Assembly (NCBI GenBank): GCA_964468655.1
Contig: CAYXUG010000003.1
Location: forward strand, 1-63,306
Direction of reading: 5' to 3'
Length of the DNA stretch: 63,306 nucleotides
Origin: an uncultured bacterium
Lineage (GTDB): Bacteria > Fidelibacterota > Marinisomatia > Marinisomatales > CAYXUG01
In this document: positions 1 to 63,306 of the stretch, one piece after another
How positions within the stretch are numbered: the stretch's first letter is position 1
How the letters are laid out: each line of letters starts with the position of its first letter
Position numbers and translations under genes: made by a program
The notes under the pieces: generated by a model
Told to the model about the DNA's origin: nothing
Seen by the model: the letters and a program-made list of their open reading frames with translations, nothing else
The model's database searches: none

Positions 1-56
1 TCTTTGGAGAAATTCATCTAAGGTGAGACCACCGCGGGTCATAACACGTTCCGTCT

Positions 57-2576
57 GTGTCGCCTCCCTCTCAAACCTTATGGGCGCCGGTAGATGGAGA
101 TATCACCATCACCTTTGATCAGGCGGTGGAGCCATCAACTATAAGCTCATCCAGTATCTATATCTTTGGCAACTGGATGGGAATTATGCCGGGAACGTTC
201 CAATTGGAGAATGGTAACACTCGGATTCGATTCACGCCCGATGTTCCCTTTTCAGTTGGGGAACTCATCACCATTTCAGTTTCAAAGGATGTTACGAGCA
301 GCGACGGTGATCCCCTCACCTTCGGCTACGCATGGCAGTACTGGACAGCGAGCGGTCCTGGAAGTCTTGATCTCGTCGAAATTGATCGATTTTCCACTCG
401 GCAAGAGGGAGAAGGATGGATTCAGACTTACGGTGCCTATGCCGGCGATCTAAACGGTGATGGCTGGCACGATTTCTCAGTTCCAAACGAGAGGTCGGAC
501 GATGTGAGAGTGTTCTTGAATGATGGCACGGGCAACTACGATCAGGACTTCGACATCTATCCGGTTCCGCCGAATTCCCGGCCAAGCACCAATCAGGGCG
601 CTGACTTTGATGGTGACGGACTGATGGACTTCGTCGTAGGCAACAGTTATTCGAACACCATAAGTGTGTTCATTGGTGACGGTCTTGGAGCCTTTTTTCC
701 ATCGGTCACTTATCCCGCAGATGAGAGTGTTCGGGGGTTGGGCGTCCTTGACCTCGATGGGGATGGAGACCCCGATATTGTTACAACCAACCGGAACGGC
801 AGCAATATCACCATTCTTCCCAACTCAGGCGGCGGAACGTTTGGAACGAGAATTCCCATTGAGGTTGGAGGCGTGAAGGAGAATGCGTGTGCCATCGCGG
901 ATATCAACGAGGACGGCATTCTGGATGCCTTCGTGGGTACCTACGAGAGTGAAGAGATTCTGGTTCTTTTGGGTGATGGACACGGCGGTCTAATTCCCAC
1001 ATCATCAGTGAGTTGCGAGGGGGCAGCGTGGATGGTCTTTGCGGGCGACGTGAATGGAGATGGACATGTGGATGTGGTATCAGCTAATGCATACACCGAT
1101 GAAGCCGCCGTGCTTTTCGGAGATGGCGAGGGTAATCTATCAGCCCCAGTTCTCCACCCTGTTATCGGCTTTCCGTTGGATATTAATCTGGGTGACCTGG
1201 ATGGTGATGGCGACCTCGATCTTGTGACGAGCAGTCTTGGCGTTCCCCATGACCACTTCGGGTTCAATTCTGTGGAAGAAGATACCGGGGCGTGGACGAT
1301 CTATGAAAATGACGGCTTTGGTAATTTTAGTAACCCAAGATTTCTTTATTCCCAGGACGCCGCTTCGTGTTGTACTCTGCATGATCGGGACAGAGACGGA
1401 GACCTTGACCTAACTGGCATTGATGAATCGGACGATTATATTTATGTGTTCGAGAATCTTGGCACGGATCTGGACCAGATGACAGTTGATCACATTTCTG
1501 GATGGAATTTGTTGGGACTGCCTCTCCAAGTTTCCAATTCCAACTATCAGGCGATTTTTCCCGACGCCATCACCGGGACGCTCTACTCCTTTACCGATGA
1601 GGGGGGATATGTGAACGAGTCAAACTTGGATTTTGGGAACGGTTACTGGCTCCGCTTCTCCGATGAAGGGTCGAATACCATTGCCGGATCGCCCTTTACC
1701 GAAGTAACGGTCTCCGTTGCGGAAGGGTGGAATCTGATTTCCGGCATCTCCACTACGGTTTCTGTTTTTGACATTGGCGATCCTGATAATCTGATCATTC
1801 CCGGCACACTATTCGGTTGGATAGGTATTTACGAGTTGTCGGAGGTCATTGAACCGGGGAATGGGTATTGGATTCGTGCCATTGGAAACGGAGAAATCAC
1901 CATTCCCGGCTCAGATGGTAGAAGGCGCGAAGCGGTTGATACTACAAGTCCATTAGAAAACGCCAGCTTTCTGGAGTTCACGAATGGAGAGGGTCACTCT
2001 CAGAAACTCTTCTTCGGCGGCCTAATTCCAGAAGGAGTAGAACTGAGTTATGGACTGCCTCCACTACCTCCCGGCGGACTGGACATCAGGTTTGAAGGCG
2101 ACAGGAGATGGCAGGAAGATGGAGGCGAGATTTCTGTGATGAACGATTCCTATCCACTAATTATCCGCTATGAAATCAGAGACACAAGCGGCGAGACTGG
2201 ATGGATGATCACGAACGAGGCGACAGGAGAAGACCACATTCTCTACGGTGACGGCACACTAGAGATCACATCGCCACTGGAAGGCCTTGCTCTGTCTCGA
2301 GCGGCAGTCCCAACCAGATTCGCTCTTTATCAAAATTATCCCAATCCCTTTAATCCGGTGACGACTATTCGCTATGGTCTGCCGGAAGCAGCCGATGTCC
2401 GGTTGGTGATTTACGACATCCTCGGCCGGGAAGTGACGAGCTTGATCAGCGGATTTTATCCTTCAGGATTTTATGACGTGGTGTGGGACGCCTCGAGTGT
2501 GTCGAGCGGCATCTACATCTATCAAGTGTCAACGGACTACGGACAACTCACCAAGAAACTGGTTCTGCTGAAATAA
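57..2576 (+). CDS. FG-GAP/VCBS-repeat (integrin-alpha-like propeller) protein with a T9SS type-A C-terminal sorting domain. It has no signal peptide and may be 5'-truncated.
   Basis: GTG start at 57. An in-frame TGA at 24-26 closes the frame upstream. Repeated Ca-binding FG-GAP signatures: DLNGDGWHDF, DFDGDGLMDF, DLDGDGDPDIV, DINEDGILDA, DVNGDGHVDVV, DLDGDGDLDLV, DRDGDLDL. The C-terminus YQNYPNPFNPVTTIRYGLP...GIYIYQV...KLVLLK is the Por/T9SS sorting-domain pattern. The N-terminus (MSPPSQTLWAPVDGDITITFDQ) has no hydrophobic leader. Confidence 0.8.
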   Translation: MSPPSQTLWAPVDGDITITFDQAVEPSTISSSSIYIFGNWMGIMPGTFQLENGNTRIRFTPDVPFSVGELITISVSKDVTSSDGDPLTFGYAWQYWTASGPGSLDLVEIDRFSTRQEGEGWIQTYGAYAGDLNGDGWHDFSVPNERSDDVRVFLNDGTGNYDQDFDIYPVPPNSRPSTNQGADFDGDGLMDFVVGNSYSNTISVFIGDGLGAFFPSVTYPADESVRGLGVLDLDGDGDPDIVTTNRNGSNITILPNSGGGTFGTRIPIEVGGVKENACAIADINEDGILDAFVGTYESEEILVLLGDGHGGLIPTSSVSCEGAAWMVFAGDVNGDGHVDVVSANAYTDEAAVLFGDGEGNLSAPVLHPVIGFPLDINLGDLDGDGDLDLVTSSLGVPHDHFGFNSVEEDTGAWTIYENDGFGNFSNPRFLYSQDAASCCTLHDRDRDGDLDLTGIDESDDYIYVFENLGTDLDQMTVDHISGWNLLGLPLQVSNSNYQAIFPDAITGTLYSFTDEGGYVNESNLDFGNGYWLRFSDEGSNTIAGSPFTEVTVSVAEGWNLISGISTTVSVFDIGDPDNLIIPGTLFGWIGIYELSEVIEPGNGYWIRAIGNGEITIPGSDGRRREAVDTTSPLENASFLEFTNGEGHSQKLFFGGLIPEGVELSYGLPPLPPGGLDIRFEGDRRWQEDGGEISVMNDSYPLIIRYEIRDTSGETGWMITNEATGEDHILYGDGTLEITSPLEGLALSRAAVPTRFALYQNYPNPFNPVTTIRYGLPEAADVRLVIYDILGREVTSLISGFYPSGFYDVVWDASSVSSGIYIYQVSTDYGQLTKKLVLLK

Positions 2577-2602
2577 TCCGTACAGAACGATATCTGTTAT
2601 TC

Positions 2603-3445
2603 ATGCTCGCTGTGCTCATCACGTCGGCAGCTACCGCTACCATTATCAGCATTCCTGAGGACTATCCCACGATTCAGGAGGGGATTAATGCTGCCACAAC
2701 AGGCGACTCCGTTCTCGTTGCACCGGGCACGTACGTTGAAAATATCAACTACAACGGCAAGAACATGGTGGTTGGCTCTTGGTTCTTGGTTACTGGTGAT
2801 ACAAGCTACATCTCGCAGACGGTGATTGATGGGAACCAAAGTGGGAGTGTGGTGACGTTTGAGAGTGGAGAAAATTCCAACGCACAATTAACCGGGTTTA
2901 CCATTACAAACGGTACGACTGTGACTGGCGGCGGGATTTATTGCCAAGGTTCTATTCCGAGTTTGATTAATACTATTCTATGGAACGATTTGCCGCAGGA
3001 GATTTATATCGGTTCAGGTTCAGTTAATGTATTTTACTCCGGTATTCAGGGAGGCTGGGAAGGCGAAGGCAACATTGACACCGATCCCCTCTTTGTCGAT
3101 CCCGAAAACGGTGATTTTACATTGCAATCTAACTCCCCCTGCATTGATGCAGGCACAGACTTCTTTGTCTGGGAAGGAGACACATTGGTGGATATGTCCC
3201 TTGACGATTATTATGGCACAGCTCCCGATATGGGAGTGTTTGAGTGGACAGGGTCGGAATATCTTTTAGGTGATGTGAATGGCGATGGTGTAGTAGACAT
3301 TTTTGATATTATTATTGTTGTAGATTTTATTCTTGGTAACCAAACTCTCACACCTTCACAATTTACCGCTGCTGATCTCAATCACGATATGTTTATCGAT
3401 GTGTTTGATGTTGTGTTGCTTGTAGAAGTCATTTTAGGAAATTAA
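2603..3445 (+). CDS. secreted right-handed beta-helix protein with a C-terminal type-I dockerin-like module
   Basis: The ATG at 2603 gives the leader MLAVLITSAATATI. The track start at 2483 overlaps the previous gene. Beta-helix pattern: IQEGINAATTGDSVLVAPGTYVENI, ITNGTTVTGGGIYC, PLFVDPENGDFTLQSNSPCIDAG. Two dockerin EF-hand-like repeats: GDVNGDGVVDIFDIIIVVDFILG and ADLNHDMFIDVFDVVLLVEVILG. Confidence 0.7.
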   Translation: MLAVLITSAATATIISIPEDYPTIQEGINAATTGDSVLVAPGTYVENINYNGKNMVVGSWFLVTGDTSYISQTVIDGNQSGSVVTFESGENSNAQLTGFTITNGTTVTGGGIYCQGSIPSLINTILWNDLPQEIYIGSGSVNVFYSGIQGGWEGEGNIDTDPLFVDPENGDFTLQSNSPCIDAGTDFFVWEGDTLVDMSLDDYYGTAPDMGVFEWTGSEYLLGDVNGDGVVDIFDIIIVVDFILGNQTLTPSQFTAADLNHDMFIDVFDVVLLVEVILGN

Positions 3446-3591
3446 AAAGCACAATATTCCCAAACAAAAATCGAGGATCTATTTTTCAATTCCTTTCTTC
3501 GTGTATTTACCTTAGATAAGTTCTTTCCACCTGCAATTTTTGTGTGGTATATTTCGCTTCATTTTAAATCCACCTAATACATTAAATTCTG

Positions 3592-6500
3592 TTGAAAAAA
3601 CTTCTTTTATTCTTTAAGCCGGTATTATTGGTACTTCTGTCATTAGCAGCGGGGCAGAGTACAGACCACCTCCTCATCTCCGAATTTGTTTTGGCTCCCA
3701 GTGATGTTGAGTTTATTGAACTGTATAACCCCACATCGTCAACCATTGATCTTTCGGATTATTACATCACTGACGGAACGGATTCGTCCGCAAGTGAATA
3801 TTATTACCGGCTGCCGGAAGATTCCTCGTTTTACAGCGGTACAAGTTCTGATTTTATTGCACGGTTCCCGAGCGGGAGTACCATAGGAGTTGAACAATAT
3901 GTAATTCTGGCTAAGCTGACATCTGAGTTTAACGCAAATTACGGATTCAATCCCGATTTTGAGTTTCAGTCTGACAGCGATGATGTGCCTGATATGAGGG
4001 ATGCAGTGGACAGTGAAGCCACCATAGGGACAACATCGGGCGGTTATTTATCCAATTCCAGTGAAGTGCTCATTTTGTTCAAATGGGATGGAGAAAGTGA
4101 TCTTGTTGAGGATGTGGACTACGTAACCTGGGGGAATCAAAGTAAAGGTGTGGATAAAACAGGAATTGCCATTGATGGTCCTGATTCAGACAGCGATTTA
4201 TCTCAGTACCTGGATGATACCTCAATTGACCTTCAGTCTTTTACTGCCACAACTAGTACCACCGGAAAGTCCATACAAAGGCAATTTCCTTATGAAGTTG
4301 GAGAAACATCAGCAGGTGGGAATGGGATGACAGGTAACAATGAAACGGGTGAAAACCTTGATTCAGCTTTCGTGGAATATTCAGTTACACCCGGATTTGG
4401 AATGTGGGAGACATCACCACAAATCACAAGTGTGGATTACTCACCTGATGTGCCAGTGGTAGGGGATACATTGACAGTTTCAGGAGCTATCACCGATATT
4501 GACGGCACTGTTGTAACAGCCAGATTGATTTATAATCAAGCTGAAAATGATTCGGTTGACATGACCACATTGGACGGTGAAAACTATTCGGGATCTGTGG
4601 AATTGATCTCTGATGATCAGTTTAGATTCACTATAAAAGCAGTGGATGACAGTGGGAATGTTACCATAAGTCCTGAAATTACGGTTGAAATTCAGTCGAG
4701 TAATCCGCCTGAAATTATTTTTCTCAGTCACAATCCGGCTTCGCCAACTGCGGACGATTCTGTTCGTATTAGTTTAGTGGCGGTTGAAGATAATGAAATT
4801 GATTCTGCGACTTTAAATTATACTCTTGATGAAAATCCCGGCAATCAATCAGAGTTTATTACCATTGAAATGACTGCAGATTCAGTTGTAATTGATACAT
4901 TTTATTATTCCACTTTTATTCCTCCTTTTGATTTTGGTACTCAAGTCACCTATTATTCAGTTATTACAGATAACCATGGTCTTAAGGACTCTACTAGTCT
5001 TGATTTAGCGCGCCAATACACAATTTTATCATCTTCGAGTATTACTATTGCTGAAATACGTGAAAACATTGATGATTTGGATGGACAAACGATTACGGTA
5101 GATGGTGTAATAACAGTTCCTATGGACATTATTAGAACAGATATCCATGAAGCTTTTTTACAGGATGAGTCGGGGCAGGGAATCGTCATTTTTTCATATG
5201 ATGCGGACCCGTCAATACAACGTGGTGATTCCATTATGATAACAGCAACGGTAGATGAGTTCGAGGGGAAACCGGAATTGATTGATTATTCAATTACAAC
5301 TTTAGACACAAATGCAACAATTCCCTTTGTTGAAATCAATATTCAGGAATTTAACAGCTTAGACTATTCGTACACTTTTGTGAAGTTGGAAGGAACAATC
5401 ATAGCAAGATCAAATCCAGGTGGATCAAATACCGGTGCAAATATAGTTATTCAGGATGAATCAGGAGGAGCTACAACAATCAGAATCTGGAATTCCACCA
5501 ACATTCTTTACAATGAAAGTTATGAAATTGTAAATACAGAATTAGACTCACTCCTTCAGGTTGGTAATGTAATTGAAGTGAGCGGTATTGGTGATTCTTA
5601 CGAAGGAAGTTCACAAATACTTCCAGCATTTGAAAATGATATTGTTATTTTGGAAGTCAACGAACCTGAGCCAACGCCGGATTTGTCAATTGCTGAAATA
5701 CGTGAAAACATTGATGATTTGGATGGACAAACGATTACGGTAGATGGTGTAATAACAGTTCCTATGGACATTATTAGAACAGATATCCATGAAGCTTTTT
5801 TACAGGATGAGTCGGGGCAGGGAATCGTCATTTTTTCATATGATGCGGACCCGTCAATACAACGTGGTGATTCCATTATGATAACAGCAACGGTAGATGA
5901 GTTCGAGGGGAAACCGGAATTGATTGATTATTCAATTACAACTTTAGACACAAATGCAGCAATACCATTTGTTGACCTCGATATTCAGGAATTCAATACC
6001 TTAGAATATTCGTACACCTTTGTGAAATTGTGGGGGAGAATTATTGCACGGTCAAATCCGACACCAACAAATTCCGGTGCAAATATAGATATTCAGGATG
6101 AATCAGGAGGAGTTACAACAATCAGAATCTGGAATTCCACCAACATTCTTTACAATGAAAATAATGAAATTTTAAATACAGAATTGGATTCATTGCTTCA
6201 AATCGGTACTGATATTGAAGTTTACGGTATTGGTGATTCATTCAGTGGAAGCTCACAAATACTGCCCGCTTATGCAGAGGATATCAGCGAAAAACTAGAA
6301 GGAATTGCAGGTGATTTTGAAACTTCCTTAGAGATTGAACCTTACCCGTTTGTCCCTCAATGGGGAGAAGTTATTAAATACACTTATAGTTTTCCGGACA
6401 ATGCAAGAATTAAGCTGAGAGTGTTTGACTTATCAGGTAGGTTCATAACCACACTTTTTGATGAATTCAGAGGAATCTCATTTTATAAAGAAGCCATCTG

Positions 6501-6633
6501 GGATGGCAGAAATGATCTGAACGAGGTTGTTCCACCGGGAGTGTACCTCATGCATTTGGAGGTTACGGATAAACTGAAGGGAAAAACGACAACGGATGTA
6601 GCGCCGGTGGTCATTGGCGTGAGAATGAAATGA
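3592..6633 (+). CDS. large secreted surface protein with no catalytic domain: lamin-tail domain, Ig-like modules, two OB-fold-like modules (ExeM/NucH type) and a FlgD-Ig/T9SS-like C-terminal domain
   Basis: TTG start with signal peptide MKKLLLFFKPVLLVLLSLAAG. LTD pattern: LLISEFVLAPSDVEFIELYNPTSSTIDLSDYYITDG...VDYVTWG. Duplicated module: IAEIRENIDDLDGQTITVDGVITV...EAFLQDESGQGIVIF...RGDSIMITATVDEFEGKPEL. C-terminal pattern: IKLRVFDLSGRFITTL...GVYLMHLEV. Confidence 0.75.
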   Translation: MKKLLLFFKPVLLVLLSLAAGQSTDHLLISEFVLAPSDVEFIELYNPTSSTIDLSDYYITDGTDSSASEYYYRLPEDSSFYSGTSSDFIARFPSGSTIGVEQYVILAKLTSEFNANYGFNPDFEFQSDSDDVPDMRDAVDSEATIGTTSGGYLSNSSEVLILFKWDGESDLVEDVDYVTWGNQSKGVDKTGIAIDGPDSDSDLSQYLDDTSIDLQSFTATTSTTGKSIQRQFPYEVGETSAGGNGMTGNNETGENLDSAFVEYSVTPGFGMWETSPQITSVDYSPDVPVVGDTLTVSGAITDIDGTVVTARLIYNQAENDSVDMTTLDGENYSGSVELISDDQFRFTIKAVDDSGNVTISPEITVEIQSSNPPEIIFLSHNPASPTADDSVRISLVAVEDNEIDSATLNYTLDENPGNQSEFITIEMTADSVVIDTFYYSTFIPPFDFGTQVTYYSVITDNHGLKDSTSLDLARQYTILSSSSITIAEIRENIDDLDGQTITVDGVITVPMDIIRTDIHEAFLQDESGQGIVIFSYDADPSIQRGDSIMITATVDEFEGKPELIDYSITTLDTNATIPFVEINIQEFNSLDYSYTFVKLEGTIIARSNPGGSNTGANIVIQDESGGATTIRIWNSTNILYNESYEIVNTELDSLLQVGNVIEVSGIGDSYEGSSQILPAFENDIVILEVNEPEPTPDLSIAEIRENIDDLDGQTITVDGVITVPMDIIRTDIHEAFLQDESGQGIVIFSYDADPSIQRGDSIMITATVDEFEGKPELIDYSITTLDTNAAIPFVDLDIQEFNTLEYSYTFVKLWGRIIARSNPTPTNSGANIDIQDESGGVTTIRIWNSTNILYNENNEILNTELDSLLQIGTDIEVYGIGDSFSGSSQILPAYAEDISEKLEGIAGDFETSLEIEPYPFVPQWGEVIKYTYSFPDNARIKLRVFDLSGRFITTLFDEFRGISFYKEAIWDGRNDLNEVVPPGVYLMHLEVTDKLKGKTTTDVAPVVIGVRMK
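5047..6290 (+). repeat. intragenic tandem duplication with a unit of about 642 bp (214 aa); the first 270 bp of the two copies are identical
   Basis: 5047-5316 is identical base-for-base to 5689-5958 (first difference a/g at 5317/5959). The rest of each unit is clearly homologous but diverged. The two antisense ORFs in the track (4953-5234 and 5598-5876) share identical N-terminal sequence for this reason. Confidence 0.9.
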
Positions 6634-7514
6634 AGAAGTTCCTTATCATAATTGGGTTTTGGTTTTGCATCCTTTCTGGGCAGGTTACATCAGATTATCT
6701 GTACAAAGGTCCTCGAACAGCCGCATTGGCAGGTAGCTCTATCGGCCGAACAAGTGATGGCTGGGCAATCTTCAATAATCCTGCCGGGCTTTCTCAGGTG
6801 GAGGGAATGTCTATTGTTGCCGGTTCGCAAAAAATATTTAATCTATCTTTCCTGCCCTATACCGTGGCAGGCGGAACATTTAATCTGAAGAATGCCGGTG
6901 TTATTGGCGCTGGTGTGGAAACCATGTCTGTGAAATATGATGCTATCAAATTAACCAGTGAGACAGCCATCAGATTTAGTCACGGATTTTATCTGCAGAA
7001 AGATGTTATTTCTTCGCTTGCGTTTGGTTATTCGCTGAAATTCTTCCAGTTGGATTATGGTCAATCTGCCGGACCCTCCGGGGATGGAACCGATGGTGTA
7101 AATCTTGGAAAAGGTAATGCTATAGGACTTGATATAGGTTTGCAGGCATCTCTCCGCGATCGGCACTGGATTGGTGTATTTGTTTCAAATATTAATCGAC
7201 CTAAAATTGGAGAAGGGTCTACTTCAACTCCACTCCCTCAACGGCTTCAGGCAGGATTCGGCTATTCCCCGTATTCTGTAGTCTGGACATACTTCTCACT
7301 CACCAAAGCGGTGAATCACGATACTCAGTACCACGCCGGAATTGAGTACTACCTCTTTAAAAATATAAGATTAATGTTTGGGACGCATACCGGTCCTTCC
7401 CGGTTTGGTGCCGGTATTTCTGCTGATCTCAATTTTCTTAATATCAGCTACGGACTTATTACCCACCCTGTTTTACCATTAACGCATCAATTTTCCTTTG
7501 GAGCCAATCTGTGA
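6630..7514 (+). CDS. outer-membrane beta-barrel protein, FadL/PorV/PorQ-like
   Basis: ATGA overlap with the upstream stop at 6630/6633. Signal peptide MKKFLIIIGFWFCILSG. N-terminal motif: RTAALAGSSIGRTSDGWAIFNNPAGL. The rest has alternating beta-strand character. Confidence 0.55.
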   Translation: MKKFLIIIGFWFCILSGQVTSDYLYKGPRTAALAGSSIGRTSDGWAIFNNPAGLSQVEGMSIVAGSQKIFNLSFLPYTVAGGTFNLKNAGVIGAGVETMSVKYDAIKLTSETAIRFSHGFYLQKDVISSLAFGYSLKFFQLDYGQSAGPSGDGTDGVNLGKGNAIGLDIGLQASLRDRHWIGVFVSNINRPKIGEGSTSTPLPQRLQAGFGYSPYSVVWTYFSLTKAVNHDTQYHAGIEYYLFKNIRLMFGTHTGPSRFGAGISADLNFLNISYGLITHPVLPLTHQFSFGANL

Positions 7515-9961
7515 AGCGTTTTTCTTTCACATTGATAATTTTGTTTGTTGGATTACTTTCTGCTGAACAGGTTGATCTTAACCTCGCATCTCTGGATGAA
7601 ATTAAGACACTCCCGCTTACAGATGAACAGGCAGAAGCCATTTATGATCGTCTTCTATTCCAGGGTCCATTTATATCAGTTTATGATTTAATGGATATTG
7701 AGGGGATGGATGTTGAAACATTCGCAATTATTAAACCGCTGATCATCATTTCAAAAGCAGCGAAAGATGGCGCAATAAACCGCCTGCAGGATGCATACCG
7801 AAAAGTGGAACGATGGACATCCATTGAAGGCGCAAATGAGGGAATGATTGAACAGTGGCTTGACCGGCTATCTGAACCTGTCCATATTATGTCCGCAACT
7901 TACGATGATCTTGTGGCGTTGCAGAATGTGAGCCCTGTGGACGCAGTGGCCGTTGTAAAAAAGCAGCAGCAAAAGGGAGGAATTGGTTATCCCAAAGCTC
8001 TGCGTGGCGCACCGGGACTTTCCTATTGGGGATACCGGAATATGATTGATTTTGTTACGTTTGATTCATCGCCTGAATTGAGTGAGAAACATTTCTGGTA
8101 TAACCTTACATGGAAAACTGTACCATCATCAACATCATTTGATGAAGAATCGGAATCGCCGGAAGCTGCTAACAGTTATCCACCTGCAGTTAACCATAAA
8201 TTGGTTTATTCTCCCAATAACCAATCGAAATTTTTAATGGCTTACCACCGGCAGTTAGGTGAAGAAAACAGGAGAATTGCTATTGGGAGCTTTGAAATCC
8301 CTGAATTTAAATTTTCATATAGTTTTAAAGGGAAAGGAAAAAATGTTTTTCAATTAGACCGCATGGTTTTCGGTAATTATTCAGTTACCATTGGGCAGGG
8401 AGTGGTCTTTGAAAGTACCGATTTCTGGTCCCCTCGCAGATCGGGTTACAGTTGGAGTAAACGTATTCATGGAATTTTACCTGACATATCTCAAACAAGG
8501 GAATATGCATTAAGGGGTGCCGCACTTCAGGGAAGGTTTGCGAATATCAAATTTCTCGGATTTATTTCCAAACACCCTCGGGACGCAGTGCTGAATATTG
8601 ACGGTTCCTTCACCTCTTTAATTACCATGTATCCACGAAGGGACTCGGTGTCTGCTGATGGGTTAATGGTACCTCTTACCAATACGGTTGAGGAAGTAAC
8701 CTGGGGTGGGAATATGCGGTTTGAAATTCAACCGGGGACATTTGTGGGATTCACTACGTATGAAAGTCTTTATGACAAAGAATTGAAACCTGACATATTA
8801 CGATCTGTCGTTGCAATTGATGAGCAGGAAAAATATTTGACTCAAATTGGAAATGCGGCAGACACTGAAATTGCCGCTATGTACAGTTCAGCAGGTTCTT
8901 CACCATTGTGGTCAGCCGCTAAAAGTGTAAGGCGTTTACATGGATTAGAATTTTCGGCTGTTTTAAGGGATATTGCTATCCAGGGTGAATTGGGTATTCT
9001 TGATAAAGATGGGAAAATTTCAGATATTAAGAGTGACCCCAAGGCATTGGTGGTAACTTCTTTTTTACAAGTAAATAATCTTAATTTATTAGCAGTTTAT
9101 AGAGACTATGATTTGGAATATGATAACCCGTATCAGAGGTCGTTTTCGAATTATCAGCGGTATAAGAGCACCATTTTTGAAGATGTGTTTTATTTAAAGG
9201 ATCCGGTGTTTGGGTATCTGTATTCAGGCAATTCCCAGCCACAGGCAGAACGTGGCATTTATCTTTCCAGCCGGTATCAGTTTCACCGCCAGTGGGTCAC
9301 CACCAATGAAATTGATATGTGGACCCGGGTTGCTGACAATTCAAAATATTACAGAATTGTTGCACGGTTTGAATATAGGCCGGTGTTCAACTATCGCTTC
9401 AAGATTCGTCAGAAGTGGCAGCAGCGTGCATCCTTTAACGATTGGACACCTACCGGATTTGATTCCAGAGAGACTCGCCTGGAAGCCATCCTCCGGCTTT
9501 CGAGATACGATAACCTTCGCCTGCTTTATGCACTGAACAAAGTACTGTTCAGTCCAAGGAGACGACTCTCACTCGACCTCGGGTCATTGGGTGAATCCAA
9601 TTCCATGGTAGGCGCCAGCGCTTTAAAGAGTGAAGCCATCGGTTTTACCGTAATACACAATTTTTCTGACAGAATGAAAGTGCTCGGTTCTGTCATCATG
9701 TATAACGGCTTTTTCTGGAATTTTGAAGATACCGATTTCAGGGTATTCGATTCACCGAAAGACGCATTACGGTGGTGGGTTACATTCTTTACACGCATTG
9801 GCGATAGATGGGCTATGCGGTTTAAAATATCCACAGATGCTTCTTATCCCATAACCAATTATAATTTTGCTATTGAAGATTATGAAAGAATTCAATGGTC
9901 TGGTCTCAGTAGCCAAAATGAATCAATAGATTTCAGGATTCAACTGGATTATGCGTATTAA
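7511..9961 (+). CDS. large (816 aa) outer-membrane protein with two N-terminal ComEA-like helix-hairpin-helix units
   Basis: GTGA overlap with the upstream stop. Signal peptide MKRFSFTLIILFVGLLSA. First HhH unit: VDLNLASLDEIKTLPLTDEQAEAIYDRLLFQGPFISVYDLMDIEGMDVETFAIIKPLI. Second unit: ATYDDLVALQNVSPVDAVAVVKKQQQKGG. Roughly 600 aa rich in aromatic/alternating residues follow, ending ...QLDYAY. Confidence 0.6.
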   Translation: MKRFSFTLIILFVGLLSAEQVDLNLASLDEIKTLPLTDEQAEAIYDRLLFQGPFISVYDLMDIEGMDVETFAIIKPLIIISKAAKDGAINRLQDAYRKVERWTSIEGANEGMIEQWLDRLSEPVHIMSATYDDLVALQNVSPVDAVAVVKKQQQKGGIGYPKALRGAPGLSYWGYRNMIDFVTFDSSPELSEKHFWYNLTWKTVPSSTSFDEESESPEAANSYPPAVNHKLVYSPNNQSKFLMAYHRQLGEENRRIAIGSFEIPEFKFSYSFKGKGKNVFQLDRMVFGNYSVTIGQGVVFESTDFWSPRRSGYSWSKRIHGILPDISQTREYALRGAALQGRFANIKFLGFISKHPRDAVLNIDGSFTSLITMYPRRDSVSADGLMVPLTNTVEEVTWGGNMRFEIQPGTFVGFTTYESLYDKELKPDILRSVVAIDEQEKYLTQIGNAADTEIAAMYSSAGSSPLWSAAKSVRRLHGLEFSAVLRDIAIQGELGILDKDGKISDIKSDPKALVVTSFLQVNNLNLLAVYRDYDLEYDNPYQRSFSNYQRYKSTIFEDVFYLKDPVFGYLYSGNSQPQAERGIYLSSRYQFHRQWVTTNEIDMWTRVADNSKYYRIVARFEYRPVFNYRFKIRQKWQQRASFNDWTPTGFDSRETRLEAILRLSRYDNLRLLYALNKVLFSPRRRLSLDLGSLGESNSMVGASALKSEAIGFTVIHNFSDRMKVLGSVIMYNGFFWNFEDTDFRVFDSPKDALRWWVTFFTRIGDRWAMRFKISTDASYPITNYNFAIEDYERIQWSGLSSQNESIDFRIQLDYAY

Positions 9962-11300
9962 ACTCAGCAAAATATTCGCCGGTGTTTTTCTGATATCGTC
10001 CATGTTCGGACAGTCATATTTTAATGGAGTGGTGGGAGAATTCGTCTGGTTCGGGGATTCTCGATCCATGGCAATGGGACAAACCGGAATTGCCGAAAGT
10101 CACGGATTCTCCAATTTGTGGATAAATCCTGCCCTACTGAATATTGATGGTCGATTTTTGTTTGAATCTACGTTACAAGTAAAACGGTTGGAAGAGCAGA
10201 GGACATTCCCGGTGATTGATATGTTTGGAGATATTGTTACTGATAATATTTACAATGTTTCTTCAAAATGGTATCAAAATGAATCATTCGGCGCAGTTCT
10301 AAATTTACCATTGCTGCCATTTACACTGGCTATAGGTAAAGCGCCATTCCTCGATTTCAGATTCCAATATGATGAAGGCGTCCGTGGTAACTTGACTTCA
10401 TCCAATTATAACAGGGATCCATTGGTGGGGTATCATCGAATTTCATCTGATGGAAAAATTGATGCTGTCAGCGGCGGAATTGCCTTAAGATTGTTAGACC
10501 GCATCCATTTTGGTGTGAGCGGACATATACTCACCGCAAGTGAATTTTCAAGAAATTACTCCGTTATTGTGATTGAGTCTGATGATGCCTTGGCAGCAGA
10601 AGATACACTTATCTTTGAATCTAAATGGGAGATTGAAAAAGTGAAAATGAAACCTTCACTTGCGAAACCATATACTTTTTCCGTTGGTGGTTCCATTGAC
10701 TTCAATTGGCATATCAGTATTTCTGCAAATTACAGGAATGGTGTTCATTTTAAAACGAGTGACCTTTCTGTTGCGCCATCCATTGATGAAAATACACTGC
10801 TTCCGGCTTATTCTTGGAGGGAAGACAGTCTGAAAATTCAGTATGCTTACCCAGAAAAATATTCGTTGGGAATACGCTATCAACCGACCAATCCTATTCC
10901 TACAAAACTATTTGCTGAAATTCATTATACGGACTGGTCACAATTTAAAATTTCCTATTCCCGAAGAGTGAATGATGAGGACAGCTTTTCCCACAACTTC
11001 AGTGAGACTTATGAATTTCGTTTTGGATTGGAACACATGGTGTTGAGGAAAATACCATTTAGAGCAGGATTCATTTATGCGGAGTCACCTTATGGGAATG
11101 AACTGGATAGAAGTATTTTCACAATTGGCAGCGGTTTCAGTCCATTGGATAATTTGACTGTTGATGTGGCCGGGAAATTCACTACAAGCGAATACAAATA
11201 TGTTGATATTTTCCCTGCAGTGGGGCAAGAAAGCACTGAATTGGAAAATGTAAAAGAATCGATAGGTACTCTTTCAGTTACTATGAAGTATGAATTTTAA
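9951..11300 (+). CDS. outer-membrane beta-barrel protein, FadL/PorV-like
   Basis: 11-nt overlap with the upstream gene. Signal peptide. Motif: GDSRSMAMGQTGIAESHGFSNLWINPALL. C-terminal ...TMKYEF, with the terminal aromatic typical of OMPs. Confidence 0.55.
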   Translation: MRIKLSKIFAGVFLISSMFGQSYFNGVVGEFVWFGDSRSMAMGQTGIAESHGFSNLWINPALLNIDGRFLFESTLQVKRLEEQRTFPVIDMFGDIVTDNIYNVSSKWYQNESFGAVLNLPLLPFTLAIGKAPFLDFRFQYDEGVRGNLTSSNYNRDPLVGYHRISSDGKIDAVSGGIALRLLDRIHFGVSGHILTASEFSRNYSVIVIESDDALAAEDTLIFESKWEIEKVKMKPSLAKPYTFSVGGSIDFNWHISISANYRNGVHFKTSDLSVAPSIDENTLLPAYSWREDSLKIQYAYPEKYSLGIRYQPTNPIPTKLFAEIHYTDWSQFKISYSRRVNDEDSFSHNFSETYEFRFGLEHMVLRKIPFRAGFIYAESPYGNELDRSIFTIGSGFSPLDNLTVDVAGKFTTSEYKYVDIFPAVGQESTELENVKESIGTLSVTMKYEF

Positions 11301-11355
11301 TAAACAATTTATTCACTACTATCGTCTCCTTTTTACTAAGGAGGGAATTAAGTGG

Positions 11356-13308
11356 ATGTCTGAGTCAAAAACAAATACACCATCCATTGTCATTTCTGTA
11401 GTGCTAATATTAATTTTTTTTCTCCCATTTTTGTCAGCAAAGGATGGGATCGATCGCCTGCACATTATTTTTACCAATGATCTCCGTGGCGCGATTCAAT
11501 ATCAGGAGGCACCATTTATCAATCCTGAGTTTGCGCCAAGAGTAACCGGCGGTGCAGCTGCTTTGGAGTATCTGAATGATGTGAGGGAAATGGTATCCCA
11601 AAATGGTGAAGAAGTCCTCGTGTTGGATGGAGGTAATGTCTTTCAAGGGAATCCATTGGGTACTCGCGATGGAGGGGAAACCATTATGAAGTGGATGAAT
11701 CAGATGGGATATGATGCCATGACAGTGGGGAATTATGATTTTGATCAGGGTATTGAAAATGTGAGAAAGCTTTCCAGACTTGCTGAATTCCCTTTTTTGG
11801 GTGGAAATATTCTGGATGAATCCACTGGAAGGACTGTGGATTTTTGTGCTTCTTACATTATAAAAGAAATGATGGGAATGAGGGTTGCAATTATTGGTGT
11901 AACAACTTCATCTTTTCCTGAGATTACTGTTCCAGAGGCTGTTGCAGGTTTAAAATTTGAAAGAGAACTGCCGTATGTAAAAAAGGCAATAGAACAAGTA
12001 AAAGCTCAAGGAGCTGAAATTGTCATTCTCCTTGCCCATTTGGGACTGCCTTATGATATTGAAGATAAGTTTAAAGATTTCATTGATGATGTTTCAAATT
12101 CAAAAAAAGATTGGAATTCTGTTTCACTTAATGCAATGCAACTGGCACATTTTATCCAAGGAGTTGATGTCATCATTACAGGCCACATTACCAAGGGATA
12201 TAATGATCCATGGGAAGATCCTATGAGTCATGCCCTCTGTTTTCAGTCATATGGAAGTGGCACAAGCATTGGACATATAATATTGAATATAGACCGGCAG
12301 ACAAAACAGATGATTGGTTATGACACTCCCTCTGAAAGAGGCGCATTGATAACCTTATTTGATGATGATTTTCATCACAATTTTGATGGTGCTGATCAAA
12401 TTGAGGGTTGGCGGAAAATTGCTCAAAAGCAAGTCAGTAAACCAGTAAACCTACCAAGTAATAGTCGGACAGAAATATCAATTCAAGATAATTGGGCTAT
12501 TCCTTCATTCGGCAGTGACAACCGATTGGAAATCGCAACATGGAATATTGAATTTTTCCCAAAAGCAGGGGATACCACAATCGCTGCCATGGCGGAAGTG
12601 GTCAATGACTTGAATGTAGATATTATAGGGATTCAGGAAATCGGCAAGCGAGGTTCCTTCGCTGAAATGATGGCGCTTATTCCGGAGTACGATTATGTGC
12701 TCAGTCAGAGTTCATCTTTTTTCGATCAGGCCATCATTTACAAGAAAGAGTTTGTGACGGCGGTCTCCCAAAAAGATCTCTTTACATTTGAAGATTACTG
12801 GTTCGCCGGAAGACCTCCTTTGCAGGGAGATTTCATCTGGAATAATGGGGGAATTCAGTTCCCAGTTTCAGTGATTGATATACACATGAAATGCTGTGAT
12901 GACGGAATCTACCGTCGTAGTGTGGCGAGTAAAATGCTAGCTGATTATATAAAGGAAAAAATAGCTGGTGACAATTCCAATATTTTAGTTGTAGGAGACT
13001 GGAATGATGAAATTGATGATCCTTGGCATGAACAATCATTGAATCCATTTGTGCAGGATAAAGAAAATTTTTATTTTACTACTATTCCAATTCTCTACGA
13101 TCCAACTCAATATTCTTACCCATCTTGGCCAAGTTTCCTTGATCACATACTGATATCAAAAAGTCTGTTTTTTGAAAACAAATCATCGGGTAACACTCAA
13201 ACCATAAGATTACAGGATTACGTGGGGGGATGGGATGAATATGAAAGGATTCTTTCTGATCATTTACCGGTGGTCTGGTCTATTTCGTTTGAAAATTCTC
13301 CCAATTAG
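11356..13308 (+). CDS. membrane-anchored UshA-type 5'-nucleotidase/metallophosphoesterase fused to a C-terminal endonuclease/exonuclease/phosphatase (EEP) domain
   Basis: ATG at 11356 is preceded by AAGGAGG at 11339-11345. N-terminal anchor: IVISVVLILIFFLPFLSA. Metallophosphoesterase motifs: HIIFTNDLRG, LDGGNVFQG, GNYDFD, LAHLG. EEP motifs: IATWNIEFFPK, DIIGIQEI, VVGDWND, SDHLPVVW. Confidence 0.8.
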   Translation: MSESKTNTPSIVISVVLILIFFLPFLSAKDGIDRLHIIFTNDLRGAIQYQEAPFINPEFAPRVTGGAAALEYLNDVREMVSQNGEEVLVLDGGNVFQGNPLGTRDGGETIMKWMNQMGYDAMTVGNYDFDQGIENVRKLSRLAEFPFLGGNILDESTGRTVDFCASYIIKEMMGMRVAIIGVTTSSFPEITVPEAVAGLKFERELPYVKKAIEQVKAQGAEIVILLAHLGLPYDIEDKFKDFIDDVSNSKKDWNSVSLNAMQLAHFIQGVDVIITGHITKGYNDPWEDPMSHALCFQSYGSGTSIGHIILNIDRQTKQMIGYDTPSERGALITLFDDDFHHNFDGADQIEGWRKIAQKQVSKPVNLPSNSRTEISIQDNWAIPSFGSDNRLEIATWNIEFFPKAGDTTIAAMAEVVNDLNVDIIGIQEIGKRGSFAEMMALIPEYDYVLSQSSSFFDQAIIYKKEFVTAVSQKDLFTFEDYWFAGRPPLQGDFIWNNGGIQFPVSVIDIHMKCCDDGIYRRSVASKMLADYIKEKIAGDNSNILVVGDWNDEIDDPWHEQSLNPFVQDKENFYFTTIPILYDPTQYSYPSWPSFLDHILISKSLFFENKSSGNTQTIRLQDYVGGWDEYERILSDHLPVVWSISFENSPN

Positions 13309-14203
13309 ATTTTTTCTTTCTTTAGCCACATTATTTTGGATGAGTTGTGGTGAAGTTATATCCGGTAATGCAAATGATAATGGTGGGATAGATCCACCTC
13401 CATCGGGTGAAGTCGATGAGATTGAAATTGTAACATGGAATATAGAGCATTTTCCCAAAAGTGATTTAACAGTAGAAAAAACAATTACAATTATGGATAC
13501 CTTAGATGCTGATATTTACTGTATTCAGGAAATTACAGATGTAACCAATTTTGAAAATGTGGCTGATGCTCTAGATGGGTATAACGCTATTATTTCAACA
13601 GAAGCGTGGTCACTGGGAGTCATTTATCGGTCAACAATGTTAACAGCATCAAATATTGAGGAATTTTTTCTTGATCACTCTGGATTTGCGACACGTCCTC
13701 CTTTGAAAGTGGATTTTAGTTATCAGATTGATGAAGCTCAATATTTCTTCTCAGTGATCAATTTACACATGAAATGTTGTGGGGATGGGGAAATTGAACA
13801 TGAAAATGAAAACGATGAGGAATTCAGGCGGTACGGTGCGAGTATTACTTTAAAAAATTATATTGATGCCAGTATGGATAACGATAATGTAATTATTGTC
13901 GGTGATTGGAATGATCTAATCGTAGAAGAAGTTGAATCGAACAATGTTTTTATGAATTTTATTGAAGATGAAGACAATTTTATGTTTGTTGATATGAGTA
14001 TTGCCAATGGCTCAACAGCAAATTGGTCATATCCATCATGGCCAAGTCACATTGACCACATTCTAATCACCAATGAACTTTTCGATGAATTCCAGTATTC
14101 ATTAATTTCTACCATTCGAGCTGATGATTTCATTGATAATTATTTTACTGATGTTTCCGACCACCGTCCTGTTATGTGGAAATTTCAACCGAATTTCGAG
14201 TAA
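13289..14203 (+). CDS. EEP-family nuclease/phosphatase, probable lipoprotein (paralog of the C-terminal domain of the previous gene)
   Basis: An in-frame TTG at 13289 gives (M)KILPIRFFLSLATLFWMSCG. The alternative ATG at 13235 lies inside the previous gene. EEP motifs: IVTWNIEHFPK, DIYCIQEI, IIVGDWND, SDHRPVMW. Confidence 0.72.
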   Translation: MKILPIRFFLSLATLFWMSCGEVISGNANDNGGIDPPPSGEVDEIEIVTWNIEHFPKSDLTVEKTITIMDTLDADIYCIQEITDVTNFENVADALDGYNAIISTEAWSLGVIYRSTMLTASNIEEFFLDHSGFATRPPLKVDFSYQIDEAQYFFSVINLHMKCCGDGEIEHENENDEEFRRYGASITLKNYIDASMDNDNVIIVGDWNDLIVEEVESNNVFMNFIEDEDNFMFVDMSIANGSTANWSYPSWPSHIDHILITNELFDEFQYSLISTIRADDFIDNYFTDVSDHRPVMWKFQPNFE

Positions 14204-14206
14204 ACG

Positions 14207-15178
14207 TTGAATCCATTTTTCATTTTACTTTTTACCGGTTTTCTGATTTCACAGGAAGCGTCTTTTGTTAAATATTACAAGTCCAAAGATGATGTCATCA
14301 AAGGAATCCCCATGGATGCAACGGATCGTATTGGGAAAAGTCACATCCGTGTTTTTTATGATAAAATGAACAATATGGTGTCAAAAGGGTGGATGGATGA
14401 AACAGACAAATTGTTGAAGGAGGAAGTATTTGAATACAATGAAGATGGCTCCATTTGGAAAAGGGGTCTCAGGACCGGCACCGGTCATACAGAAAAACTT
14501 TACATTTATGGCGACAAAGAGGATGTTTCAAACGAATTCATTCAATATGTCTACTCTAACAGAAATGAAAAAGAATTTTTTGACCGAATAACAGTTTATG
14601 AGTTTCTATCTGACAGTTCCATTGATAACTACCAATTTTTTAGCATTGATTATACTCCATTTGGAACAATTGAATACCATTTTTCAGATGATAAAAATGA
14701 AAAGTCTGAAAAGTGGATTCGACTTCCCGAGAAAAAATTAGTTAGGCAATTTCAATACAATCATTATTCCGATACCGATGATTACGAACTCCTTGAAATT
14801 GATTCAATGGGGACTGTAATCAGTCATGTTGGTTTGAACTTATCTATTTTTTCTGGAGAAGAACTTTTAACCTTAACAACCAGTGGTAATGTGTTGGAGG
14901 AAAGTAAACCCATTATCAGAGAAATTCGTGAAAGAAAAGCTGCCGGTTGGAAAATGCCGGAAGATATTAAAATTGATTTTCAGGATGATTCTGAATTTTT
15001 ACCTGATAAGATTACCCTTAATAATGATGAAACTTTAGATGTGGATCTTGTAGTTGTTACTGATTTGTATGCTAGGTTTCGATTATTGGGTGAAAAAGAA
15101 ATTTTAACCATACCTCTTGTATCGGTCAGTGAAGTGAAAAAACGGGATGGAACTGTTATTTACCCAATTTCTTTTTAA
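14207..15178 (+). CDS. hypothetical secreted protein
   Basis: Long ORF starting 3 nt after the previous stop. TTG start. Hydrophobic leader MNPFFILLFTGFLISQ. No motif recognised. Confidence 0.5.
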   Translation: MNPFFILLFTGFLISQEASFVKYYKSKDDVIKGIPMDATDRIGKSHIRVFYDKMNNMVSKGWMDETDKLLKEEVFEYNEDGSIWKRGLRTGTGHTEKLYIYGDKEDVSNEFIQYVYSNRNEKEFFDRITVYEFLSDSSIDNYQFFSIDYTPFGTIEYHFSDDKNEKSEKWIRLPEKKLVRQFQYNHYSDTDDYELLEIDSMGTVISHVGLNLSIFSGEELLTLTTSGNVLEESKPIIREIRERKAAGWKMPEDIKIDFQDDSEFLPDKITLNNDETLDVDLVVVTDLYARFRLLGEKEILTIPLVSVSEVKKRDGTVIYPISF

Positions 15179-15233
15179 AGAATTGATAGACAAGCTTGAT
15201 TTTAGGGTTAGCACAAATTATATTGGAGGCGCT

Positions 15234-16007
15234 GTGAGAAACCGATTTACGTATCTCTTGATGATTTTATTTTGTGTTTGTGTCCAGGCGCAAGATTATC
15301 CCGCACCGACCAATCTGATAACAATTCCGACAGCAGGTGTGCTGGTTAGGGGTACCTACACGGCAGATGCCCGCATTCAAAATGGAGGCGGATTAATCTT
15401 TGGATTGTCTGTGGGAATTACTAACAGGTTCATGTTTGGACTCTCCTACGGCGCAGGGAATCTTATCGGTGATGACAGCTTAAAATGGTATCCCCGTCCT
15501 GAAGTCAATTTAAAGTACCGACTTATTGATGAAGACATGTCCAAACCGGGAATTGCCATCGGATTAGAGACTCAAGGGCTAGGAGAGTTTTTGGATGCCG
15601 ATACATTGAATAGGTACAGCACAAAAGCATTGGGTGCTTATCTTTCAATGAGTAAAAACTGGAAATCACCGCTGGGTAATGCGGGGCTTCACGCCGGAAT
15701 TAATTATAATTTTACTGAGCAGTTGGATGGTGATAAAGATATGAGCGCATTTGCAGGTTTTGATGTGGAAATTAACCCTGAACTTTCTTTTATTATGGAA
15801 TACAATGCAGCACTTAATGAAAATGCTATGACAATCAGGAACATTGCCCTCAGCAGAGGCGGTTACCTGAATACCGCAATTCGTTGGACATTTGTAGATC
15901 ACCTTCATATTGAACTCGAGTTTAATAATCTGCTGTTCAACAAAAAAAATGAAAGTTTGCAAACATTCACGCGGGAATTGAAAATCACCTATATTGAATA
16001 TTTTTAA
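15234..16007 (+). CDS. hypothetical outer-membrane beta-barrel protein
   Basis: GTG at 15234 follows GGAGG at 15225-15229 and gives the leader VRNRFTYLLMILFCVCVQAQ. Alternating beta-strand pattern. C-terminus ...KITYIEYF. Confidence 0.5.
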   Translation: MRNRFTYLLMILFCVCVQAQDYPAPTNLITIPTAGVLVRGTYTADARIQNGGGLIFGLSVGITNRFMFGLSYGAGNLIGDDSLKWYPRPEVNLKYRLIDEDMSKPGIAIGLETQGLGEFLDADTLNRYSTKALGAYLSMSKNWKSPLGNAGLHAGINYNFTEQLDGDKDMSAFAGFDVEINPELSFIMEYNAALNENAMTIRNIALSRGGYLNTAIRWTFVDHLHIELEFNNLLFNKKNESLQTFTRELKITYIEYF

Positions 16008-16010
16008 TTT

Positions 16011-16544
16011 TTGGAGAGTTACAGTTTGAGAATTCTAATTTGGTTTAGTTTAATATTTTCTATTACATTTGGCCAGTCGCGGCTGGAAATAGGCATGAAA
16101 GCTCCGGATTGGGAATTTCCCGATGCTGATGGGACAATGTTTACCATGGGAAATTGGGCAGGAAAGATTCTCCAGGTAAATTATGTTGACCCGGACGAAT
16201 CAGAAATGAATGAAGCATTTAACGATGCGGTTAAGCATGCTGTTGATGTGGAAAAAAGAATTGAGAGAGATACGTTTCAGGGGATTGGTGTTGCAGACTG
16301 TGCATCGACATGGAAACCTAATTTTGCAATTAGGCTTATCGGCGGCGCCAAGGCAAAAAAGTATGATACCACAGTTCTGTTCGATTATGATGCAGTCCTC
16401 AGGGATTCATGGGGACTAAATAAAAATTCTTATAGTATAATAATTGTTGATGAAGATAGAATTGTCCGTGTTCTGGAGCGGGGAAAAATTCCTAAAGAGC
16501 GGTTTGAAGAAATTATCCTGACAATTATCGAATTGCAGGAATAA
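16011..16544 (+). CDS. thioredoxin-fold periplasmic protein, YtfJ-like (no CxxC)
   Basis: Signal peptide present. Redoxin-like pattern: GMKAPDWEFPDADGTMFTMGNWAGKILQVNYVDPD...IIIVDEDRIVRV. This matches my memory of the YtfJ/HI0045 family. Confidence 0.5.
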   Translation: MESYSLRILIWFSLIFSITFGQSRLEIGMKAPDWEFPDADGTMFTMGNWAGKILQVNYVDPDESEMNEAFNDAVKHAVDVEKRIERDTFQGIGVADCASTWKPNFAIRLIGGAKAKKYDTTVLFDYDAVLRDSWGLNKNSYSIIIVDEDRIVRVLERGKIPKERFEEIILTIIELQE

Positions 16545-16565
16545 TTTTCGTCATTGCAATCTTAA

Positions 16566-16733
16566 ATGACTAATATAAAGGACGTTCAAAGTGCAAAAGG
16601 TATACAAAAACTGGAGAAACGGATTGACCGTTATAATCATATCCTTGAATTAATCAGAACAATTGCCAGTTTGCTTGCCGGTACCGGAGGGTTGCTCCTC
16701 ATTCTCAAATTTCTCGGAATCATCGATTTTTAA
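16566..16733 (+). CDS. small (55 aa) tail-anchored membrane protein, hypothetical
   Basis: ATG ORF absent from the track because it is under 60 aa: MTNIKDVQSAKGIQKLEKRIDRYNHILELIRTIASLLAGTGGLLLILKFLGIIDF. It fills an otherwise empty 230-bp gap. No clear SD. Confidence 0.3.
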   Translation: MTNIKDVQSAKGIQKLEKRIDRYNHILELIRTIASLLAGTGGLLLILKFLGIIDF

Positions 16734-16773
16734 TTATTGTTAACATCCCGAGAAATTCTCGGGATTTAGATTC

Positions 16774-17337
16774 GTGACCAATCTCAAAGAAACTCACCTA
16801 AATTCTACTCATATTTTCAAAGGAAGATTACTGGACGTTTGGTCAGATGAAGTTAAACTTCCCAATGGACATAATTCGGTGAGGGAATATATCAAACATC
16901 CGGGAGCGGTTGTTATAATTCCTGTTTTGCCAAATGGCAGTTTGTTATTGATTAGGCAGTTCCGCTATCCCATGAGTGAGCTAGAAATTGAACTTCCTGC
17001 AGGCAAAATTGATGAGGACGAATCTTTGGATGAAACAGCCAATCGTGAACTTAAAGAAGAAACAGGATACATCTCAAATAAGCTCACTCGACTGGCAGAA
17101 ATTCATCCCTGCATCGGTTACAGCAATGAAAGAATGTGGCTGTATCTAGCGGAAGATTTAACTGAGGTTGGTGCTGAGCCAGATTCCGATGAATTTGTGG
17201 AATTGATGCCTCTGTCATTGGACGAATGTATTGCATTGTTGAAGCGTGGTGAAATTAAAGATACCAAAACAATAGTGGGTCTTTTTTGGGCGGAAAAAAT
17301 TCTGAATGGCAAATGGAGTCCACAGCAGACAAAATAA
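16774..17337 (+). CDS. nudF: NUDIX hydrolase, ADP-ribose pyrophosphatase-like
   Basis: Nudix box: GKIDEDESLDETANRELKEETGY. The N-terminal FKGRLLDVWSDEVKLPNG is typical of ADPRase. Confidence 0.85.
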   Translation: MTNLKETHLNSTHIFKGRLLDVWSDEVKLPNGHNSVREYIKHPGAVVIIPVLPNGSLLLIRQFRYPMSELEIELPAGKIDEDESLDETANRELKEETGYISNKLTRLAEIHPCIGYSNERMWLYLAEDLTEVGAEPDSDEFVELMPLSLDECIALLKRGEIKDTKTIVGLFWAEKILNGKWSPQQTK

Positions 17338-18263
17338 AATTCACTGAATTTATCCGCTCAACCTCTTTGAATTTGGGTTTTGATAAAGTGGGATTTTCAA
17401 AGGCGGGGTCTATTGGTGAAAATGGGAGGAATCTGAAAATCTGGCTTGAAAAAGGATACCAGGGCACCATGAATTGGATGGAAGAACGGTCTAAGGAAAG
17501 GACTGACATCAGAAATTATTTCCCGGGGGCAAAGAGCGTTGTATCATTGGCAATTAATTACTTTCATGGTGAGGCAAAAGGTGAAATGAAATTATCCAAT
17601 TATGCATGGGGAGATGATTACCATAAGGTAATTAAGAATAAATTGTTTGAACTTTTATCAGAAACAAAAAATCAATGGCCGGAAATTCATGGGGTTGTTT
17701 GTGTAGATACGTCACCGGTTATGGAAAAGGTGTGGGCTCAGAAATCAGGGATAGGTTGGATAGGTAAACATACCAATTTGATTACCAGAGATTTGGGTTC
17801 GTGGGTGTTTTTGGGTGAACTGATTTTAGATTGTGATTTGGACTATGACTCCACGTTTGAGGAAGATTTGTGCGGGTCCTGCACTGCTTGTATTGATGCA
17901 TGTCCAACCGATGCAATTGTTGATGACTATCTTCTCGATGCTAATAAATGCATTTCATATCTGACCATTGAACATAGAGGGAATTTACCTGAAGAAATGG
18001 AAGATCAACTTAATGGCTGGATTTACGGTTGTGATATCTGCCAGGAAGTCTGTCCGTGGAACATCAAATTTGGAAAAATCAGCAAAGAAAAGTCCTTTGC
18101 GCCAAGAGAAAAAATATCAAATATGAAACGGGATGATTGGGCATTATTTACAAAAGATGACTATATAGAATTATTTAAAAACAGCGCTGTAAAAAGAGCA
18201 AAATACCGGGGACTCAAAAGAAATATTCAATTAAATACAGATACAGAATTTCCAAAATCATAA
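17313..18263 (+). CDS. queG: tRNA epoxyqueuosine(34) reductase
   Basis: Two ferredoxin-type clusters: CGSCTACIDACPTDAI and CDICQEVCPWN. YAWGDDYH and GIGWIGKHTNLI are typical of QueG. ATG at 17313 preferred over the track start at 17286. Confidence 0.85.
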   Translation: MESTADKIKFTEFIRSTSLNLGFDKVGFSKAGSIGENGRNLKIWLEKGYQGTMNWMEERSKERTDIRNYFPGAKSVVSLAINYFHGEAKGEMKLSNYAWGDDYHKVIKNKLFELLSETKNQWPEIHGVVCVDTSPVMEKVWAQKSGIGWIGKHTNLITRDLGSWVFLGELILDCDLDYDSTFEEDLCGSCTACIDACPTDAIVDDYLLDANKCISYLTIEHRGNLPEEMEDQLNGWIYGCDICQEVCPWNIKFGKISKEKSFAPREKISNMKRDDWALFTKDDYIELFKNSAVKRAKYRGLKRNIQLNTDTEFPKS

Positions 18264-18270
18264 GACTACC

Positions 18271-18582
18271 ATGGAGCTAATTAAAATATCAGATTTGAAT
18301 TCAATTGATGACCACTCAGGGAAGGTTGTAATGGTAGAAGACTCTGTTATTGCGCTATTCAAAATTCAGGATGAATATTTTGCTATTGATAACGTTTGCC
18401 CCCACAGAGGAGGTTCACTTGGTGACGGTGAAGTTACCGGTGTTATTGTCAGCTGTCCTTGGCATGGTTGGGAAATAAACTGCAAAACAGGTGAGGCAGT
18501 GGAAAATCCGAATATAAAGGTTAAACGCTATGAGATAATAAAAAAAGAGGATGGTATTTACATTGAATGGGAAGAGGATTGA
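18271..18582 (+). CDS. small Rieske [2Fe-2S] protein (NirD-like)
   Basis: Rieske ligand motifs CPHRGGSL and CPWHGW in a 103-aa protein. Confidence 0.85.
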   Translation: MELIKISDLNSIDDHSGKVVMVEDSVIALFKIQDEYFAIDNVCPHRGGSLGDGEVTGVIVSCPWHGWEINCKTGEAVENPNIKVKRYEIIKKEDGIYIEWEED

Positions 18583-20052
18583 TCATTTGGGTTCAATATT
18601 CAATTCCTTCAATGCATTTTTCCATTTCTCCAACTTTCCACGCGGTGTGCTTTTCACATTTCTCCATTTATGAACCATTTCCGGCTGATACCTCATTTCA
18701 TTCTCATACAGTCCTGCTGCTGAAAATCCCCAATCATACTGGGCAGCCACCAGTTTAGCCACTCCCACTGCTGTTGCATCTTTTAGCAGAACACCTGTTA
18801 CAGGTGTTCCCAAGATATCAGCAATGAATTGAAGTAGAGCCGGTCTGGCGGAACCACCGGAAGCGAGTATATCTTCAATTTTAATATCAGTATTTTCCTC
18901 GATTATTTCACAAATGTCATGGATGAGAAATCCCACTGATTCCATGGCTGCCCGGAATTTTGCATTTAGACCGGCATTATGGGAAAAATATAAAAAAGCA
19001 GTTTCAAATGATCCAGTCCAGTAAGGTGCTGCAATTCCGTTGTGTCCCGGCACTAAAATTCCTTCTGTTTCATCATGGCACCATTCATCCCAGTGCTTTT
19101 CCGGCTCATCCAGATTTAAGTTGGTTTTCAACCACTGCATCAGTGATGAAACACCATTGATAGTGCCCTCCAATAGAAAAATTCGTTCTTCGTTCGTTGA
19201 ATATAGTACATTGCTTAAAAGAGAAGGAATGATGACAGGTTCTAGCCCACTGTTCACCAGTACAGATCCTGACATACCCAGGTTCAGCCCAACATCACCT
19301 TTATTTTCCCGATGAAGCCCAACCAGTGATGCCTGCTGATCACCCATAACACAAAGGATCGGAAGATTGGATTGGCTGTCAGAAACTGAGCCAAAGTTAG
19401 TACAGGTTGAAACTAATTCGGGTAGTACATCAGGATTAACTTCAAACATATCAAGCAATTGATCGTCCCATGACATTGAATTCAAATTTAACAGAAGTGA
19501 CCTTCCTGCGATGGATTCATCAATGACAGCATTTCCAGTGAGAGCATGGGTGATGTACGAACTGAGTGGTCCGAAAAAGACATCTCCGTTTTTCACTTTG
19601 GATTTTAGATCATCATTGTTGCGAATCGAAAATAGGTATTTGGGTCCTCCGAAATGTGCACTTAGCGGAATCCCTGATTTCTGTTGTATGAATTCCCCCT
19701 CTGATTCAAATTCTTTTACCAGTTCAGTAGCTCTTGTATCCTGCCAGCTGATAGCAGGAGTTAAAGGTTTGGCGACTAATTTATCCCAAAAAAGAAATGT
19801 TGAGCGCTGAAATGCCATACCCATTCCAACCAAATGGAAGGAATTTTCCGCGCAATATTCTTCTGCTCTGTGAATGAGGTTTTTTACAGAATTCAGGATT
19901 TCTTCCGTATCCATCTCCATCCATCCAGGTTTGGGGGAAACAATGCTGTGTGAAATTTTTTCCTTAAAAATGATCTCCAGGTGATTATTAAAGAGGAATG
20001 CCTTTGAAGCGGAGGTTCCCTGATCTATTACCAGAATAGCAGGATTAGGCAT
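18583..20052 (-). CDS. FGGY-family carbohydrate kinase (glycerol-kinase-like)
   Basis: N-terminal ILVIDQGTSASKAFLF. About 490 aa. C-terminal ASGGSARPALLQFIADILGTPV is typical of FGGY kinases. Confidence 0.8.
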   Translation of the reverse strand: MPNPAILVIDQGTSASKAFLFNNHLEIIFKEKISHSIVSPKPGWMEMDTEEILNSVKNLIHRAEEYCAENSFHLVGMGMAFQRSTFLFWDKLVAKPLTPAISWQDTRATELVKEFESEGEFIQQKSGIPLSAHFGGPKYLFSIRNNDDLKSKVKNGDVFFGPLSSYITHALTGNAVIDESIAGRSLLLNLNSMSWDDQLLDMFEVNPDVLPELVSTCTNFGSVSDSQSNLPILCVMGDQQASLVGLHRENKGDVGLNLGMSGSVLVNSGLEPVIIPSLLSNVLYSTNEERIFLLEGTINGVSSLMQWLKTNLNLDEPEKHWDEWCHDETEGILVPGHNGIAAPYWTGSFETAFLYFSHNAGLNAKFRAAMESVGFLIHDICEIIEENTDIKIEDILASGGSARPALLQFIADILGTPVTGVLLKDATAVGVAKLVAAQYDWGFSAAGLYENEMRYQPEMVHKWRNVKSTPRGKLEKWKNALKELNIEPK

Positions 20053-20078
20053 GTTTTATAAATGAGGTTTTTCCGGGA

Positions 20079-20408
20079 TTAGGAAATGGTGATTCCGTAG
20101 GTAGTTTCAAATTCTTCGGTGGGAATCATGCGGATGGCATCCCACGTTAGTTTGGTGCAAACACGGGCGCAGATCTGGCATCCTATACATTCATCAAAAC
20201 GGATTTGAACCGGCGGAATTGGAATGTTGTATTTTTCATCGGGAACCGTTTCAATACAGTCTACAGGGCAGAATGGAACGCAAACCTGGCATCCCGTACA
20301 ACTGTCTTCATCCACAACAGCCATAAGGCGCGGTTTTTTCTTTTTTCGCCCCGCTTCTTCGCTTACTTCGGGAACTGACTTGTAATGGTTGTAAACTTTT
20401 TTTGCCAT
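20079..20408 (-). CDS. 4Fe-4S dicluster ferredoxin-domain protein
   Basis: CTGCQVCVPFCP and CIGCQICARVC motifs. Confidence 0.8.
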   Translation of the reverse strand: MAKKVYNHYKSVPEVSEEAGRKKKKPRLMAVVDEDSCTGCQVCVPFCPVDCIETVPDEKYNIPIPPVQIRFDECIGCQICARVCTKLTWDAIRMIPTEEFETTYGITIS

Positions 20409-20469
20409 AATTCTTTTGGTTTAAGCCAGTAAAGTTAGGTCAGGGTTCAATCAGTTTTCAAGGGAAATC

Positions 20470-21693
20470 CTAAGGTTTATTAGATATCACACTCATCATT
20501 CCTCGATGACTGAATCCTGCTACCCCGCACAATGCTGCCCCAATTCCTATAAAAAGGAAAATGGTGCCAATAGGAACAAATTCTGCAACGGGTCCGATAA
20601 TCCCGGCAGAAAGAGCTGTAAACCCAATTACGGATAAATTGACCATGGAAAAAAGACGCCCTCTCAAATGATCCGGTACCACAGTTTGGATAATTGTGGT
20701 ACGTGAAATGGTGATCATTGGAATACCAATTCCATGGATAAAAAGAAGCAGTTTTGTGCTTGTGTAGGTGTGAATGAAAAAGAGAATGCTGTAGGTCAGT
20801 CCATCAAGAATCATTCCCCAGAAAAGTACCCGGGAAGGATTGATATTTTTACAGAATTTCCAGACAATTAGCGAACCGATAATCATGCCACTAGCCATAA
20901 ATGCTTCAACTGTGGCAAAGGCAGAAAATTCCAGATTCAGAACTTCCCGAACAAAAATGGGTGTTCCTATCATGGCAGGACCCATAATGAAAAGGTTATT
21001 TATTGCTGTGAGTAGAATAAGATAAGCAAGCGGTTTGAATCGGAATAAAAATTGGAGACCTTCTTTGAGTTCGTACACATGTGTGGCTCGTTTTTCATTA
21101 TTTGTAATTGTTTTCCCCGAAGACCGGATGAGAGCGATACAAATCATACTTGCACCGAAACTGACTGCGTCAATGGTGAACAGGTGAAAAAGTCCCACGA
21201 CTGAAACAAGCAAAGCAGCCAAAACCGGCCCCGTGAGATGTGCAAACTGCCCTGAAGTTGAAATGAATGCATTGGCTGATGTTAATTGATTCTTATGCAC
21301 CAGTGAAGGAATTATGGAATCTCGTGCAGGATAAAATAGAGTTCCCGCACTTGCTACAAAAAATGCAATCAGACCGATTATTACAGGTGTTGCTGTACCG
21401 GAAAAAAGAAAGAAAACCAACGATAGAATGAGTCCCATTCTTATAACATCACTGTAAATCATCACTTTTTTTCTGCTGTACCTGTCGGCAAAAACACCTG
21501 CTGGCAGGCTGAATAACAAAGCAGGAAGGTAGACACTAAATGCAATCATTGAGGTTATGGTCTTTGATCCAGTCATCTCGAGAATTAGCCAGGGTAATGC
21601 AATTTGATAAATAGCATCACCTGCATGAGAGATTAGGTGTCCGACCCACAACAGCAGGATTGACACGTTAATTGATTTAATTTTTTCAAACAT
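20470..21693 (-). CDS. MFS transporter
   Basis: 407 aa with about 12 hydrophobic segments. The loop motif GVFADRYSRKKVM is the MFS D-R-x-x-R-R type. Confidence 0.8.
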   Translation of the reverse strand: MFEKIKSINVSILLLWVGHLISHAGDAIYQIALPWLILEMTGSKTITSMIAFSVYLPALLFSLPAGVFADRYSRKKVMIYSDVIRMGLILSLVFFLFSGTATPVIIGLIAFFVASAGTLFYPARDSIIPSLVHKNQLTSANAFISTSGQFAHLTGPVLAALLVSVVGLFHLFTIDAVSFGASMICIALIRSSGKTITNNEKRATHVYELKEGLQFLFRFKPLAYLILLTAINNLFIMGPAMIGTPIFVREVLNLEFSAFATVEAFMASGMIIGSLIVWKFCKNINPSRVLFWGMILDGLTYSILFFIHTYTSTKLLLFIHGIGIPMITISRTTIIQTVVPDHLRGRLFSMVNLSVIGFTALSAGIIGPVAEFVPIGTIFLFIGIGAALCGVAGFSHRGMMSVISNKP

Positions 21694-21864
21694 GAAGGTA
21701 AGAATCTGTGGTATTCCTAAATTATTTCAAAATTAAATCCTTTCGTATAAATAAAATTAGTTAAAATTCTTTCGAATATTTCATAATGGCGGTAAATTAG
21801 TATAGTAATATTTGATAAAGTAGATTTTGTTAACTTACAAAGAACGTTATTTCAGGAGAATCCA

Positions 21865-22170
21865 ATGACATATATCATAGCTGAGCCTTGTGTTGGTGTT
21901 TGCGATACTGCATGTGTTGAAGTCTGTCCGGTTGATTGTATTCATTATACACAGGATGATGCCGGAGAAGAAATTAAGAAGAAATTAGAGGCGGGTGATG
22001 ATATTGAAGGTCTGATGCTTTACATTAATCCGGAAGAATGTATTGACTGTGGAGCGTGTGAACCTGAATGTCCTGTAGAAGCCATTTTTGAAGAAAGTGA
22101 AACGCCGGAGGAATGGCACAAATTTATTGCAATCAACTATGAGCATTTTGGACAAGAAGCGCCAACTTAA
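21865..22170 (+). CDS. fdxA: ferredoxin (FdxA-like, 7Fe/2x[4Fe-4S] type)
   Basis: MTYIIAEPCVGVCDTACVEVCPVDCIH ... CIDCGACEPECPVEAI. SD AGGAG at 21855-21859. Confidence 0.85.
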   Translation: MTYIIAEPCVGVCDTACVEVCPVDCIHYTQDDAGEEIKKKLEAGDDIEGLMLYINPEECIDCGACEPECPVEAIFEESETPEEWHKFIAINYEHFGQEAPT

Positions 22171-22266
22171 TTGCATGTAGAATTCTTTGGGTTCACAAAG
22201 GTCTTTTACCTCATTTTCAATTCAAATAGTACAATTCTTATTCATTTAGACAATTTACTTATTGGT

Positions 22267-22289
22267 TGATTGTTATTCGAAAACAATCA
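22267..22289. promoter_or_regulatory. 8-bp perfect inverted repeat (TGATTGTT-N7-AACAATCA) upstream of mrp/apbC; candidate operator
   Basis: tgattgtt at 22267-22274 and aacaatca at 22282-22289, ending 27 nt before the GTG start at 22317. Function unknown. Confidence 0.25.
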
Positions 22290-22316
22290 TATTAATCTAG
22301 ATAATTCCAACTAGAA

Positions 22317-23489
22317 GTGAGCAGCATCCCTAAAAAAGAAGATATTTTTGATTTATTGAAATCGGTTAATTATCCCGGTTTCACGCGGGATATTGTATCC
22401 TTTGGTATTGTTAATAATGTCCAAACTGAAGGTGATGAAATAATTGTCCAGATTCAAATCACTTCTCTCAAGGAGGAAACGCTCTCCGAAATTGAAAATG
22501 GCATCAGAGAAGTTCTCTTGGAGAATACACCATTTAAAAAAGTTTCTGTTGATGTTCTGCCGCCGGCTACAGGGAGGCAGGTTCAGCAGCCGGGGCAGCA
22601 AGCTGTTCAAACAAATATCCTGCCGGATGTAAAAAGAACCATTGCTGTTGCCAGCGGCAAAGGAGGTGTTGGGAAATCAACTGTGGCAGTAAATCTTGCA
22701 GTCGCACTGGTTCAAAAACAAAAGAAAGTGGGACTTCTTGATTTGGATATCTACGGCCCCAGTCTTCCTATTTTGCTGGGATTTAATGAAATGCCCAAAA
22801 CAACGGAAGATAAAAAACTTGTTCCTCTTGATAAATTCGGAATGAAAGTTATGTCCTTTGGTTTTATCAGCGGAAACAAAGCCCCAGTCATTTGGAGAGG
22901 TCCAATGGTGGCAAGGATGACAGAGCAGTTTTTCAAGGATGTTGTTTGGGGTGAGTTGGATTATTTAATCCTCGACCTGCCGCCAGGAACAGGCGATATT
23001 CAATTAACGCTTGTTCAAAAATTGAAACTGTCCGGTGCGGTGATTGTCACTACTCCTCAGAACCTGGCAGTTTCAGATGTAAGAAAAGGTGCCGACATGT
23101 TCAAAAAAGTGAACACTCCTGTTCTGGGGGTCATTGAAAATATGTCAGGATTTCAGGTTTCCGGTATTGCCAGGGATAAAGAAGGTAATCCGCTGGATAG
23201 TATTAATTTATCATTTGCTGAAATGGATTCATTCAAAGATGTGAAAACGGATTCAGAAGGTTTATTTCGAGTTGGAATTGATTTATTCAAGCGGGGTGGT
23301 GGCTCGAAAGAAAGCACACGGCTAAATGTCCCCCTCCTTGGCGAGATCCCCGTTTCGCAGGAATTAATGACTGCCTGTGATTCCGGAATGCCTTTTGTCA
23401 TTCACGATCCGGATTCAGATGTAAGCAGGATATTTTTCCAAATCGTTGAAAAAATTGAAGAGGGTTTGCTGAACCAATCCAAAAAGTGA
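22317..23489 (+). CDS. apbC: Fe-S cluster carrier ATPase, Mrp/ApbC/NBP35 family, with an N-terminal DUF59-like domain
   Basis: Deviant Walker A: AVASGKGGVGKST. LDLDIYGPS, DLPPGTGD and the VIENMSG pattern are also present. Confidence 0.9.
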   Translation: MSSIPKKEDIFDLLKSVNYPGFTRDIVSFGIVNNVQTEGDEIIVQIQITSLKEETLSEIENGIREVLLENTPFKKVSVDVLPPATGRQVQQPGQQAVQTNILPDVKRTIAVASGKGGVGKSTVAVNLAVALVQKQKKVGLLDLDIYGPSLPILLGFNEMPKTTEDKKLVPLDKFGMKVMSFGFISGNKAPVIWRGPMVARMTEQFFKDVVWGELDYLILDLPPGTGDIQLTLVQKLKLSGAVIVTTPQNLAVSDVRKGADMFKKVNTPVLGVIENMSGFQVSGIARDKEGNPLDSINLSFAEMDSFKDVKTDSEGLFRVGIDLFKRGGGSKESTRLNVPLLGEIPVSQELMTACDSGMPFVIHDPDSDVSRIFFQIVEKIEEGLLNQSKK

Positions 23490-23525
23490 TTTTCACTTTT
23501 TAGCGATGCATAAAATGAGGATGAA

Positions 23526-24299
23526 TTGTTAACCGTTATTTCAATCATAACATTTCTTTTATTTGGCATTCTTTATCCTCTTTTTTTGTGGGTTATTGAT
23601 CTAAAAAATATTGGACATGGATTTTTCCGTTTTAACCTTGGATTAGCCGTAGTTATCAGCAGTATAAGCGTAATTTTTCTATGGCTAATTGAAATGCCGC
23701 TTAATACGAGGATTGCATCATCCTTATGGCTTCTGAGTAGTCTTACCGTTTTGTGGTTTTATTGGGACAGGAAAAACATAAACCTTTGGGTACTAAGTGT
23801 CCCTTCTGTATTTGGAGCGCTTGTATATAGACAGGTTACGAGTGATCTGATATCATCACAATTACCTCTTTTGGGTGCGTCACTTCTTGGCGGGAGTATA
23901 GTGTGCGGTGCATTGTTTTCTATGATATTGGGGCATTGGTATCTTAATGTGGTTAATCTACCCATCAAACTTTTAAAAAAATCAGTTCAATTTCTTTTAA
24001 TAGCCATACTGATCAGAATACTATGGGATATTGGAACTATAGTTGGTGGAACTGTTGAAGTTGGAAATGAAATTGTATCTATTCAACATTTCATTTTTTC
24101 AATTAATGGAATTTTTCTTGTTGTTGGGATAATGTTTGGAATTATTCTACCTATAATATTGTGTTTTATGACTTTGAAAACAATTGCCATTCATTCAACA
24201 CAATCTGCAACCGGATTGCTATATGTCATTGTGATTTCAATTTTAATGGGTGATCTATTTTTCAAATATTATTATTTGCAGTATGGATTGTTTTTGTAG
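23526..24299 (+). CDS. polytopic membrane protein, hypothetical
   Basis: 257 aa, 7-8 hydrophobic segments, TTG start. No motif recognised. Confidence 0.5.
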   Translation: MLTVISIITFLLFGILYPLFLWVIDLKNIGHGFFRFNLGLAVVISSISVIFLWLIEMPLNTRIASSLWLLSSLTVLWFYWDRKNINLWVLSVPSVFGALVYRQVTSDLISSQLPLLGASLLGGSIVCGALFSMILGHWYLNVVNLPIKLLKKSVQFLLIAILIRILWDIGTIVGGTVEVGNEIVSIQHFIFSINGIFLVVGIMFGIILPIILCFMTLKTIAIHSTQSATGLLYVIVISILMGDLFFKYYYLQYGLFL

Positions 24300-24302
24300 A
24301 AG

Positions 24303-24707
24303 ATGATTATTGCAAGAGAATGCGGAGATTGCAGTAAGTATTATAGAATCGATTATAAAAAACAATCCTCTATACAATGCCCCTACTGCAAAAGAGAAAA
24401 GAAGGAATTATCACTGGATAGTAATATTTTTTCTCAATGTATTTTTTGTGCAGGGACGAAATTTTACAGGCAAAAAGATTTCAACCAATTGATTGGTTGT
24501 TTGATTGTTTTAACAGGTGCAATTTTAGTACCCTTTACCTATGGAATAAGTTTACCCATTTTAATATTGGTTGATTGGATTTTGTATTCCAGGGTTGGAA
24601 ATATGGTTGTTTGTTACAAATGTAAAACAGAATTTATAAATACCGGTGTAATACCGGATAGCATAACAAATTTTGATCATCATACAGCAGAATTGTATGA
24701 AACTTGA
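24303..24707 (+). CDS. zinc-ribbon membrane protein, hypothetical
   Basis: Cys pairs CGDC...CPYC, CIFC and CYKC flank one or two TM segments (LIGCLIVLTGAILVPFTYGISLPILILV). Confidence 0.5.
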   Translation: MIIARECGDCSKYYRIDYKKQSSIQCPYCKREKKELSLDSNIFSQCIFCAGTKFYRQKDFNQLIGCLIVLTGAILVPFTYGISLPILILVDWILYSRVGNMVVCYKCKTEFINTGVIPDSITNFDHHTAELYET

Positions 24708-25501
24708 TGGCACAAAGTATTGTTAGTGGCATCAGGGAAGTATACACAATCAAAAAAATGAATGAAAAAGAATTAAAGAATCAGATTCAGTCCAATGGAA
24801 AGATGCCAAAACATATTGCCATCATCATGGACGGCAACGGAAGATGGGCAAAGAGCAGAAATTTATCCAGAATTGAAGGACACAGAGAGGGAATTAATTC
24901 AGTCAGGGAAATCACAAGGGAATGTGGAGAATTAGGCCTGGAATATTTGACGCTTTACACATTTTCCATTGAAAATTGGCGGAGGCCTGTTTTGGAAGTT
25001 TCTGCTTTAATGAATTTACTCGTAGACACAATTCGAAAAGAAATTGACGAATTGATGGGAAATAATGTGAAGTTAAGAATCATTGGACATTTGGATGGAC
25101 TTCCTCAAAAGCCGAGGGAAGAATTAGTTGCCGGAATGGAACGATTATCCAATAATTCCGGTTTAACCCTCATACTTGCGTTGAATTATGGCGGACGAAC
25201 GGAAATTGTCGATGCTGTAAAAGAAATGTGTGTTGATTTAGAAAAAGGTAACATATCAACAAATGATTTATCAGAAGAAAAATTCAGTGAATATCTCTAT
25301 ACAGATGGGATTCCCGAACCGGATCTATTAATCAGGACAAGTGGAGAGTATCGGATTTCTAATTTTTTATTATGGCAGCTTGCGTACTCGGAAATTTATT
25401 TTACCGAAGAATATTGGCCCGTATTTCGTCAAAAACAATTGTATGAAGCAATCCTTGATTATCAGCAGCGAGAGAGGCGTTTCGGAAAGGTGAATGAATA
25501 G
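24707..25501 (+). CDS. uppS: undecaprenyl-diphosphate synthase (cis-isoprenyl transferase)
   Basis: HIAIIMDGNGRWA, SIENWRRP, RTSGEYRISNFLLWQLAYSE. The start could be TTG 24704, ATG 24707 or ATG 24758. Confidence 0.92.
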   Translation: MAQSIVSGIREVYTIKKMNEKELKNQIQSNGKMPKHIAIIMDGNGRWAKSRNLSRIEGHREGINSVREITRECGELGLEYLTLYTFSIENWRRPVLEVSALMNLLVDTIRKEIDELMGNNVKLRIIGHLDGLPQKPREELVAGMERLSNNSGLTLILALNYGGRTEIVDAVKEMCVDLEKGNISTNDLSEEKFSEYLYTDGIPEPDLLIRTSGEYRISNFLLWQLAYSEIYFTEEYWPVFRQKQLYEAILDYQQRERRFGKVNE

Positions 25502-25517
25502 TCCAAGAAAATATTAT

Positions 25518-27872
25518 ATGAAAAAGTTAAATAAACACCTGTTATTTATCCTCTGCTTCACCGCATGTATCAATGCTCAGAGTGTCGAACTCATTGACAT
25601 AATTGAAGTAAATGTGGAAGGGAATGAATCGGTTTCACCTAGAGTGATAAAACATACCGCCGGACTTGTTGACAGTTCAAGTATCATACCGGGTGACTTT
25701 TCGAAATCAGTAAAAAGACTCTGGTCCACGGGTCTATTTTCTGACATTCAGATTCTTCTGGATGATGAAACATCTGATGGTATCTACATCACAATCCAGG
25801 TTGTTGAAAATCCAATTCTCGGTAAACTTCAATTCTCTGGTAATAAAAAGAAGAAAGCAAAAGATTTTGAAGAGGAATTAAGTTTAACAACCGGCCAGAG
25901 AATTCAGCCGCATAAACCAAAAGAAAGTGAAGAAAAAATTAAAGAGCTTTATCATGAAGATGGATATCTGAGGGTAGATATAAGATCTGAACTGGTTGAT
26001 ACCAAAATTGAAAATGTGAAAGATATTTATTTTCACATTACTGAAAACAAAAAGGTAAAAATCAAAAAAATTGAGTTTTCAGGGAATGAAAAATTTTCAG
26101 ATAGAAAGTTAAGAAAGAAATTGAAAGACACTAAGATTCAAAAATGGTATTTATTCTGGCGGTCTTCCTTTGATGAAAATGAATTTGATGAAGATAAAAA
26201 GCTGCTTTCGTCATTCTATAGAAATGAGGGTTATTATGATTTCATGATTATGTCAGATTCAATTCATTATGATGAAGACGGCAGACGAATGAAAATTGAA
26301 ATTGATGTGTATGAAGGACCTAAATATTTTATCAGAAATATCAGTTGGGAGGGTAATATTCTTTCTGACGAAGATCAATTGATGTATAGAGTTGGTCTCC
26401 GGAAGGGTGATGTGTTTAATGAGGAAAAGTTTAATCAGGCAATATACGATAGGGTTCAGGGGATTTACATGGATAAAGGATACATTTACAGTCAGATCAC
26501 GCCTGAGATAGTACCCATCGGTAAAGATTCGCTTGATGTTCATTTCGTGATAACTGAAGGTCAGCAGGTTGCAGTCAGACAGATAGATATTTGGGGAAAT
26601 ACAAAGACAAGGGAAAATGTAATTCGAAGAGAATTAAAACTTTATCCGGGTGATATTTTTAACAGGGAATTATTGATAAGAAGCGCACGGGAATTGATGA
26701 TATTAAATTATTTCAGTAATGTTGAACCGAACGTAGTCCCTGTTGATGAAGATGAAGTTGATCTCACATTTACAGTTGAAGAAAAATCTTCTGACAGAGC
26801 TACTGCTTCAGTTGGATTTACAGGAGAGTATGGATTAACTGGCGGTGCAGGACTCGAATTCAACAATTTTCTGGGTAAAGGCCAACAAATTAATCTCAGC
26901 TTTCAGGAAGGGACACAATACAGGGTTCTGTCAAACAATCAAGCATCAAAGTATCGTTCCTTTTCTATGAGTTTTACAGATCCAATGATCAACGATACTC
27001 CAAATCTTGTTGGATTTTCCCTTTACTATTACCTTCGCGGGCAGGGTGCATATTCCTACAGCATACCACTCGACAGGGAGATATTCGGTTCTTCAGTCCG
27101 TTTGGGCCGAAGATTGAGATGGCCTGACAATTATTTCCGGGCAACTTGGGTCGTTCAGGGATCGAAAAAGAAATATAGTGGTGATGAAGAAATACTGGAG
27201 GAATATGTTTCCGGATTTGAAGAAACGAATGGTCTCAGCGTTTCACAGCATATTCGCAGGGACAGCAGAAACCATCCAGAATTTCCATCTCTTGGTTCGG
27301 TGATGAACTGGACATCAACTTTTTCAGGTGGATTCTTAGGTGGGCATGAAAATTTTCACAAGCATGAGTTAAAACTTGACTGGTATTCACCTCTTTTCTG
27401 GAAATTTGTTTTAACAACTTCCGTGCAAATGGGTGCTATAAAGGAAATACCTCCAAAAAGCGGTACACGGTCAGTTATTCCGTTGGATGAAAAATTTATC
27501 ATGGGTGGCACAGGAATTCCTTATGGCACTTTGATGAGAGGTTACATTGATAATACGGTTGGACCTTATTCCAGCGGTCCCCTGGGAGGTCTCGTTAAAC
27601 TGAAATATATGGTGGAGCTACGGTTTCCATTTTCAGAAAATCCGACTATGTACGGTCTATTATTTGCAGAAATGGGGAATGTATGGAAAGATTTTTCAAG
27701 AACCGATCCCTATGAATTAAAAAGGTCAGCCGGTGTTGGAATCAGAATGTTTATGCCTATGATCGGGATGCTGGGTTTTGATTACGGATATGGATTTGAT
27801 GATGTAGATGCGGACTTGGATACGGTGCCGCAAGGTTGGAATTTTCATATCCTTTTCGGAATGCCTTTTTAG
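25518..27872 (+). CDS. bamA: outer-membrane protein assembly factor BamA
   Basis: Signal peptide, POTRA-like repeats (I..I.VEGN...), a C-terminal barrel ending ...WNFHILFGMPF, and position between uppS and skp. Confidence 0.92.
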   Translation: MKKLNKHLLFILCFTACINAQSVELIDIIEVNVEGNESVSPRVIKHTAGLVDSSSIIPGDFSKSVKRLWSTGLFSDIQILLDDETSDGIYITIQVVENPILGKLQFSGNKKKKAKDFEEELSLTTGQRIQPHKPKESEEKIKELYHEDGYLRVDIRSELVDTKIENVKDIYFHITENKKVKIKKIEFSGNEKFSDRKLRKKLKDTKIQKWYLFWRSSFDENEFDEDKKLLSSFYRNEGYYDFMIMSDSIHYDEDGRRMKIEIDVYEGPKYFIRNISWEGNILSDEDQLMYRVGLRKGDVFNEEKFNQAIYDRVQGIYMDKGYIYSQITPEIVPIGKDSLDVHFVITEGQQVAVRQIDIWGNTKTRENVIRRELKLYPGDIFNRELLIRSARELMILNYFSNVEPNVVPVDEDEVDLTFTVEEKSSDRATASVGFTGEYGLTGGAGLEFNNFLGKGQQINLSFQEGTQYRVLSNNQASKYRSFSMSFTDPMINDTPNLVGFSLYYYLRGQGAYSYSIPLDREIFGSSVRLGRRLRWPDNYFRATWVVQGSKKKYSGDEEILEEYVSGFEETNGLSVSQHIRRDSRNHPEFPSLGSVMNWTSTFSGGFLGGHENFHKHELKLDWYSPLFWKFVLTTSVQMGAIKEIPPKSGTRSVIPLDEKFIMGGTGIPYGTLMRGYIDNTVGPYSSGPLGGLVKLKYMVELRFPFSENPTMYGLLFAEMGNVWKDFSRTDPYELKRSAGVGIRMFMPMIGMLGFDYGYGFDDVDADLDTVPQGWNFHILFGMPF

Positions 27873-27963
27873 GTAAATTCGTTCGTAATTTCAGAAGTTT
27901 CCTATCTTAGAAAATTAGGATTGTTATTTAAAATAAATATTAAAAATAAAACAGGAGGTTAAT

Positions 27964-28497
27964 GTGAAATTAATAAAACAATTTATTTCTCTTATGGTGT
28001 TGGTGATGATTCCGACATTATTACCTGCCCAGCAATTGAAGATTGGGTATGTTCAAGCAGACCGTATTCGAACGGAGTATGAAGAATTCCAGGAAGCCGA
28101 AAGAGAATTACAACTGGAATTCAGTAAAGTTCAATTTGAATATCAAACTATGACACAGAGGTTGGACAGTTTAAACAGGGTTTTTGAGACTCAGCGCCTC
28201 ATGAGTACACCGGACTGGCAGCGAGAAAAGGAACAAAAAATCAGTCAACTTGAACAGCAAGTGCAGGATTTTCAACTGAGAAAAGTTGGACCGGAGGGTG
28301 AACTTTATAGAAAACAGCTTCAGGTTGAGAATGAAATCATACAAAAAGTGCAGCAAGCTGTAAGCAAAGTGGCTATAGATAAGGGGTATGATTATATCCT
28401 TGATTCAATTGCACTACTTTATGGAAAACCAACTCATAATCTTACAGATGATGTTTTGCATGAATTGAGGAATTTGAGTGGCGAAGAGGGAAATTAA
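27964..28497 (+). CDS. skp: periplasmic chaperone OmpH/Skp
   Basis: GTG start after AGGAGG at 27953-27958. Signal peptide. A Q/E-rich coiled-coil protein of 177 aa between bamA and lpxD. Confidence 0.85.
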   Translation: MKLIKQFISLMVLVMIPTLLPAQQLKIGYVQADRIRTEYEEFQEAERELQLEFSKVQFEYQTMTQRLDSLNRVFETQRLMSTPDWQREKEQKISQLEQQVQDFQLRKVGPEGELYRKQLQVENEIIQKVQQAVSKVAIDKGYDYILDSIALLYGKPTHNLTDDVLHELRNLSGEEGN

Positions 28498-28499
28498 TT

Positions 28500-29522
28500 T
28501 TGACTTCATTAAAGGAGTTAGCTGACTTAATTGATGGAGATGTAGAGGGTGATCCGGGATTAGAGATAAAAGGTGTTTCGGATATCAAAAAATCAACCGA
28601 AGGATCGATTTCCCTTTATCATGATAAAAGGTATCGAAAGTATCTGGGTGAAACAAAAGCTTCAGCTTTGGTTGTCTCAAAAAAGGAAAAAGTCGATAAG
28701 TTTGATTTAATCCGTGTAGAAAACCCGCTTTTAGCGTTTACAAAAGTTATTGCTTTTTTTACTCCTGTTGATGAAAAGGAAGATGGGATTCATCCAACGG
28801 CAATTTTAGCCGAAAATGTAAAGATAGGAAAAAATGTGATAGTAGGTCCCTGGACTATCCTAGAAAAAGATGTGGAATTGATGAATGAGGTGGTGGTGGG
28901 TGCACATTGTTATATTGGATCAGATTCAACAATTGGAAATTGTTCATCCCTTTTTTCCAACGTTATTCTCTATGAAAAAATCATTTTGGGTAAAAATGTG
29001 TTAATACACAGCGGCACTGTATTGGGAGCCGACGGATTTGGCTTTGTGACAGAAAATGATGAACATGCAAAAATTCCCCATACTGGCGGTGTTGAGATCA
29101 GGGACAATGTTGAAATAGGTGCGAACTGCGCAGTCGATAGAGGAACTTTTGGGAATACAGTGGTTGGTGAAGGATCAAAACTGGATGATTTTGTGCATGT
29201 AGGTCATAATGCCCAGATAGGGAAAGGATGCCTAATTGCCGGTAAGGTAGGTATCGCAGGTAGTTCCGTCATTGGGGATTATTCCGTTTTTGGCGGGCAG
29301 GCAGGTGTAGTGGATCATGTGGAAATTGGCGAAAGATCTAAGGTGGGCGCTCAGTCAGGGATTACAAAATCAATGCCCGGAAATCAGACGTACTCAGGAA
29401 TGCCTGCACGAGAACTGCATCAAAAAATAAAAGTCGATGCACTTGTTAATAAATTACCTGAAATTGTGAAAAGACTTAAGGATCTTGAAGAAACTGTAAC
29501 AAAACTCAAGGAAAATAAATGA
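28500..29522 (+). CDS. lpxD: UDP-3-O-acylglucosamine N-acyltransferase
   Basis: Left-handed beta-helix hexapeptide repeats, the LpxD N-terminal domain pattern (LAD.I.G...GD....I.GV) and synteny. Confidence 0.92.
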   Translation: MTSLKELADLIDGDVEGDPGLEIKGVSDIKKSTEGSISLYHDKRYRKYLGETKASALVVSKKEKVDKFDLIRVENPLLAFTKVIAFFTPVDEKEDGIHPTAILAENVKIGKNVIVGPWTILEKDVELMNEVVVGAHCYIGSDSTIGNCSSLFSNVILYEKIILGKNVLIHSGTVLGADGFGFVTENDEHAKIPHTGGVEIRDNVEIGANCAVDRGTFGNTVVGEGSKLDDFVHVGHNAQIGKGCLIAGKVGIAGSSVIGDYSVFGGQAGVVDHVEIGERSKVGAQSGITKSMPGNQTYSGMPARELHQKIKVDALVNKLPEIVKRLKDLEETVTKLKENK

Positions 29523-30433
29523 CAGCTTTTCAGAAAACAATTCAATCTCAAATATCCTGTGAAGGGTTTGGATTGCACACCGGGCAAAAGTCAGCTATCA
29601 CTTTTAAACCGGCAAATGAAAATTCAGGAATTCAGTTTGTAAGAAAAGATATTGATGATAAAACTGTCATTCCTGCATTGGTGGAATATGTGGCGGAAAC
29701 TAATAGAGGAACTACATTACTAAAAGGTGGAGTTAAAGTCGATACAGTGGAGCATGTACTCAGTGCTTTGAATGGCGTTGGGATTGATAATATTAATATA
29801 GAACTGGATGGACCGGAACCGCCTATAATGGACGGTAGCGCAAAAGTGTTTGTTGACATATTAACTGATGCCGGAATCAGGGAATTGAATTCAGAGCAGA
29901 TGCCGTTGATCATTGAAACACCGATCCATTTTTCATTACAGGGTAGAGATAGCACAATGGAAGTAATACCTTCGTTTGAAGCATGTTTTACCTACAAAAT
30001 TGACAACAAGGAAATATTTGGTTCGCAGGAAATGACACTTTTCACCATGGATGATTATACAACCCAAATTGCAGAAGCCCGTACATTTTGCTTTTTAAGC
30101 GAGGTAGAGGCGATTTACAATCACGGATTAGCCAAAGGCGGCAGTTTGGAGAATACGATTGTTTTTTCAGATTGTGATTTTGAGGATGTAGATGTAAATA
30201 TCCTGGGAAAAGAATTTGGATTAACGGAATCTCAAATGTGCAATTCCATTGGCGTTGTTGGAGATGTTTCCCTGAGATTTGAAAATGAACCAGTAAGACA
30301 TAAGCTACTGGACCTCATAGGTGATTTAACATTACTTGGGCGGCCAATTCAAGGACACATAACAGCAATAAATGCAGGTCACGAAATGCATATAGAATTT
30401 ATAAAAAAACTAAAGGAAGATTACTCGCTATGA
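29519..30433 (+). CDS. lpxC: UDP-3-O-acyl-N-acetylglucosamine deacetylase
   Basis: GFGLHTGQKSAITFKPA, TVEHVLSAL, RHKLLDLIGDL and GH..H motifs. ATGA coupling to lpxD. Confidence 0.93.
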   Translation: MTAFQKTIQSQISCEGFGLHTGQKSAITFKPANENSGIQFVRKDIDDKTVIPALVEYVAETNRGTTLLKGGVKVDTVEHVLSALNGVGIDNINIELDGPEPPIMDGSAKVFVDILTDAGIRELNSEQMPLIIETPIHFSLQGRDSTMEVIPSFEACFTYKIDNKEIFGSQEMTLFTMDDYTTQIAEARTFCFLSEVEAIYNHGLAKGGSLENTIVFSDCDFEDVDVNILGKEFGLTESQMCNSIGVVGDVSLRFENEPVRHKLLDLIGDLTLLGRPIQGHITAINAGHEMHIEFIKKLKEDYSL

Positions 30434-30897
30434 GTTATTCGGAAAAAAAATTGAGTTTTGATATTTCAGAAATTCAGAAAATTATTCCTCACAGGTACCC
30501 TCTATTGTTGATAGACAGAATTGATGAATTGGTTCCGGGCAAATCAGTTAAAGCTACCAAGAATGTTACAAACAATGAGCAGTTCTTTCAAGGTCATTTC
30601 CCCGGTCAACCTGTGATGCCGGGAGTAATGATTCTGGAAAGTATGGCACAGGCAGGTGGATTTTTGGTGTTGTATTCTGTAGAGAATCCGGAACAGAAAC
30701 TGATGTATTTATCAAAGATTGAAAGTGCCCGGTTCAAACAAATGGTAATTCCTGGGGATCAACTGGAACTTGAATTAAATTTGCTGAAATTTCGATTGAA
30801 TACCTGCAAAATTGAAGGAAAAGCTTTTGTGAATGGAAAGGTCGTTGTTGAGGTGGTATTCTTAGCATCGGTTGTAGATAGAGAAGCGAATGAGTAA
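30430..30897 (+). CDS. fabZ: 3-hydroxyacyl-ACP dehydratase
   Basis: IPHRYPLLLIDRI, FFQGHFPGQPVMPGVMILESMAQ. Confidence 0.93.
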   Translation: MSYSEKKLSFDISEIQKIIPHRYPLLLIDRIDELVPGKSVKATKNVTNNEQFFQGHFPGQPVMPGVMILESMAQAGGFLVLYSVENPEQKLMYLSKIESARFKQMVIPGDQLELELNLLKFRLNTCKIEGKAFVNGKVVVEVVFLASVVDREANE

Positions 30898-31669
30898 ATC
30901 AGGTTCAATTCATCCAAGTTCTATTGTTTCTTCTGATGCTAAAATAGGAGATCAAGTAAAAATTGGTCCTTACAGTGTTATTGAAGAAGATGTTTTAATC
31001 GGTGATAATTGCCGGATAGGAAATTTTGTTACACTAAAAAAGGGTACTCGGTTAGGTAATGGCTGCCGAGTTTTTCATGGTGTTGATATTGGTGAAGAGC
31101 CACAGGATTTTAAATATTCAGGAGAACCAACCACAGTAGAAATCGGTGAAAATGTAACTCTTAGGGAATATGTAACCATTCACCGCGGCACAAAGATGAG
31201 AGAAAAAACAGTGGTTGGAGATAATTGTTACCTCATGGCGTATGTTCATGTTGGCCATGATTCTATTTTAGGAGATAATGTCATTATCGCAAACGGTGCC
31301 CAGCTCGGCGGACACGTGGAAGTGGATGACCACACATTTATTGGTGGTTTAGTTGCAGTTCATCAGTTTGTGAAAATTGGAAAGTATGTCTGTGTTGGCG
31401 GTGGATTTAGAGTTGTGCAGGATGTCCCTCCGTTTATACTCGTAGCAGGTGAACCGTTGAAATTTTCAGGATTAAATTCTGTTGGATTGAGAAGAAAAAA
31501 TTTTAATACATCCATAAGAAATACAATTAAAGGCACGTATCAATTATTATTTGATTCAAATAATAATGTGAGCCAGGCAGTTGAAGAAATCAACAAAGCG
31601 TATCCTGACAGTCAAGAGGCAAAAGAAATTATTTCATTTGTAGAAAACAGCAACCGGGGAATAGTTTAA
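30890..31669 (+). CDS. lpxA: acyl-ACP-UDP-N-acetylglucosamine O-acyltransferase
   Basis: IHPSSIVSSDAKIGD, hexapeptide repeats, TIHRGT, GLNSVGLRR. Confidence 0.93.
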   Translation: MSKSGSIHPSSIVSSDAKIGDQVKIGPYSVIEEDVLIGDNCRIGNFVTLKKGTRLGNGCRVFHGVDIGEEPQDFKYSGEPTTVEIGENVTLREYVTIHRGTKMREKTVVGDNCYLMAYVHVGHDSILGDNVIIANGAQLGGHVEVDDHTFIGGLVAVHQFVKIGKYVCVGGGFRVVQDVPPFILVAGEPLKFSGLNSVGLRRKNFNTSIRNTIKGTYQLLFDSNNNVSQAVEEINKAYPDSQEAKEIISFVENSNRGIV

Positions 31670-31790
31670 AATTAAGGTAATCATTATTTATCTCCTTCCT
31701 TTTTGGATAGGTCATTTTATTTTTTCCCAGGTACCCGATTACGATATTAATTCTGAAACGAGTGAAAATGAGATTTCGCCATTTTTCAAA

Positions 31791-32390
31791 ATGATCTCTG
31801 TTCAAACCAGCCACCATGGGATATACCCTTATGAAGAAAATTTCCGTACTCAGATAGGAATTCTGGGTTTATCCGGGGCATCTCAAAATGATGATGATCT
31901 TTCAATGGTATCCGGCAAGGGAGGCATATTCCCCGCAATTGAATTGGGGTACTGGGTGACTTCTAATCTTCATTTTATGGGAACTTATTCTTCATTTGTT
32001 AATAATGATGATATTGTTTTTTCCACAAGTTACGGGTTTGAAGTTTTCTCGAATATAAAAAATGACACTTCTTATCCGTGGATGTTTTCATTCCAACAAA
32101 GGACCATTGAAGGGCAAGATGATTTTTTATTGAAATCATTGGATGCGGGAGTGTTAAAACAAATTAATGTGAGTAAATTTTATACTTGGCTCGGTGCTGG
32201 AATCACCATGTTTGATGCAAAAATAATAATAAGTGAAAATAACTCAATCCAAAGCAAATTGAGCGGACAAGTAAACACAATTCGATTTGGAGTGGGAAGC
32301 AGATTAAAGAATTTCTATGGAATTAATTTAGGGTTTAAAGTCCATTCAAAAATTGTGAGTGGTTATTTAGGATTTCACAGGTTTTTATAA
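31791..32390 (+). CDS. small hypothetical beta-barrel-like protein with an uncertain 5' end
   Basis: 199-aa ORF with alternating strands. It has no leader from the ATG at 31791. The in-frame upstream extension (31677-31790) encodes the leader-like IIIYLLPFWIGHFIFSQV but contains no ATG/GTG/TTG. Confidence 0.45.
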   Translation: MISVQTSHHGIYPYEENFRTQIGILGLSGASQNDDDLSMVSGKGGIFPAIELGYWVTSNLHFMGTYSSFVNNDDIVFSTSYGFEVFSNIKNDTSYPWMFSFQQRTIEGQDDFLLKSLDAGVLKQINVSKFYTWLGAGITMFDAKIIISENNSIQSKLSGQVNTIRFGVGSRLKNFYGINLGFKVHSKIVSGYLGFHRFL

Positions 32391-32392
32391 AT

Positions 32393-33559
32393 ATGATAAA
32401 ATCAATTTCAATATTAGGATCTACCGGTTCCATTGGCGAAAACACGCTGAAGGTTGTTGACCACATAAGCAGTGAATTTAATGTAAAATATCTGACTGCC
32501 GGAGGAAATGCTGAAAAATTAGTCGATCAGGCGCTGATGTACCAACCGCAGTCAGTTGCAATATTAGATATTGAGAAATATGATGAAGTTTCGCATCATT
32601 TAAGAAAAAGTGAGATAGAAGTGCTCAAAGGCAGAGAAGGAATTTTGGATATTGCATCTAGAAATGATATCGATTTAATGGTAAATGCATTGGTGGGAAG
32701 TTCAGGCATGGAACCCACTGTTTTGGCTTTATCTGAAGGAGTAAATGTAGCGCTCAGCAATAAGGAAAGTATGGTAATGGCCGGTGGTATAATCAGTGAA
32801 ATCAGGCAAAAAACAGGCGCAGAAATTTATCCCGTTGACAGCGAACACAGTGCTATTTGGCAGTGCCTCACAGGTGAAAATAATAGTGAAATTAAAAAAA
32901 TCATCTTAACCGGGTCAGGTGGTCCTTTCAGGGAAAAACCACTAAATGAATTTGCCTACATTACCGTAGAACAGGCGTTGAACCATCCAAACTGGAAAAT
33001 GGGAAAAAAAATTACCATAGATTCTGCAACCATGATGAATAAGGGGTTGGAAGTCATCGAAGCATTTTGGCTGTTTCAGGTGGATATTAACCAAATTGAA
33101 ATTGTGGTTCATCCGCAATCAATCATCCACAGCATGGTTGAATTTGTGGACGGTTCGGTGAAAGCGCAATTGGGACTTCCTGACATGAAAGTGCCTATTC
33201 AGTATGCATTGACTAATCCGGAAAGAAAACTGGCAGATTGGGAGTCAATAGATTTCACCACCACTGGCAAATTAACGTTTGAAAAACCCGATTTGGAGAA
33301 ATTCCCATGCATAAGAATTGCATTTGATGCATTGGAAAAAGGCGGTTCAGCACCCGCAGCGTTAAATGTAACAAACGATAATACTGTTAAGCAATTTCTG
33401 GATGGTAATTTAACATTTTCTCAAATTGCAGAAATTAATGAAGCTGCCATTTATGAACACGAATGGTCAGAGAATCCTGATCTGGATTTTTTAAAGAATC
33501 TGGAGATTTGGGGAGAAAATTTTGTGAATGAAACTGTGAAGGAAGGGAAACTGGTATGA
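32393..33559 (+). CDS. dxr: 1-deoxy-D-xylulose-5-phosphate reductoisomerase
   Basis: ILGSTGSIG..TL, LSNKESMV, PVDSEHSAIWQC, NHPNWKMG.KITIDSATMMNKGLE. Confidence 0.93.
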   Translation: MIKSISILGSTGSIGENTLKVVDHISSEFNVKYLTAGGNAEKLVDQALMYQPQSVAILDIEKYDEVSHHLRKSEIEVLKGREGILDIASRNDIDLMVNALVGSSGMEPTVLALSEGVNVALSNKESMVMAGGIISEIRQKTGAEIYPVDSEHSAIWQCLTGENNSEIKKIILTGSGGPFREKPLNEFAYITVEQALNHPNWKMGKKITIDSATMMNKGLEVIEAFWLFQVDINQIEIVVHPQSIIHSMVEFVDGSVKAQLGLPDMKVPIQYALTNPERKLADWESIDFTTTGKLTFEKPDLEKFPCIRIAFDALEKGGSAPAALNVTNDNTVKQFLDGNLTFSQIAEINEAAIYEHEWSENPDLDFLKNLEIWGENFVNETVKEGKLV

Positions 33560-34731
33560 TAACGATTCTGGCAGCCATATTTGTGATTGGCGTTTTGGTT
33601 TTCGTCCATGAATCCGGGCATTTTTTAGCTGCGCGATCCATTGGTGTGAGGGTGGACAGATTTTCTCTTGGATTTCCACCGCGCCTTTTCACATTTACAC
33701 CCACTGATAGAGGTTGGGTATTCAACTTGTTCTTTTTTACCCGAAGCAATAAAGGAAAAATTGAGTGGGGACCAATATGGACTAAAACAACATCAAGAAT
33801 TCCTAAAAAAGTAACGGGGACTGAATATTGTATAGCTCTTATTCCATTAGGTGGTTATGTAAAAACTGCCGGAAGTATTGATGAAAGTTTGGATGATAAA
33901 ATTACAGGTGCCCCTGACGAACTCACTTCCCAGCCGAGATGGAAACAGGCATGGGTTATTTCTGCCGGTGTCCTTATGAATTTTCTGCTGGCTATCATCA
34001 TTTTTTCCGGATTGACCTACTTCAATGGTATTCCAGAAAAAACCAATGAACCGGTTGTCTTGGATGTAAATCCCGGACTTCCTGCTTCTGAAGCCGGTAT
34101 CATTACGGGAGACAGAATCGAATCAATTAATGATGAAAAGATAGAAACGTGGGGAAAATTAACAGAAATCATTCACGCCCGTCCCCTGGAGCCAATTAAC
34201 GTTCAGTGGCGGAGAAACAGTGAGTTTTATTCGGCAGACATTGTAACGCAGAAAGGAATGATATTTGTTAATGATGAAGCAAAGGAAGTGGGATTGATTG
34301 GAGTTACAGGCGGATATATGATTCGCGATGCATCAGTTATTGATGCTGGGGTGAATGGTGTAAAAAAGACGGGATTCTGGCTTGGGATGATTGTGAAATC
34401 ATTAAAGATGGTGATAACCGGGGAAGCATCGGTGAAAGAATTGGGAGGTCCCATTACCATAGCGAAACTTGCTGGGGAATCGGCTAAAGCAGGAATGTCA
34501 GCCCTATTTTCTCTTATGGCAATCATCAGTGTTAACCTTGCCTTTATTAATATAATGCCTATTCCCGGACTGGATGGGGGGCATTTATTGATTATTGTGG
34601 TGGAAGGTATTATCCGCAGGGCACTTTCCATTAAAACAAAAATGGTGATTCAGCAGGTGGGAATGGCGTTGTTATTACTCTTAATTATACTTGTATTCTA
34701 TGTTGATATCAGCAGGTTTTTCTTTAATTAA
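33556..34731 (+). CDS. rseP: RIP site-2 metalloprotease RseP
   Basis: HESGHFLAAR (HExxH), a PDZ-like middle region, and C-terminal NLAFINIMPIPGLDGGH. Confidence 0.9.
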   Translation: MITILAAIFVIGVLVFVHESGHFLAARSIGVRVDRFSLGFPPRLFTFTPTDRGWVFNLFFFTRSNKGKIEWGPIWTKTTSRIPKKVTGTEYCIALIPLGGYVKTAGSIDESLDDKITGAPDELTSQPRWKQAWVISAGVLMNFLLAIIIFSGLTYFNGIPEKTNEPVVLDVNPGLPASEAGIITGDRIESINDEKIETWGKLTEIIHARPLEPINVQWRRNSEFYSADIVTQKGMIFVNDEAKEVGLIGVTGGYMIRDASVIDAGVNGVKKTGFWLGMIVKSLKMVITGEASVKELGGPITIAKLAGESAKAGMSALFSLMAIISVNLAFINIMPIPGLDGGHLLIIVVEGIIRRALSIKTKMVIQQVGMALLLLLIILVFYVDISRFFFN

Positions 34732-35458
34732 CTGAAACTTTTTTCAGTTTTAATATCATTGTTCCAAAACTGGCATTTGATTCAATTTTCACCGGCAGTC
34801 TCCTTTTGTCATCGGAAAGCCATATTGTCATATTACCCTTGCTTTTTAAAAGTGATTTTCCTTCCCGGAAGGGTTCAATTACAAAACAGTTAAATTTACC
34901 TGCCGGTACTTTTATTTTTTCTTTGTGGTGTACGATTATTTTAAAAACTGTGAATTTATTATTATCGAACGTCGTGTATGAAAATAAATCACCTACCTTT
35001 AATGGTACTGTCCGAAGATAGTAAATCATAGAATAAGGATCTCGAATTTCCTGGGATACCGGGAATTCCCTTTCCTCAGTGGTAATTAAAGAATCTTCAT
35101 AATTGATTGTAGCTGAAAATTTATTTTTATAATTACGCTCCCGAATATCTTTTCTGAATTTTCTGGTGAAAAGTTCTTTGGTGTCTACCCACGTTTCGAC
35201 CACATCTCTCACTTTAAATAAACGGTCAATGATTTTGCTGCTTTTAACATTAAATGAAATATGAAAGGTTTCAAATCCATCAACTGTTTCAATAGCCTTT
35301 ATTTTCAGCTTTGCAATGCCGGCAGGAATAAAATTTATTTTAGCTGAATAGTGTAATGATTCGCCTATATCAAATGGATTTAAAGTCTGAGCTGAGGTAA
35401 ACCCAACAAAGCATATTCCTAATATGATTAATTTTTTCGCCATATTACTGTATTTCAC
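34724..35458 (-). CDS. DUF3108-like secreted protein
   Basis: Signal peptide. GESLHYSAKINFIPAGIAKLKI...RRLPVKIE fits my memory of the DUF3108 pattern. Convergent 8-nt stop overlap with rseP (TTAATTAA). Confidence 0.55.
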   Translation of the reverse strand: MKYSNMAKKLIILGICFVGFTSAQTLNPFDIGESLHYSAKINFIPAGIAKLKIKAIETVDGFETFHISFNVKSSKIIDRLFKVRDVVETWVDTKELFTRKFRKDIRERNYKNKFSATINYEDSLITTEEREFPVSQEIRDPYSMIYYLRTVPLKVGDLFSYTTFDNNKFTVFKIIVHHKEKIKVPAGKFNCFVIEPFREGKSLLKSKGNMTIWLSDDKRRLPVKIESNASFGTMILKLKKVSVN

Positions 35459-35461
35459 TGT

Positions 35462-36034
35462 CTAGTTTCTTAAAATTTTCACTTCTTTATCCATTAGGTC
35501 AAGAATTTTTGAGCCGGATGAGGGAGGCAGAATTCCATCATCAATGATCATGTCCACTGAATTCTTAAACTTGGTGATTATTTGGTCCGGATCATTTAAT
35601 GGTTGCTCCCCCCCTTTATTAACACTGGTTGTTGTAATGGGAAAACCAAGCTTCTGAACCAATGAAGTTGGACAAAGGTGATTGGGAATTCGTATGCCAA
35701 TACTTTTATTTGGTCCAAGGAGGTTGGCAGATAATTCAGATGAGTCAGTTTGGAGGATAACAGTCACTTTTCCGGGAAGTTCATTTTCAATCAGTGTTTG
35801 ATGCTCTGGAGTTACTGATGCAAAACGATTCAGCATTTCCAAATCACTGACTATGATACTCCACGGTTTTTTTCGCCCCTTAAGCGTGGAAAGTTTTTTT
35901 AGGGCAGAATCGTTCGTTGCATCTACACCAAATCCATACAACGTGTCCGTAGGATAAATTACGATTCCTCCCTTTGATAGAATGTCAACTGCCTCTTCAA
36001 GCCAGTCATCGTCTGCATATTTTTTTATATTCAC
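35462..36034 (-). CDS. tsaC: L-threonylcarbamoyladenylate synthase (TsaC/YrdC family)
   Basis: GGIVIYPTDTLYGFGVDA, LKGRKKPWSIIV, TSVN.GG. The GTG start at 36034 (plus-strand cac at 36032-36034) lies 16 nt after the upstream gene's stop. The track start at 36190 would overlap that gene by 140 nt. Confidence 0.85.
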   Translation of the reverse strand: MNIKKYADDDWLEEAVDILSKGGIVIYPTDTLYGFGVDATNDSALKKLSTLKGRKKPWSIIVSDLEMLNRFASVTPEHQTLIENELPGKVTVILQTDSSELSANLLGPNKSIGIRIPNHLCPTSLVQKLGFPITTTSVNKGGEQPLNDPDQIITKFKNSVDMIIDDGILPPSSGSKILDLMDKEVKILRN

Positions 36035-36050
36035 AATTAAATAATCTTGG

Positions 36051-36887
36051 TTAGTTTGGTTTTGTTTTCCATCGACGATGAAACCAGAAATATTGTTCCG
36101 GTCTTTTTCTGATTTCATTTTCCAGCATGTGATTGTATCTCTGCATAATAGTTTCGATTTTATCATATTTATAGGTTGGAATCGTATCAAATTTTAAATG
36201 CCATTTACCACTTGTGTTCATATAGCAAATGGTCAAAATCATTGGAGCGCCCGTTTTCAAGTGGAATACAGCTGCCCCTTTCGGTGTGGAAGACGGAATA
36301 TTGAAAAAATCGAGAAAGACCCCTTTTTTTCTGAAATCCTGATCAGATGCCAGTGCAAGAATTTCGCCTTTTTCCAGGACATTCGCCAATTCATTAAAAG
36401 GCATATTCCGATAAAGTAAGGTAGCGCCGGTGAATGACCGGTGTTCAAAAAGAAATTTATTCGCACCTTTATTTTTCAGCCGTTGAATAATACAATTAAG
36501 TGGATATCCATTTTTTGCAAGCCAGACTGGAATTAATTCCCAGTTTCCAAAATGACCTGAAAGTAAAATGACCCCTTTTCGCAATGCCAAAGCATTATCA
36601 AGGATTGTAAGATTTTCCACAGTTAATTCCCTGTCAAAGTTCATTGAATTGTGTCTTAAAGCTTCAATGAATGTTATTCCGAAATGTTCATAAAGCTTCG
36701 GAATTAAATTGTTTATATTTTTGATTGGATATTCCGGCATGGCTTTTTTTATATTTTCAAGCGCTTCATCTTTTCGATAGGTATAAAATCTATAAAGGAA
36801 CCTTCCAATAAACATCCCGGCATTTCTGGATGCGCTTCCGCTCAGACTCGAAATGATATAACTTAATATTCTCAGAAAATAATACAT
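36051..36887 (-). CDS. lipid A biosynthesis (LpxL/HtrB-family) lysophospholipid acyltransferase
   Basis: LLSGHFGNWEL acyltransferase motif, PEQYFWFHRRWK C-terminus, about 280 aa. Confidence 0.8.
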   Translation of the reverse strand: MYYFLRILSYIISSLSGSASRNAGMFIGRFLYRFYTYRKDEALENIKKAMPEYPIKNINNLIPKLYEHFGITFIEALRHNSMNFDRELTVENLTILDNALALRKGVILLSGHFGNWELIPVWLAKNGYPLNCIIQRLKNKGANKFLFEHRSFTGATLLYRNMPFNELANVLEKGEILALASDQDFRKKGVFLDFFNIPSSTPKGAAVFHLKTGAPMILTICYMNTSGKWHLKFDTIPTYKYDKIETIMQRYNHMLENEIRKRPEQYFWFHRRWKTKPN

Positions 36888-37043
36888 GGGTAAGTATTCG
36901 ATTACAATTTGATTCTTTGTTGAGGCAATTTATCGGTACTTCGATTCAGGAATCAAGATATTTTCCAAAAAGAAAAATAAGAATGAAAACTAAGTTTGGA
37001 AACCGTTGACTTTTGCTGTGGGTGGGAGTAAAATCTAACTGTC

Positions 37044-38402
37044 ATGAAGTTCAGATATTTTCACATCTATTTATTTCTATTTTTATTTTCACACCTCCAT
37101 TCGGATATCGTTTACCGCGTTCCTGTCCAGAGTACCATTGACTTGGGACTTCCATCTTTCATTGAAAGGGCGGTTGAGGAAGCAGAAAATGACGAAGCTG
37201 TCGCAATTATATTTGACATAGATACATTTGGAGGACGAGTTGACGGCGCTACACAGATAAAGGACGCTATTCTTGATTCCAAAGTGTTCACGGTTGCATT
37301 CATTAACAGACGCGCCATTTCCGCAGGTGCGCTGATTTCTCTTTCCTGCGAAAAGATTATTATGGCAGGAGGTGCTACAATAGGCGCCGCTACTGCGGTA
37401 GATTTATCGGGGAAAAAAGCAAGTGAAAAAGTTATTTCCTACATGCGGGAGGAAATGGCATCCACTGCTGAAATCCGAAACAGGAATACCATGCTTGTCA
37501 GCTGCATGGTGGATGATTCTCTCAGTTTTACGCACTTGGTCTTTGAAGGTGATTCTGTGGAAGTGACCGATCTGGAAGGACGAAAACTGGGAAAGCTCAT
37601 TACCTTGACAACAGAAAAAGCACTGAAATATAACATTGCAGATACCACCGCTGAATCATTCGAAGATGTACTTTCTCTCCTTGAATTGAGTGATGCAGAA
37701 ATCATTGATTTGAGTATCAACTGGTCTGAAAAACTGGTGAGGTTTTTGACAGACCCAACTGTCAGTTCACTTCTTATGACATTAGGTTTTCTTGGATTAT
37801 TGTTTGAACTACAATCCCCGGGGTGGGGAATTCCCGGCACGGTGGGACTCATTTGTCTTACACTGTTTTTTGGCGCTTCCATGATTACTGAACTGGCAAC
37901 CATGACGGAACTGCTCATTATCCTTGTAGGAGTTGTCCTGGTTCTCGTTGAAATATTCTTAATACCGGGATTTGGTTTCGTGGGCGTATTGGGCGGATTT
38001 GTTATTATGGGTGGTTTGTTCATGATGTTGTTACCTCAACATCCCTGGCCGGCAGATATTTCTTCGGCCACATGGGGTTTTACCATTGGAATCATTGGAG
38101 CAATCATTGCTGTTTTTTTGATGGGGAGAATTCTTGTGAAGTCTCCCTTCTGGAAGAAAATTACACTTGCTACCAGTGAAAAAAGCGCTGAAGGTTACAG
38201 TACCTCTATCGGACTGGAAAACCTGGTGGGAGAATCAGGTATTGCTGTCAGTGACCTTAGACCTTCCGGATGGGTGATGGCAGGGGAAAAGAAGATATTT
38301 GTGGTAACAGAGGGTGAATTTTTATATAAAAATGAGCTAATTACAATTTTAAGCGTTGATGGAAATCGCGTTGTTGTAAGGAAAAAAGTTAATCAAAAAT
38401 AG
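37044..38402 (+). CDS. nfeD: NfeD-family membrane-bound ClpP-class serine protease
   Basis: N-terminal ClpP-like domain ([17 protein letters not shown]), central TM block, C-terminal OB-like NfeD domain ([28 protein letters not shown]). Located upstream of floA. Confidence 0.8.
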
Positions 38403-38410
38403 GAGGATTT

Positions 38411-39412
38411 ATGTATATACCTATCATTCTACTTGTTTTAATTGCCGTTGCACTGGCAGTTATTTTCTATTTTGTTCCCATAGGTCTATGGGTACAGGGG
38501 TTATTTTCTCTCAGTTTTGGGAAAATCACCATCATAAACCTGATTGGTATGCGTTTGAGAAAAGTTCCTCCAAAAATTGTTGTTCACGCGGTTATCAGCT
38601 TGCATAAAGCAGGTCTTGATCAAATTAACACCGATATGCTGGAAACACATTATCTGTCAGGCGGGAATGTGCCTAATATTGTTCTTGCATTAATTGCCGC
38701 AGACAAGGCAAAAATTGCGCTGGAATTTGCAAACGCGGCAGCCATTGATCTAGCCGGGAGAGATGTAAAAGGTGCAGTGCAGACCTCTGTTTATCCAAAA
38801 GTGATTGACGCTCCTGTTGAAGGAACCCTGGCAGCAATCGCTAAAGACGGTATCGAAGTGAAGGCGCGGGCAAGAGTCACGGTCCGGACGAATATTCCCG
38901 GTCTTGTTGGCGGCGCCACAGATGAAACCATTATCGCAAGAGTGGGTGAAGGAATTGTCAGCGCAATCGGATCATCAGAATCATACAAGGATGTACTGGA
39001 AAATCCCGATTCAATTTCAAAATTTGTGTTGGAAAAAGGGCTGGATGCCGGTACTGCCTATGAAATTTTAAGTATTGATATTGCCGATGTGGACGTTGGA
39101 AAAAATATAGGCGCTCATTTGCAAGCTGATCAGGCGGAGGCAGACCTCCGTGTGGCACAGGCAAGGGCGGAAACCCGCCGGGCAATGGCAGTGGCTGCTG
39201 AACAGGAAATGACAGCCAAGGTAGTTGATATGCGGGCAAAAGTCGTTGAAGCTGAAGCAGAAGTCCCCATAGCAATGGCGCAGGCATTCCGGGAAGGGAA
39301 TCTCGGTATCATGGACTACTTTTCAATGAAAAATATTCAGTCAGATACGTCCATGAGAGAATCAATTTCAGAAGAAGGGAAAAAAGATAAACCGGAAGGA
39401 CCTAGGAGCTAA
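38411..39412 (+). CDS. floA: flotillin-like protein FloA (UPF0365/YqfA, SPFH domain)
   Basis: [15 protein letters not shown]...HKAGL...[16 protein letters not shown]......[10 protein letters not shown] matches the FloA family pattern. Paired with nfeD. Confidence 0.88.
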
Positions 39413-39423
39413 AGGGTAGAGCT

Positions 39424-39897
39424 GTGGAAATAGGAACATGGATAATTCTGATTCTTTTTTATCTCGTCTCCGCGCTTTTGCGGAAGCGCCGCCGTGTACC
39501 TCAGACAGAAGAAAAAAGAGTTCCTGGACCTCAATCATTCACTAGCGAAGAGGATGAAAGGGAAGTCCTTCCGAGTTGGCTAAAGGAGGCGTTGGGATTT
39601 GAAGAGGAAACTGCCGAGCAAGAAGTGAGGAGGGAAGAACTTCAACAAATCATTGAACCGGAGACTGAAGAAGAAATACCCTTGGAACCGGGCATTCGAA
39701 CCAAAGCCGAACCCGAAGTTCGGGAATTTTCTGAAAAAAGGGATTGGACTCCTCAAAAGGTGCGTTTAGGTAAGGGTGCTAAGGAGATTCGATGGATGCT
39801 TAAGGAGAAAGAAAGTTTAAAAAATGTAATAGTACTGAAGGAAATTCTTGGTCCCCCGAGAGCATTTAACCGCTATTCCTGGAGATCGTTGAGATAA
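39424..39897 (+). CDS. hypothetical N-terminally anchored, highly charged protein
   Basis: GTG start. One TM segment (WIILILFYLVSALL) followed by an E/K/R-rich region. Third gene of the nfeD-floA unit. Confidence 0.5.
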   Translation: MEIGTWIILILFYLVSALLRKRRRVPQTEEKRVPGPQSFTSEEDEREVLPSWLKEALGFEEETAEQEVRREELQQIIEPETEEEIPLEPGIRTKAEPEVREFSEKRDWTPQKVRLGKGAKEIRWMLKEKESLKNVIVLKEILGPPRAFNRYSWRSLR

Positions 39898-39918
39898 ATT
39901 TACTGTTTATTAAATATT

Positions 39919-40512
39919 CTAAATAAGTTCTTTATAAATTTCATCTACCTGTCTTTTCAGGTCTTGAAGTGTTCCATTATTGTTGATAACATTATCTGCC
40001 ATGCTCACTTTGGATTCTTCCGGTAGCTGAAGTTCCATTCTTCGTATCACTTCTTCCCTTGACAAATTTCCCCGCTCCAGCGCGTGTTGGAGCCGGTGCC
40101 TGTATTGAGCGGTAACAATGATGACATAATCAAGATGCTGATCCAGTCCCGATTCGTAAATAAGCGCAGCGTCTACCACAAACATTGAATATTTACCCAT
40201 TCCGGAAATATTTTTAAACCTTACATCGATGGCATCAAATACAAAGGGGTGAATAATTGCATTTAGTACTGCCTGGTTGTCTTCGCTTGAGAACGCAACA
40301 CGGGCAAGTTTTTTGTTACTAATCATCTTATCCGGATTTTGAATGTCTGAACCAAATTCCTCTATGAGCTGCTGCTGGATGTTTTCATTTTTTACAATAA
40401 GCTTTTTTGCTTCCATATCGGCATCAAAGACATAAGCGCCCAGTTTTTTAAAATGTTGGCTTGCCAGACTTTTTCCGCTTCCGATTCCTCCCGAAATACC
40501 AACCTTCAACAT
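39919..40512 (-). CDS. coaE: dephospho-CoA kinase
   Basis: VGISGGIGSGKS P-loop, about 197 aa, typical CoaE layout. Confidence 0.9.
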   Translation of the reverse strand: MLKVGISGGIGSGKSLASQHFKKLGAYVFDADMEAKKLIVKNENIQQQLIEEFGSDIQNPDKMISNKKLARVAFSSEDNQAVLNAIIHPFVFDAIDVRFKNISGMGKYSMFVVDAALIYESGLDQHLDYVIIVTAQYRHRLQHALERGNLSREEVIRRMELQLPEESKVSMADNVINNNGTLQDLKRQVDEIYKELI

Positions 40513-40519
40513 TTTCGAT

Positions 40520-41173
40520 TTACCCAGATTTCTCTTTTAACTCAGCTTGAATTTTACCGGTGATATCATTTACCGAACCTTCACCATTTACCTCGGAAAG
40601 TAACATTTTATTTCTATAAAAATCAATAAGTGGAGATGTCTGATCCTGATAAACTTTCAATCGCTGCAGGACCACATCAGGATTGTCATCATCCCTTTGG
40701 AATAATAAACCCCCACAATTATCACATTCACCCTCTTTTTTTGGTGGATTGAATATTAAATTGGTAATGGTTTCGCACTCTCTGCAGGTTCTCCGGCTGG
40801 AAAGACGTTTGACAAGTACATCATTGCTTCCTGAGAGATACACAACCAATTCAAGTTTCTGCTGATTCATTTCTAACATTTTTTCCAATCCTTCCGCTTG
40901 AGGGACTGTTCTTGGGAAACCATCTAAAATATACCCCCGATTTTCATTATTCTGCTGTAGTTTTTTTGAAATCATATCCAGAATCAAATAATCAGGAACA
41001 AGTTTCCCTGCATTCATAAAAGATTGCGCTTTTTCACCGAGAGCTGTTTCCTGGTTTATTTCCTCTCGCAATATGTCTCCTGTGGAGAGGTGAGCTAGAT
41101 CCAGTTGATCAGCTAAGATTTTAGCCTGTGTTCCTTTCCCGATACCTGGGGGACCTAAAAAGACGAATTTCAT
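40520..41173 (-). CDS. adk: adenylate kinase (zinc-lid type)
   Basis: FLGPPGIGKGTQA, GYILDGFPRT. Lid CRECETI...CDNCGG. Confidence 0.93.
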   Translation of the reverse strand: MKFVFLGPPGIGKGTQAKILADQLDLAHLSTGDILREEINQETALGEKAQSFMNAGKLVPDYLILDMISKKLQQNNENRGYILDGFPRTVPQAEGLEKMLEMNQQKLELVVYLSGSNDVLVKRLSSRRTCRECETITNLIFNPPKKEGECDNCGGLLFQRDDDNPDVVLQRLKVYQDQTSPLIDFYRNKMLLSEVNGEGSVNDITGKIQAELKEKSG

Positions 41174-41201
41174 ATTAATACTTTTTTATCAATTTTATGA
41201 A

Positions 41202-42419
41202 TCAAATCAATATCCCCGCCAATGAAGCTGTAATCCATGATGCCAGCGCACCGCCGATCATTGCCTTCAGCGCCAGTTTGGCGAGGTCTTTTTTTCGATT
41301 TGGCGCCATCCCACCGATCCCGCCAAGCTGAATCCCGATTGAGCCGAAATTGGCAAATCCACAGAGGGCATAGCTGGCGATGATGGCTGTTCTGTCAGAC
41401 AGCGCTCCCGCTGTTATCAATTCCCGGAGATTGCCATAAGCGATAAGCTCGGTGAATATAAATTTTTCTCCCATGAGGGTGCCCAGCGTTCCTGCTTCAT
41501 TCCACGGGATGCCCATGGTCCATGCCAGCGGTTTGAAAATGAAACCGAAAATTTCCTCCATGGAGGTACCCGCCAAACCGAGCAAGAAATTCATCAACGA
41601 AATAATAGAGACAAATGCGATGAGCATAGCAGCAACATTAGCAGCCAATTTCAATCCGTCGGTGGCGCCCCTGCCGAGCGCTTCCATGGCGTTTGTGTCA
41701 ACTTTTTCGACATGAATTTTCAAATCACCGAGTGTTTCAGATTCTTTCGTTTCGGGATGGATGATTTTTGCCACAACCATGGCAGCCGGCGCTGACATCA
41801 CAGATGCAGCGAGAAGGTGCCCAGCAATACCCGGGATGTCCTTCAACCAGATTACGTAAATCGCCAAAACGCCTCCGGCAACAGTGGCAAATCCGCCTGT
41901 CATGACCGCCATCAATTCAGATTTTGTCATGCGGTCTATGAATGGCCTCACCATAAGGGGGGCTTCCGTCTGCCCCACAAAAATGTTGGCTGAAACGCTC
42001 AATGTTTCCGAGCCGCTGGTGCCCATTGTTTTTATCATAATTTTTGCAATCCATTTCACCACAAATTGTATAATACCAAAATAATATAGCAGTGTCATTA
42101 AGCTGGAGAAAAAGATGATGGTAGGCAGCGCCCGGAAAGCAAAATTAACCATTGCTTCGTGGTAGCCCACACCCGGCACAAAAGATTTAAACAGGAAATC
42201 GCTTCCCGCATCAGAAAAACTGACAAGCCGCATGAATGCCTTATCCACAAACCCGAATACCGGCTCGCCTACGGGAGTCTTTAAGATTAATATGGCAAAA
42301 ATGAGTTGAAGTCCCAAACCCCAAAAAACAACCCTCAAACTTATTGCCTTTCTGTTATTGGACATTAAAACGGCAATTCCAAGGAGTACAACTATACCTA
42401 AGATTCCAGTCATTTTCAT
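41202..42419 (-). CDS. nupC: NupC/NupG-family (CNT) nucleoside transporter
   Basis: 405 aa polytopic protein. GTSGSETLSVSANIFVGQTEAPL and GFANFGSIGIQ motifs. Confidence 0.88.
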   Translation of the reverse strand: MKMTGILGIVVLLGIAVLMSNNRKAISLRVVFWGLGLQLIFAILILKTPVGEPVFGFVDKAFMRLVSFSDAGSDFLFKSFVPGVGYHEAMVNFAFRALPTIIFFSSLMTLLYYFGIIQFVVKWIAKIMIKTMGTSGSETLSVSANIFVGQTEAPLMVRPFIDRMTKSELMAVMTGGFATVAGGVLAIYVIWLKDIPGIAGHLLAASVMSAPAAMVVAKIIHPETKESETLGDLKIHVEKVDTNAMEALGRGATDGLKLAANVAAMLIAFVSIISLMNFLLGLAGTSMEEIFGFIFKPLAWTMGIPWNEAGTLGTLMGEKFIFTELIAYGNLRELITAGALSDRTAIIASYALCGFANFGSIGIQLGGIGGMAPNRKKDLAKLALKAMIGGALASWITASLAGILI

Positions 42420-42515
42420 TATTTCTCTGCGTTCATTGCGATTTCATTGCACTCTTTGTGGTTCAAGTTAAAATAACCGCAGAGGTCGCTAAGTTTGCAC
42501 AAAGGTCGCGAAGGT

Positions 42516-42902
42516 TCATTTCAATTGTGATTCGTCAAATGCATCGGGAAGCAAATCTGTCATTTTTATTTCCTTGATATTTCCCATGGTATCGGCAATG
42601 ATAACAATGACATCTCCGCAAACATCCCAGATAAATTGCCGACAGGCGCCGCAGGGAGTAGCTCCGGATTTGGTTACCACTGCAATAGCATTAAATTTCC
42701 GATTGCCAGCAGATACAGCGGAACAGATGGCTGCACGTTCAGCGCAGATGGTTAATCCGTAACTGCTGGACTCAACATTGCAGCCGGCAAAAATCTGACC
42801 ATCTCCAGTTTCAACTGCGGCCCCCACCTTATAATTGGAATAAGGTGCGTGTGCGTTTTCCCTTGCCTCTGTTGCAGTGTGAATTAATTTTTCAGTGGCC
42901 AT
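42516..42902 (-). CDS. cdd: cytidine deaminase
   Basis: CAERAAI and PCGACRQ zinc-binding motifs, 128 aa. Confidence 0.9.
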   Translation of the reverse strand: MATEKLIHTATEARENAHAPYSNYKVGAAVETGDGQIFAGCNVESSSYGLTICAERAAICSAVSAGNRKFNAIAVVTKSGATPCGACRQFIWDVCGDVIVIIADTMGNIKEIKMTDLLPDAFDESQLK

Positions 42903-43552
42903 TGTTTTTCAATTTTTATCTGTTTCAAAAGTAATATGAGTCCCACACCTGCAACAAATCCGCCGATGTGAGCGAACCATGCGACACCGCCTGTGGTATC
43001 CAAACCTAGGGTGCCTAAACCATTGGTAAGCTGAATGAGAAACCAGAATCCCAATACATAGGCAGCAGGAATACGTAATGTGGTTATGTAGTAAAACAGA
43101 AAAGCGACAGTATGCACACGGGCTTTCGGGAATGTAATCATGTAGGCGCCAAGTATGCCGGCAATGGCTCCGCTGGCGCCAATCACAACAATCTCTGATG
43201 CGGGATCAATGGCAGTCTGCAAAATTCCGGCAGCAAGTCCGCATGCGAGATAAAAAGTTACAAATTTTGTATGTCCCAGTACACTTTCAATATTGTCTGC
43301 GAAAATCCATAGATAAAGCATGTTGCCGCCAAGATGCATGAATCCGCCATGAAGGAACATGGAGGTAAAAAGTGTCATTGTGTAATGCCCAAAATCTGTA
43401 GATAGAGTTACGGGAACGACTCCAAAATACCATGTAAATTCCCGCGTTGAAATTGTCTGTAGTAAAAAGACAGCTAAATTAATACCGAAGATGGTATATG
43501 TCACGTAGGGAACCATTACTCTCGGGTTATCATCTTTGTAGGGAAATAACAT
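42884..43552 (-). CDS. rhomboid-family intramembrane serine protease
   Basis: FLHGGFMHLGGNMLYLW, GASGAIAG (catalytic Ser), HIGGF (catalytic His). Confidence 0.85.
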   Translation of the reverse strand: MLFPYKDDNPRVMVPYVTYTIFGINLAVFLLQTISTREFTWYFGVVPVTLSTDFGHYTMTLFTSMFLHGGFMHLGGNMLYLWIFADNIESVLGHTKFVTFYLACGLAAGILQTAIDPASEIVVIGASGAIAGILGAYMITFPKARVHTVAFLFYYITTLRIPAAYVLGFWFLIQLTNGLGTLGLDTTGGVAWFAHIGGFVAGVGLILLLKQIKIEKQWPLKN

Positions 43553-43554
43553 GG

Positions 43555-45798
43555 TTACAGAATCGAGAAACTGATTTCTTTTTTTGCACTGTTTCCCACC
43601 TGATCTTTAACCGTGATGATTAAATTGTGTCCACCCTTTTTGAGTGGTTCCTGCAGAATATACCGGATGTATTTATTTATGGGCTGATACTCACAGAGCA
43701 ATGTTTTTCCATCCAGAAGAAGTTCGATATCCTGTTCATTTTTTACTCCGGCCAGTTCATCGTTAATTGAAGCGAATAGAGTCCTTACATCTTTAGCAAA
43801 ATAACTTCCGCCCGGACCGGGAAAAATATCTGTAATGACAGGATTTGTCTGATCTTGTATGACGGCCATTGTTTCAAGACTGAAAACAGTGGTGAAAAAC
43901 ATTTTTTTCTTTTCATTGTACTGCGAAGGGAGGTAGGTCCACTCCGATTTTGGGTCGTAATAGAAAATTCCCATTCTTGAAATGTCTGTAACAGATCTGT
44001 CCAATGCAATGGCAACTCTTGCGGTATCCTGCAGGGGCCTGTCGAACGGCTGAAGCTGATAGGCATCGCTGTAAAATGTTCCTCCAGACACATCCACGGG
44101 TGTTTCAACATGTTCAATCCAGTAATATGTGGATTCATAAAAAGTACCTGGAAGTGCTTGAATGGAGCATTGTTTATCACCGGAAATGGCAAATGTGGTT
44201 TTATCAGGTGAGGACAAACTGCCTGATAAGTTGAATGTAGTTTTCCGCATTGGGGATGCATGCATGGAAACGGTGGCGTTATCAATTCCAATGAGTGAAT
44301 CAGGCGAAATGGGTTCAGACAGAAATGAAGTGGGACTTACCTGACTCGTTTTTAACATCAAATATTTATTTTTTCCTGATAAAATGAGGTCGGGTAGTTT
44401 TGTGATGAAATCATTACTGTTGACCTGAAAAATGACCGAATTATCCAGATGTCTTGTGGTTAAATCAAGATCAGTCACCATATAGTCTGCACCATCAACA
44501 AAGACAGGAAGATGAAACGGCTGGCTTACGGCTCCCGATTTGAAAACGCCTGCAATCTGCAGTATGGAATACATTATATTCTCTTTTTTAAATTCCAGAG
44601 TTAAACCGCTGTCTGTTATAGTTAGTGCAGTGAAATTGATTCTTTCTTCAACAAATCCGAAATTATTAAACTTGTAGCAGATGACTCCGGTCAAAGTATC
44701 TTCGGATGATTTGCTGAAAACAGAAATATTGATGGAATTATCAACCACATTCAACACTTTTGCAGTAACTGACTTTGGGGGTGAGCTATAGAGAATCCCT
44801 TTGATCTGAGATTGATTCATGGCTTGATCAAACAGATTAATTGTTATTTGATGATACCCTTCATCGAGTTGCAGCATGCCGTTTGATTTTGAATCAATCA
44901 TGTCGAGCGGCGGATCGTTGGTTAAATTAAATAATCTGTGATATTCACCTTCGTTGTACCGTCTCAACGAATTGTCTCTTTCAAGTTCAATGAGATGGGA
45001 CTGATTAAATGGAAATGAATCAAACGTAATAGAATATTCCTTTAAAGTGTCCACCCACAATTCTGCAGTGGTAAAGTTGTATTTATGGGTGGAACCGGTT
45101 ATTTTGTCAAAAGCTGAAATGTCAATTCCCACAGTGCCGGAAACATGAATAGTGTCAGGGAATTCATAGGATTTTTGATCATTTCGCATAACCGGAAATA
45201 TTTGTGTCAGAGGTGATCCATTTATTACGGCATCGGTACTCAAAGGTATGATGGCAATGGCATCAGGAACCGGGGGGATATTGTCCTGAAGAGTCAAACC
45301 ATAAGACAATGGATTGATTGGATTGTTTTCAGCATCCCGTAATTCAAAATGGAGATGAGGTCCGAATGCACCGCCTGTTTCACCGGAATAGCTCATAATT
45401 TCTCCTTTTCGAAAGACTATCTGATCCGGCAGAAGATATTTGTCCATTTTGTAAGTCCCGAGATTTTTCTGTTCATCTCTGACCATTGATTCAATCAAAG
45501 GGGAGAATTTTTCCAAATGGGCATAAACTGCTGTATTTCCGTCTTCCAATTTGAGGTACAACGTTTTTCCATATCCATCTGAGGACACCTTGATTCTTGA
45601 AACATGTCCATTGGAAGTCGCGAAAAGGGAATGTCCGGTGGAGCCGTTTGTTTTGATATCAATCCCCGAATGAAACCGCCTTGGTCTTGTTTCCCCAAAA
45701 TTGGATGAAATGATTATTTTCAATTCAACAGGCCAAAGATATTCCTGACAAAATATGACCCGACAGAAGATGAAAATTGATAAAATGGTTTTAATCAT
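43555..45798 (-). CDS. M23-family metallopeptidase with a large C-terminal extension
   Basis: ATG at 45798 gives the leader MIKTILSIFIFCRVIFC. HSGIDI and GPHLHFELR are M23 motifs. About 550 further aa are of unknown fold. Confidence 0.75.
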   Translation of the reverse strand: MIKTILSIFIFCRVIFCQEYLWPVELKIIISSNFGETRPRRFHSGIDIKTNGSTGHSLFATSNGHVSRIKVSSDGYGKTLYLKLEDGNTAVYAHLEKFSPLIESMVRDEQKNLGTYKMDKYLLPDQIVFRKGEIMSYSGETGGAFGPHLHFELRDAENNPINPLSYGLTLQDNIPPVPDAIAIIPLSTDAVINGSPLTQIFPVMRNDQKSYEFPDTIHVSGTVGIDISAFDKITGSTHKYNFTTAELWVDTLKEYSITFDSFPFNQSHLIELERDNSLRRYNEGEYHRLFNLTNDPPLDMIDSKSNGMLQLDEGYHQITINLFDQAMNQSQIKGILYSSPPKSVTAKVLNVVDNSINISVFSKSSEDTLTGVICYKFNNFGFVEERINFTALTITDSGLTLEFKKENIMYSILQIAGVFKSGAVSQPFHLPVFVDGADYMVTDLDLTTRHLDNSVIFQVNSNDFITKLPDLILSGKNKYLMLKTSQVSPTSFLSEPISPDSLIGIDNATVSMHASPMRKTTFNLSGSLSSPDKTTFAISGDKQCSIQALPGTFYESTYYWIEHVETPVDVSGGTFYSDAYQLQPFDRPLQDTARVAIALDRSVTDISRMGIFYYDPKSEWTYLPSQYNEKKKMFFTTVFSLETMAVIQDQTNPVITDIFPGPGGSYFAKDVRTLFASINDELAGVKNEQDIELLLDGKTLLCEYQPINKYIRYILQEPLKKGGHNLIITVKDQVGNSAKKEISFSIL

Positions 45799-46073
45799 TG
45801 TGTTTGCAGATTGGTAAATATTGATATGAAATTTAGACAAATTGCTCAGACCATTCAATTCTTTTCAGAACGAAAAAGAGCTCAGGAAAGGAGCTCATTA
45901 GTGCCACGATTTTGCTTAGGGTAGGAAGGGTTAGCTGGATTTAATTTTTTCCAATTCTTCCTTCATTTTTTCCATATTTACTCGTTGCAAATTTTATCAT
46001 GCTTTTGTCCTCTGGAATGTTCTAAATTAATCCGAACCAGTTTATAGGATTATTTTAAAAAAGGAGAACCGTA

Positions 46074-47072
46074 ATGAGGAAAAACATTTGGACGATAGCT
46101 GTAGTTTTCTGTTTATTTATTAGTAACAATTTGAGGGCACAGGGTGATTTAACCGAACTTGCAGAAAAAAATGCAAAATCATACATCCAGCCATTTATAA
46201 CAGCATTTGGAATGAATATGAATAGTGGTTTAACTCATACTGCAAAAGTTCATAAGGTACTTGGTTTTGATATAAGTTTAAAAGTTATGATGGATATGAT
46301 TCCTGATGATGAATTGACATTTAACTTTGATTTAACCGGATTTGATTTTCATTACACGAACCCGCTTGATAGCTCAATTATTATTATTCCTGCATCTGTG
46401 TTATATCCAGATGACAATTCAATGCCTACTATTTTTGGAGGAACCGGTACACTTACACCAAATGCAGCGAATGCGGTTGCTTATTTGGAAGAAGATATTG
46501 GAGAGGGGGTTGTTAATCCTGATAGCTTAAACCTTGATGATCTCCACATTAGTTTTTCTGGGATTGATTTCTCTGTATTACCCATGTTTAGACCTCAAAT
46601 TTCTCTTGGCTTACCCATGAATAGTGAACTGCTTCTTAGTTACATGTCATTTGCCAGTGACGATTTTGACAACGGATCATTTTTGTCATTGGGATTAAAG
46701 CATAGTCTCGACCAGTATATACCCATGCCGACTCCATTTTTAAATCTTGCTGCACAGGGCATATATCAGAAGTTAGAATTGGGTGTCATTACGAGTACCC
46801 ACACCCATTTCAATTTACAGGCAAGTGCTGATTTCCCAATAATTTCAATATATGGTCTATTGGGAATGGACAAATCAAATTTAGAAGCCAGTTATACCAT
46901 AGAAGAAGGTATCTTTGAAGGTGAAAAGATTGGTTTCAGTCTCGATGGTGAGAATGCATTTCGTTCAACAATTGGAGCGAAGTTAAAACTGGCGCTCCTC
47001 TATTTAAGTGTTGATTATACCATTGGAAAGCATAATGCAATTACAATAGGTACCGGTGTAACACTAAGGTAG
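46074..47072 (+). CDS. hypothetical outer-membrane/secreted protein
   Basis: SD AAGGAG at 46062-46067. Signal peptide MRKNIWTIAVVFCLFISNNLRAQ. Beta-rich C-terminal region. Confidence 0.5.
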   Translation: MRKNIWTIAVVFCLFISNNLRAQGDLTELAEKNAKSYIQPFITAFGMNMNSGLTHTAKVHKVLGFDISLKVMMDMIPDDELTFNFDLTGFDFHYTNPLDSSIIIIPASVLYPDDNSMPTIFGGTGTLTPNAANAVAYLEEDIGEGVVNPDSLNLDDLHISFSGIDFSVLPMFRPQISLGLPMNSELLLSYMSFASDDFDNGSFLSLGLKHSLDQYIPMPTPFLNLAAQGIYQKLELGVITSTHTHFNLQASADFPIISIYGLLGMDKSNLEASYTIEEGIFEGEKIGFSLDGENAFRSTIGAKLKLALLYLSVDYTIGKHNAITIGTGVTLR

Positions 47073-47095
47073 TGTTTATAGAAAAATAAAAAGTG

Positions 47096-47120
47096 AAAAG
47101 GCAGGTCGAACCTGCCTTTT
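47096..47120. terminator. bidirectional rho-independent terminator between convergent genes
   Basis: aaaaGGCAGGtcgaaCCTGCCtttt: a 6-bp GC-rich stem (47100-47105 / 47111-47116) flanked by an A-run and a T-run. It lies between the stops at 47072 (+) and 47121 (-). Confidence 0.75.
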
Positions 47121-47657
47121 TTATTTTGTGAGGTGTAATTCCGACTGGACCTTCCAGTCTTTCAAATCTGTGGAAATATAATGTGTTCCTTTGTTGGTCA
47201 ATGCGATAAAGAACTGATCTGATCCTTCCATACCGGGGAGGACAGTGAGAGATATAAAATCTTCTCTTTCCTCAATTCTTCCGGCAAAAGAAAAAGTATC
47301 ACCTGCTGAAACAGGATTTTTATTTTCCATTTTGTAGATATTGCCGTAATTGGTCAGCAGAACAAATCCCAGAACCGGCGGCGCTACGCCGAACATGTAG
47401 TACGCGGAACTGATAATTTGTTCTTCTCCGTTTTCCAGATCGGAGAGTGATTTATTTATTCTCTCCAGCAGTTCGGGAGGTACAGATTCTCCTGACTTTC
47501 CCGATGGTCCCCGAGGTCCCATTTCTCCGGGGATACCCTGAATTCCCTGCGGTCCTTCTGGTCCTTGATGACCGGATTCTCCTTTTTTGACTAGAGATGA
47601 ACAACTAATAAATGCAAAGGTGATTAGGAGGAAACTAACCTGGATTAACTTAATCAT
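47121..47657 (-). CDS. lipoprotein with a collagen-like Gly-X-Y repeat and a C-terminal globular domain
   Basis: ATG at 47657 gives MIKLIQVSFLLITFAFISCSS, a lipobox-like leader. Eleven uninterrupted triplets: GES GHQ GPE GPQ GIQ GIP GEM GPR GPS GKS GES. ATGA overlap with the upstream gene. Confidence 0.6.
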   Translation of the reverse strand: MIKLIQVSFLLITFAFISCSSLVKKGESGHQGPEGPQGIQGIPGEMGPRGPSGKSGESVPPELLERINKSLSDLENGEEQIISSAYYMFGVAPPVLGFVLLTNYGNIYKMENKNPVSAGDTFSFAGRIEEREDFISLTVLPGMEGSDQFFIALTNKGTHYISTDLKDWKVQSELHLTK

Positions 47658-48217
47658 GACGCAGGAAAAAGATAAGGCAGCGCTCTTGCCCATGCCATGG
47701 ACATGATGATAAGAAGTTCTGATATAATAGCTATAGCGAAAAAGAGGATAGCACGCTTTAAAGCATTGTTTTTATAACTGTTAATTTTACCCAATGCATA
47801 AACTTGATGGGCAAACATTTCGAATACCTGCCCTTCTCTGCTAAATACATTTTCAAAATGGTTTGCATATTCTACAGGCGAATTAAATTTGCTGATTCCA
47901 CCGAAATAGGTAGGATTGTCTGCTATATCCATCTCTCCGTTTTTATCATTTTTTATTCGGGGTACAATTACCAATACAAGATTGATAATGGCAAAAAATG
48001 CCGAAATAAAATAACTCACCACCATAGCCACGTTGAACCAGTTTATGTTAATTTTCAGGAAATGGATAATAAAAAAGACCATAAATACACCCAGGATTGA
48101 AAGCATGGTAAATGCTTTCTGATCCGTTCGCTGCATAATTTGCTGTTCATTTGACAGCACATGGAAGATTGGAGCAATATTGCTTTTTACAAGCTGGGAG
48201 TAATCTCTATCATTCAT
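47654..48217 (-). CDS. three-TM membrane protein resembling the Pycsar effector / DUF5706 family
   Basis: RTDQKAFTMLSILG (the D-x-KA motif before TM1), a second TM, then PTYFGGISKF..EY......, and a C-terminal TM after KNNALKRAILFFAIAII. Assigned from memory of the family pattern only. Confidence 0.45.
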   Translation of the reverse strand: MNDRDYSQLVKSNIAPIFHVLSNEQQIMQRTDQKAFTMLSILGVFMVFFIIHFLKININWFNVAMVVSYFISAFFAIINLVLVIVPRIKNDKNGEMDIADNPTYFGGISKFNSPVEYANHFENVFSREGQVFEMFAHQVYALGKINSYKNNALKRAILFFAIAIISELLIIMSMAWARALPYLFPAS

Positions 48218-48282
48218 GGGGGCAAAATATAAAAGTAGTAGATATAAAAAACACTATCTCAATTGTTCAATTAGTCAATTGT

Positions 48283-50034
48283 TCAATTGGTTAATTGTTC
48301 AGCCAGTACTGCGGTTTCCACCCATTCCATCTTTTTGGATGTTCCCGTTTCAACGGCTGTAATTTTCAGAATGTAAATTCCAATTCTTGCTCTTGAACTG
48401 TTATCCTTTCGACCATTCCAGGTGATGACACCCTCGGCGCCGGAAACAAGATTTTTTGCCAGCGTTCGTACCGTCCGGCCCAACCGATCAAAAATGGTAA
48501 TGGTCAAGTATGCCTGCGGAAATGGAAGTGAATAGGAGATATAAAGGTTATCTTCATATCCGTCACCATCCGGTGAAAAAGGATTGGGTTCAAGTGAAAT
48601 TGTTCCTGTTCCAGGTAGTGATTCAATAAAGATGCTGTTTTGATTTCCGGGCGTCATTTTTCCCGGCGCCACGCAGGTACCCCAACTTGATGGGACAGAT
48701 GAATCCATCTCCGGATTTAATTTTTCCATTGATCTCCCCTCAACTCCCCAGTCATCGGTATAGGTGAGTGAATCCATGACATTCCCGGATGGATCGTACA
48801 GGTAAATAGAATCACCTGAATTGTTGAGAGAAGGGAACCCGTTTTCCGGTACAAGGAGGATAGAGTTGGAGGGTAGTGATGGAAGAAGTGAAGAATCTTT
48901 GGCAATCACAACAAATGAAGAGGAAGGTGTTTCTATATCAGGAAGTATTTTAATTGATGAAGTCAGCTGATCCGAAATTCCCCAGCCGGAAAGGTTGATA
49001 CTGTTTTCTGACAAGATAAAAATTTCAATAAATTCAGAGTTATTTTCTTCCGGATAATACATGAATTCGTTCAGGGTCGCCACTCTTTCTGTATATTGAA
49101 CTGACAGCTCGTAACCTAAAGTATTATTTTCCTGATTGAGATCATCCTCCACGTTCAATTGAATGGTGAGTGAATGATGCCCGGATGAAAGAAGTCCAAT
49201 ATTAATTGACAAGATCGTAGAGTCGCCTGATGCGGTCGGTGTAAATGATGAACTTCCAAGTATCAGAAAATCTTCACTTATTTCAACTGTGCCTGAAATC
49301 TCATTCAATCCTTCATTAAAAACGGTTATGTTAAAAGTGATGAAATCGGAGGGAGATGGATTTGAGGGTGTATGAAAAATGCTGTTTTCAGAAATTGCTC
49401 CATCTATTTCAGCGGGAGTAACACTGTTTACAAATCCCGGTGTACCCCACACCTCTAAACCGGATGTCCAGTTTTCCGGTTCACCCGGCAAATCAAGTCG
49501 AATCCGTTCAAGAGAATATCCCGGCTCAACTTCATCATCCCAACTGACCGAATCGACAATGATTCCTTCGGTGTTTATCAGCTTGAGTGAATCTGTTTTA
49601 TTCAGAGCATTCCCAATTGCAGGTCCATCAATTTTCAAAATGGTTACCGAATCCGGAATGAGATTAAAATATGGGCTCGAATCATTGTGTTCGTAATCCG
49701 CTTCCATGATGAGTCCGAAAGACAAAGGAGGCAAAGTTGTACCCATTCCGCCGTCAACAATCATGTCCTCAGATGAAGCGTCCCGAACAATCCATGAATT
49801 CAGATTCACAGAATCGGTTTCCGACGAATTATAAATTTCAACAAATTCGTTGGGATTGTCGGTCCCTTCCGGATCGTACATGATTTCTGAGAGTACAATC
49901 TGCCCCACAGAAAATGAAAAGGGAAGCAGCAGTGCCGGGAGTATTTTGAATCGTTGATTAATGTTCTTCCAGGAATTTTTTAATGTATTTCTGAATAGTA
50001 TCCCTGCAGTCCCGGTAATTATCGAGGAATTCAT
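48283..50034 (-). CDS. secreted protein with two lamin-tail domains and a FlgD-Ig/T9SS-like C-terminal domain
   Basis: LTD 1: IVLSEIMYDPEGTDNPNEFVEIYNSSETDSVNLNSWIVRD. LTD 2: ATLNEFMYYPEENNSEFIEIFILSENSINLSGWGISD. C-terminus: EPNPFSPDGDGYEDNLYISY...LTITIFDRLGRTV...GIYILKI. The only canonical start (50034) overlaps arsC by 77 nt. Confidence 0.7.
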   Translation of the reverse strand: MNSSIITGTAGILFRNTLKNSWKNINQRFKILPALLLPFSFSVGQIVLSEIMYDPEGTDNPNEFVEIYNSSETDSVNLNSWIVRDASSEDMIVDGGMGTTLPPLSFGLIMEADYEHNDSSPYFNLIPDSVTILKIDGPAIGNALNKTDSLKLINTEGIIVDSVSWDDEVEPGYSLERIRLDLPGEPENWTSGLEVWGTPGFVNSVTPAEIDGAISENSIFHTPSNPSPSDFITFNITVFNEGLNEISGTVEISEDFLILGSSSFTPTASGDSTILSINIGLLSSGHHSLTIQLNVEDDLNQENNTLGYELSVQYTERVATLNEFMYYPEENNSEFIEIFILSENSINLSGWGISDQLTSSIKILPDIETPSSSFVVIAKDSSLLPSLPSNSILLVPENGFPSLNNSGDSIYLYDPSGNVMDSLTYTDDWGVEGRSMEKLNPEMDSSVPSSWGTCVAPGKMTPGNQNSIFIESLPGTGTISLEPNPFSPDGDGYEDNLYISYSLPFPQAYLTITIFDRLGRTVRTLAKNLVSGAEGVITWNGRKDNSSRARIGIYILKITAVETGTSKKMEWVETAVLAEQLTN

Positions 50035-50386
50035 CGTCGGTACTCCATCCGCTGAAAGGATCAGATATAGACCAGTGGATTCGTTTCACATCTCCCGGAA
50101 ATGTGGGACATAACTGCTTCGCCGAATCACAGACAGAAATAACAATATCAATCCCTTGATCAAGATAATCCGCCACATGATCGGATGTGTGGTGTGAAAT
50201 GTCAATTCCCATTTCATCCATGATTTTAATACTCATGGGATGGACTCTGCTGGGATGAGTGCCGGCGCTGAAAACATCAAATTTGTCTCCTGCCAAATTA
50301 CGCAACAATCCTTCAGCCATTTGTGATCGGCAGGAATTCCCGGTACAGAGGAATAGGAGCTTTTGTTTTTGTGATTTACCGTTCAT
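49958..50386 (-). CDS. arsC: arsenate reductase (thioredoxin-coupled, LMW-PTPase fold)
   Basis: LFLCTGNSCRSQMAEG P-loop plus downstream Cys residues (SVCDSAKQLCP). Confidence 0.82.
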   Translation of the reverse strand: MNGKSQKQKLLFLCTGNSCRSQMAEGLLRNLAGDKFDVFSAGTHPSRVHPMSIKIMDEMGIDISHHTSDHVADYLDQGIDIVISVCDSAKQLCPTFPGDVKRIHWSISDPFSGWSTDDEFLDNYRDCRDTIQKYIKKFLEEH

Positions 50387-50883
50387 GAAAGAATTTTTAT
50401 CACTGTTTCGTAATCCGGTTCCTGACCAATGTGAGGTACCTGTTCGGTATGAATGACTTTTCCTTCTGCATCTATAACAACAACCGCCCTTGAAAATAGA
50501 CCTTTAAAAAGTCCATCTGTAAAAGTGACACCATAATTTTTGCCAAAGTCATCATCACGAAAACCGGAAAGAGTGATTACATTTTCAATTCCTTCTTTGC
50601 CGCAGAATCTGCTTTGTGCAAAAGGGAGATCACGGGAAATGCAGAGAATGACTGTATTATTCAGTTTTGCTGATTCCTCATTGAATCTCTTGACCGATGT
50701 ACCGCAAACGTGAGTATCAATGCTTGGGAAAATATTCAGCACAATCCGCTCACCTTCATAATCGGAAAGTGTTACTTCCTTCAAGCCGGTTGTCACCAAA
50801 CGGAAGTCCGGTGCCTTTGAGCCAACAGCTGGCAATTCACCGATTGTATTCACAAGTTTATTTCCAAATCTTACCTGTGCCAT
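50383..50883 (-). CDS. tpx: thiol peroxidase
   Basis: ATG at 50883: MAQVRFGNKLVNTIGELPAVGSKAPDF...LNIFPSIDTHVCGTS...DLPFAQSRFCG. Confidence 0.9.
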   Translation of the reverse strand: MAQVRFGNKLVNTIGELPAVGSKAPDFRLVTTGLKEVTLSDYEGERIVLNIFPSIDTHVCGTSVKRFNEESAKLNNTVILCISRDLPFAQSRFCGKEGIENVITLSGFRDDDFGKNYGVTFTDGLFKGLFSRAVVVIDAEGKVIHTEQVPHIGQEPDYETVIKILS

Positions 50884-50980
50884 GAGGTTCAAATGTGAAT
50901 AGAATTCATCAATTTTGCAAGTGTTGGTTTTATCTAATTGCCACAAAGTCACGAAGACACGAAGAAAAAATAAATTTATA

Positions 50981-51233
50981 AATGTCGAATAACGAATATC
51001 GAATAATAAAGTAAACGATAAAACAAAGATTCCCCTCTAACAACTTGCCTGTCATCCTGAGGACTGATTCATCTGTACGAAGGATCTACGTATATTAATC
51101 GGTAAAAAAAGAAGATCCTTCGCTACGCTCAGGATGACAGCATTCCTATAATTTCCTCTAAAAATCTGCCAATAACCGGACAGGAAGAGTCGGCTTGCCC
51201 GCAATGTTTTTAATGGGGGTGTGTTAATCAATC
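50981..51233. repeat. left copy of an intergenic repeat, split by an inserted palindrome, flanking the 51363-53726 gene
   Basis: aatgtcgaataacgaatatcgaataataaag...aaaacaaagattcccc (50981-51035) and gggggtgtgttaatcaatc (51215-51233) have counterparts at 53765-53820 and 53848-53866. Confidence 0.7.
51051..51138. repeat. imperfect 88-bp palindromic element
   Basis: gtcatcctgag (51051-51061) pairs with ctcaggatgac (51128-51138). gaaggatct (51079-51087) pairs with agatccttc (51113-51121). The internal spacers are asymmetric. Confidence 0.7.
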
Positions 51234-51362
51234 AACCAAACGCTAGATCAGTTGAAATTTAGTCCCATACAACGTAAATTGAGATAGACTTGAATGGGTA
51301 AGACAGCCGGAAATTGAAGGGAAAGATAATGGAAATAGATTTCAAAATGTTGAATTAGAAAT

Positions 51363-53726
51363 ATGAAAACCAAATTTTACATAATTATTGCTTGTTTTTT
51401 GTTTGCCGGTTTGAGGGCGGAAGGAATCCACAAAAAGAAATCTTTTAAAAATCGTGAATCCCATAAATCCCATGTTATTATAGAAAACGATAGAAGAATT
51501 GCATCAACATCTCAAATACATCAACAGTTTGGTGTGGAGAAAGATGCAATTGTTTCAAATGGTAAAACGAGATCGAATAATTATTATAATACAAGATCAA
51601 CAGACGATACCATGTCTTATTGTGAAGAGAGCGGCGGTCAGTTTATTTTTTCACCCGGTGAATATGTGATGATCATGTATCAAATGCCTTCTAACGGAAT
51701 CATCACAGGTTTTAATATTCCTGTATTTGAATGGGGTGACACCACTGAAACATCAGAGGATAGATTAGAGGTCTCACTCTGGAAAGTGACCTATCCTTAT
51801 GACTCTGATGGAAATCTATATTCAACAGATAATGTGGATGGTTTTGGTTGGGCAGGTTATGGTTGGGACGGATCTGACGCTTTTACGCCATATTTCATAA
51901 CTGAAGATTATGAGGATTACTATGGTGATACGGATGATGAAATAGGTCCATGTAATGATACATCACCCATTCCCTTTTCACAGGATTTGGTTTTAGAAAA
52001 AGTTTGGCCACTAAATTGCGACTGGGTTTGTCCCACATTACAGCCGGAATACAATCCTGCAGGGCAGGACAATTGGTTTACAATCTCGGATTGGGGAGGG
52101 GAACCCGAATTTTTTCAGGATGAAAGGGTAGGAATTCTGGTGGAAAATCAAAGTGCGAATGATTCACTTACTATAGGATTTTATTATTGTGAAGGTCAAG
52201 GACTGGTGGAACCGTGGGTTTTTGCCAAATTCTATAATAAGTGCAACGGTACCTCCGGTGAAGGTGGTTGGCACATTCGGCATTGGGTGCTGGATTTCCC
52301 ATTGGCAGTGGATTTGATAGGTGTACCTTTTCCGCAATTTCAAGATTATACAATATTAGAAACAACATTATCAACTGATGAAAGATATGTGGAAGTACAT
52401 GCCGCACATGATGATCCTGGCGGAGGTCCAACGGGAATTGATTCAGTTTCTGTCTATTTTACGATTGATGATACCAATTGGACAGAAATAGAACTGGAAC
52501 TAACAAGCGGAACCATTAATGATGGAATCTGGAGCGGTTATTTGCCTGGGCAGGAGCCGGGAACTCTCGTACAGTATTATTATTGGGCGATGGATGTTTT
52601 CGGAAATACAGGAACAACCGCTGGAATTGCCTATTATATTTATCAGGCAAATTCACCGGTACTATTTATCAATAATTCCATTTTTGATGATTGGGTTTGG
52701 TATTATTATTTTTACGATATTGTAATACACTACCCATGGTGGAGTGAAGGTTTTGATACTTGGAGCTTTGGTGAAGGGACCTTGGATTTATTTCAACATT
52801 ATGAGACAATAATTGATTTGGCTGGAGGTGGTCCTCAATTCTGTCATGATTTTGAAGATTTGAGAACCTGGCTTGATACAGGGAATAAAAATTTAGTTGT
52901 TGCAGGGGATGAATGGCTGGGTGAATGTTTTTATGGTTGGGAAGTATCATGTGGGGAACTCCAGAATGAACTTAGCGATGGAGATTTCAACCACGATGTT
53001 TTTGGAATTTCCGGTTATTATCCCGATATCAATGATTGTACCGAAGGTGATACTACGGGAGTTTCCAGATTAATCACAGTGGAAGGAGATTTGATTTCAG
53101 GAGAATTGGCAGATTTTCTTTCAGACTCACTTGAGTTGAACTATGATCCGGGATATGAAATTGGTGCTTACAACTGGCTGGATGGAATTGTTGTGGTAGA
53201 AGAAGCGATAGTCCCATTCTGGGGTGTATCAGGCATAATTGATTCAGCAACCGGAATTCCTTCTGGTAATGATACCCTTGCGACGTCAGTTTATATGACT
53301 CACTCCAATAACAATCAGACAGCTTTCTTTGGGTTTGATGTTTTAAGTTTAAATACGTCACCTTCCTACTATTGGATTGGTATTTCTCTTTTAGGTGCAA
53401 TGCCGCAAACACTCCTGTGGATGGATGTGTTGAATATTGAGGACACGAAACCACAACTTCCTTCATCCATTATGTTATATCCTAACTATCCCAATCCATT
53501 TAACCCGGTAACGACGATACGATTTTCAGTAAAGACGTTGCATTCAACTTCTTTACAGATATTTGACATCACCGGACGTTTGGTGGAGACATTGATGAGT
53601 GGTAAACTTGTTCCCGGTTTCCACAGCGCAATCTGGGATGCATCCGAAGTGGCGAGTGGTGTCTATTTTTGCAGATTAACATCAGGAGGAACACAATCCA
53701 CACAGAAGATGGTACTGTTAAAGTAG
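51363..53726 (+). CDS. secreted protein of unknown function with a T9SS type-A C-terminal sorting domain
   Basis: Signal peptide MKTKFYIIIACFLFAGLRA. C-terminus: LYPNYPNPFNPVTTIRFSV...LQIFDITGRLV...GVYFCRL...KMVLLK. Confidence 0.72.
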   Translation: MKTKFYIIIACFLFAGLRAEGIHKKKSFKNRESHKSHVIIENDRRIASTSQIHQQFGVEKDAIVSNGKTRSNNYYNTRSTDDTMSYCEESGGQFIFSPGEYVMIMYQMPSNGIITGFNIPVFEWGDTTETSEDRLEVSLWKVTYPYDSDGNLYSTDNVDGFGWAGYGWDGSDAFTPYFITEDYEDYYGDTDDEIGPCNDTSPIPFSQDLVLEKVWPLNCDWVCPTLQPEYNPAGQDNWFTISDWGGEPEFFQDERVGILVENQSANDSLTIGFYYCEGQGLVEPWVFAKFYNKCNGTSGEGGWHIRHWVLDFPLAVDLIGVPFPQFQDYTILETTLSTDERYVEVHAAHDDPGGGPTGIDSVSVYFTIDDTNWTEIELELTSGTINDGIWSGYLPGQEPGTLVQYYYWAMDVFGNTGTTAGIAYYIYQANSPVLFINNSIFDDWVWYYYFYDIVIHYPWWSEGFDTWSFGEGTLDLFQHYETIIDLAGGGPQFCHDFEDLRTWLDTGNKNLVVAGDEWLGECFYGWEVSCGELQNELSDGDFNHDVFGISGYYPDINDCTEGDTTGVSRLITVEGDLISGELADFLSDSLELNYDPGYEIGAYNWLDGIVVVEEAIVPFWGVSGIIDSATGIPSGNDTLATSVYMTHSNNNQTAFFGFDVLSLNTSPSYYWIGISLLGAMPQTLLWMDVLNIEDTKPQLPSSIMLYPNYPNPFNPVTTIRFSVKTLHSTSLQIFDITGRLVETLMSGKLVPGFHSAIWDASEVASGVYFCRLTSGGTQSTQKMVLLK

Positions 53727-53764
53727 CTTTTACCACAGGGACACTGAAACACGGGAGAATAATC

Positions 53765-53866
53765 AATGTTGAATAATGAATATCGAATTATGAACTAATC
53801 AGAAAAACAAGAAATCCCATATAGAAAGAGGGGTCTCGATTTATCGAGGGGGTGTGTTAACCAATT
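53765..53866. repeat. right copy of the intergenic repeat flanking the 51363-53726 gene
   Basis: aatgttgaataatgaatatcgaattatgaac...aaaacaagaaatccca (53765-53820) and gggggtgtgttaaccaat (53848-53866). Confidence 0.7.
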
Positions 53867-54014
53867 TTAAATTATCCCGCAGGGTACTGTGTACAATTTT
53901 CAATCAAAATCCACATTCCGCAAACATTCAACGGTTGTCTTGAGCATTTGATCTGTCTAAATTTGCAAAAATAAAAATCATTGATAATAAGTATTTATAA
54001 AAGGAGACTAATTC

Positions 54015-54659
54015 ATGTTGGTAACAAAACCTGCGCCGGATTTTACAGCAAAAGCTGTCATGCCGGACAACAGCATAAAAGAGATTTCACTTTCCGATTA
54101 TAGGGGAAAAAAGGTTATTCTATTTTTTTATCCGCTGGATTTTACATTTGTTTGACCCACTGAACTTATCGCATTCAACAACCGATTAGGTGAGTTTGAA
54201 AAGCGAGGTGTCCAGGTCCTGGGCTGTTCAGTAGATTCAGAATTCAGTCATTTAAAATGGAAGGAAACAGATGTTAACATGGGTGGGATTGGTAATGTTC
54301 AATATCCATTGATTTCAGATTTGGACAAATCAATTGTTCGGGAATATGATGTTCTCATTGGTGCCGAACCTGTAACGGTAATAATGGATAATGAAGGAAT
54401 TAACACATCAATCGGCGGAGGCGTTGCCCTTCGGGGGTCTTTTCTTATTGATGATGAAGGAGTTATCAGGCACGCTGTTATTAACGACTTGCCTTTAGGT
54501 CGAAACATCGATGAAATGCTCAGAATGGTGGACGCTCTCGATTTTCATACCAAACACGGCGATGTTTGTCCTGCTGGATGGCAATCAGGTAAAACAGCCA
54601 TGAAAGCCACGAATGAAGGTGTTAAAAAATATCTTTCCGAGGAAGTAGGAAGTTTATGA
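54015..54659 (+). CDS. typical 2-Cys peroxiredoxin (AhpC/Prx1 type) with in-frame TGA at the peroxidatic Cys position; probable selenocysteine-containing peroxiredoxin
   Basis: SD AAGGAG at 54001-54006 and ATG at 54015. Translation: [49 protein letters not shown](54153-54155)[35 protein letters not shown]. It continues in frame into track ORF 54279-54659 ([13 protein letters not shown]...[26 protein letters not shown]...AL......HGDVCPAGW). The canonical motif is DFTFVCPTE. Confidence 0.8.
54159..54195 (+). promoter_or_regulatory. candidate bacterial SECIS hairpin immediately 3' of the in-frame UGA
   Basis: CUUAUCG (54165-54171) pairs with CGAUUAG (54183-54189) with one U-U mismatch and an 11-nt loop. 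ACU (54159-54161) pairs with AGU (54193-54195) below it. Folded by eye only, and the loop lacks the G/U I would expect. Confidence 0.3.
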
Positions 54660-54742
54660 TCAAATCAGATGACCAGATCCATCCGGTTTAATGGATTACT
54701 CAAAATCTCGAAATAGTCAATAAAAGCTTCAATTAATTCTCC

Positions 54743-55555
54743 GTGAAGGAATTTTTTCTCAATCAGCACCCCATTATGCAGGCGTTGTTAGCGACAACGT
54801 TCACATGGGGATTGACCGCTTTAGGTGCATCAGTAGTATTTTTCTTTAAAACACTGAACAGGCGAGTGCTGGATGCCATGCTGGGATTTACCGGTGGTGT
54901 CATGATTGCTGCAAGTTTCTGGTCCCTTTTGTCCCCTGCCATTGAAATGTCCGAAAACGGTCCGCTGCCTTCGTGGCTGCCGCCGGCAATCGGATTCCTG
55001 GTAGGCGGTGGAGTCATCTGGGGATTGGACAAGGTTTTGCCTCACTTGCATATCGGATATCCCAAATCTGATGCGGAAGGTATTCAAACCACATGGCACA
55101 GAACGACGCTGGTTGTCCTTGCAATTACGCTTCATAATTTTCCGGAAGGTCTAGCAGTTGGAGTGGCATTCGGTGCGCTGGCCGCTGATCTTCCTTCAGC
55201 GAATCTTGCCGGCGCTATAGCGCTTACCATGGGAATCGGACTGCAAAATTTCCCCGAAGGTTTTGCCGTTGCCATGCCTCTGAGACGAGTTGGAGTTTCT
55301 CGGTTCAAAAGTTTCTGGTACGGGCAATTGTCCGCTGTTGTGGAACCCGTTGCCGGTGTTTTGGGAGCGGTGATTGTTGTCTCATCAACTGCCATTCTGC
55401 CATACGCCCTTGCCTTCGCGGCGGGTGCAATGATTTACGTGGTCGTGGAGGAAGTAATTCCCGAAGCACAGTATGAAGGTAATACAGATTTGTCAACTTT
55501 GGGACTCATGGCGGGATTTACAATCATGATGGCTTTGGATGTTGGGTTGGGATAA
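54743..55555 (+). CDS. zupT: ZIP-family divalent metal transporter
   Basis: GTG start. Polytopic. [10 protein letters not shown] and QNFPEGFAV motifs. Confidence 0.85.
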
Positions 55556-55559
55556 TGCC

Positions 55560-56795
55560 ATGAAATTACTTTTACGTACTACCTTATTTATTTTACTGTT
55601 CATCATTTTTCAACAGTGCGATTTTTTCTTTCCGGAGGAAGTTGACCCCAATCTACTGCTGGACGGACCCGTTGACGGATTAACCAATGTGCAAAAGGCA
55701 ACATTCGCTGAAGGTGATGAAGCTTTTGGTCAGAATTTTTCTGCCTCCACCGGGTTGGGACCTGTATTCAACCACATAGCCTGCATCGCCTGCCATGCGG
55801 GCGATGGAAAGGGACATCCTTTTTCAAACCTGACTCGATTCGGAAAAGGCAACTCCGACAATTCAGAAGAATTTGACTACATGATAGAATATGGAGGACC
55901 GCAGCTTCAAAATCGGGCAATTCCCGGGTATGAGTCCGAAGTCCTTCCTGGTGATGCCACCGGTGTTTCTGAACGGAGCGCTCTCATTGTAGTAGGCGTG
56001 GGTTTTCTGGAAGCAGTTTCGGATGATACTCTGCTTGCTTTGGCAGACCCGGATGATGACGATGGAGACGGCATCAGCGGTCGTGTCAATTATGTTAATC
56101 CACCTGATTTCTTTGTTCCAAAAAGTCATCATATTTCTGACCCGTACGGAAAATACATCGGTCGCTTCGGCAGAAAAGCCAAAGCCATTGATCTGCTTCA
56201 CCAGACCTCAGGGGCATATATTGATGATATGGGGATTACAACGGACTTTTTTACGGAAGATTTATACAATCCTTTAGAAGGTCAGTTTACGGGGGACAAC
56301 GTTCCCGATCCTGAAGTGGGCTCCGATGTGGTGGCGAATGTGGTATTTTATCTGCGTACCCTGAAACCGCCCAAACCGAGAAATCAGGATGACCCGGATG
56401 TAATGGCTGGCGACTCTCTGTTTAATGTCATTGGATGTGCCGGCTGCCACCTCCCAACCTTGACAACGGGATTTTCTTCTGTTAGTGTACTGTCTGAAAC
56501 AGAATTTCATCCCTATACTGATCTATTGCTCCATGACATGGGTGAAGAACTCGCGGATTACTATCCAGAAGGGGGCGCAACGGGAACAGAATGGAGAACC
56601 ACCCCACTTTGGGGACTTGGATTGATTCAGGATAATCTCGGCGGAATTCCGTACTACCTGCATGATGGCCGGACATCTGATTTGACCGAGGTGATTCGTC
56701 TGCATCAGGGAGAGGCATTACAAAGCAGTGATAATTTTGATAATCTGAGCGGAAATGAAAAGGAACAGGTGCTGAAGTTTCTGGAATCTTTATAA
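55560..56795 (+). CDS. di-haem cytochrome c oxidoreductase/peroxidase-like protein (DUF1111 family)
   Basis: ATG at 55560 gives the leader MKLLLRTTLFILLFIIF. Two haem-binding CxxCH motifs (CIACH, CAGCH). GLGPVFN..AC..CH and RTTPLWGLG fit the family pattern. Confidence 0.8.
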   Translation: MKLLLRTTLFILLFIIFQQCDFFFPEEVDPNLLLDGPVDGLTNVQKATFAEGDEAFGQNFSASTGLGPVFNHIACIACHAGDGKGHPFSNLTRFGKGNSDNSEEFDYMIEYGGPQLQNRAIPGYESEVLPGDATGVSERSALIVVGVGFLEAVSDDTLLALADPDDDDGDGISGRVNYVNPPDFFVPKSHHISDPYGKYIGRFGRKAKAIDLLHQTSGAYIDDMGITTDFFTEDLYNPLEGQFTGDNVPDPEVGSDVVANVVFYLRTLKPPKPRNQDDPDVMAGDSLFNVIGCAGCHLPTLTTGFSSVSVLSETEFHPYTDLLLHDMGEELADYYPEGGATGTEWRTTPLWGLGLIQDNLGGIPYYLHDGRTSDLTEVIRLHQGEALQSSDNFDNLSGNEKEQVLKFLESL

Positions 56796-57217
56796 TGGAA
56801 AGCAGAAGGGAATTTTTAAAGCAAGCCGGAACGCTGGGAGTTGTTGCTGCCTGCGGCGGACTGCCTGTCCTGCTGGAAGGATGCCTGCCTGTACCTTATG
56901 TGGAATCGATCCGGAAGGGAAGGACTTTAGAGGTTTCTCTACTTTCATTTGAGGATGGAAACAGAATCTATGTGAAGCACCCGGAGTTTAAAGCGCCCAT
57001 ATTAATTCAAAAAAGCAGTGAAATTGAATATTCAGCTTTGCTCATGATTTGTACCCACAAAGGATGCCGCCCGAGGGCTGCTGAGTTTTCTTTAAAATGC
57101 CCCTGCCATGGAAGCAGATTTGATCTTAACGGCAAAGTCCTCAGGGGACCTGCTGAAAAACACCTTCCGTCATTTCCGGTTAATCTTAATGTTGATCAAC
57201 TGGTGATTTCAATCTGA
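56795..57217 (+). CDS. Tat-exported Rieske [2Fe-2S] protein
   Basis: Twin-arginine leader MESRREFLKQAGTLGVVAA. Rieske motifs CTHKGC and CPCHGSRF. The start overlaps the upstream stop (TAATG). Confidence 0.85.
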   Translation: MESRREFLKQAGTLGVVAACGGLPVLLEGCLPVPYVESIRKGRTLEVSLLSFEDGNRIYVKHPEFKAPILIQKSSEIEYSALLMICTHKGCRPRAAEFSLKCPCHGSRFDLNGKVLRGPAEKHLPSFPVNLNVDQLVISI

Positions 57218-57218
57218 T

Positions 57219-58388
57219 ATGAGCCACAGAATAATTATATCGATTTTATTTTTTGTGGGAATAGGTTATGCACAACCGGATTCCACCGTCCATGATATTT
57301 ATGACCGTCCCTTTGTTTTTCAGAAGGAGAATTTCGCATCCTTCGGCGGATATTTTGAAGCGAACTCAAATTACGTGGTGGAGGAAGGAATTACGGAAGG
57401 GTTGTCCTTTGAGGCGAGACGATTTAACATTTTCTTTTATTCGCACATATCGCCCATGGTGCGGTTCTTTTCCGAATTGGAGTTTGAGCATGGTACCGAA
57501 GAAATTGCGCTGGAAACTGCCATCGTTGATCTTATGCTTCATCCGCTGTTCAATTTTCGGGTGGGGGTTCTTCTGCCTCCTCTGGGAAGATTTAACGTGC
57601 TTCACGACAGTCCCAAATACAACATCATTGACCGCCCTCTCGTATCTACGAAAATCATCCCCTCCACGCTGATGGAAGTAGGGAAAGGATTTTTCGGCAA
57701 TAAGGAATTGAGTCCCACCACTGAATTCGGCTATGAACTCTATTTTGTGAATGGATTAACAGATGGAATTCTCGATAATGAAGATGGCGCTACCAGAATC
57801 GCCTCGGGAAAGAATGAAGAAATGTTTGAAGAAGATAACAACGGGACACCCTCTATAACTGGAAGGTTGGGATTTGAAAGTCGACTTACAGGCGAGGTGG
57901 GATTATCATTCTATAAGGGTGTTTACAATTCGTTTATGATGGAAGGTGAAGTTGTTGATGAAAAAAGATTTGTTCAGATTACTGCCTTGGATTTTGACAA
58001 ACAATTTTCGCGATTAACAATTCAGGGTGAACTCGCAAAAGCAAAAATTGATATTCCTGCAAACCTGGAAGAGATCTTTGGCAGTGAACAGACAGGCGGT
58101 TATGTGGATATCGGGTACACTTACCGGAGAGGCAGATTATTCAGTTTTGACGATCTGCAGATGATTGCAACATTTCGGTTCGATAGAGTTGACTTGAATG
58201 TGGGTAAGTTCGGTTCCACCAACACAAACATCGGGGATGAAACAACCAGAATTACAGTCTCGAATTCTTTCCGCCCATCTGAGGATACTGCATTTAAAAT
58301 GGTCTATTTTTATGAATGGCACAAAGATCTGCAGGATAATCTCATTCGGACGGGCGGTTGGCAGTTTGGTGTTGCCACCTATTTTTAA
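57219..58388 (+). CDS. putative outer-membrane porin-like beta-barrel
   Basis: Signal peptide. Alternating strands. SELEFEHGTEEIALETAIVD....NFRVGVLLPPLGRFN is porin O/P-like. C-terminus GVATYF. Confidence 0.5.
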   Translation: MSHRIIISILFFVGIGYAQPDSTVHDIYDRPFVFQKENFASFGGYFEANSNYVVEEGITEGLSFEARRFNIFFYSHISPMVRFFSELEFEHGTEEIALETAIVDLMLHPLFNFRVGVLLPPLGRFNVLHDSPKYNIIDRPLVSTKIIPSTLMEVGKGFFGNKELSPTTEFGYELYFVNGLTDGILDNEDGATRIASGKNEEMFEEDNNGTPSITGRLGFESRLTGEVGLSFYKGVYNSFMMEGEVVDEKRFVQITALDFDKQFSRLTIQGELAKAKIDIPANLEEIFGSEQTGGYVDIGYTYRRGRLFSFDDLQMIATFRFDRVDLNVGKFGSTNTNIGDETTRITVSNSFRPSEDTAFKMVYFYEWHKDLQDNLIRTGGWQFGVATYF

Positions 58389-58394
58389 TTCCAA

Positions 58395-58796
58395 ATGATA
58401 ACATTCACAGTTACCACCCACAAAAGAACCGATTTCATTGATATCACCGGCCAAGTACAGGACGAGGTAAGCAAGTCAGGTGTTGAGTCGGGGATTATAA
58501 CAATTTATGTTCCCCATACAACCTGCGGGGTAATAATCAATGAAAATGCCGATCCCCATGTGGTGGATGATATTCAGATGCAGTTGGAAAAGCTTGTCCC
58601 TTTTGAGGCGGGGTACAAACATAGAGAACAGAATTCAGACAGCCACATCAAGGTTGCTATGACAGGGTCTTCTGAAACGGTCATCATCGAAAACGGGCAG
58701 CTTGTTCTGGGGACGTGGCAGGGAATCATGCTCTGTGATTTTGATGGTCCGAGGACGAGGAAGGTTTATCTGAAAATTCTTTCCGGCAGCACGTAA
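58395..58796 (+). CDS. yjbQ: YjbQ/UPF0047-family protein (secondary thiamine-phosphate synthase enzyme)
   Basis: DITGQV...[18 protein letters not shown]........P......H....NSDSHIK....G.S....[20 protein letters not shown]. Confidence 0.88.
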
Positions 58797-58800
58797 ACGG

Positions 58801-58848
58801 AGTAAAATGATGAAATCATTTCGGATAGGTATTTGTCATTCGTCATTC
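58801..58848. repeat. imperfect direct repeat, copy 1; copy 2 is at 59285-59321
   Basis: agtaaaatgatgaaatcatttcggataggtatttgtcatt compared with agtaaaatgaattcatttcaaatagttatttgtcatt. Together they bracket about 440 bp of non-coding, hairpin-rich DNA. Confidence 0.65.
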
Positions 58849-58862
58849 ATGTTTTATTGATA

Positions 58863-58908
58863 AACCCACGACTTTGACAAAGTCATCCCTTCGGGAAAGT
58901 CGTGGGTT
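58863..58908. repeat. 13-bp perfect-stem hairpin with alternative internal pairings (REP-like element or structured RNA)
   Basis: aacccacgacttt (58863-58875) pairs with aaagtcgtgggtt (58896-58908). The loop holds a second aaagtc (58879-58884) that could pair with gacttt instead, plus a cccttcggg mini-hairpin. A further hairpin, aaccat-ttta-atggtt, lies at 58931-58946. Confidence 0.6.
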
Positions 58909-59284
58909 GCCAGTATTTGAAATATATTTTAACCATTTTAATGGTTTATCAAAGGGTTCTATTATAGAATTAATTCAATCATTTGGTGTAAATTATACCT
59001 GGAGGTATTATACCATTTGGTATAAAATATGAAAGACAACATTCAGTGTATTATATGCAGGATCAATTATTTGCGTATTATCTATCTTTTATTGGCGGGC
59101 ATGTGGCTGCCGGATGGAAGAGTAGGACGTTTCCGGGTCTTTCTAAACTTCTAAAACTATTTCCCAGTAGAAATCATTTATAACTGATTCGCTGTGAAAA
59201 AATGTCATTCCCATTGCATAGATACATTGAAAAATGAATATGCAATGTTCAAATATCGTGAAAAAATAATACCCTTTATTACAG

Positions 59285-59321
59285 AGTAAAATGAATTCAT
59301 TTCAAATAGTTATTTGTCATT
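59285..59321. repeat. imperfect direct repeat, copy 2 (see 58801-58848)
   Basis: agtaaaatgaattcatttcaaatagttatttgtcatt. Confidence 0.65.
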
Positions 59322-59460
59322 GACTTGCCCGACGTAGATATGGTTTTGGTATTTTGCTCAAAGAGTCCTTTGGTCGTTTTTCATTTTTCATTTTGAGTTT
59401 TTCATTAAATTTCATCCATTAAAAGAAGCGTTTGAGAAAAACGAGAATCCTTCCAATGCC

Positions 59461-60075
59461 GTGCAGATGAAACGGTACATGAAGGACAAGTTTGAATTTT
59501 ACGGAATTAAAACTCCACTGAGAAAATCGCTCACAAAAAATTTTCTGAAAAAACACGGAAACCCCAGTGAGCAGAATCTGGAAAAAGTAGTTAGAGATTC
59601 GTGGCAATTCCCGGAAAGGGAATTCCAATATGCGGGGCTGGATATTCTTGAGCAGTCCGTCAAAAAGAATTTTCACTGTAATGTTTCACTTTTTGAATAT
59701 CTGGTAACAACTAAATCGTGGTGGGATACGGTGGATTGGCTGGCAACCAGAATTATAGGTTTATATTTTCAGAAAAATCCTGAATTGATTCAAAACCACA
59801 TTCCGGAATGGAATGAATCTAAAAACATGTGGTTGAATCGTGTTGCCATTCTTTTTCAGTTAAAGTACAAACGAGATACCGATGAGACTCTTCTGTTCAA
59901 TATCATAAAGAGTCATTCCGGTTCTAAAGAATTCTTCATTCAAAAGGCAATCGGGTGGGCGTTAAGGGAATATTCAAAATCATTTCCGGAGGTGGTGAAA
60001 GATTTTGTGGAGGAAAATGAGTTAGCACCACTCAGCAAGAGGGAAGCGCTGAAAGTGATCAACAGGAAAAAATAG
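59461..60075 (+). CDS. DNA alkylation repair protein (AlkD-like HEAT-repeat family); the 5' end may be truncated
   Basis: MKRYMKDKFEFYGIKTP, WWDTVDWLA, NMWLNRVAILFQL, FFIQKAIGWALREYSK. The in-frame upstream sequence (open from 59338) still reads like the family's first helix (KFHPLKEAFEKNENPSNAV), but it has no canonical start before the GTG at 59461. Confidence 0.78.
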   Translation: MQMKRYMKDKFEFYGIKTPLRKSLTKNFLKKHGNPSEQNLEKVVRDSWQFPEREFQYAGLDILEQSVKKNFHCNVSLFEYLVTTKSWWDTVDWLATRIIGLYFQKNPELIQNHIPEWNESKNMWLNRVAILFQLKYKRDTDETLLFNIIKSHSGSKEFFIQKAIGWALREYSKSFPEVVKDFVEENELAPLSKREALKVINRKK

Positions 60076-60146
60076 TGTTTTAAAATCAGAATTTTAATTA
60101 TTATATTCATATATGCATATATCAAGTGATTAATTAGGAGAACAAG

Positions 60147-62378
60147 ATGGATTTTGACCTAAAAGTATTTCGAGCTGAAAAGTTAAATCTAACTCAGAAA
60201 ACATTAAGTGAGTTACTTAAAGTAGAGCAATTTCAGATTTCACGATGGGAAAATAACCCCTCAAAATTACCATTTAGGGTATTTCTCGATCTTTGCAAAA
60301 TATCAGGAATGACACCTGATCAGTTGGTAGAAGACGTCGAACTTCCCAAACCGGATATTGTAGATTTCGGAAATCCATATAAAGAACGAGACATTAGGAT
60401 AAGTATGTTAAATGAATACTGCGAAGTTGGTTTAAATCAATTAATTGAGAAGAAAGAAGAACCTGAATTAATTGAAGATTTAATTGAAGAACTTCGAAAT
60501 ATTCGTAACTGTATTGGTGAAAAACCTGTAGTAGCTGTAATGGGAAAATTTGATAGTGGGAAGAGTCGACTTATAAATTGTATGACAGGAATTGATGCAA
60601 TTGTTTGTCAGTGGACACCAACGACAAAAATAGCTACCTATATAAAACATATTGATAATCGGCCAGATTTTATCAATGAAAGTGTCTGGATATTTAAAAA
60701 TGGTGATAACTCAAATAAAATCTGGAATTTCAGACGTTACCGTGATGAAAAGTACTGTAAAAAATGGATGTTAGACAAAGGAGGATTCGATATACTTAAA
60801 AAATATGGCACTTATGATGTTGAAAATGATAATGAAAATAATAATGCTCATAGTGCTCTTGTATTCATGAAATCTCCTATTTTAAAAGCCTGTGATTTAA
60901 TTGATCTACCAGGATTTGGGAGCAGTAAAGGAAAGAAACGGGATGAAGAATTAAAAAGCCAAGATGCATTAAAATTTGCGGACTTGGTAATATACATGTC
61001 TAAGATTAACGGCTTTATAGAAATCGAAGATATCGAATTTATATCAATGATAATAAGAGAAAAGGCAGGGATCGCACCTATTGAGAAAGAGGAGGATACA
61101 TTTGATAAAATTATTGTTGTTGCATCACAAGCTCATATTGAATCAAACAAAGAAGTGCGGGATCAAACAATTGAAAAAAGAACAGAAGAATTATTTGAAA
61201 GACTGTCAATGAGGACAAAACAAACAATCAAAAAAGCAGGTGGAACACCAACATATGAATTATTAAGAAAACAATTTGTAACCTATAGCCTGGATAATCG
61301 TTCTCTTCGAGAGGATTTTAATATTAAACTGAAAAACAGTTTAATGAACAGTTTCCCACCTAAAATTATCTCAATGCAAGATGCAATGATTACAGAGTTT
61401 AAGAAACATGCGCAAGATAAATTATCTAATGAAATAAATAAAACTGAATCCATAATGTCAGACTATGATTCGGTTAAGAAACAATATGAAAAAGCCAAAT
61501 CTAATAGACCCAAAGCTAAAAAGGAGATAAAAGCCATAAAAGAATCGATTAATAAAAAAATAAATTCTTCGAGCAAGAATTGCATAAGTGATTTTGATGA
61601 TTGGTGGACAGAGAATATTACCCCCCCCAAAGTTTCACGCGAAATTGAAAACAGAAATTATAATAGAAAAGAAGCAACAGAAAGAATCGGTGGAATTATC
61701 ATGGGCAATATCCAAGATTCTTACCAAAGTATTTGTGAAGAGAATTTCAACAAGGTAAAACCTGATATTGGAAAGCTTTTCAAAGAATATGAAAATCAAG
61801 CAGAATTTCTTGCTATTAAAGACCCAGAGGGACAAAATATTCCTTTCGATTATCAGGGTTTATTAAAAGGTGCATTTGGCGCCGCAAGCGTTTTAGGAGG
61901 TCTTACTATTTGGGCAAGTACATTAGGCAATTTAGGGTGGTATATAATTGCTTCTAAGGGTGTAAGCCTTTTATCTGCAATTGGGATTTCAACGGGGGGT
62001 ACGGCAGCTGCAACAGCATTCTTGGCTACAATAGGTGGTCCCATAACGGTTGCTGCAGGAATAGCTATTGCTATTGCAATTGGTATCAAATCATTGTTTG
62101 GTGAATCATGGCAGAAGAGACTATCAAAACAATTATATAAAATTATGAAACAAGAGGGAATAAAAAATAAATCAAAAAAAGTCATTAATAAGTTTTGGGA
62201 GGACACATCTAATGGTATTGAAGAAGTAACCGTGAATATGGATAAGAAAATTGATGATTATATCCATAGCATGAAAATTACTTTAGATGAGCATGACCCT
62301 AAAAAACTTAAAAACAAGATTGATAATTGTAAAGAGTATAATAAATTTTTTGAGGGGTTACCTTGGATATCAATTTAA
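60147..62378 (+). CDS. fusion protein: XRE-type HTH + dynamin-like P-loop GTPase + coiled-coil stalk + Gly/Ala-rich membrane hairpin
   Basis: SD AGGAG at 60136-60140. HTH: LTQKTLSELLKVEQFQISRWENN. GTPase motifs: G1 MGKFDSGKS, WTPTT, G3 DLPGFG. K/E-rich helical region from about aa 400 to 560. Hydrophobic glycine-zipper block: GAFGAASVLGGLTIW...IGGPITVAAGIAIAIAIGIKSLFG. Confidence 0.7.
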   Translation: MDFDLKVFRAEKLNLTQKTLSELLKVEQFQISRWENNPSKLPFRVFLDLCKISGMTPDQLVEDVELPKPDIVDFGNPYKERDIRISMLNEYCEVGLNQLIEKKEEPELIEDLIEELRNIRNCIGEKPVVAVMGKFDSGKSRLINCMTGIDAIVCQWTPTTKIATYIKHIDNRPDFINESVWIFKNGDNSNKIWNFRRYRDEKYCKKWMLDKGGFDILKKYGTYDVENDNENNNAHSALVFMKSPILKACDLIDLPGFGSSKGKKRDEELKSQDALKFADLVIYMSKINGFIEIEDIEFISMIIREKAGIAPIEKEEDTFDKIIVVASQAHIESNKEVRDQTIEKRTEELFERLSMRTKQTIKKAGGTPTYELLRKQFVTYSLDNRSLREDFNIKLKNSLMNSFPPKIISMQDAMITEFKKHAQDKLSNEINKTESIMSDYDSVKKQYEKAKSNRPKAKKEIKAIKESINKKINSSSKNCISDFDDWWTENITPPKVSREIENRNYNRKEATERIGGIIMGNIQDSYQSICEENFNKVKPDIGKLFKEYENQAEFLAIKDPEGQNIPFDYQGLLKGAFGAASVLGGLTIWASTLGNLGWYIIASKGVSLLSAIGISTGGTAAATAFLATIGGPITVAAGIAIAIAIGIKSLFGESWQKRLSKQLYKIMKQEGIKNKSKKVINKFWEDTSNGIEEVTVNMDKKIDDYIHSMKITLDEHDPKKLKNKIDNCKEYNKFFEGLPWISI

Positions 62379-62542
62379 GAATTACGATACCTATTTGGTT
62401 GTATTAGCCACGAAAATGTATTGTATAAAAAATCTTTTAGTAAAATAATCAAGCAAAGAATATAAAGTTGTTAAATGCTCAAAATGTGCCAGCCGAGTAT
62501 TCAACACTACACTAACTAATGGCACAATAAAGGAGAACAATT

Positions 62543-62683
62543 ATGGCAAGAAAAGATAGAAGCGATCAGAGGGTTGGACCTCATGAAAGGAAGCATGGGT
62601 TTCCCCCAGGAACAATCAGGAACCCCAGCGGAAGGAAAACCCGATCTGATAAGAAGATTGGAACAATTCGTAAGGGAAGGTAG
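62543..62683 (+). CDS. small (46 aa) highly basic protein, hypothetical
   Basis: SD AAGGAG at 62530-62535, 7 nt before the ATG. MARKDRSDQRVGPHERKHGFPPGTIRNPSGRKTRSDKKIGTIRKGR. Absent from the track because it is under 60 aa. Confidence 0.35.
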   Translation: MARKDRSDQRVGPHERKHGFPPGTIRNPSGRKTRSDKKIGTIRKGR

Positions 62684-62756
62684 AAGTAGTAAATAATAAA
62701 AACTGGGCGGGGTCGATGAGGATAAACCCCAGACTTCGCCCTTAACATAAATAGCA

Positions 62757-63113
62757 TTGGGACTCAAATATTTAATATTACCATTCTATCTACTAATCGT
62801 TGGATGTTTGAAATTTACAATCGATCCTATATCATCTGAGGATGCAAAATATATTTACTTAACTAATATTGAACACTCATATAATATTTCAGCGGAAGGA
62901 ATTGGGTATAATACTACCAAGAAAAATATAATTAACCAGATAAGAGATCTGGCGAATGAAGAAGGATATAGATATTATTATGTCTTATCACAGGGAGTTG
63001 TCGGAAGATCATTATTAAATCCAAAGGTCAGCATGCTTTTTAAAATAAAATTCTTTTATACAGAAGAAGAATATATCGTATTCCAGAAATCATATAACCC
63101 GTTTGGGTTATAA
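62757..63113 (+). CDS. hypothetical lipoprotein
   Basis: TTG start. Leader LKYLILPFYLLIVGC with lipobox IVGC. No other motif recognised. Confidence 0.45.
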   Translation: MGLKYLILPFYLLIVGCLKFTIDPISSEDAKYIYLTNIEHSYNISAEGIGYNTTKKNIINQIRDLANEEGYRYYYVLSQGVVGRSLLNPKVSMLFKIKFFYTEEEYIVFQKSYNPFGL

Positions 63114-63115
63114 AA

Positions 63116-63286
63116 ATGCACCCTACTGATCCTCCCCTATCAAATAAAATCACTTTAAATTCAGGACGAACAATTACTTTACAAGAAATCTATCAGGAAT
63201 TAACCTATTCAGGTTTACTTGAAGGATTGCCAACTAATAAACTGAATAAAGAAAGGGTAAAGTCGCAATTTAGCCACCAATGTTAA
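63116..63286 (+). CDS. small (56 aa) hypothetical protein
   Basis: The ATG lies 2 nt after the previous stop. MHPTDPPLSNKITLNSGRTITLQEIYQELTYSGLLEGLPTNKLNKERVKSQFSHQC. Could be a fragment. Confidence 0.25.
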   Translation: MHPTDPPLSNKITLNSGRTITLQEIYQELTYSGLLEGLPTNKLNKERVKSQFSHQC

Positions 63287-63306
63287 TAAATTACACATAT
63301 GATAAA

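What the first reader, a model, noticed from the sequence alone, without database searches (positions are those of the whole stretch)
3592..14203. Candidate surface machine for capturing, degrading and importing extracellular DNA
Seen: the genes are co-directional. Four of them are translationally coupled by 4- to 11-nt overlaps (6630/6633, 7511/7514, 9951/9961).
1. 3592-6633 encodes a signal peptide, a lamin-tail domain, Ig-like modules, two copies of an OB-fold-like module (IAEIR..GQTITVDGVITV..EAFLQDESGQGIVIF..RGDSIMITATVDEFEGKPEL) and a FlgD-Ig/T9SS-like C-terminal anchor. It has no catalytic domain.
2. 6630-7514 and 9951-11300 encode barrels with FadL/PorV/PorQ-type N-terminal motifs.
3. 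7511-9961 encodes an 816-aa OM protein with two ComEA-like HhH units at its N-terminus.
4. 11356-13308 encodes an anchored UshA-type 5'-nucleotidase fused to an EEP nuclease/phosphatase domain.
5. 13289-14203 encodes a second EEP lipoprotein.

Established:
- LTD + OB + EEP on one polypeptide is, as I recall it, the architecture of ExeM/NucH extracellular nucleases.
- ComEA-type HhH binds dsDNA without sequence specificity.
- UshA-type enzymes release nucleosides plus phosphate.

Inference: here the same parts are spread over separate surface and OM proteins and joined to dedicated barrels. That suggests a system that tethers environmental DNA, digests it at the surface, and passes the products (or DNA itself) through the outer membrane. 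NupC-Cdd-Adk salvage genes lie at 40.5-42.9 kb. I do not recognise a characterised system with this composition.
Basis: partly seen in the sequence, partly recalled or inferred. Interest (0 to 1): 0.85.

Follow-up and report, generated by a model that had tools for sequence, protein, structure and literature searches.

The report
Outer-membrane DNA-scavenging operon of Marinimicrobia
A gene cluster conserved throughout the abundant ocean phylum Marinimicrobia joins a DNA-binding surface protein, three outer-membrane barrels (one carrying ComEA-like DNA-binding units) and DNase-I-like nucleases. It most likely forms an uncharacterised apparatus for feeding on dissolved DNA.

Summary
The genes, overlaps and most domain calls are real. 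Gene 1 has a lamin-tail domain, two copies of a tandem-OB module and a FlgD-Ig/T9SS-type tail. Gene 3 is a roughly 24-26-strand barrel preceded by two ComEA-type HhH units. Gene 4 is FadL-family, and genes 5 and 6 carry intact DNase-I-like EEP domains.

One call is wrong in substance. The "UshA 5'-nucleotidase" of gene 5 has lost its metal and catalytic residues and has no nucleotide-binding C-domain. A sister clade carries a genuine 5'-nucleotidase at that position.

The order 1-2-3-4-5 is kept in nearly all of about 80 species-level genomes: gene 2 in 66/66, gene 1 in 50/50, gene 4 in 65/70, gene 5 in 55/59. In an Elusimicrobiota MAG and in unnamed lineages, the barrel module sits next to other nucleic-acid enzymes (true 5'-nucleotidase, NucT-like PLD nuclease) and Ugp-like ABC importers.

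This supports nutrient scavenging of extracellular nucleic acid. Localisation, substrate and route are inferred. The HhH units probably face the periplasm rather than the surface, and unit 1 is acidic. I found no characterised counterpart of the barrel module. Verdict: interpretation partly supported; new variant of a known kind; interest about 0.7.

The parts
3592..6633 (+). Gene 1: 1013-aa secreted protein with signal peptide, LTD, Ig-like middle, two tandem-OB modules and a FlgD-Ig/T9SS-type C-terminal domain. No catalytic domain.
   Evidence: Pfam LTD 44.5 bits and tRNA_anti-codon 46.7 bits. Orthologues are about 650-680 aa with one OB module. Found upstream of gene 3 in 50/50 loci with enough flank.
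3655..4098 (+). Lamin-tail domain of gene 1 (residues 22-169).
   Evidence: PF00932, E 2.3e-11, above the gathering score.
5047..5688 (+). OB module copy 1 (214 aa, two OB folds).
   Evidence: AlphaFold2 pLDDT 91.9 with two beta-barrels. Foldseek best hits are Teb1 AB, POT1, IFI16 HIN-200, RPA, LEF-3 and the LysRS anticodon domain. JGI names homologues 'DNA/RNA endonuclease YhcR...'.
5689..6330 (+). OB module copy 2, a tandem duplicate of copy 1.
   Evidence: Direct repeat with a 642-nt period. The first 240 nt are 100% identical, and most of the later 60-nt blocks fall to 72-95% identity.
6301..6630 (+). C-terminal FlgD-Ig/T9SS-like sorting or anchoring domain of gene 1.
   Evidence: Conserved motif LRVFDxxGR...WDGRD...VPxGxYxxHL...PVVIG. 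Among 28 orthologues, 13 hit FlgD_ig, 7 CHU_C and 2 Por_Secre_tail. The window copy is below threshold.
6630..7514 (+). Gene 2: 294-aa small outer-membrane barrel, PorV/PorQ/FadL-like, with an NPA motif (IFNNPAGLS). Translationally coupled to genes 1 and 3.
   Evidence: NCBIfam PorV_fam at 39 bits over the full model length, below the cut-off of 90. Upstream of gene 3 in 66/66 loci. Profile hits next to gene-3 homologues in WOR-3, an Elusimicrobiota MAG and the unnamed lineage of L087.
7511..9961 (+). Gene 3: 816-aa outer-membrane protein with signal peptide, two ComEA-type HhH units and a large beta-barrel.
   Evidence: HHH_3 at 37.4 bits. AF2 model shows helices at 20-180 and then about 24-26 strands. 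Foldseek finds only generic large barrels (FimD, LptD, MtrB), TM about 0.3. There are 421 clusters at 50% identity and 326 species genomes.
7562..7741 (+). HhH unit 1 (residues 18-77). It is acidic (net -10) and lacks the GIG hairpins.
   Evidence: PF12836, E 2.8e-9. Charge analysis.
7877..8056 (+). HhH unit 2 (residues about 123-182). It is basic in most relatives.
   Evidence: HHH_3 at 14 bits in the window. 23/26 relatives hit HHH_3, best 5.4e-14. Net charge +2 to +5 in most.
8090..9958 (+). Barrel domain of gene 3, with the family's most conserved motif YRDYDLxFDNPYQRSFSNYQRYK (residues about 530-552).
   Evidence: No Pfam hit even at E<=5. Invariant residues. The motif was used for the genome scan.
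9951..11300 (+). Gene 4: 449-aa FadL-family outer-membrane barrel with an NPA motif (LWINPALL).
   Evidence: PF03349 at 47.1 bits, above the gathering score; weak PorV and BamG hits. Downstream of gene 3 in 65/70 loci. Also present in L086-L088.
11356..13308 (+). Gene 5: 650-aa secreted protein with a degenerate UshA-like metallophosphatase domain and an intact DNase-I-like EEP domain.
   Evidence: Found in 55/59 loci. Of 61 loci, 46 carry this type and 15 carry a true 5'-nucleotidase at this position.
11461..12444 (+). Dead metallophosphatase-like domain (residues 36-363).
   Evidence: Aligned to PDB 3ivd and UshA. The motifs read DLR, GN, GNY and GHIT instead of DxH, GD, GNH and GHxH. They are degenerate in all type-B orthologues.
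12535..13263 (+). EEP nuclease domain of gene 5 (residues 394-636).
   Evidence: PF03372 at 58 bits. WNxE, QE, HxKCC, GDWND and SDH are invariant. A profile search finds DNase I over its full length, E 3e-8.
13289..14203 (+). Gene 6: EEP lipoprotein, a paralogue of the EEP domain of gene 5.
   Evidence: PF03372 at 34 bits. Lipobox (LxSC-A/G-x-P...) conserved in homologues. An EEP gene follows gene 5 in 34/51 loci.
14207..16007 (+). Peripheral genes 7 and 8: a 323-aa secreted protein of unknown family and a roughly 250-aa small barrel ending in F. Probably not core.
   Evidence: No Pfam or NCBIfam hits. Kept in only 10/45 and 13/45 loci.

Best explanation
This is an envelope operon for scavenging extracellular nucleic acid as a nutrient. 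It is conserved throughout Marinimicrobia, and its barrel core is shared with other uncultivated diderm phyla.

Shown:
- Gene 1 has an LTD and four nucleic-acid-type OB folds, with a T9SS-type tail.
- Gene 2 is a small PorV/FadL-like barrel.
- Gene 3 is a roughly 24-26-strand barrel carrying two N-terminal ComEA-type HhH units.
- Gene 4 is a FadL-family barrel.
- Genes 5 and 6 are two DNase-I-like EEP nucleases with export signals.
- Gene order is tightly conserved and the genes are translationally coupled.

Inferred:
1. Gene 1 is exported by the T9SS and held at the surface by a barrel partner, by analogy with PorP/SprF-type anchors. There it binds DNA or RNA.
2. The polymer, or fragments cut by neighbouring T9SS nucleases, enters through the gene 3 barrel, possibly with help from genes 2 and 4.
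3. The HhH units, most plausibly the basic unit 2, lie on the periplasmic side and retain the incoming strand as ComEA does.
4. The gene 5 and gene 6 nucleases digest it.
5. Dephosphorylation and inner-membrane import are done by enzymes encoded elsewhere. In this clade the nucleotidase domain of gene 5 is dead and probably serves only as a scaffold.
For: - Domain assignments.
- The tandem-OB model has pLDDT 92, and its structural neighbours are exclusively nucleic-acid-binding OB proteins.
- The EEP profile matches DNase I and DNase gamma better than sphingomyelinases, and its catalytic residues are invariant.
- Synteny across about 80 species-level genomes: gene 2 in 66/66, gene 1 in 50/50, gene 4 in 65/70, gene 5 in 55/59.
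- Independent nucleic-acid enzymes recur beside the barrel module. These are a true 5'-nucleotidase at position 5 in 15 loci; Endonuclease_1+CTD, EEP+CTD and EEP+LTD+CTD upstream; 5'-nucleotidase plus a Ugp-like ABC importer in an Elusimicrobiota MAG (L088); and a NucT-like PLD nuclease, a metallophosphatase and a Ugp-like importer in L087.
- Gene 1 relatives elsewhere are fused to EEP or Endonuclease_1 domains and are named extracellular nucleases.
- PorP-like barrels are known to anchor T9SS type B cargo (PMC9143113).
Against: - There is no experimental evidence of any kind, and no expression data.
- HhH unit 1 is acidic and lacks the GIG hairpins. Unit 2 is below the Pfam threshold in this window.
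- The gene 3 model is only moderately confident (pLDDT 58). Pore size, strand parity and the side on which the HhH units lie are not established.
- Gene 2 accompanies gene 3 in WOR-3 without any gene 1. Gene 2 may therefore be a partner of gene 3 and not the anchor of gene 1.
- In some lineages the g2-g3 pair or the g1-g2-g3 trio sits among housekeeping genes with no nuclease nearby.
- FadL-type barrels and Ugp-like importers are classically linked to hydrophobic and glycerophosphoryl substrates.
- No 5'-nucleotidase or importer is encoded in this window's operon.
Confidence: 0.6

Rival explanations
1. This is a DNA-uptake port for natural transformation. The g2-g3 barrel pair would be a secretin-independent outer-membrane entry route. 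The fused ComEA-like units would pull dsDNA into the periplasm for ComEC, and the nucleases would only process ends or one strand.
For: - The HHH_3/ComEA homology, and databases name the family 'DNA uptake protein ComE-like'.
- The g2-g3 pair and the g1-g2-g3 trio occur without nucleases among housekeeping genes in WOR-3, KSB1-like and other lineages. One of these lies next to recO.
- Bacteroidota are already known to use non-canonical outer-membrane proteins for transformation (PMC8459023).
Against: - Across phyla the module is repeatedly joined to degradative enzymes (5'-nucleotidase, DNase-I-like EEP, NucT-like PLD) and to Ugp-like nutrient importers. These destroy DNA rather than preserve it.
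- No comEC, dprA or comF lies in any inspected locus.
- HhH unit 1 is acidic.
Confidence: 0.15
2. This is a surface adhesion or matrix system. Gene 1 would be a T9SS-anchored adhesin that binds eDNA on marine particles or in biofilm. The barrels would be its secretion and anchoring partners, and the nucleases would remodel or release the cell from eDNA. Nothing would be imported.
For: - Gene 1 has a T9SS-type tail and is translationally coupled to a PorV/PorQ-like barrel.
- PorP/SprF-like barrels anchor adhesins such as SprB (PMC9143113).
- Many other CTD surface proteins lie nearby (FG-GAP, dockerin, a second LTD protein).
Against: - It does not explain a roughly 24-26-strand barrel with HhH units directly after its signal peptide.
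- It does not explain the conserved FadL-family barrel.
- It does not explain the recurrent periplasmic-type 5'-nucleotidases and ABC importers in the same operons.
- The g2-g3 pair persists where gene 1 is absent.
Confidence: 0.12
3. This is scavenging of a substrate other than nucleic acid. Candidates are phosphodiester or organophosphate compounds such as phospholipid head groups, glycerophosphodiesters or teichoic-acid-like polymers. The EEP domains would act as phosphodiesterases, the FadL-type barrels would pass amphipathic products, and Ugp-like systems would import glycerophosphoryl compounds.
For: - The EEP superfamily includes sphingomyelinases and phospholipases, which appear as weaker hits.
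- Genes 2 and 4 belong to the FadL/PorV superfamily.
- The importers in L087 and L088 are closest to UgpB and UgpA.
Against: - The best solved relatives of the EEP profile are DNase I and DNase gamma over their full length.
- The OB folds resemble nucleic-acid binders only.
- HhH, LTD, ExeM/NucH-like N-terminal parts, 5'-nucleotidase, NucT-like and Endonuclease_1 neighbours all point to nucleic acids.
Confidence: 0.08
4. These are neighbouring but functionally independent envelope genes, and the apparent 'machine' is an artefact of reading domains side by side.
For: - Marinimicrobia genomes are dense in secreted and CTD proteins.
- No interaction data exist.
Against: - The start and stop codons overlap.
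- Gene order is near-invariant over species whose gene 3 proteins are only 39-55% identical.
- The same barrel set re-associates with nucleic-acid enzymes in other phyla.
Confidence: 0.05

Closest known systems
ExeM / NucH / Xds extracellular nucleases (NCBIfam NF033681)
   Same: They use the same building blocks: LTD, a tRNA_anti-codon-type OB fold and an EEP nuclease domain. Gene 1 and gene 6 give weak partial hits to this model, and the gene 1 homologue in L087 matches its N-terminal part at 54 bits. ExeM is described in PMC6085458.
   Different: Here the parts lie on separate polypeptides. Gene 1 has no catalytic domain, and the scores (16-33 bits) are far below the cut-off of 300. The system adds a T9SS-type tail, three barrels and HhH units.
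Bacillus subtilis YhcR-type wall-anchored nuclease/5'-nucleotidase (from memory; JGI labels)
   Same: It combines an OB fold, a nuclease and a UshA-like metallophosphatase on the cell surface. JGI names OB-module homologues after YhcR.
   Different: YhcR is one sortase-anchored protein of a monoderm, with an SNase domain and an active 5'-nucleotidase. Here the nuclease is EEP-type, the nucleotidase domain is dead, and the context is an outer membrane.
ComEA (with PilQ and the type IV pilus) of competent Gram-negative bacteria (PMC3879209)
   Same: It has an HHH_3-type helix-hairpin-helix module placed, by inference here, in the periplasm, where it can retain incoming DNA.
   Different: ComEA is a small soluble or anchored protein that works with a secretin and pilus. 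Here two HhH units are fused to a large barrel, no pilus or secretin genes are linked, and unit 1 is acidic. The comEA model TIGR01259 is not met (22.7 bits against a cut-off of 152).
T9SS cargo with cognate barrel pairs (PorP/SprF with type B CTD proteins; PorQ-PorZ, PorV-PorU) (PMC9143113, PMC12618676)
   Same: A protein with a CTD-like tail is encoded next to a small PorV/PorQ-like barrel and is translationally coupled to it.
   Different: The gene 2 score is below the PorV_fam cut-off. Gene 2 also accompanies gene 3 where no gene 1 exists. No PorE-like partner was seen.
'DNA-degradation loci' of Ca. Izemoplasmatales (PMC8289736)
   Same: LTD/OB/nuclease proteins are co-located with nucleotidases and transporters, and the loci are interpreted as DNA foraging in marine settings.
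   Different: The Izemoplasmatales loci have no outer-membrane barrels. [quoted passage not shown]
Vibrio cholerae eDNA utilisation pathway (Xds/Dns, outer-membrane passage, UshA/CpdB, NupC) (from memory)
   Same: The overall logic is the same: extracellular nuclease, outer-membrane passage, periplasmic nucleotidase, nucleoside importer.
   Different: In Vibrio the components are scattered and Pho-regulated, with no dedicated HhH-barrel. Here they form one operon with a new barrel family.
Riemerella anatipestifer non-canonical transformation proteins (PMC8459023)
   Same: This is an FCB-group bacterium that uses unusual outer-membrane and HhH proteins for DNA entry.
   Different: The proteins are different: a CarboxypepD_reg barrel, a DUF5689 surface protein and a separate periplasmic HhH protein. 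No homology to genes 1-4 was detected.

Membership tests
ExeM/NucH family extracellular endonuclease (NF033681) | Whole-protein score of at least 300 bits, with LTD, OB and EEP on one polypeptide | tested here: not met
   Gene 1 scores 32.5 bits (N-terminal part only), gene 6 scores 27.2 bits and gene 5 scores 16 bits. The domains are split over separate genes.
UshA-type 5'-nucleotidase | N-terminal calcineurin-like metallophosphatase fold | tested here: met
   PF00149 at 25.6 bits (cut-off 21.5). Residues 36-363 align to PDB 3ivd residues 8-312, E 2e-22.
UshA-type 5'-nucleotidase | Dimetal and catalytic motifs DxH, GD, GNH(E/D) and GHxH | tested here: not met
   The window reads DLR, GN, GNY and GHIT. 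The motifs are degenerate in all 46 type-B orthologues and intact in the 15 type-A proteins.
UshA-type 5'-nucleotidase | C-terminal nucleotide-binding domain (PF02872) | tested here: not met
   There is no PF02872 hit in gene 5. It is present at 109-127 bits in type-A proteins of sister loci.
EEP / DNase-I-like nucleases (PF03372) | Pfam score above the gathering threshold, with conserved catalytic Asn/Glu/Asp/His | tested here: met
   Gene 5 scores 58.1 bits and gene 6 scores 34 bits against a cut-off of 24.5. WNxE, QE, GDWND and SDH are invariant. The profile matches DNase I over its full length, E 3e-8. Nuclease activity itself was not tested.
ComEA / HHH_3 (PF12836; TIGR01259) | HHH_3 domain above the Pfam threshold | tested here: met
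   Unit 1 scores 37.4 bits against a cut-off of 27. Unit 2 scores 14 bits in the window, but 23/26 relatives hit HHH_3.
ComEA / HHH_3 (PF12836; TIGR01259) | comEA family-level score (at least 152 bits) and a basic DNA-binding surface with GIG hairpins | tested here: not met
   TIGR01259 scores 22.7 bits. Unit 1 has net charge -10 and reads LPLTDEQ and EGMD in place of GIG. Unit 2 is basic (+2).
PorV/PorQ family (NF033709) | Score of at least 90 bits | tested here: not met
   Gene 2 scores 39.4 bits over model positions 12-325 of 326. Gene 4 scores 38.2 bits in a partial match. Superfamily-level relatedness is plausible; membership is not shown.
FadL/OMPP1/TodX (PF03349) | Pfam gathering score and an N-terminal NPA hatch motif | tested here: met
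   Gene 4 scores 47.1 bits against a cut-off of 29.7. The sequence contains LWINPALL. Transport of hydrophobic substrates was not tested.
T9SS C-terminal sorting domain (PF18962 / PF13585 / FlgD_ig-type) | A recognisable CTD at the extreme C-terminus | tested here: inconclusive
   In the window copy only CHU_C appears, at E 0.1. Among 28 orthologues, 13 hit FlgD_ig, 7 hit CHU_C and 2 hit Por_Secre_tail. T9SS cargo and SprA are present in related genomes.
Lamin-tail domain (PF00932) | Pfam gathering score | tested here: met
   44.5 bits against a cut-off of 34.3, residues 22-169.
Nucleic-acid-binding OB fold (PF01336) | Pfam gathering score and an OB topology resembling nucleic-acid binders | tested here: met
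   46.7 bits against a cut-off of 27. The AF2 model has pLDDT 92. Foldseek hits are Teb1, POT1, RPA, HIN-200, LEF-3 and LysRS, with no CBM among the top 50. Binding itself was not tested.
Known anti-phage defence systems (PADLOC) | Any component model hit | tested here: not met
   No hits for genes 1-8.

The most novel reading that the evidence does not exclude
The gene 2-gene 3(-gene 4) module is a previously unrecognised class of outer-membrane nucleic-acid translocon. It would be a large barrel with built-in ComEA-like periplasmic ratchet domains, fed by an OB-fold surface receptor, that imports polymeric DNA or RNA without a secretin, pilus or TonB. It would serve as the main route by which Marinimicrobia, Elusimicrobiota, WOR-3 and relatives consume dissolved nucleic acids. 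It would do for nucleic acids what polysaccharide utilisation loci do for glycans.
Probability: 0.3. Interest if true: 0.9.

Novelty: new variant of a known kind. Interest (0 to 1): 0.7.

Why it matters
Dissolved DNA is a major pool of organic phosphorus and nitrogen in the ocean. Marinimicrobia (SAR406) are among the most abundant uncultivated bacteria of the dark ocean and of oxygen-minimum zones.

A phylum-wide operon for capturing and digesting nucleic acid would assign these bacteria a concrete biogeochemical role. It would also provide marker genes for DNA turnover in metagenomes and metatranscriptomes.

Mechanistically, a barrel with fused ComEA-type units would be a new answer to how nucleic acid crosses an outer membrane without a secretin or pilus. 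The dead nucleotidase domain fused to a live nuclease is also a clear example of an enzyme domain recycled as a scaffold.

Tried and rejected
- Tandem Repeats Finder missed the gene 1 duplication because its period exceeds 500. The repeat finder found it.
- tRNA and Rfam scans of the window were empty.
- Promoter and terminator scans were at chance level.
- PDB sequence searches with gene 3, gene 1 and gene 6 gave nothing useful.
- Foldseek on the gene 3 model gave only generic large barrels at TM about 0.3. No specific structural relative can be claimed.
- The barrel region has no Pfam hit even at E<=5.
A narrower one worked.
- BLASTP of gene 2 against gene 4 shows no detectable similarity.
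- PADLOC was negative, so a defence-system reading is rejected.
- The literature searches run for a description of the cluster found none. They turned up only analogues (PMC8289736, PMC8459023).
- A carbohydrate-binding reading of the OB modules is rejected on the fold search.
- An active 5'-nucleotidase in this window is rejected on motif analysis.

Full report
**Observation**

The six co-directional ORFs exist at the stated coordinates. The junctions are true start/stop overlaps: ATGA at 6630-6633, GTGA at 7511-7514, and ATG(9951)...TAA(9961). Gene 5 most plausibly starts at 11356, behind an AGGAGG motif. Gene 6 starts at 13289 and has a lipobox.

The window belongs to Marinimicrobia (SAR406/Neomarinimicrobiota). 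Gene 3 has more than 300 close homologues. Those that carry a source name are mostly labelled with that phylum, at 53-64% identity.

**Domains of genes 1 and 2**

Gene 1 has a signal peptide. Its LTD scores 44.5 bits (cut-off 34.3) and its tRNA_anti-codon-type OB fold scores 46.7 bits (cut-off 27). It has no catalytic domain.

The repeated "OB-like module" is a 642-nt tandem duplication, 5047-5688 and 5689-6330. The first 240 nt are identical and the rest has diverged. Orthologues are about 650-680 aa and carry one module.

An AlphaFold2 model of one module is confident (pLDDT 91.9) and shows two OB barrels. Its Foldseek neighbours in the PDB are nucleic-acid binders: Teb1 AB, POT1, IFI16 HIN-200, RPA, LEF-3, CST, BRCA2 and LysRS anticodon domains. 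No carbohydrate-binding module is among the top 50.

The C-terminal 110 residues carry a conserved LRVFDxxGR...WDGRD...VPxGxY...PVVIG motif. The window copy scores below threshold. Among 28 orthologues, 13 hit FlgD_ig, 7 hit the type B T9SS signal CHU_C and 2 hit Por_Secre_tail.

Gene 2 aligns over the whole PorV/PorQ model but scores only 39 bits against a cut-off of 90.

**Gene 3, the HhH-barrel**

HhH unit 1 is solid, at 37.4 bits for HHH_3. Unit 2 scores only 14 bits here, but 23 of 26 diverse relatives match HHH_3, down to E 5e-14. The second refutation criterion therefore also fails.

Residues 194-816 have no Pfam match at all. The AF2 model has mean pLDDT 58, with strands at 70-86. It shows an N-terminal helical region followed by about 24-26 long strands. 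Foldseek returns only generic large barrels (FimD usher, LptD, MtrB, SlpA) at TM about 0.3.

The HhH units follow the signal peptide directly, and the protein ends in a typical aromatic barrel terminus (...QLDYAY). By inference they most likely face the periplasm.

There is one caveat. Unit 1 is acidic (net -10 here, negative in most relatives) and lacks the GIG hairpins. Unit 2 is basic in most relatives. If DNA is bound, unit 2 is the better candidate.

**Gene 4**

Gene 4 passes the FadL/Toluene_X threshold, at 47.1 bits against a cut-off of 29.7. Both gene 2 and gene 4 carry the NPA motif, although they show no detectable similarity to each other by BLASTP.

**Genes 5 and 6**

The N-terminal part of gene 5 is homologous to the UshA/CD73 metallophosphatase domain (query 36-363 against PDB 3ivd 8-312, E 2e-22). 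The residue-level alignment shows DxH replaced by DLR, GD by GN, GNH by GNY and GHxH by GHIT. No 5_nucleotid_C domain is present.

Among 61 orthologous position-5 proteins, 46 share this degenerate pattern fused to an EEP domain (the window's type). The other 15 are about 550-aa proteins with every motif intact, and the four of these scanned with Pfam each carry a strong 5_nucleotid_C domain. The window therefore encodes a dead nucleotidase domain, while a sister clade keeps a real enzyme in the same slot.

The EEP domains of genes 5 and 6 keep WNxE, QE, HxKCC, GDWND and SDH invariant. A profile of them finds DNase I over its full length (E 3e-8) and DNase gamma ahead of sphingomyelinases. Gene 6 homologues all have lipoboxes.

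**Conservation**

A genome scan with the most conserved gene 3 motif found 326 species-level genomes. The best 80 are almost all Marinimicrobia, with Fidelibacterota, KSB1 and FCB-group MAGs.

| Gene | Position relative to gene 3 | Loci with the gene / loci with enough flank |
|---|---|---|
| 2 | upstream | 66/66 |
| 1 | upstream | 50/50 |
| 4 | downstream | 65/70 |
| 5 | downstream | 55/59 |
| EEP gene after gene 5 | downstream | 34/51 |
| 7 | downstream | 10/45 |
| 8 | downstream | 13/45 |

The third refutation criterion, no co-occurrence, fails decisively.

Many loci add T9SS-exported nucleases upstream: Endonuclease_1+CTD, EEP+CTD and EEP+LTD+CTD.

**Deeper relatives**

Databases call the gene 3 family only "HhH domain-containing", "ComEA family" or "ComE-like". 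It extends to Elusimicrobiota and WOR-3/Caldipriscus. The contexts are:
- g2-g3 alone in WOR-3.
- g1(OB, no LTD)-g2-g3 among housekeeping genes in KSB1-like lineages.
- g3-g4-5'-nucleotidase in L086.
- g2-g3-g4-5'-nucleotidase-UgpAE-like-UgpB-like in an Elusimicrobiota MAG (L088).
- g1-like(ExeM N-terminal part)-g2-g3-g4-NucT-like PLD nuclease-metallophosphatase-UgpAE/UgpB-like in L087.

Three unrelated nuclease folds, plus nucleotidases and nutrient-type ABC importers, thus recur next to the same barrel set. This is the strongest evidence here that the barrels serve nucleic-acid (organophosphate) acquisition and not transformation or adhesion.

**Mechanism**

The proposed mechanism is inferred. 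Gene 1 is T9SS-exported and surface-held, by analogy with PorP/SprF-type anchoring of type B cargo (PMC9143113). It binds DNA or RNA through its OB folds. The polymer or its fragments pass the gene 3 barrel, with genes 2 and 4 as partners or channels for small products. The periplasmic HhH units retain the strand as ComEA does (PMC3879209). The gene 5 and gene 6 nucleases digest it. Dephosphorylation and import are done elsewhere.

NupC, Adk and a Cdd-like ORF do exist at 40.5-42.9 kb. They are not linked to the cluster in the other loci inspected.

The alternatives are a transformation port, an eDNA adhesin system, scavenging of non-nucleic phosphodiesters, and mere neighbourhood. I weigh them in the rivals section. 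None explains the cross-phylum enzyme associations as well.

**Novelty**

The literature searches run for a description of this cluster or of the HhH-barrel found none. The nearest concepts are:
- ExeM/Xds/NucH single-chain nucleases (PMC6085458).
- The 'DNA-degradation loci' of the monoderm Izemoplasmatales (PMC8289736).
- ComEA-dependent uptake (PMC3879209).
- Non-canonical transformation proteins of Riemerella (PMC8459023).

I class the locus as a new variant of a known kind (nucleic-acid scavenging). Its outer-membrane module has no characterised counterpart.

Everything functional remains inference from sequence, models and gene neighbourhood.

Noticed in passing
window 5047-6330: The tandem duplication of the 642-nt OB module in gene 1 has its first 240 nt 100% identical, while most of the later 60-nt blocks fall to 72-95% identity. 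This pattern suggests recent gene conversion or possibly an assembly artefact. Orthologues carry a single module.
   Followed up: partly
L036-L049, L070, L073, L074, L082 (position-5 gene); L038:15310-16884: A sister clade has a genuine 5'-nucleotidase where the window has the dead-MPE-EEP fusion. It is sometimes followed by a separate EEP lipoprotein. The window's gene 5 may have arisen by fusion of the two genes with loss of the 5_nucleotid_C domain.
   Followed up: partly
window 7562-7741: HhH unit 1 of gene 3 is unusually acidic (net -10, pI 4.1) and lacks the GIG hairpins. Unit 2 is basic. Unit 1 may be a protein-interaction module and not a DNA binder.
   Followed up: partly
window 9098-9166 (gene 3 residues about 530-552): The most conserved stretch of the whole HhH-barrel family (YRDYDLxFDNPYQRSFSNYQRYK) is rich in Arg, Tyr, Asn and Gln. 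It falls in a low-confidence, partly helical segment of the model. It may be an in-pore loop or a plug.
   Followed up: no
window 48283-50034 (-): A second secreted protein has two lamin-tail domains (103 bits) and a CHU_C type B T9SS signal. It lies 34 kb from the cluster.
   Followed up: no
window 14207-17337: Downstream genes are an unknown 323-aa secreted protein, a roughly 250-aa small barrel ending in F, a YtfJ-like protein and a NUDIX hydrolase. They travel with the cluster only in the closest relatives (L002, L004, L010, L016, L022). NUDIX may relate to nucleotide metabolism.
   Followed up: partly
window 57-3445: Upstream lie an FG-GAP repeat protein with a T9SS type A CTD and a dockerin-containing protein. 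GC is 0.51 in the first 2 kb against about 0.39 for most of the window. In most other loci this position holds a second LTD+CTD protein.
   Followed up: no
L087:6627-11272 and L088:5030-9717: In L087 and in an Elusimicrobiota MAG (L088), the barrel module is followed by a UgpB/UgpAE-like ABC importer (137-163 bits for the binding proteins, below the equivalog cut-off). L087 also has a NucT/PLD-like nuclease. This hints at import of phosphorylated products.
   Followed up: partly
window 60147-62378: A dynamin-family GTPase gene lies in the lowest-GC stretch of the window (0.33).
   Followed up: no
L080:14397-15179 and L060:7204-8001: In KSB1-like lineages the g1-g2-g3 trio is followed by sucD, ksgA, recO and an aminoacyl-tRNA synthetase in a conserved order. 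The proximity of recO is probably coincidental.
   Followed up: no

Follow-up and report, generated by a model that had tools for sequence, protein, structure and literature searches.

The window, a stretch of 63,306 nucleotides, carries on its forward strand a series of genes, here named A to H, among which gene C encodes a single protein with two helix-hairpin-helix (HhH) units followed by a predicted outer-membrane beta-barrel. The features of the locus are as follows:

3592..6633, + strand: gene A, secreted surface protein of 1013 aa with a lamin-tail domain (LTD) and two OB-fold modules
6630..7514, + strand: gene B, small PorV/PorQ-like outer-membrane barrel of 294 aa (NCBIfam PorV_fam)
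7511-9961, + strand: gene C, 816 aa, GTG start; leader, two HhH units and barrel
7511..7564, + strand: putative signal peptide of C, aa 1-18, ending in ...LLSA and followed by EQ (translation read by eye)
7562..7741, + strand: HhH unit 1 of C, aa 18-77, predicted ComEA-type fold, acidic, with non-canonical hairpins
7751..7876, + strand: conserved helical linker of C, aa 81-122 (alignment and model)
7877..8065, + strand: HhH unit 2 of C, aa 123-185, with the conserved motifs LQNVSPVDA and PGLSYWGY
8090..9955, + strand: predicted beta-barrel of C, aa 194-815, about 24 strands, C-terminal end DYAY
9951..11300, + strand: gene D, FadL/TodX-like barrel of 449 aa (Pfam Toluene_X)
11290..13308, + strand: gene E, fusion of a metallophosphatase of the 5'-nucleotidase type with an endonuclease/exonuclease/phosphatase (EEP) domain
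13235..14203, + strand: gene F, EEP nuclease of 322 aa with a lipoprotein-type leader (…FWMSC)
14207..16007, + strand: genes G (14207-15178) and H (15147-16007), secreted proteins

The N-terminus of C was in register with the methionine starts of 20 homologues in the alignment, and its residues 1-18 form a hydrophobic leader in which the lipobox cysteine is absent. An earlier note on this DNA had proposed a leader, two HhH units and a large barrel within one open reading frame, and this layout was borne out by the HHH_3 match, the family profiles and an AlphaFold2 model. The coupling of C to the two PorV/FadL-like barrel genes between which it lies was likewise evident, with a GTGA start/stop overlap of B and C at 7511-7514 and an overlap of 11 nt between C and D at 9951-9961; A and B are joined by an ATGA overlap. 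The HhH-barrel fusion is real and widely conserved. It had not been recognised as characterised in the earlier note, and literature searches found no published description of such a fusion.

Unit 1 matched Pfam HHH_3 with 37.4 bits (cut-off 27; E 2.8e-9), and residues 17-81 of the model superposed on ComEA 8dss_B with an rmsd of 1.3 Å over 65 residues (31% identity, Z 12.3). Unit 2 alone (aa 123-182) remained sub-threshold (HHH_3 E 0.04, 14.5 bits), but it was accepted as HhH because the family supports HHH_3 at this position, with scores above the cut-off in relatives of C. All 27 distant members scanned gave HHH_3 matches, 26 of them above the cut-off; two stretches were present in 13 of the 27, and in several the best stretch was the one at the second position. 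Weak matches to T2SSK_1st, an HhH-like model of GspK, were obtained in three distant members. The linker between the units forms helices 87-103 and 110-121 in the model, and the columns D94, Y96, E100, W102, EGANEG 106-111, W116, L117, R119 and E122 are invariant among 21 homologues.

ComEA binds double-stranded DNA without sequence preference, and the Gly-hydrophobic-Gly hairpins of HhH domains contact the DNA backbone. In the C family the canonical Gly-x-Gly was found at the four hairpin positions in 0, 1, 0 and 2 of 68 members, respectively; the hairpins of unit 1 read LP-LTDEQA and EGMDVETF, versus LPGIGPAMA and KGIGNKKL in the genome's own ComEA. Net charge was -10 for HhH1 and +1 for HhH2, versus +1 for the HhH region of that ComEA. 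Across the family the median charge is -3 for HhH1, which is positive in only 15% of members, and -7 for the N-terminal module taken as a whole. Neither HhH unit matched the genome's own ComEA in BLASTP at E ≤ 100. Against the curated ComEA models, C scored 22.7 bits with TIGR01259 (cut-off 152.35), and TIGR00426 was not listed at E ≤ 0.01. The close agreement of unit 1 with the ComEA consensus described in the earlier note stands for the hydrophobic core and was overstated for both hairpins. The likeness of C to ComEA (PF12836; TIGR01259/TIGR00426; PDB 8dss, 8dfk, 2duy) is one of fold, with the hydrophobic-core pattern of unit 1 and a predicted periplasmic side in common, and not of DNA-contact motifs; whereas ComEA is free or anchored in the inner membrane, the units of C are fused to a barrel, lack Gly-x-Gly hairpins and, in unit 1, are acidic. 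On sequence, it is doubtful that the HhH units bind DNA, since HhH1 carries this strongly negative charge and the hairpins are lost across the family.

The model of C was built on a 68-sequence alignment (pLDDT 87.7, pTM 0.85). The strand number and the membrane side of the HhH units had been left to structure prediction in the earlier note; in the DSSP of the model, 24 long strands were counted from residue 194 to residue 815. They are connected alternately by short turns (eleven, of 2-7 residues) and by loops of 2-50 residues and, since the N-terminus joins the short-turn side, the HhH module would face the periplasm by the usual rule for outer-membrane proteins. Residues predicted to face the lumen include 22 Arg and 10 Lys versus 6 Asp and 12 Glu, and the basic positions conserved among the 68 sequences include K230, K267, R357, R531, R588, R615, K635, R639 and K772. 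The two most conserved segments are the long loops aa 295-333 and 534-579 (mean conservation 0.46 and 0.52, versus 0.36 for the strands), which could plug or narrow the modelled pore. Barrel homologues without HhH units and with their own leader exist, such as P0247 (627 aa).

Foldseek and VIA matched the barrel to outer-membrane barrels only. The usher pores FimD and PapC were the sole solved barrels aligning with the whole barrel of C (model residues 191-816; Z 12-13, 363-375 residues, rmsd 3.9-5.0; full-range alignments Z 12.6-13.0, 363-370 residues, rmsd 4.7-5.0), a structural likeness only, at 8-10% identity; BtuB (Z 10.1) and PiuA (Z 9.5) scored below them, and all these likenesses are generic. 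The VIA ranges covered model residues 136-657 for Wzi, 98-816 for BtuB and 97-816 for PiuA, a hint that the linker and HhH2 are placed where these proteins bear a plug.

The barrel of ushers is 24-stranded and encloses a wide, gated lumen; however, no usher Pfam signature, plug, or usher N- or C-terminal domain was found on C, its N-terminus is an HhH pair, and with a generic structural match it was rejected as a chaperone-usher pore and as a member of that family. Barrels of TonB-dependent transporters have 22 strands. TonB_dep_Rec (PF00593) and Plug (PF07715) gave no hit on C at E ≤ 0.01, and the same models found 8 and 9 genuine sites, respectively, elsewhere in the genome; the missing signatures ruled out a TonB-dependent transporter. 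A PilQ-type secretin was also ruled out, as the secretin domain PF00263 had no Pfam hit on C and the only secretin match of the genome sits on contig C27.

Gene A matched Pfam LTD (44.5 bits) and the tRNA_anti-codon OB-fold (46.7 bits). By tblastn its residues ~690-1013 are homologous to the upstream genes of distant loci, and this C-terminal region is homologous to proteins bearing DUF5689/FlgD_ig there; the direct DUF5689 match of A was only 12.2 bits (E 0.11). Gene B scored 39.4 bits with PorV/PorQ_fam (E 5.3e-10), under the cut-off of 90, and gene D 47.1 bits with Toluene_X/FadL, above the cut-off of 29.7, with PorV_fam (38.2) and BamG (31.2) below theirs. Gene E matched Exo_endo_phos (58 bits), Metallophos (25.5 bits) and, below cut-off, NCBIfam UshA (110 bits); gene F matched Pfam Exo_endo_phos (34 bits), with weak matches to ExeM/NucH, Xth and MnuA. 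The extracellular nucleases ExeM/NucH (NF033681) have lamin-tail, OB-fold and EEP nuclease parts that are all present at the locus, but here these are split, with LTD and OB-fold without nuclease in A and EEP domains in E and F; the model scored 32.5, 15.8 and 27.2 bits on A, E and F (cut-off 300). No inner-membrane nucleoside or nucleotide transporter is encoded in the operon of the window.

The order A, B, C, D, E, that is OB-fold/DUF5689-type surface protein, PorV-like barrel, HhH-barrel, FadL-like barrel and 5'-nucleotidase with or without nucleases, is conserved. Synteny was assessed by tblastn, with loci having enough flank as denominators. In Marinimicrobia genomes A was present in 38/38, B in 48/48, D in 53/53, E in 45/45 and F in 25/36 loci; in distant metagenome loci, at 25-30% identity to C, the values were 40/46 for A, 53/56 for B, 51/55 for E and 0/41 for F, and 59/67 for D when searched by profile. 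A phyletic survey of the fusion, suggested in the earlier note, showed that the cassette is kept from Marinimicrobia through to WOR-3, Edwardsbacteria, Elusimicrobiota and Caldipriscota (by source names), with C of the latter four at 25-30% identity. A Pfam scan of the neighbours in 32 distant loci (8 + 24) detected a canonical 5'-nucleotidase at 18 of them and, at 9 further ones, small PLDc_2 nucleases, which makes 27 of the 32 with either enzyme. Six loci had DHH phosphoesterases and four had genes of ABC importers. Six A-position proteins of distant loci were scanned, with DUF5689 above cut-off in two (37.8 and 43.4 bits) and an OB-fold in four. A homologues of distant loci bear FlgD_ig-type C-terminal domains, and PorP_SprF-like, PorV-like or CHU_C genes lie close by. 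As far as sequence matches tell, the gene context of C is one that concerns DNA.

The genome has its own competence set elsewhere, comprising a PilQ-like secretin (sub-threshold in TIGR02515 with 187.6 bits, cut-off 284), a ComEA of 145 aa (73.7 bits in TIGR00426, cut-off 53.1), ComEC and DprA. Among 301 sampled genomes of the phylum, 122 carry the C family; ComEC was detected in 102 of these carriers versus 109 of the 179 non-carriers, and was not seen in the other 20 carriers, which include all five sampled genomes of one genus (87-95% completeness). The earlier note had envisaged an uptake route bypassing PilQ. This proposal fared poorly: the context indicates DNA scavenging instead (the neighbours being an LTD/OB-fold surface protein, a pair of EEP nucleases and a phosphatase of 5'-nucleotidase type), and a role in transformation appears less likely than scavenging because of the separate competence set and the 20 carriers without ComEC. 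The DNA gate or ratchet also suggested in that note is a possible role of C. In its specific form, in which C would bring transforming DNA across the outer membrane with the HhH units as a tethered ComEA feeding ComEC, such a role is improbable. The higher frequency of ComEC among carriers speaks for it, as does Riemerella anatipestifer, where RA0C_RS04920 (DUF5689), RA0C_RS04915 (outer-membrane barrel) and RA0C_RS02645 (a multi-HhH protein, predicted periplasmic) are each essential for transformation (PMC8459023), three ingredients that recur at the present locus; in the ddb paper, DdbC/DdbD are called homologous to that system (PMC12478041). In Riemerella, however, a gene at another place encodes the HhH protein on its own, and a carboxypeptidase-regulatory/TonB-linked type of barrel is used (PMC8459023), whereas C has HhH fused to a different barrel in a nuclease-rich locus. 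The nucleases and nucleotidase packed into this locus would destroy transforming DNA, and no competence gene was found within the cassette in any locus inspected.

The interpretation judged somewhat better than even is that C is a TonB-independent outer-membrane importer, the conduit of a locus for scavenging extracellular DNA; since genes for DNA binding, nucleases and a nucleotidase constantly accompany it, C probably admits fragments of environmental DNA, which would serve the cell as food. In such a pathway A would catch DNA at the cell surface, and the lipoprotein and secreted EEP nucleases, or PLD-type nucleases in other phyla, would cut it. The fragments would go through the presumably wide, arginine-lined barrel of C, at whose periplasmic mouth the HhH module may hold the incoming strand or pass it to the nuclease/5'-nucleotidase, which would free nucleosides and phosphate. 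According to PMC12478041, ddbABCDEF of B. thetaiotaomicron is required for depletion of exogenous DNA and encodes secreted nucleases, an outer-membrane transporter (DdbC, TonB-dependent) and the DUF5689 protein DdbD, modelled as DNA-binding. The two systems have in common a single locus with secreted or lipoprotein nucleases, a surface OB-fold protein, putatively of DUF5689 type in A, and an outer-membrane barrel, and both would cut DNA outside the cell, import it and complete its digestion in the periplasm (PMC12478041). They differ in that C is unrelated to DdbC, with about 24 predicted strands, an N-terminal tandem HhH and no Plug or TonB_dep_Rec, in the two extra small barrels and the EEP/PLD nucleases joined to 5'-nucleotidase, and in their hosts, Bacteroidales there and uncultured FCB-group phyla and Elusimicrobiota here. 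Counting against the importer reading are the acidic HhH1 with loss of Gly-x-Gly, the conserved long loops, the alignments to the plug-bearing Wzi, BtuB and PiuA and the operon without an inner-membrane nucleoside/nucleotide transporter; the true channels could instead be the two FadL-like barrels. The ddb paper also reports that B. thetaiotaomicron made poor use of DNA as its sole source of C, N or P (PMC12478041).

Several of these observations would also fit C as the scaffold of a surface nuclease complex, with the HhH units docking periplasmic partners, the barrel plugged, and nucleosides or nucleotides entering via B and D. This is considered unlikely, although HhH1 and the linker are acidic, the DNA-contact hairpins are lost across the family, the linker is conserved above HhH1 among close homologues (invariant EGANEG, W102, W116), the pTM suggests an N-terminal module docked on the barrel, the alignment ranges to plug-bearing proteins take in model residues 97-190, and the GspK-like matches recur in three distant members. 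A barrel of about 24 strands would be costly as a mere anchor, conserved Arg and Lys abound in its predicted lumen, the barrels of B and D are small (B of 294 aa), and the HhH-less homologues with a leader indicate that the barrel has its own function. Very improbable is the use of the three barrels, whether as an usher-like export pore or as a type IX secretion branch, to export or anchor A and the nucleases: B resembles PorV/PorQ, the FlgD_ig-type domains and the PorP_SprF-like, PorV-like or CHU_C genes of distant loci would agree with it, and usher export pores gave the barrel its best structural alignments over the full length. On the other hand, that usher likeness is generic, the PorV-like matches are under cut-off, and we know of no role in protein export for a periplasmic HhH pair.

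In the sea and in sediments, dissolved DNA constitutes a large reservoir of organic phosphorus and nitrogen. The passage of polymeric DNA through the outer membrane is understood for just two systems so far, the secretin/pilus machinery of competence and, added in 2025, the TonB-dependent Ddb transporters of Bacteroidales; if the importer reading is true, the C family would be a third solution, without energy coupling. It is proposed only tentatively that C represents a new class of nucleic-acid translocon, with a wide, arginine-lined, TonB-independent pore in which inward threading of DNA would be rectified by the tethered ComEA-derived HhH pair and by periplasmic hydrolysis. Were this so, abundant uncultured marine and sediment phyla would have a major unrecognised route for recycling the carbon and phosphorus of dissolved DNA, and the question is raised of whether a tethered ComEA-like module can drive DNA import in place of a retracting pilus or of TonB. 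Gene C may also serve as a metagenome marker of DNA-scavenging capacity. If the scaffold explanation were true instead, the family would exemplify HhH domains re-used in protein docking.

Downstream of F, genes G and H had no Pfam or NCBIfam match. The product of H, with the C-terminal end ...YIEYF, looks like a further small barrel, and the gene was found by tblastn in Marinimicrobia loci at ~60% identity.

Gene C is an open reading frame on the + strand (7511-9961) with a GTG start, and encodes a protein of 816 aa in which a leader is followed by HhH unit 1, a helical linker, HhH unit 2 and a beta-barrel. The genome to which its contig belongs has a size of 2.0 Mb in 91 contigs and is 94.7% complete, and the close homologues of C are labelled Candidatus Marinimicrobia, Neomarinimicrobiota or Fidelibacterota. 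The fusion proposed in the earlier note was confirmed, the HhH units by Pfam and by the family and the barrel by a structural model, and so was its coupling to two flanking barrel genes: the GTG of C overlaps the stop codon of gene B (GTGA, 7511-7514), and gene D starts 11 nt ahead of the stop codon of C. Genes A and B are joined by an ATGA overlap, and every gene between 3592 and 16544 lies on the + strand. The cassette neighbours of C are the following:

Gene A, 3592-6633, + strand, lamin-tail domain and OB-folds (LTD 44.5 bits, tRNA_anti-codon 46.7 bits)
Gene B, 6630-7514, + strand, PorV/PorQ-like barrel (39.4 bits, below the cut-off)
Gene D, 9951-11300, + strand, FadL-like barrel (Toluene_X 47.1 bits)
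Gene E, 11290-13308, + strand, 5'-nucleotidase-type metallophosphatase fused to an EEP nuclease domain
Gene F, 13235-14203, + strand, EEP nuclease with a lipobox
Genes G and H, 14207-16007, + strand, secreted proteins, no family match

The promoter and terminator scan was no richer than shuffled sequences (45 against 43.4 ± 7.1 and 13 against 10.4 ± 3.6). Contigs from an RNA library (one sample of one study) matched short stretches of gene A (4244-4431 and 5243-5365) and gene D (9963-10184) exactly; none of these stretches falls inside C, which is not informative either way on its expression.

The predicted hydrophobic leader of C, as read from the translation, ends between LLSA and EQ. HhH unit 1 (aa 18-77) was recognized by Pfam as HHH_3 (E 2.8e-9, 37.4 bits, cut-off 27), and it was the only region matched when a profile of 21 homologues of C was searched against PDB sequences, the matches being EEPD1 (9yi2), ComEA (8dss and 8dfk) and a ComEA-related protein (2duy). 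The N-terminus folds as HhH in the model, in which residues 17-81 superpose on ComEA 8dss_B with an rmsd of 1.3 Å over 65 residues (31% identity, Z 12.3) and on the HhH region of Tex (3bzc) with an rmsd of 1.0 over 64 residues. HhH unit 2 (aa 123-182) is by itself sub-threshold (HHH_3, E 0.04, 14.5 bits). All of the 27 distant members scanned matched HHH_3, 26 of them above the cut-off; 13 of the 27 had two HHH_3 stretches, and in several the best stretch was that in the second position. The family-wide Pfam matches indicate that unit 2 is real at family level.

ComEA pulls DNA into the periplasm, as reported in PMC3879209. The close ComEA consensus that had been seen in unit 1 holds for the fold but not for the hairpins, the score with the curated model or BLASTP: the curated ComEA model gave 22.7 bits on C against a cut-off of 152, and neither HhH unit could be aligned by BLASTP at E ≤ 100 with the 145-aa ComEA of the same genome. 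The hairpins of the latter are LPGIGPAMA and KGIGNKKL, whereas those of C are LP-LTDEQA and EGMDVETF in unit 1 and LQNVSPVDA and PGLSYWGY in unit 2. Among 68 family members the Gly-x-Gly hairpin was present at the four positions in 0, 1, 0 and 2 sequences. The ComEA likeness of the module of C thus goes no further than the fold. The net charge of unit 1 is -10 in C (family median -3) and the median for the whole N-terminal module is -7, while unit 2 is weakly basic (+1 in C, family median +2). Because the hairpins are different or lost and unit 1 is acidic, DNA binding by the HhH units is regarded as putative; unit 2 is the better candidate of the two.

The model from an initial AlphaFold2 run on 21 close homologues was unusable (pLDDT 53.8); it was superseded by a run with an alignment of 68 sequences, with identities down to 19%, which gave a model with pLDDT 87.7 and pTM 0.85. 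As the earlier note had expected, a large beta-barrel follows the HhH units in this confident model; 24 long strands were counted from its DSSP string over residues 194-815. The strands are joined by eleven short connections (2-7 residues) in alternation with twelve others (2-50 residues). If the short ones are periplasmic turns, as is usual in outer-membrane proteins, the N-terminal HhH module would be periplasmic, and these turn and loop lengths in the model are what bears on the side that the HhH units face. The C-terminus is DYAY (DYAF in relatives), with the typical terminal aromatic residue. Foldseek returned 159 matches at E ≤ 0.001, outer-membrane barrels in every case, and the best of them was the FimD usher (E 2.5e-8, TM only about 0.3). 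VIA-align was run on the Foldseek list and on 48,161 representatives. No solved barrel family stood out in these searches, with a Foldseek TM of about 0.3 and VIA Z values of 10-14 shared by porins, AlgE, Occ, Wzi, ushers, MtrB and TBDTs: the alignment to OmpM1 (Z 14.3, 281 aa) is partial, that to the usher pores FimD and PapC covers the whole barrel (Z 12.6-13.0, 363-370 aa, rmsd 4.7-5.0), Wzi, AlgE and Occ porins reach about 12-13, MtrB 10.8 and BtuB 10.1. The VIA ranges to Wzi, BtuB and PiuA begin at model residues 97-136, and this hints that the linker and HhH unit 2 might lie at the periplasmic mouth of the barrel. Among the residues predicted from hydrophobic alternation to face the lumen, basic ones (22 Arg, 10 Lys) outnumber acidic ones (6 Asp, 12 Glu), and many of the basic residues are conserved across the 68 sequences. 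Conservation in the barrel is highest in two long loops, aa 295-333 and aa 534-579, in which Arg, Tyr, Asn and Ser are abundant. Look-alikes in the ESM Atlas, taken as leads only, were Bacteroidota and Cloacimonadota clusters, DUF6029 and Bacteroidota tandem-HhH 'ComE' proteins.

The phyletic survey showed a widespread fusion family, present in 122 of the 301 genomes sampled from the phylum (70 of 180 high-quality genomes; 46 of 104 genera) and in distant phyla. Carriage is uneven by taxonomic family, from 0/30 or 0/42 in some to 15/15 in others. The all-against-all search with C recovered 419 representatives at E ≤ 0.001, of which 96 remained at E ≤ 1e-30. Source names of the distant members include Elusimicrobiota, Ca. 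Caldipriscus, Ca. Edwardsbacteria and WOR-3, and a Lentisphaeria label is carried by two MAG loci (L030 and L043) and one protein cluster (P0049). Architectural variants are represented by P0205, P0247, P0314 and P0315; P0247 is a 627-aa barrel without HhH and with its own leader, P0205 is a TPR-HhH-barrel protein of 1251 aa, and in other variants, about 685 aa long, there is a single HhH unit.

For the proteins of the window, tblastn comparisons covered 62 loci in the genomes of close relatives and 80 loci of a distant branch from metagenomes, and counts were restricted to loci with sufficient flank. Gene A was found at 38/38 Marinimicrobia and 40/46 distant loci, gene B at 48/48 and 53/56, and gene E at 45/45 and 51/55. 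Gene D was present at 53/53 Marinimicrobia loci and at 26/67 distant loci by tblastn, or 59/67 with a profile of its homologues, and gene F at 25/36 and 0/41. Pfam was applied to the neighbours at 32 distant loci, leaving out four further ones with enough flank and four near-duplicates. A canonical 5'-nucleotidase was detected at 18 of these 32 loci, small PLDc_2 nucleases at nine others, and no enzyme of either type at five; DHH phosphoesterases occurred at six and ABC importer genes at four. Proteins at the position of gene A in distant loci matched DUF5689 above the cut-off (2/6), OB-fold (4/6) or LTD (1/6). The catalytic parts of the cassette are exchanged between lineages and the barrels are retained. 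In gene E the metallophosphatase half has no 5_nucleotid_C domain and is joined to the EEP nuclease; in distant loci, unlike gene E, the 5'-nucleotidase is of the canonical two-domain type and the nucleases are separate PLD-type genes. A flavin amine-oxidase-like gene lies directly 3' of the 5'-nucleotidase at seven distant loci, L079, L093, L096, L097, L103, L114 and L123.

Two uses of such a device, natural transformation and the scavenging of DNA, were weighed. In Riemerella anatipestifer, a DUF5689 protein, an adjacent outer-membrane barrel and a separate HhH protein were each reported as indispensable to natural transformation (PMC8459023). Homologous genes occur in the ddbABCDEF locus of Bacteroides thetaiotaomicron, described as comprising three nucleases, the TonB-dependent DdbC and the DUF5689 protein DdbD, and as needed for the depletion of exogenous DNA (PMC12478041). 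The logic of this locus and of the cassette of C is alike but the transporter is different: unlike DdbC, C gave no Plug or TonB_dep_Rec signal, and these models match 9 and 8 sites elsewhere in the genome. The DUF5689 model reached only 12.2 bits at best over the whole genome. On the side of transformation, ComEC is mildly commoner in genomes with the barrel (84% against 61%), a comparison in which related genomes do not count as independent and in which 30 reduced genomes, all from one family, have neither gene. The barrel and ComEC occur together in 102 of the 301 genomes, the barrel alone in 20, ComEC alone in 109 and neither in 70, and in one genus all five sampled genomes (87-95% complete) carry the barrel while ComEC was not seen in any of them. 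No competence genes were found in the cassettes inspected. A PilQ-like secretin, a bona fide ComEA, ComEC and DprA are encoded elsewhere in the genome, and no gap at the outer-membrane step has to be accounted for. Of the uptake device suggested earlier, the DNA-related outer-membrane function stands and the competence route is less likely; C is most likely a device for scavenging rather than competence. The literature search found no publication on an HhH-barrel fusion, in agreement with the view that it was not known as characterized, and the cassette of C, centred on an uncharacterised protein family, is a variant of recently described DNA-utilization loci.

Gene A contains a 300-nt direct repeat (5047-5346 and 5689-5988, 98% identity, spacing 642 nt), also visible in the protein sequence, meaning that the OB-fold module of this surface protein was duplicated in tandem very recently; the repeat was detected by a separate direct-repeat search, Tandem Repeats Finder having returned nothing on gene A. 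Gene H (15147-16007) encodes a secreted protein of 286 aa ending in YIEYF, with about 60% identity kept in Marinimicrobia loci, and may be a fourth, small barrel belonging to the cassette. Directly 5' of gene A are an FG-GAP repeat protein (57-2576), which carries the type IX secretion C-terminal sorting domain Por_Secre_tail (35.1 bits), and a protein with a dockerin (2483-3445); at many related loci a C-terminal piece resembling that of the former is again present upstream of the cassette. Just 3' of the cassette, a QueG-type epoxyqueuosine reductase is encoded in the window (17286-18263) and a QueH-type one in one distant locus (L092, 7224-7829), an adjacency that may be a coincidence or a link to nucleobase salvage.

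Follow-up and report, generated by a model that had tools for sequence, protein, structure and literature searches.

Peroxiredoxins (Prx) that carry a TxxU motif constitute an established selenoprotein family (PMC13188914). The GOS survey counts 253 selenocysteine (Sec) Prx sequences from 34 samples, and the loop-bearing subfamily to which the gene described here belongs is already represented by Sec-bearing reads in its Dataset S1 of 2008 (PMC2398784). One described bacterial representative is PrxU of Eubacterium acidaminophilum (Sohling et al., 2001, as cited in PMC13188914). Sec-Prx has long been established as a selenoprotein family and is abundant in the sea, and the present gene changes nothing in kind. 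It occupies positions 54015-54659 on the forward strand of a contig of 63,306 nucleotides (the whole stretch of DNA that was analysed, here called the window) from an uncultured member of the Marinimicrobia (SAR406/Fidelibacterota). Judged from sequence comparison, this region forms, with a probability of about 90%, one functional gene, the product of which is a typical 2-Cys Prx with Sec in place of the peroxidatic Cys. The same reading had been put forward in the original prediction, and four independent lines of evidence now support it: recurrence of the in-frame TGA in ten assemblies, its retention in orthologues, purifying selection on the downstream codons and a hairpin specific to Sec-type genes.

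The window gene shares with the Prx family (PF00578, TxxU) the AhpC-TSA fold, the T44-F-V-U47 motif, a UGA-adjacent hairpin and a marine habitat, and Cys homologues far outnumber Sec forms in both settings. Its closest described counterparts are two reads of the GOS data (JCVI_READ_1091141379870 and 1093018634039), which represent this loop-bearing 2-Cys subfamily in its Sec form and have ~70% identity to the window protein and 83.5% identity to a Cys-type relative (L139). These reads fall into a Sec subclade separate from that of the window lineage; the window gene is placed on a 63-kb Marinimicrobia contig, without any difference in kind from them. Like PrxU, the window protein is bacterial, presumed to be thioredoxin-dependent, and has Sec at the peroxidatic position of the D-F-T-F-V-U-P-T-E motif, but it belongs to another subfamily: its score of 154.2 bits against the NF040737 model (peroxi_PrxU) lies below the curated equivalog cutoff of 270, and this score, together with the retained VCPAGW motif and the lack of a UPTEL[AS]AVA pattern, rules out a PrxU equivalog. 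Sec-Prx genes of other phyla were represented by at least 120 loci (L001-L120), most of which show UPTEL[AS]AVA, lack VCPxxW and are 35-45% identical to the window protein. Four of them, from Deltaproteobacteria (L004, L074) and Planctomycetota (L076, L101) MAGs, combine a peroxidatic TGA with VCPxxW as the window gene does, but they share only 45-54% identity with it, do not have the Marinimicrobia-type loop and fall outside the Marinimicrobia Prx clade. From their sequences, these four look like independent Cys/Sec switches.

The gene begins with an ATG at 54015, preceded at a distance of 8 nt by the Shine-Dalgarno-like sequence AAGGAG (54001-54006), and direct reading confirmed both elements as predicted. 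From this ATG, a complete selenoprotein CDS of 214 codons is delineated by translation, Pfam matches and full-length relatives; it runs without a frameshift across an in-frame TGA (54153-54155) and through the called ORF at 54279-54659 to the stop codon at 54657-54659, and translation thereby bore out the claim that the TGA divides one unshifted frame. The TGA is the predicted Sec codon (U47) and falls on the peroxidatic Cys of the PxxxTxxC motif, in the context P40-L-D-F-T44-F-V-U47, so that translation and alignment both have Sec where Cys is expected. An alignment to Cys-type orthologues, run as a check on this placement, has Cys47 at the corresponding site in all 15 closest database relatives. 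From U47 onwards, the sequence reads UPTELIAF..R..F..R. Gene callers divide the CDS into fragments of 46 and 126 aa, and the same mis-call into two fragments is found on dozens of public contigs. The 167 stop-free codons after the TGA are not attributable to chance, because such a run has P ~ 9e-6 per lineage at the base composition of the window and because both halves match the Prx fold.

As had also been noted originally, TGA serves as an ordinary stop codon elsewhere in the window: it ends 14 of 54 long ORFs, including those closing at 6631-6633, 29520-29522 and 30431-30433, and a general reassignment of the code can therefore be dismissed. A scan of the window for further in-frame TGAs required no fewer than 40 open codons on either side. 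Only the codon at 54153 has flanking coding sequence and no longer ORF lying over it in a different frame; all remaining in-frame TGAs were accounted for by such longer ORFs or by ordinary gene ends.

The read-through protein matches Pfam AhpC-TSA (PF00578) with E = 3.1e-39 and 134 bits (cutoff 26) and 1-cysPrx_C with 1e-12, and it has 66-79% full-length identity to Marinimicrobia peroxiredoxins of 214 aa. Its nearest solved structures are typical 2-Cys Prx, namely 2h01 (2e-68), 4l0w, 6khx, 1zof and the PRDX1 and PRDX2 entries. With this group, which comprises the Plasmodium 2-Cys Prx structures 2h01 and 4l0w, human PRDX1/2 and H. pylori AhpC (1zof), it shares full-length similarity, the PxxxTxxC context, the C-terminal VCP resolving motif and the 1-cysPrx_C domain. 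The predicted HGDVCPAGW segment is present in the downstream ORF, where V184-C185-P186-A-G-W aligns with the VCPA(N/G)W of 2h01 and 4l0w, and the resolving Cys185 (TGT, 54567-54569) is invariant across the alignment with the 15 closest relatives. Two further assignments were rejected, since both AhpC proper (TIGR03137, 135.9 bits against a cutoff of 272) and peroxiredoxin C (PRK15000, 248.3 bits against 301) remain below their curated cutoffs, and there is no ahpF-like gene adjoining the peroxiredoxin gene. Sequence features thus assign the protein, by prediction, to the typical 2-Cys peroxiredoxins of the Prx1/AhpC-like type with a resolving Cys. It differs from other typical 2-Cys Prx in the predicted Sec in place of Cys and in a loop between YDVL and VALRG. 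This clade-specific surface loop (residues 116-135, 54360-54419) appears as a gap in the PDB alignments, where it exceeds its counterpart in the nearest solved 2-Cys Prx (2h01, 4l0w) by ~18 residues. An insertion of ~15 aa had been anticipated; it is real and slightly longer relative to solved structures, but it is not specific to this gene. All close Cys- and Sec-type relatives carry the loop, which makes it a trait of the whole Marinimicrobia clade rather than a peculiarity of the window gene; L141 has no such loop, and that of L142 is different.

The simplest objection to a recoded TGA is an error of sequencing or assembly, since one base change converts a TGT or TGC Cys codon into TGA. However, the TGA was found in 10 of 10 independent assemblies of the otherwise identical gene (TARA, JGI, ENA and Logan samples), which differ in sample, project and assembler, and in 26 related copies. 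Independent assemblies therefore refute an error, the probability of which is negligible. These ten assemblies are virtually clonal, so that on their own they are compatible with a recently fixed lesion and cannot exclude one. A pseudogene, in which a nonsense mutation has been fixed in the population and the product is at most a stub of 46 residues, would also agree with the splitting of the CDS by gene callers and with an additional nonsense change (TAT to TAA) at codon 39 of one copy (L124). Against this reading, five diverged orthologues (L131, L134, L137, L138 and L140; 66-76% aa identity) carry the TGA at the corresponding codon and are otherwise uninterrupted across 214 codons, and a further 21 metagenomic copies (L211-L231) likewise contain the TGA, the complete ones being otherwise intact. 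The Sec-type copies total 27, and every complete one is intact, with neither a stop nor a frameshift in the 167 codons downstream of the TGA.

Selection on these downstream codons provides a second argument against decay. Purifying selection on codons 48-214 is strong: between pairs of Sec-type genes, dN/dS ranges from 0.08 to 0.24 wherever dS can be estimated, and in the remaining pairs, with synonymous sites close to saturation, pN/pS is at most 0.34. The Sec-type genes, a monophyletic set of orthologues, group in a subclade of their own, and the TGA is therefore old; for a disabled gene, an open frame of this length would have had to persist at the chance level given above in each lineage. 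Further disruption, which had been named as the mark of a decaying pseudogene, is thus absent from the complete TGA-bearing orthologues, and the pseudogene reading is effectively refuted, with only a very slight probability left to it. The distribution of the two codons in related genes is uneven: among 80 related metagenome loci, the aligned site is a Cys codon (TGT/TGC) in 75 and TGA in five. The N-terminal fragment of 46 aa that ends at the TGA is itself widespread: its 90% cluster comprises 39 distinct variants, of the 15 listed 14 are 46 aa long and one is 65 aa long, and several variants occur on 10-48 contigs each.

A candidate bacterial SECIS hairpin of 38 nt (54169-54206) follows the UGA after a spacer of 13 nt (54156-54168). 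It was delineated by RNAalifold, which yields a consensus helix at columns 17-54 for six Sec-type genes. The lower stem is formed by UCGC (54169-54172) pairing with GCGA (54203-54206). Searches of the bSECISearch type expect an apical loop roughly 16-37 nt from the UGA; the loop of the candidate hairpin (GAUUA, 54184-54188) starts 28 nt past it, within that range. Folding of the region past the TGA had been proposed as a test, and its outcome is divided. Considered alone, the window copy folds with -9.6 kcal/mol and is indistinguishable from shuffled sequences (z = -0.78 and -1.08); the hairpin is short and interrupted by a mismatch (A.A, pair 21-50), and no SECIS family was matched when the whole window was searched with Rfam at the gathering threshold. 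By comparison across orthologues, in contrast, the hairpin is convincing. The minimum free energy structure includes it in five of six Sec-type but in none of five Cys-type orthologues, in which the lower stem is broken and mostly unpaired, and it was recovered in 13 of 14 unique Sec-type sequences. In the Sec-type alignment, 95.8% of cells are paired, as against 24-50% when the partners are slid. Over a larger sample, the 63 nt past the codon fold better in 122 Sec-Prx than in 75 Cys-Prx genes (Mann-Whitney p = 6.5e-6).

Covariation among the six Sec-type sequences is limited to one compensatory pair and does not exceed the shuffle control, and the loop G/U thought to be important for E. coli SelB is not kept in L138 and L140. 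Since compensatory covariation is almost absent, support for the structure comes from synonymous conservation specific to the Sec-type genes. Codon identity in the lower stem is 91% between Sec-type pairs and 18.5% between Cys-type pairs. The stem codons are ATC, GCT, AAG and CGA, with CGA present in all six Sec-type genes; three of these are minority codons of the genome (CGA 11% of Arg, ATC 23% of Ile, AAG 25% of Lys). The hairpin is thus maintained at the RNA level only in UGA-bearing genes, through non-preferred synonymous codons.

Components of the Sec machinery were searched for throughout the 63-kb window. A Pfam/NCBIfam scan of ORFs of at least 120 aa gave no selA, selB or selD, and ARAGORN detected neither tRNA-Sec nor any other tRNA in the window. 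The tRNAs that ARAGORN reported near related loci were considered as tRNA-Sec and rejected, as they are tRNA-Ser(TGA) and tRNA-Ser(GCT). In the GOS survey, a SelW-like selenoprotein gene lies beside some Prx genes (PMC2398784); no SelW-like gene was found downstream of Sec-Prx in 12 related loci, where only tRNA-Ser genes or a membrane protein occur. A UshA-like ORF of the window (11290-13308) was examined as a second selenoprotein and discarded: it scores 72 bits against a cutoff of 275 for the 'UshA-like (seleno)protein' model, and it is not a candidate because it lacks any CG[x] motif. Single-cell genomes are usually incomplete. For SAR406, SelD has been reported in such genomes, and three of them were described as 'orphan SelD', with SelA/SelB and selenoprotein genes undetected (PMC5029168).

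These observations bear on whether the inserted residue is Sec. Alternatively, UGA47 might be decoded as Cys, Trp or Gly, through near-cognate read-through, a Cys-charged Sec-like tRNA or a reassigned code, and for some bacteria Sec-like tRNAs have been proposed to recode UGA as Cys in a SelB-dependent manner. Such decoding would be in line with the lack of visible Sec machinery within the window and with single-cell genomes that have SelD and no SelA/SelB, and the downstream purifying selection shows continued translation only and does not specify the inserted residue. On the other hand, TGA terminates many ORFs of the same window, and the only in-frame TGA with coding sequence around it and no longer overlapping ORF falls exactly on the redox-active Cys, producing the signature of a Sec/Cys pair in a family already known for Sec. 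Furthermore, a hairpin held against codon preference suits SelB-dependent decoding, while simple read-through needs none. Insertion of a residue other than Sec is therefore considered improbable, although it retains somewhat more weight than decay of the gene.

If UGA47 specifies Sec, bacterial Sec biology suggests that the hairpin would act as a SECIS element and recruit SelB.GTP.Sec-tRNA(Sec) to the ribosome. UGA47 would then be decoded as Sec rather than terminating translation. By analogy with Prx enzymology, the U47 selenolate would attack the peroxide and be converted to a selenenic acid, which Cys185 of the partner subunit would resolve into an intersubunit selenenylsulfide. A thioredoxin-type reductant would then reduce this bond. 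For annotation, the two called fragments of 46 and 126 aa should become one selenoprotein.

Marinimicrobia/SAR406 rank with the most abundant uncultured bacteria of the dark ocean, and the host lineage within them is sparsely sampled. In the literature searched, SAR406 appears only as an 'orphan SelD' lineage without selenoprotein genes (PMC5029168), and the present data suggest that this designation may reflect an unrecognised Sec trait. The gene itself points to the use of selenium by a Marinimicrobia lineage in its first line of defence against peroxide. On balance, it is fairly probable that SAR406 has working Sec decoding and a widespread subclade of Sec 2-Cys Prx, and that a single tight family of orthologues has undergone at least two switches between Cys and Sec. 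If true, this family would offer naturally matched pairs, Sec and Cys, of an enzyme obliged to form a selenenylsulfide with its resolving Cys. Sec and Cys forms of a typical 2-Cys Prx stand close together in this clade, and this natural pairing lends itself to asking about the benefit of Sec, such as resistance to over-oxidation.

The peroxiredoxin (Prx) gene at 54015-54659 on the forward strand, with an in-frame TGA as codon 47 of 214, is considered functional and selenocysteine (Sec)-encoding with a probability of about 0.9. The original prediction of a Sec-Prx is upheld by the retention of the TGA in diverged orthologues, purifying selection 3' of it and the Sec-specific conservation of a downstream hairpin. 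As read from the sequence, AAGGAG (54001-54006) lies 8 nt 5' of the ATG at 54015, and, as originally described, the frame opened there crosses the TGA (54153-54155) and runs without a shift into the ORF at 54279-54659, closing with a terminal TGA (54657-54659). Automatic gene calling splits this real selenoprotein gene. Translated through with Cys at codon 47, the gene product matches the Pfam families AhpC-TSA (3e-39) and 1-cysPrx_C (1e-12), and the resolving-Cys motif HGDVCPAGW is found where it had been claimed, with Cys185 at 54567-54569. The placement of the TGA at the peroxidatic Cys agrees with the nearest database proteins (n = 15; 72-79% identity; 214 aa each), 15/15 of which have Cys at position 47. 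Elsewhere in the window, TGA is a normal terminator that closes 14 of 54 long ORFs, including all three examples named beforehand (6631-6633, 29520-29522 and 30431-30433). Independent samples of TARA, JGI, ENA and Logan provide 16 contigs with the exact 126-aa downstream ORF, and codon 47 is TGA in 10/10 contigs examined, the gene being otherwise identical. This agreement of ten assemblies from independent samples confirms the TGA and excludes a sequencing or assembly error at codon 47, the probability of which is negligible. One of the ten (L124:420-536) carries a T-to-A change at nucleotide 117 of the gene (corresponding to 54131 in the window), converting Tyr39 from TAT to TAA; this stop, 5' of the Sec codon, is due to low-coverage error or else to a null allele really present in the population.

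Since clonal copies are unable to decide whether the gene is a pseudogene, diverged relatives were examined. Among 80 related metagenome loci, codon 47 is TGT in 39, TGC in 36 and TGA in five (L131, L134, L137, L138 and L140); the latter encode proteins with 66-76% amino acid identity to the window Prx, each in a 214-codon frame that is unbroken save for the TGA. At 90% identity, the 46-aa N-terminal fragment that stops at the TGA falls in a cluster of 39 distinct members, the best 15 of which comprise 14 of 46 aa and one of 65 aa, and several cluster members occur on 10-48 contigs each. Five cluster members led to 21 further loci, all with TGA at codon 47 (21/21), and the complete copies among these contain no other stop before codon 215. 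In six diverged Sec-type genes (those with the TGA), pS 3' of the TGA is 0.53-0.79, with synonymous sites near saturation, and pairwise dN/dS over codons 48-214 is 0.08-0.24 (pN/pS at most 0.34 where dS is not estimable). With the base composition of the window, 167 codons would remain open by chance with P ~9e-6 per lineage. The intact diverged TGA orthologues, the low dN/dS and the improbability of the open frame together indicate that the region 3' of the TGA is translated and under purifying selection. On these grounds, the interpretation as a pseudogene is rejected as highly improbable: five diverged orthologues and 21 loci keep the TGA and are intact where complete, dN/dS is low over codons 48-214, and the alignment to orthologues suggested as a test of decay revealed no further disruptions in complete diverged Sec-type copies.

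For the six Sec-type genes, RNAalifold folds columns 17-54 of the alignment (UGA being columns 1-3) into a consensus hairpin, which constitutes a candidate SECIS element at 54169-54206 (+). The spacer between the UGA and the hairpin is 13 nt, UCGC(U)UU pairs with AA(A)GCGA in the lower stem, and the apical loop GAUUA (54184-54188, +) begins 28 nt 3' of the UGA, inside the 16-37 nt range applied to this distance in bacterial SECIS prediction. The hairpin is present in the minimum free energy structure of 5/6 diverged Sec-type genes and 13/14 unique Sec-type sequences, and in 0/5 Cys-type orthologues (TGT or TGC at codon 47) of the same clade. Standard pairs fill 95.8% of the cells of the Sec-type alignment, a value that falls to 24-50% once the 3' partners have been shifted by 1-3 columns. 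The Cys-type alignment is 73% paired with a mostly broken lower stem, pairs 20-51 and 21-50 being unpaired in four of five sequences; the upper part of the helix is kept in both sets alike. At the lower-stem codons Ile52, Ala53, Lys63 and Arg64, Sec-type pairs share the codon in 50/55 comparisons of the same residue (91%), with 48% identical codons in the remaining gene, and Cys-type pairs do so in 5/27 (18.5%) versus 40.5% in the remaining gene. The fixed stem codons are minority codons in the genome (CGA, 11% of Arg; ATC, 23% of Ile; AAG, 25% of Lys). This codon sharing in Sec-type but not Cys-type genes, together with the use of minority codons, argues for RNA-level selection on the lower stem that is specific to TGA-bearing genes. 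Across many phyla, folding of the 63 nt that follow the codon is better in 122 Sec-Prx than in 75 Cys-Prx genes (mean z -0.53 versus +0.09; Mann-Whitney p = 6.5e-6). Compensatory covariation in the hairpin is limited to one pair and does not exceed the shuffle control, the apical loop sequence differs between lineages, and an Rfam search of the window, hairpin included, matched no family. The proposed RNA folding 3' of the TGA revealed a hairpin conserved across Sec-type genes; the window copy contains an A.A mismatch and its folding alone is non-significant.

Residual doubt about the Sec reading stems almost wholly from the Sec machinery, none of which was seen within the window: it contains no tRNA genes at all, and so no tRNA-Sec, and selA, selB and selD were not found. 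A second selenoprotein gene is not evident in the window or adjoining the related Sec-Prx genes. The UshA/5'-nucleotidase-like ORF at 11290-13308 was rejected as a selenoprotein, having no C-G-x motif and no in-frame TGA, and it matches the NCBIfam 'UshA-like (seleno)protein' model weakly (72 bits versus a cutoff of 275). In the literature searched, the only selenium-trait record for SAR406 is Table 1 of Peng et al. 2016 (PMC5029168), where three single-cell genomes are classed as 'orphan SelD', a label for genomes with SelD in which neither further Se-trait genes nor selenoprotein genes were detected. SelD in SAR406 is compatible with a Sec trait, yet provides no evidence for SelA, SelB or tRNA-Sec. 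Single-cell genomes are usually incomplete. Decoding of UGA47 as something other than Sec is regarded as unlikely.

A scan of species-representative genomes for D-F-T-F-V-TGA-P-T-E matched at least 120 genomes, those among the matches listed including Chloroflexota, Desulfobacterota, Bacillota (cultured Neobacillus and Rossellomorea), Ignavibacteria, Zixibacteria and others. Most Sec-Prx among these listed matches belong to another subfamily, with UPTEL[AS]AVA... and without VCPxxW, sharing 35-45% identity with the window Prx. This group agrees with the NCBIfam PrxU model, whereas the window Prx fails it (154 bits versus a cutoff of 270); PrxU of Eubacterium acidaminophilum, named originally as a described Sec-Prx, belongs to a different subfamily. 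The window Prx also scores below the cutoff for AhpC proper (136 versus 272) and for its top NCBIfam model, 'peroxiredoxin C' PRK15000 (248 versus 301). Among solved structures, it comes closest to Plasmodium 2-Cys Prx (2h01, E = 2e-68), PRDX1/2 and H. pylori AhpC, and the VCP resolving motif is present. By sequence, the protein is assigned to the typical 2-Cys Prx and not to the PrxU type. Sec forms with VCPxxW in other phyla are, among the matches listed, only L004, L074, L076 and L101 (45-54% identical). A Cytophagia MAG contig (L067) has two matches 1 kb apart (5867-5892 and 6869-6894), representing tandem Sec-Prx genes, one with VCPxxW. PrxU-type Sec-Prx also occur in cultured Bacillaceae (L005, L026, L042, L044, L048, L089 and L100), the isolates being Neobacillus mesonae, N. 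rhizosphaerae, Rossellomorea spp., Bacillus sp. and Pseudalkalibacillus.

Neighbour-joining groups the six diverged Sec-type genes in a single subclade within the loop-bearing Marinimicrobia Prx clade. A Sec-bearing read of the GOS marine metagenome survey groups with the Cys-type locus L139 (83.5% identity versus ~70% to the window Prx), outside this subclade, which indicates that the Cys/Sec state changed at least twice in the Marinimicrobia orthologue family. The loop lies between YDVL and VALRG (residues 116-135; 54360-54419, +). Noted earlier as a ~15-aa insertion, it is real, at ~18 residues relative to 2h01 and 4l0w, but not peculiar to the window gene, as all close relatives, Cys and Sec, have it; L141 lacks it, and L142 has a different insert in its place. 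The loop is characteristic of the Marinimicrobia Prx clade and has no connection with the Sec codon.

The window covers nearly all of ENA contig ERZ27286381:k119_1760872 (63,434 bp), and its chromosomal genes include BamA, OmpH, LpxD/C/A, FabZ, Dxr, RseP, Adk, CoaE, several T9SS-sorted proteins and others. Named Dxr relatives are all Marinimicrobia, Neomarinimicrobiota or Fidelibacterota and at most 67% identical (one further match, 93%), and named Prx relatives belong to the same phylum; these mostly distant relatives point to a sparsely sampled Marinimicrobia (SAR406) lineage as host. Directly 3' of the Prx gene, 54743-58388 encodes a ZIP metal transporter, a DHOR di-haem cytochrome c peroxidase-like protein (3e-61), a Rieske [2Fe-2S] protein and a 389-aa protein without Pfam match; this gene order, which recurs on other contigs, may represent a redox or peroxide-related cluster. 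In L131 (5609-5783), L134 (4786-4957) and L140 (5521-5698), a tRNA-Ser(TGA) and tRNA-Ser(GCT) pair, neither being tRNA-Sec, lies 3' of the Sec-Prx instead of the ZIP gene; synteny is therefore not the same in all Sec-type lineages. Some 3 kb 5' of the Sec-Prx, at 49958-50952 (-), a second thioredoxin-fold Redoxin/AhpC-TSA protein (189 aa, N-terminal extension of ~40 residues) overlaps an LMWPc gene (low-molecular-weight phosphotyrosine phosphatase/ArsC-like) by 4 nt. At 47121-48217 (-), the gene for a 187-aa PycTM (Pycsar effector transmembrane) protein (7e-14) overlaps a 190-aa ORF that weakly matches a collagen repeat; no adjoining cyclase is apparent, and the region may be a defence-related remnant. 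Additionally, 60147-62378 encodes a 743-aa protein of unusual architecture, with an N-terminal HTH (HTH_19/HTH_3) and a dynamin-family GTPase domain.

The selenoprotein family of Prx with TxxU has an experimental foundation (PrxU; Sohling et al. 2001, cited in PMC13188914). The GOS survey (PMC2398784) counted 253 Sec-Prx sequences across 34 samples, and its Dataset S1 already includes Sec reads of the same loop-bearing 2-Cys subfamily; the window gene is therefore known in kind. Modestly new are the assignment of a Sec-Prx to a Marinimicrobia genome, the definition of a candidate SECIS hairpin and the identity of this Sec-Prx as a typical 2-Cys instead of a PrxU-type enzyme. For the wider family, the cultured Bacillaceae with Sec-Prx would be tractable experimental hosts.
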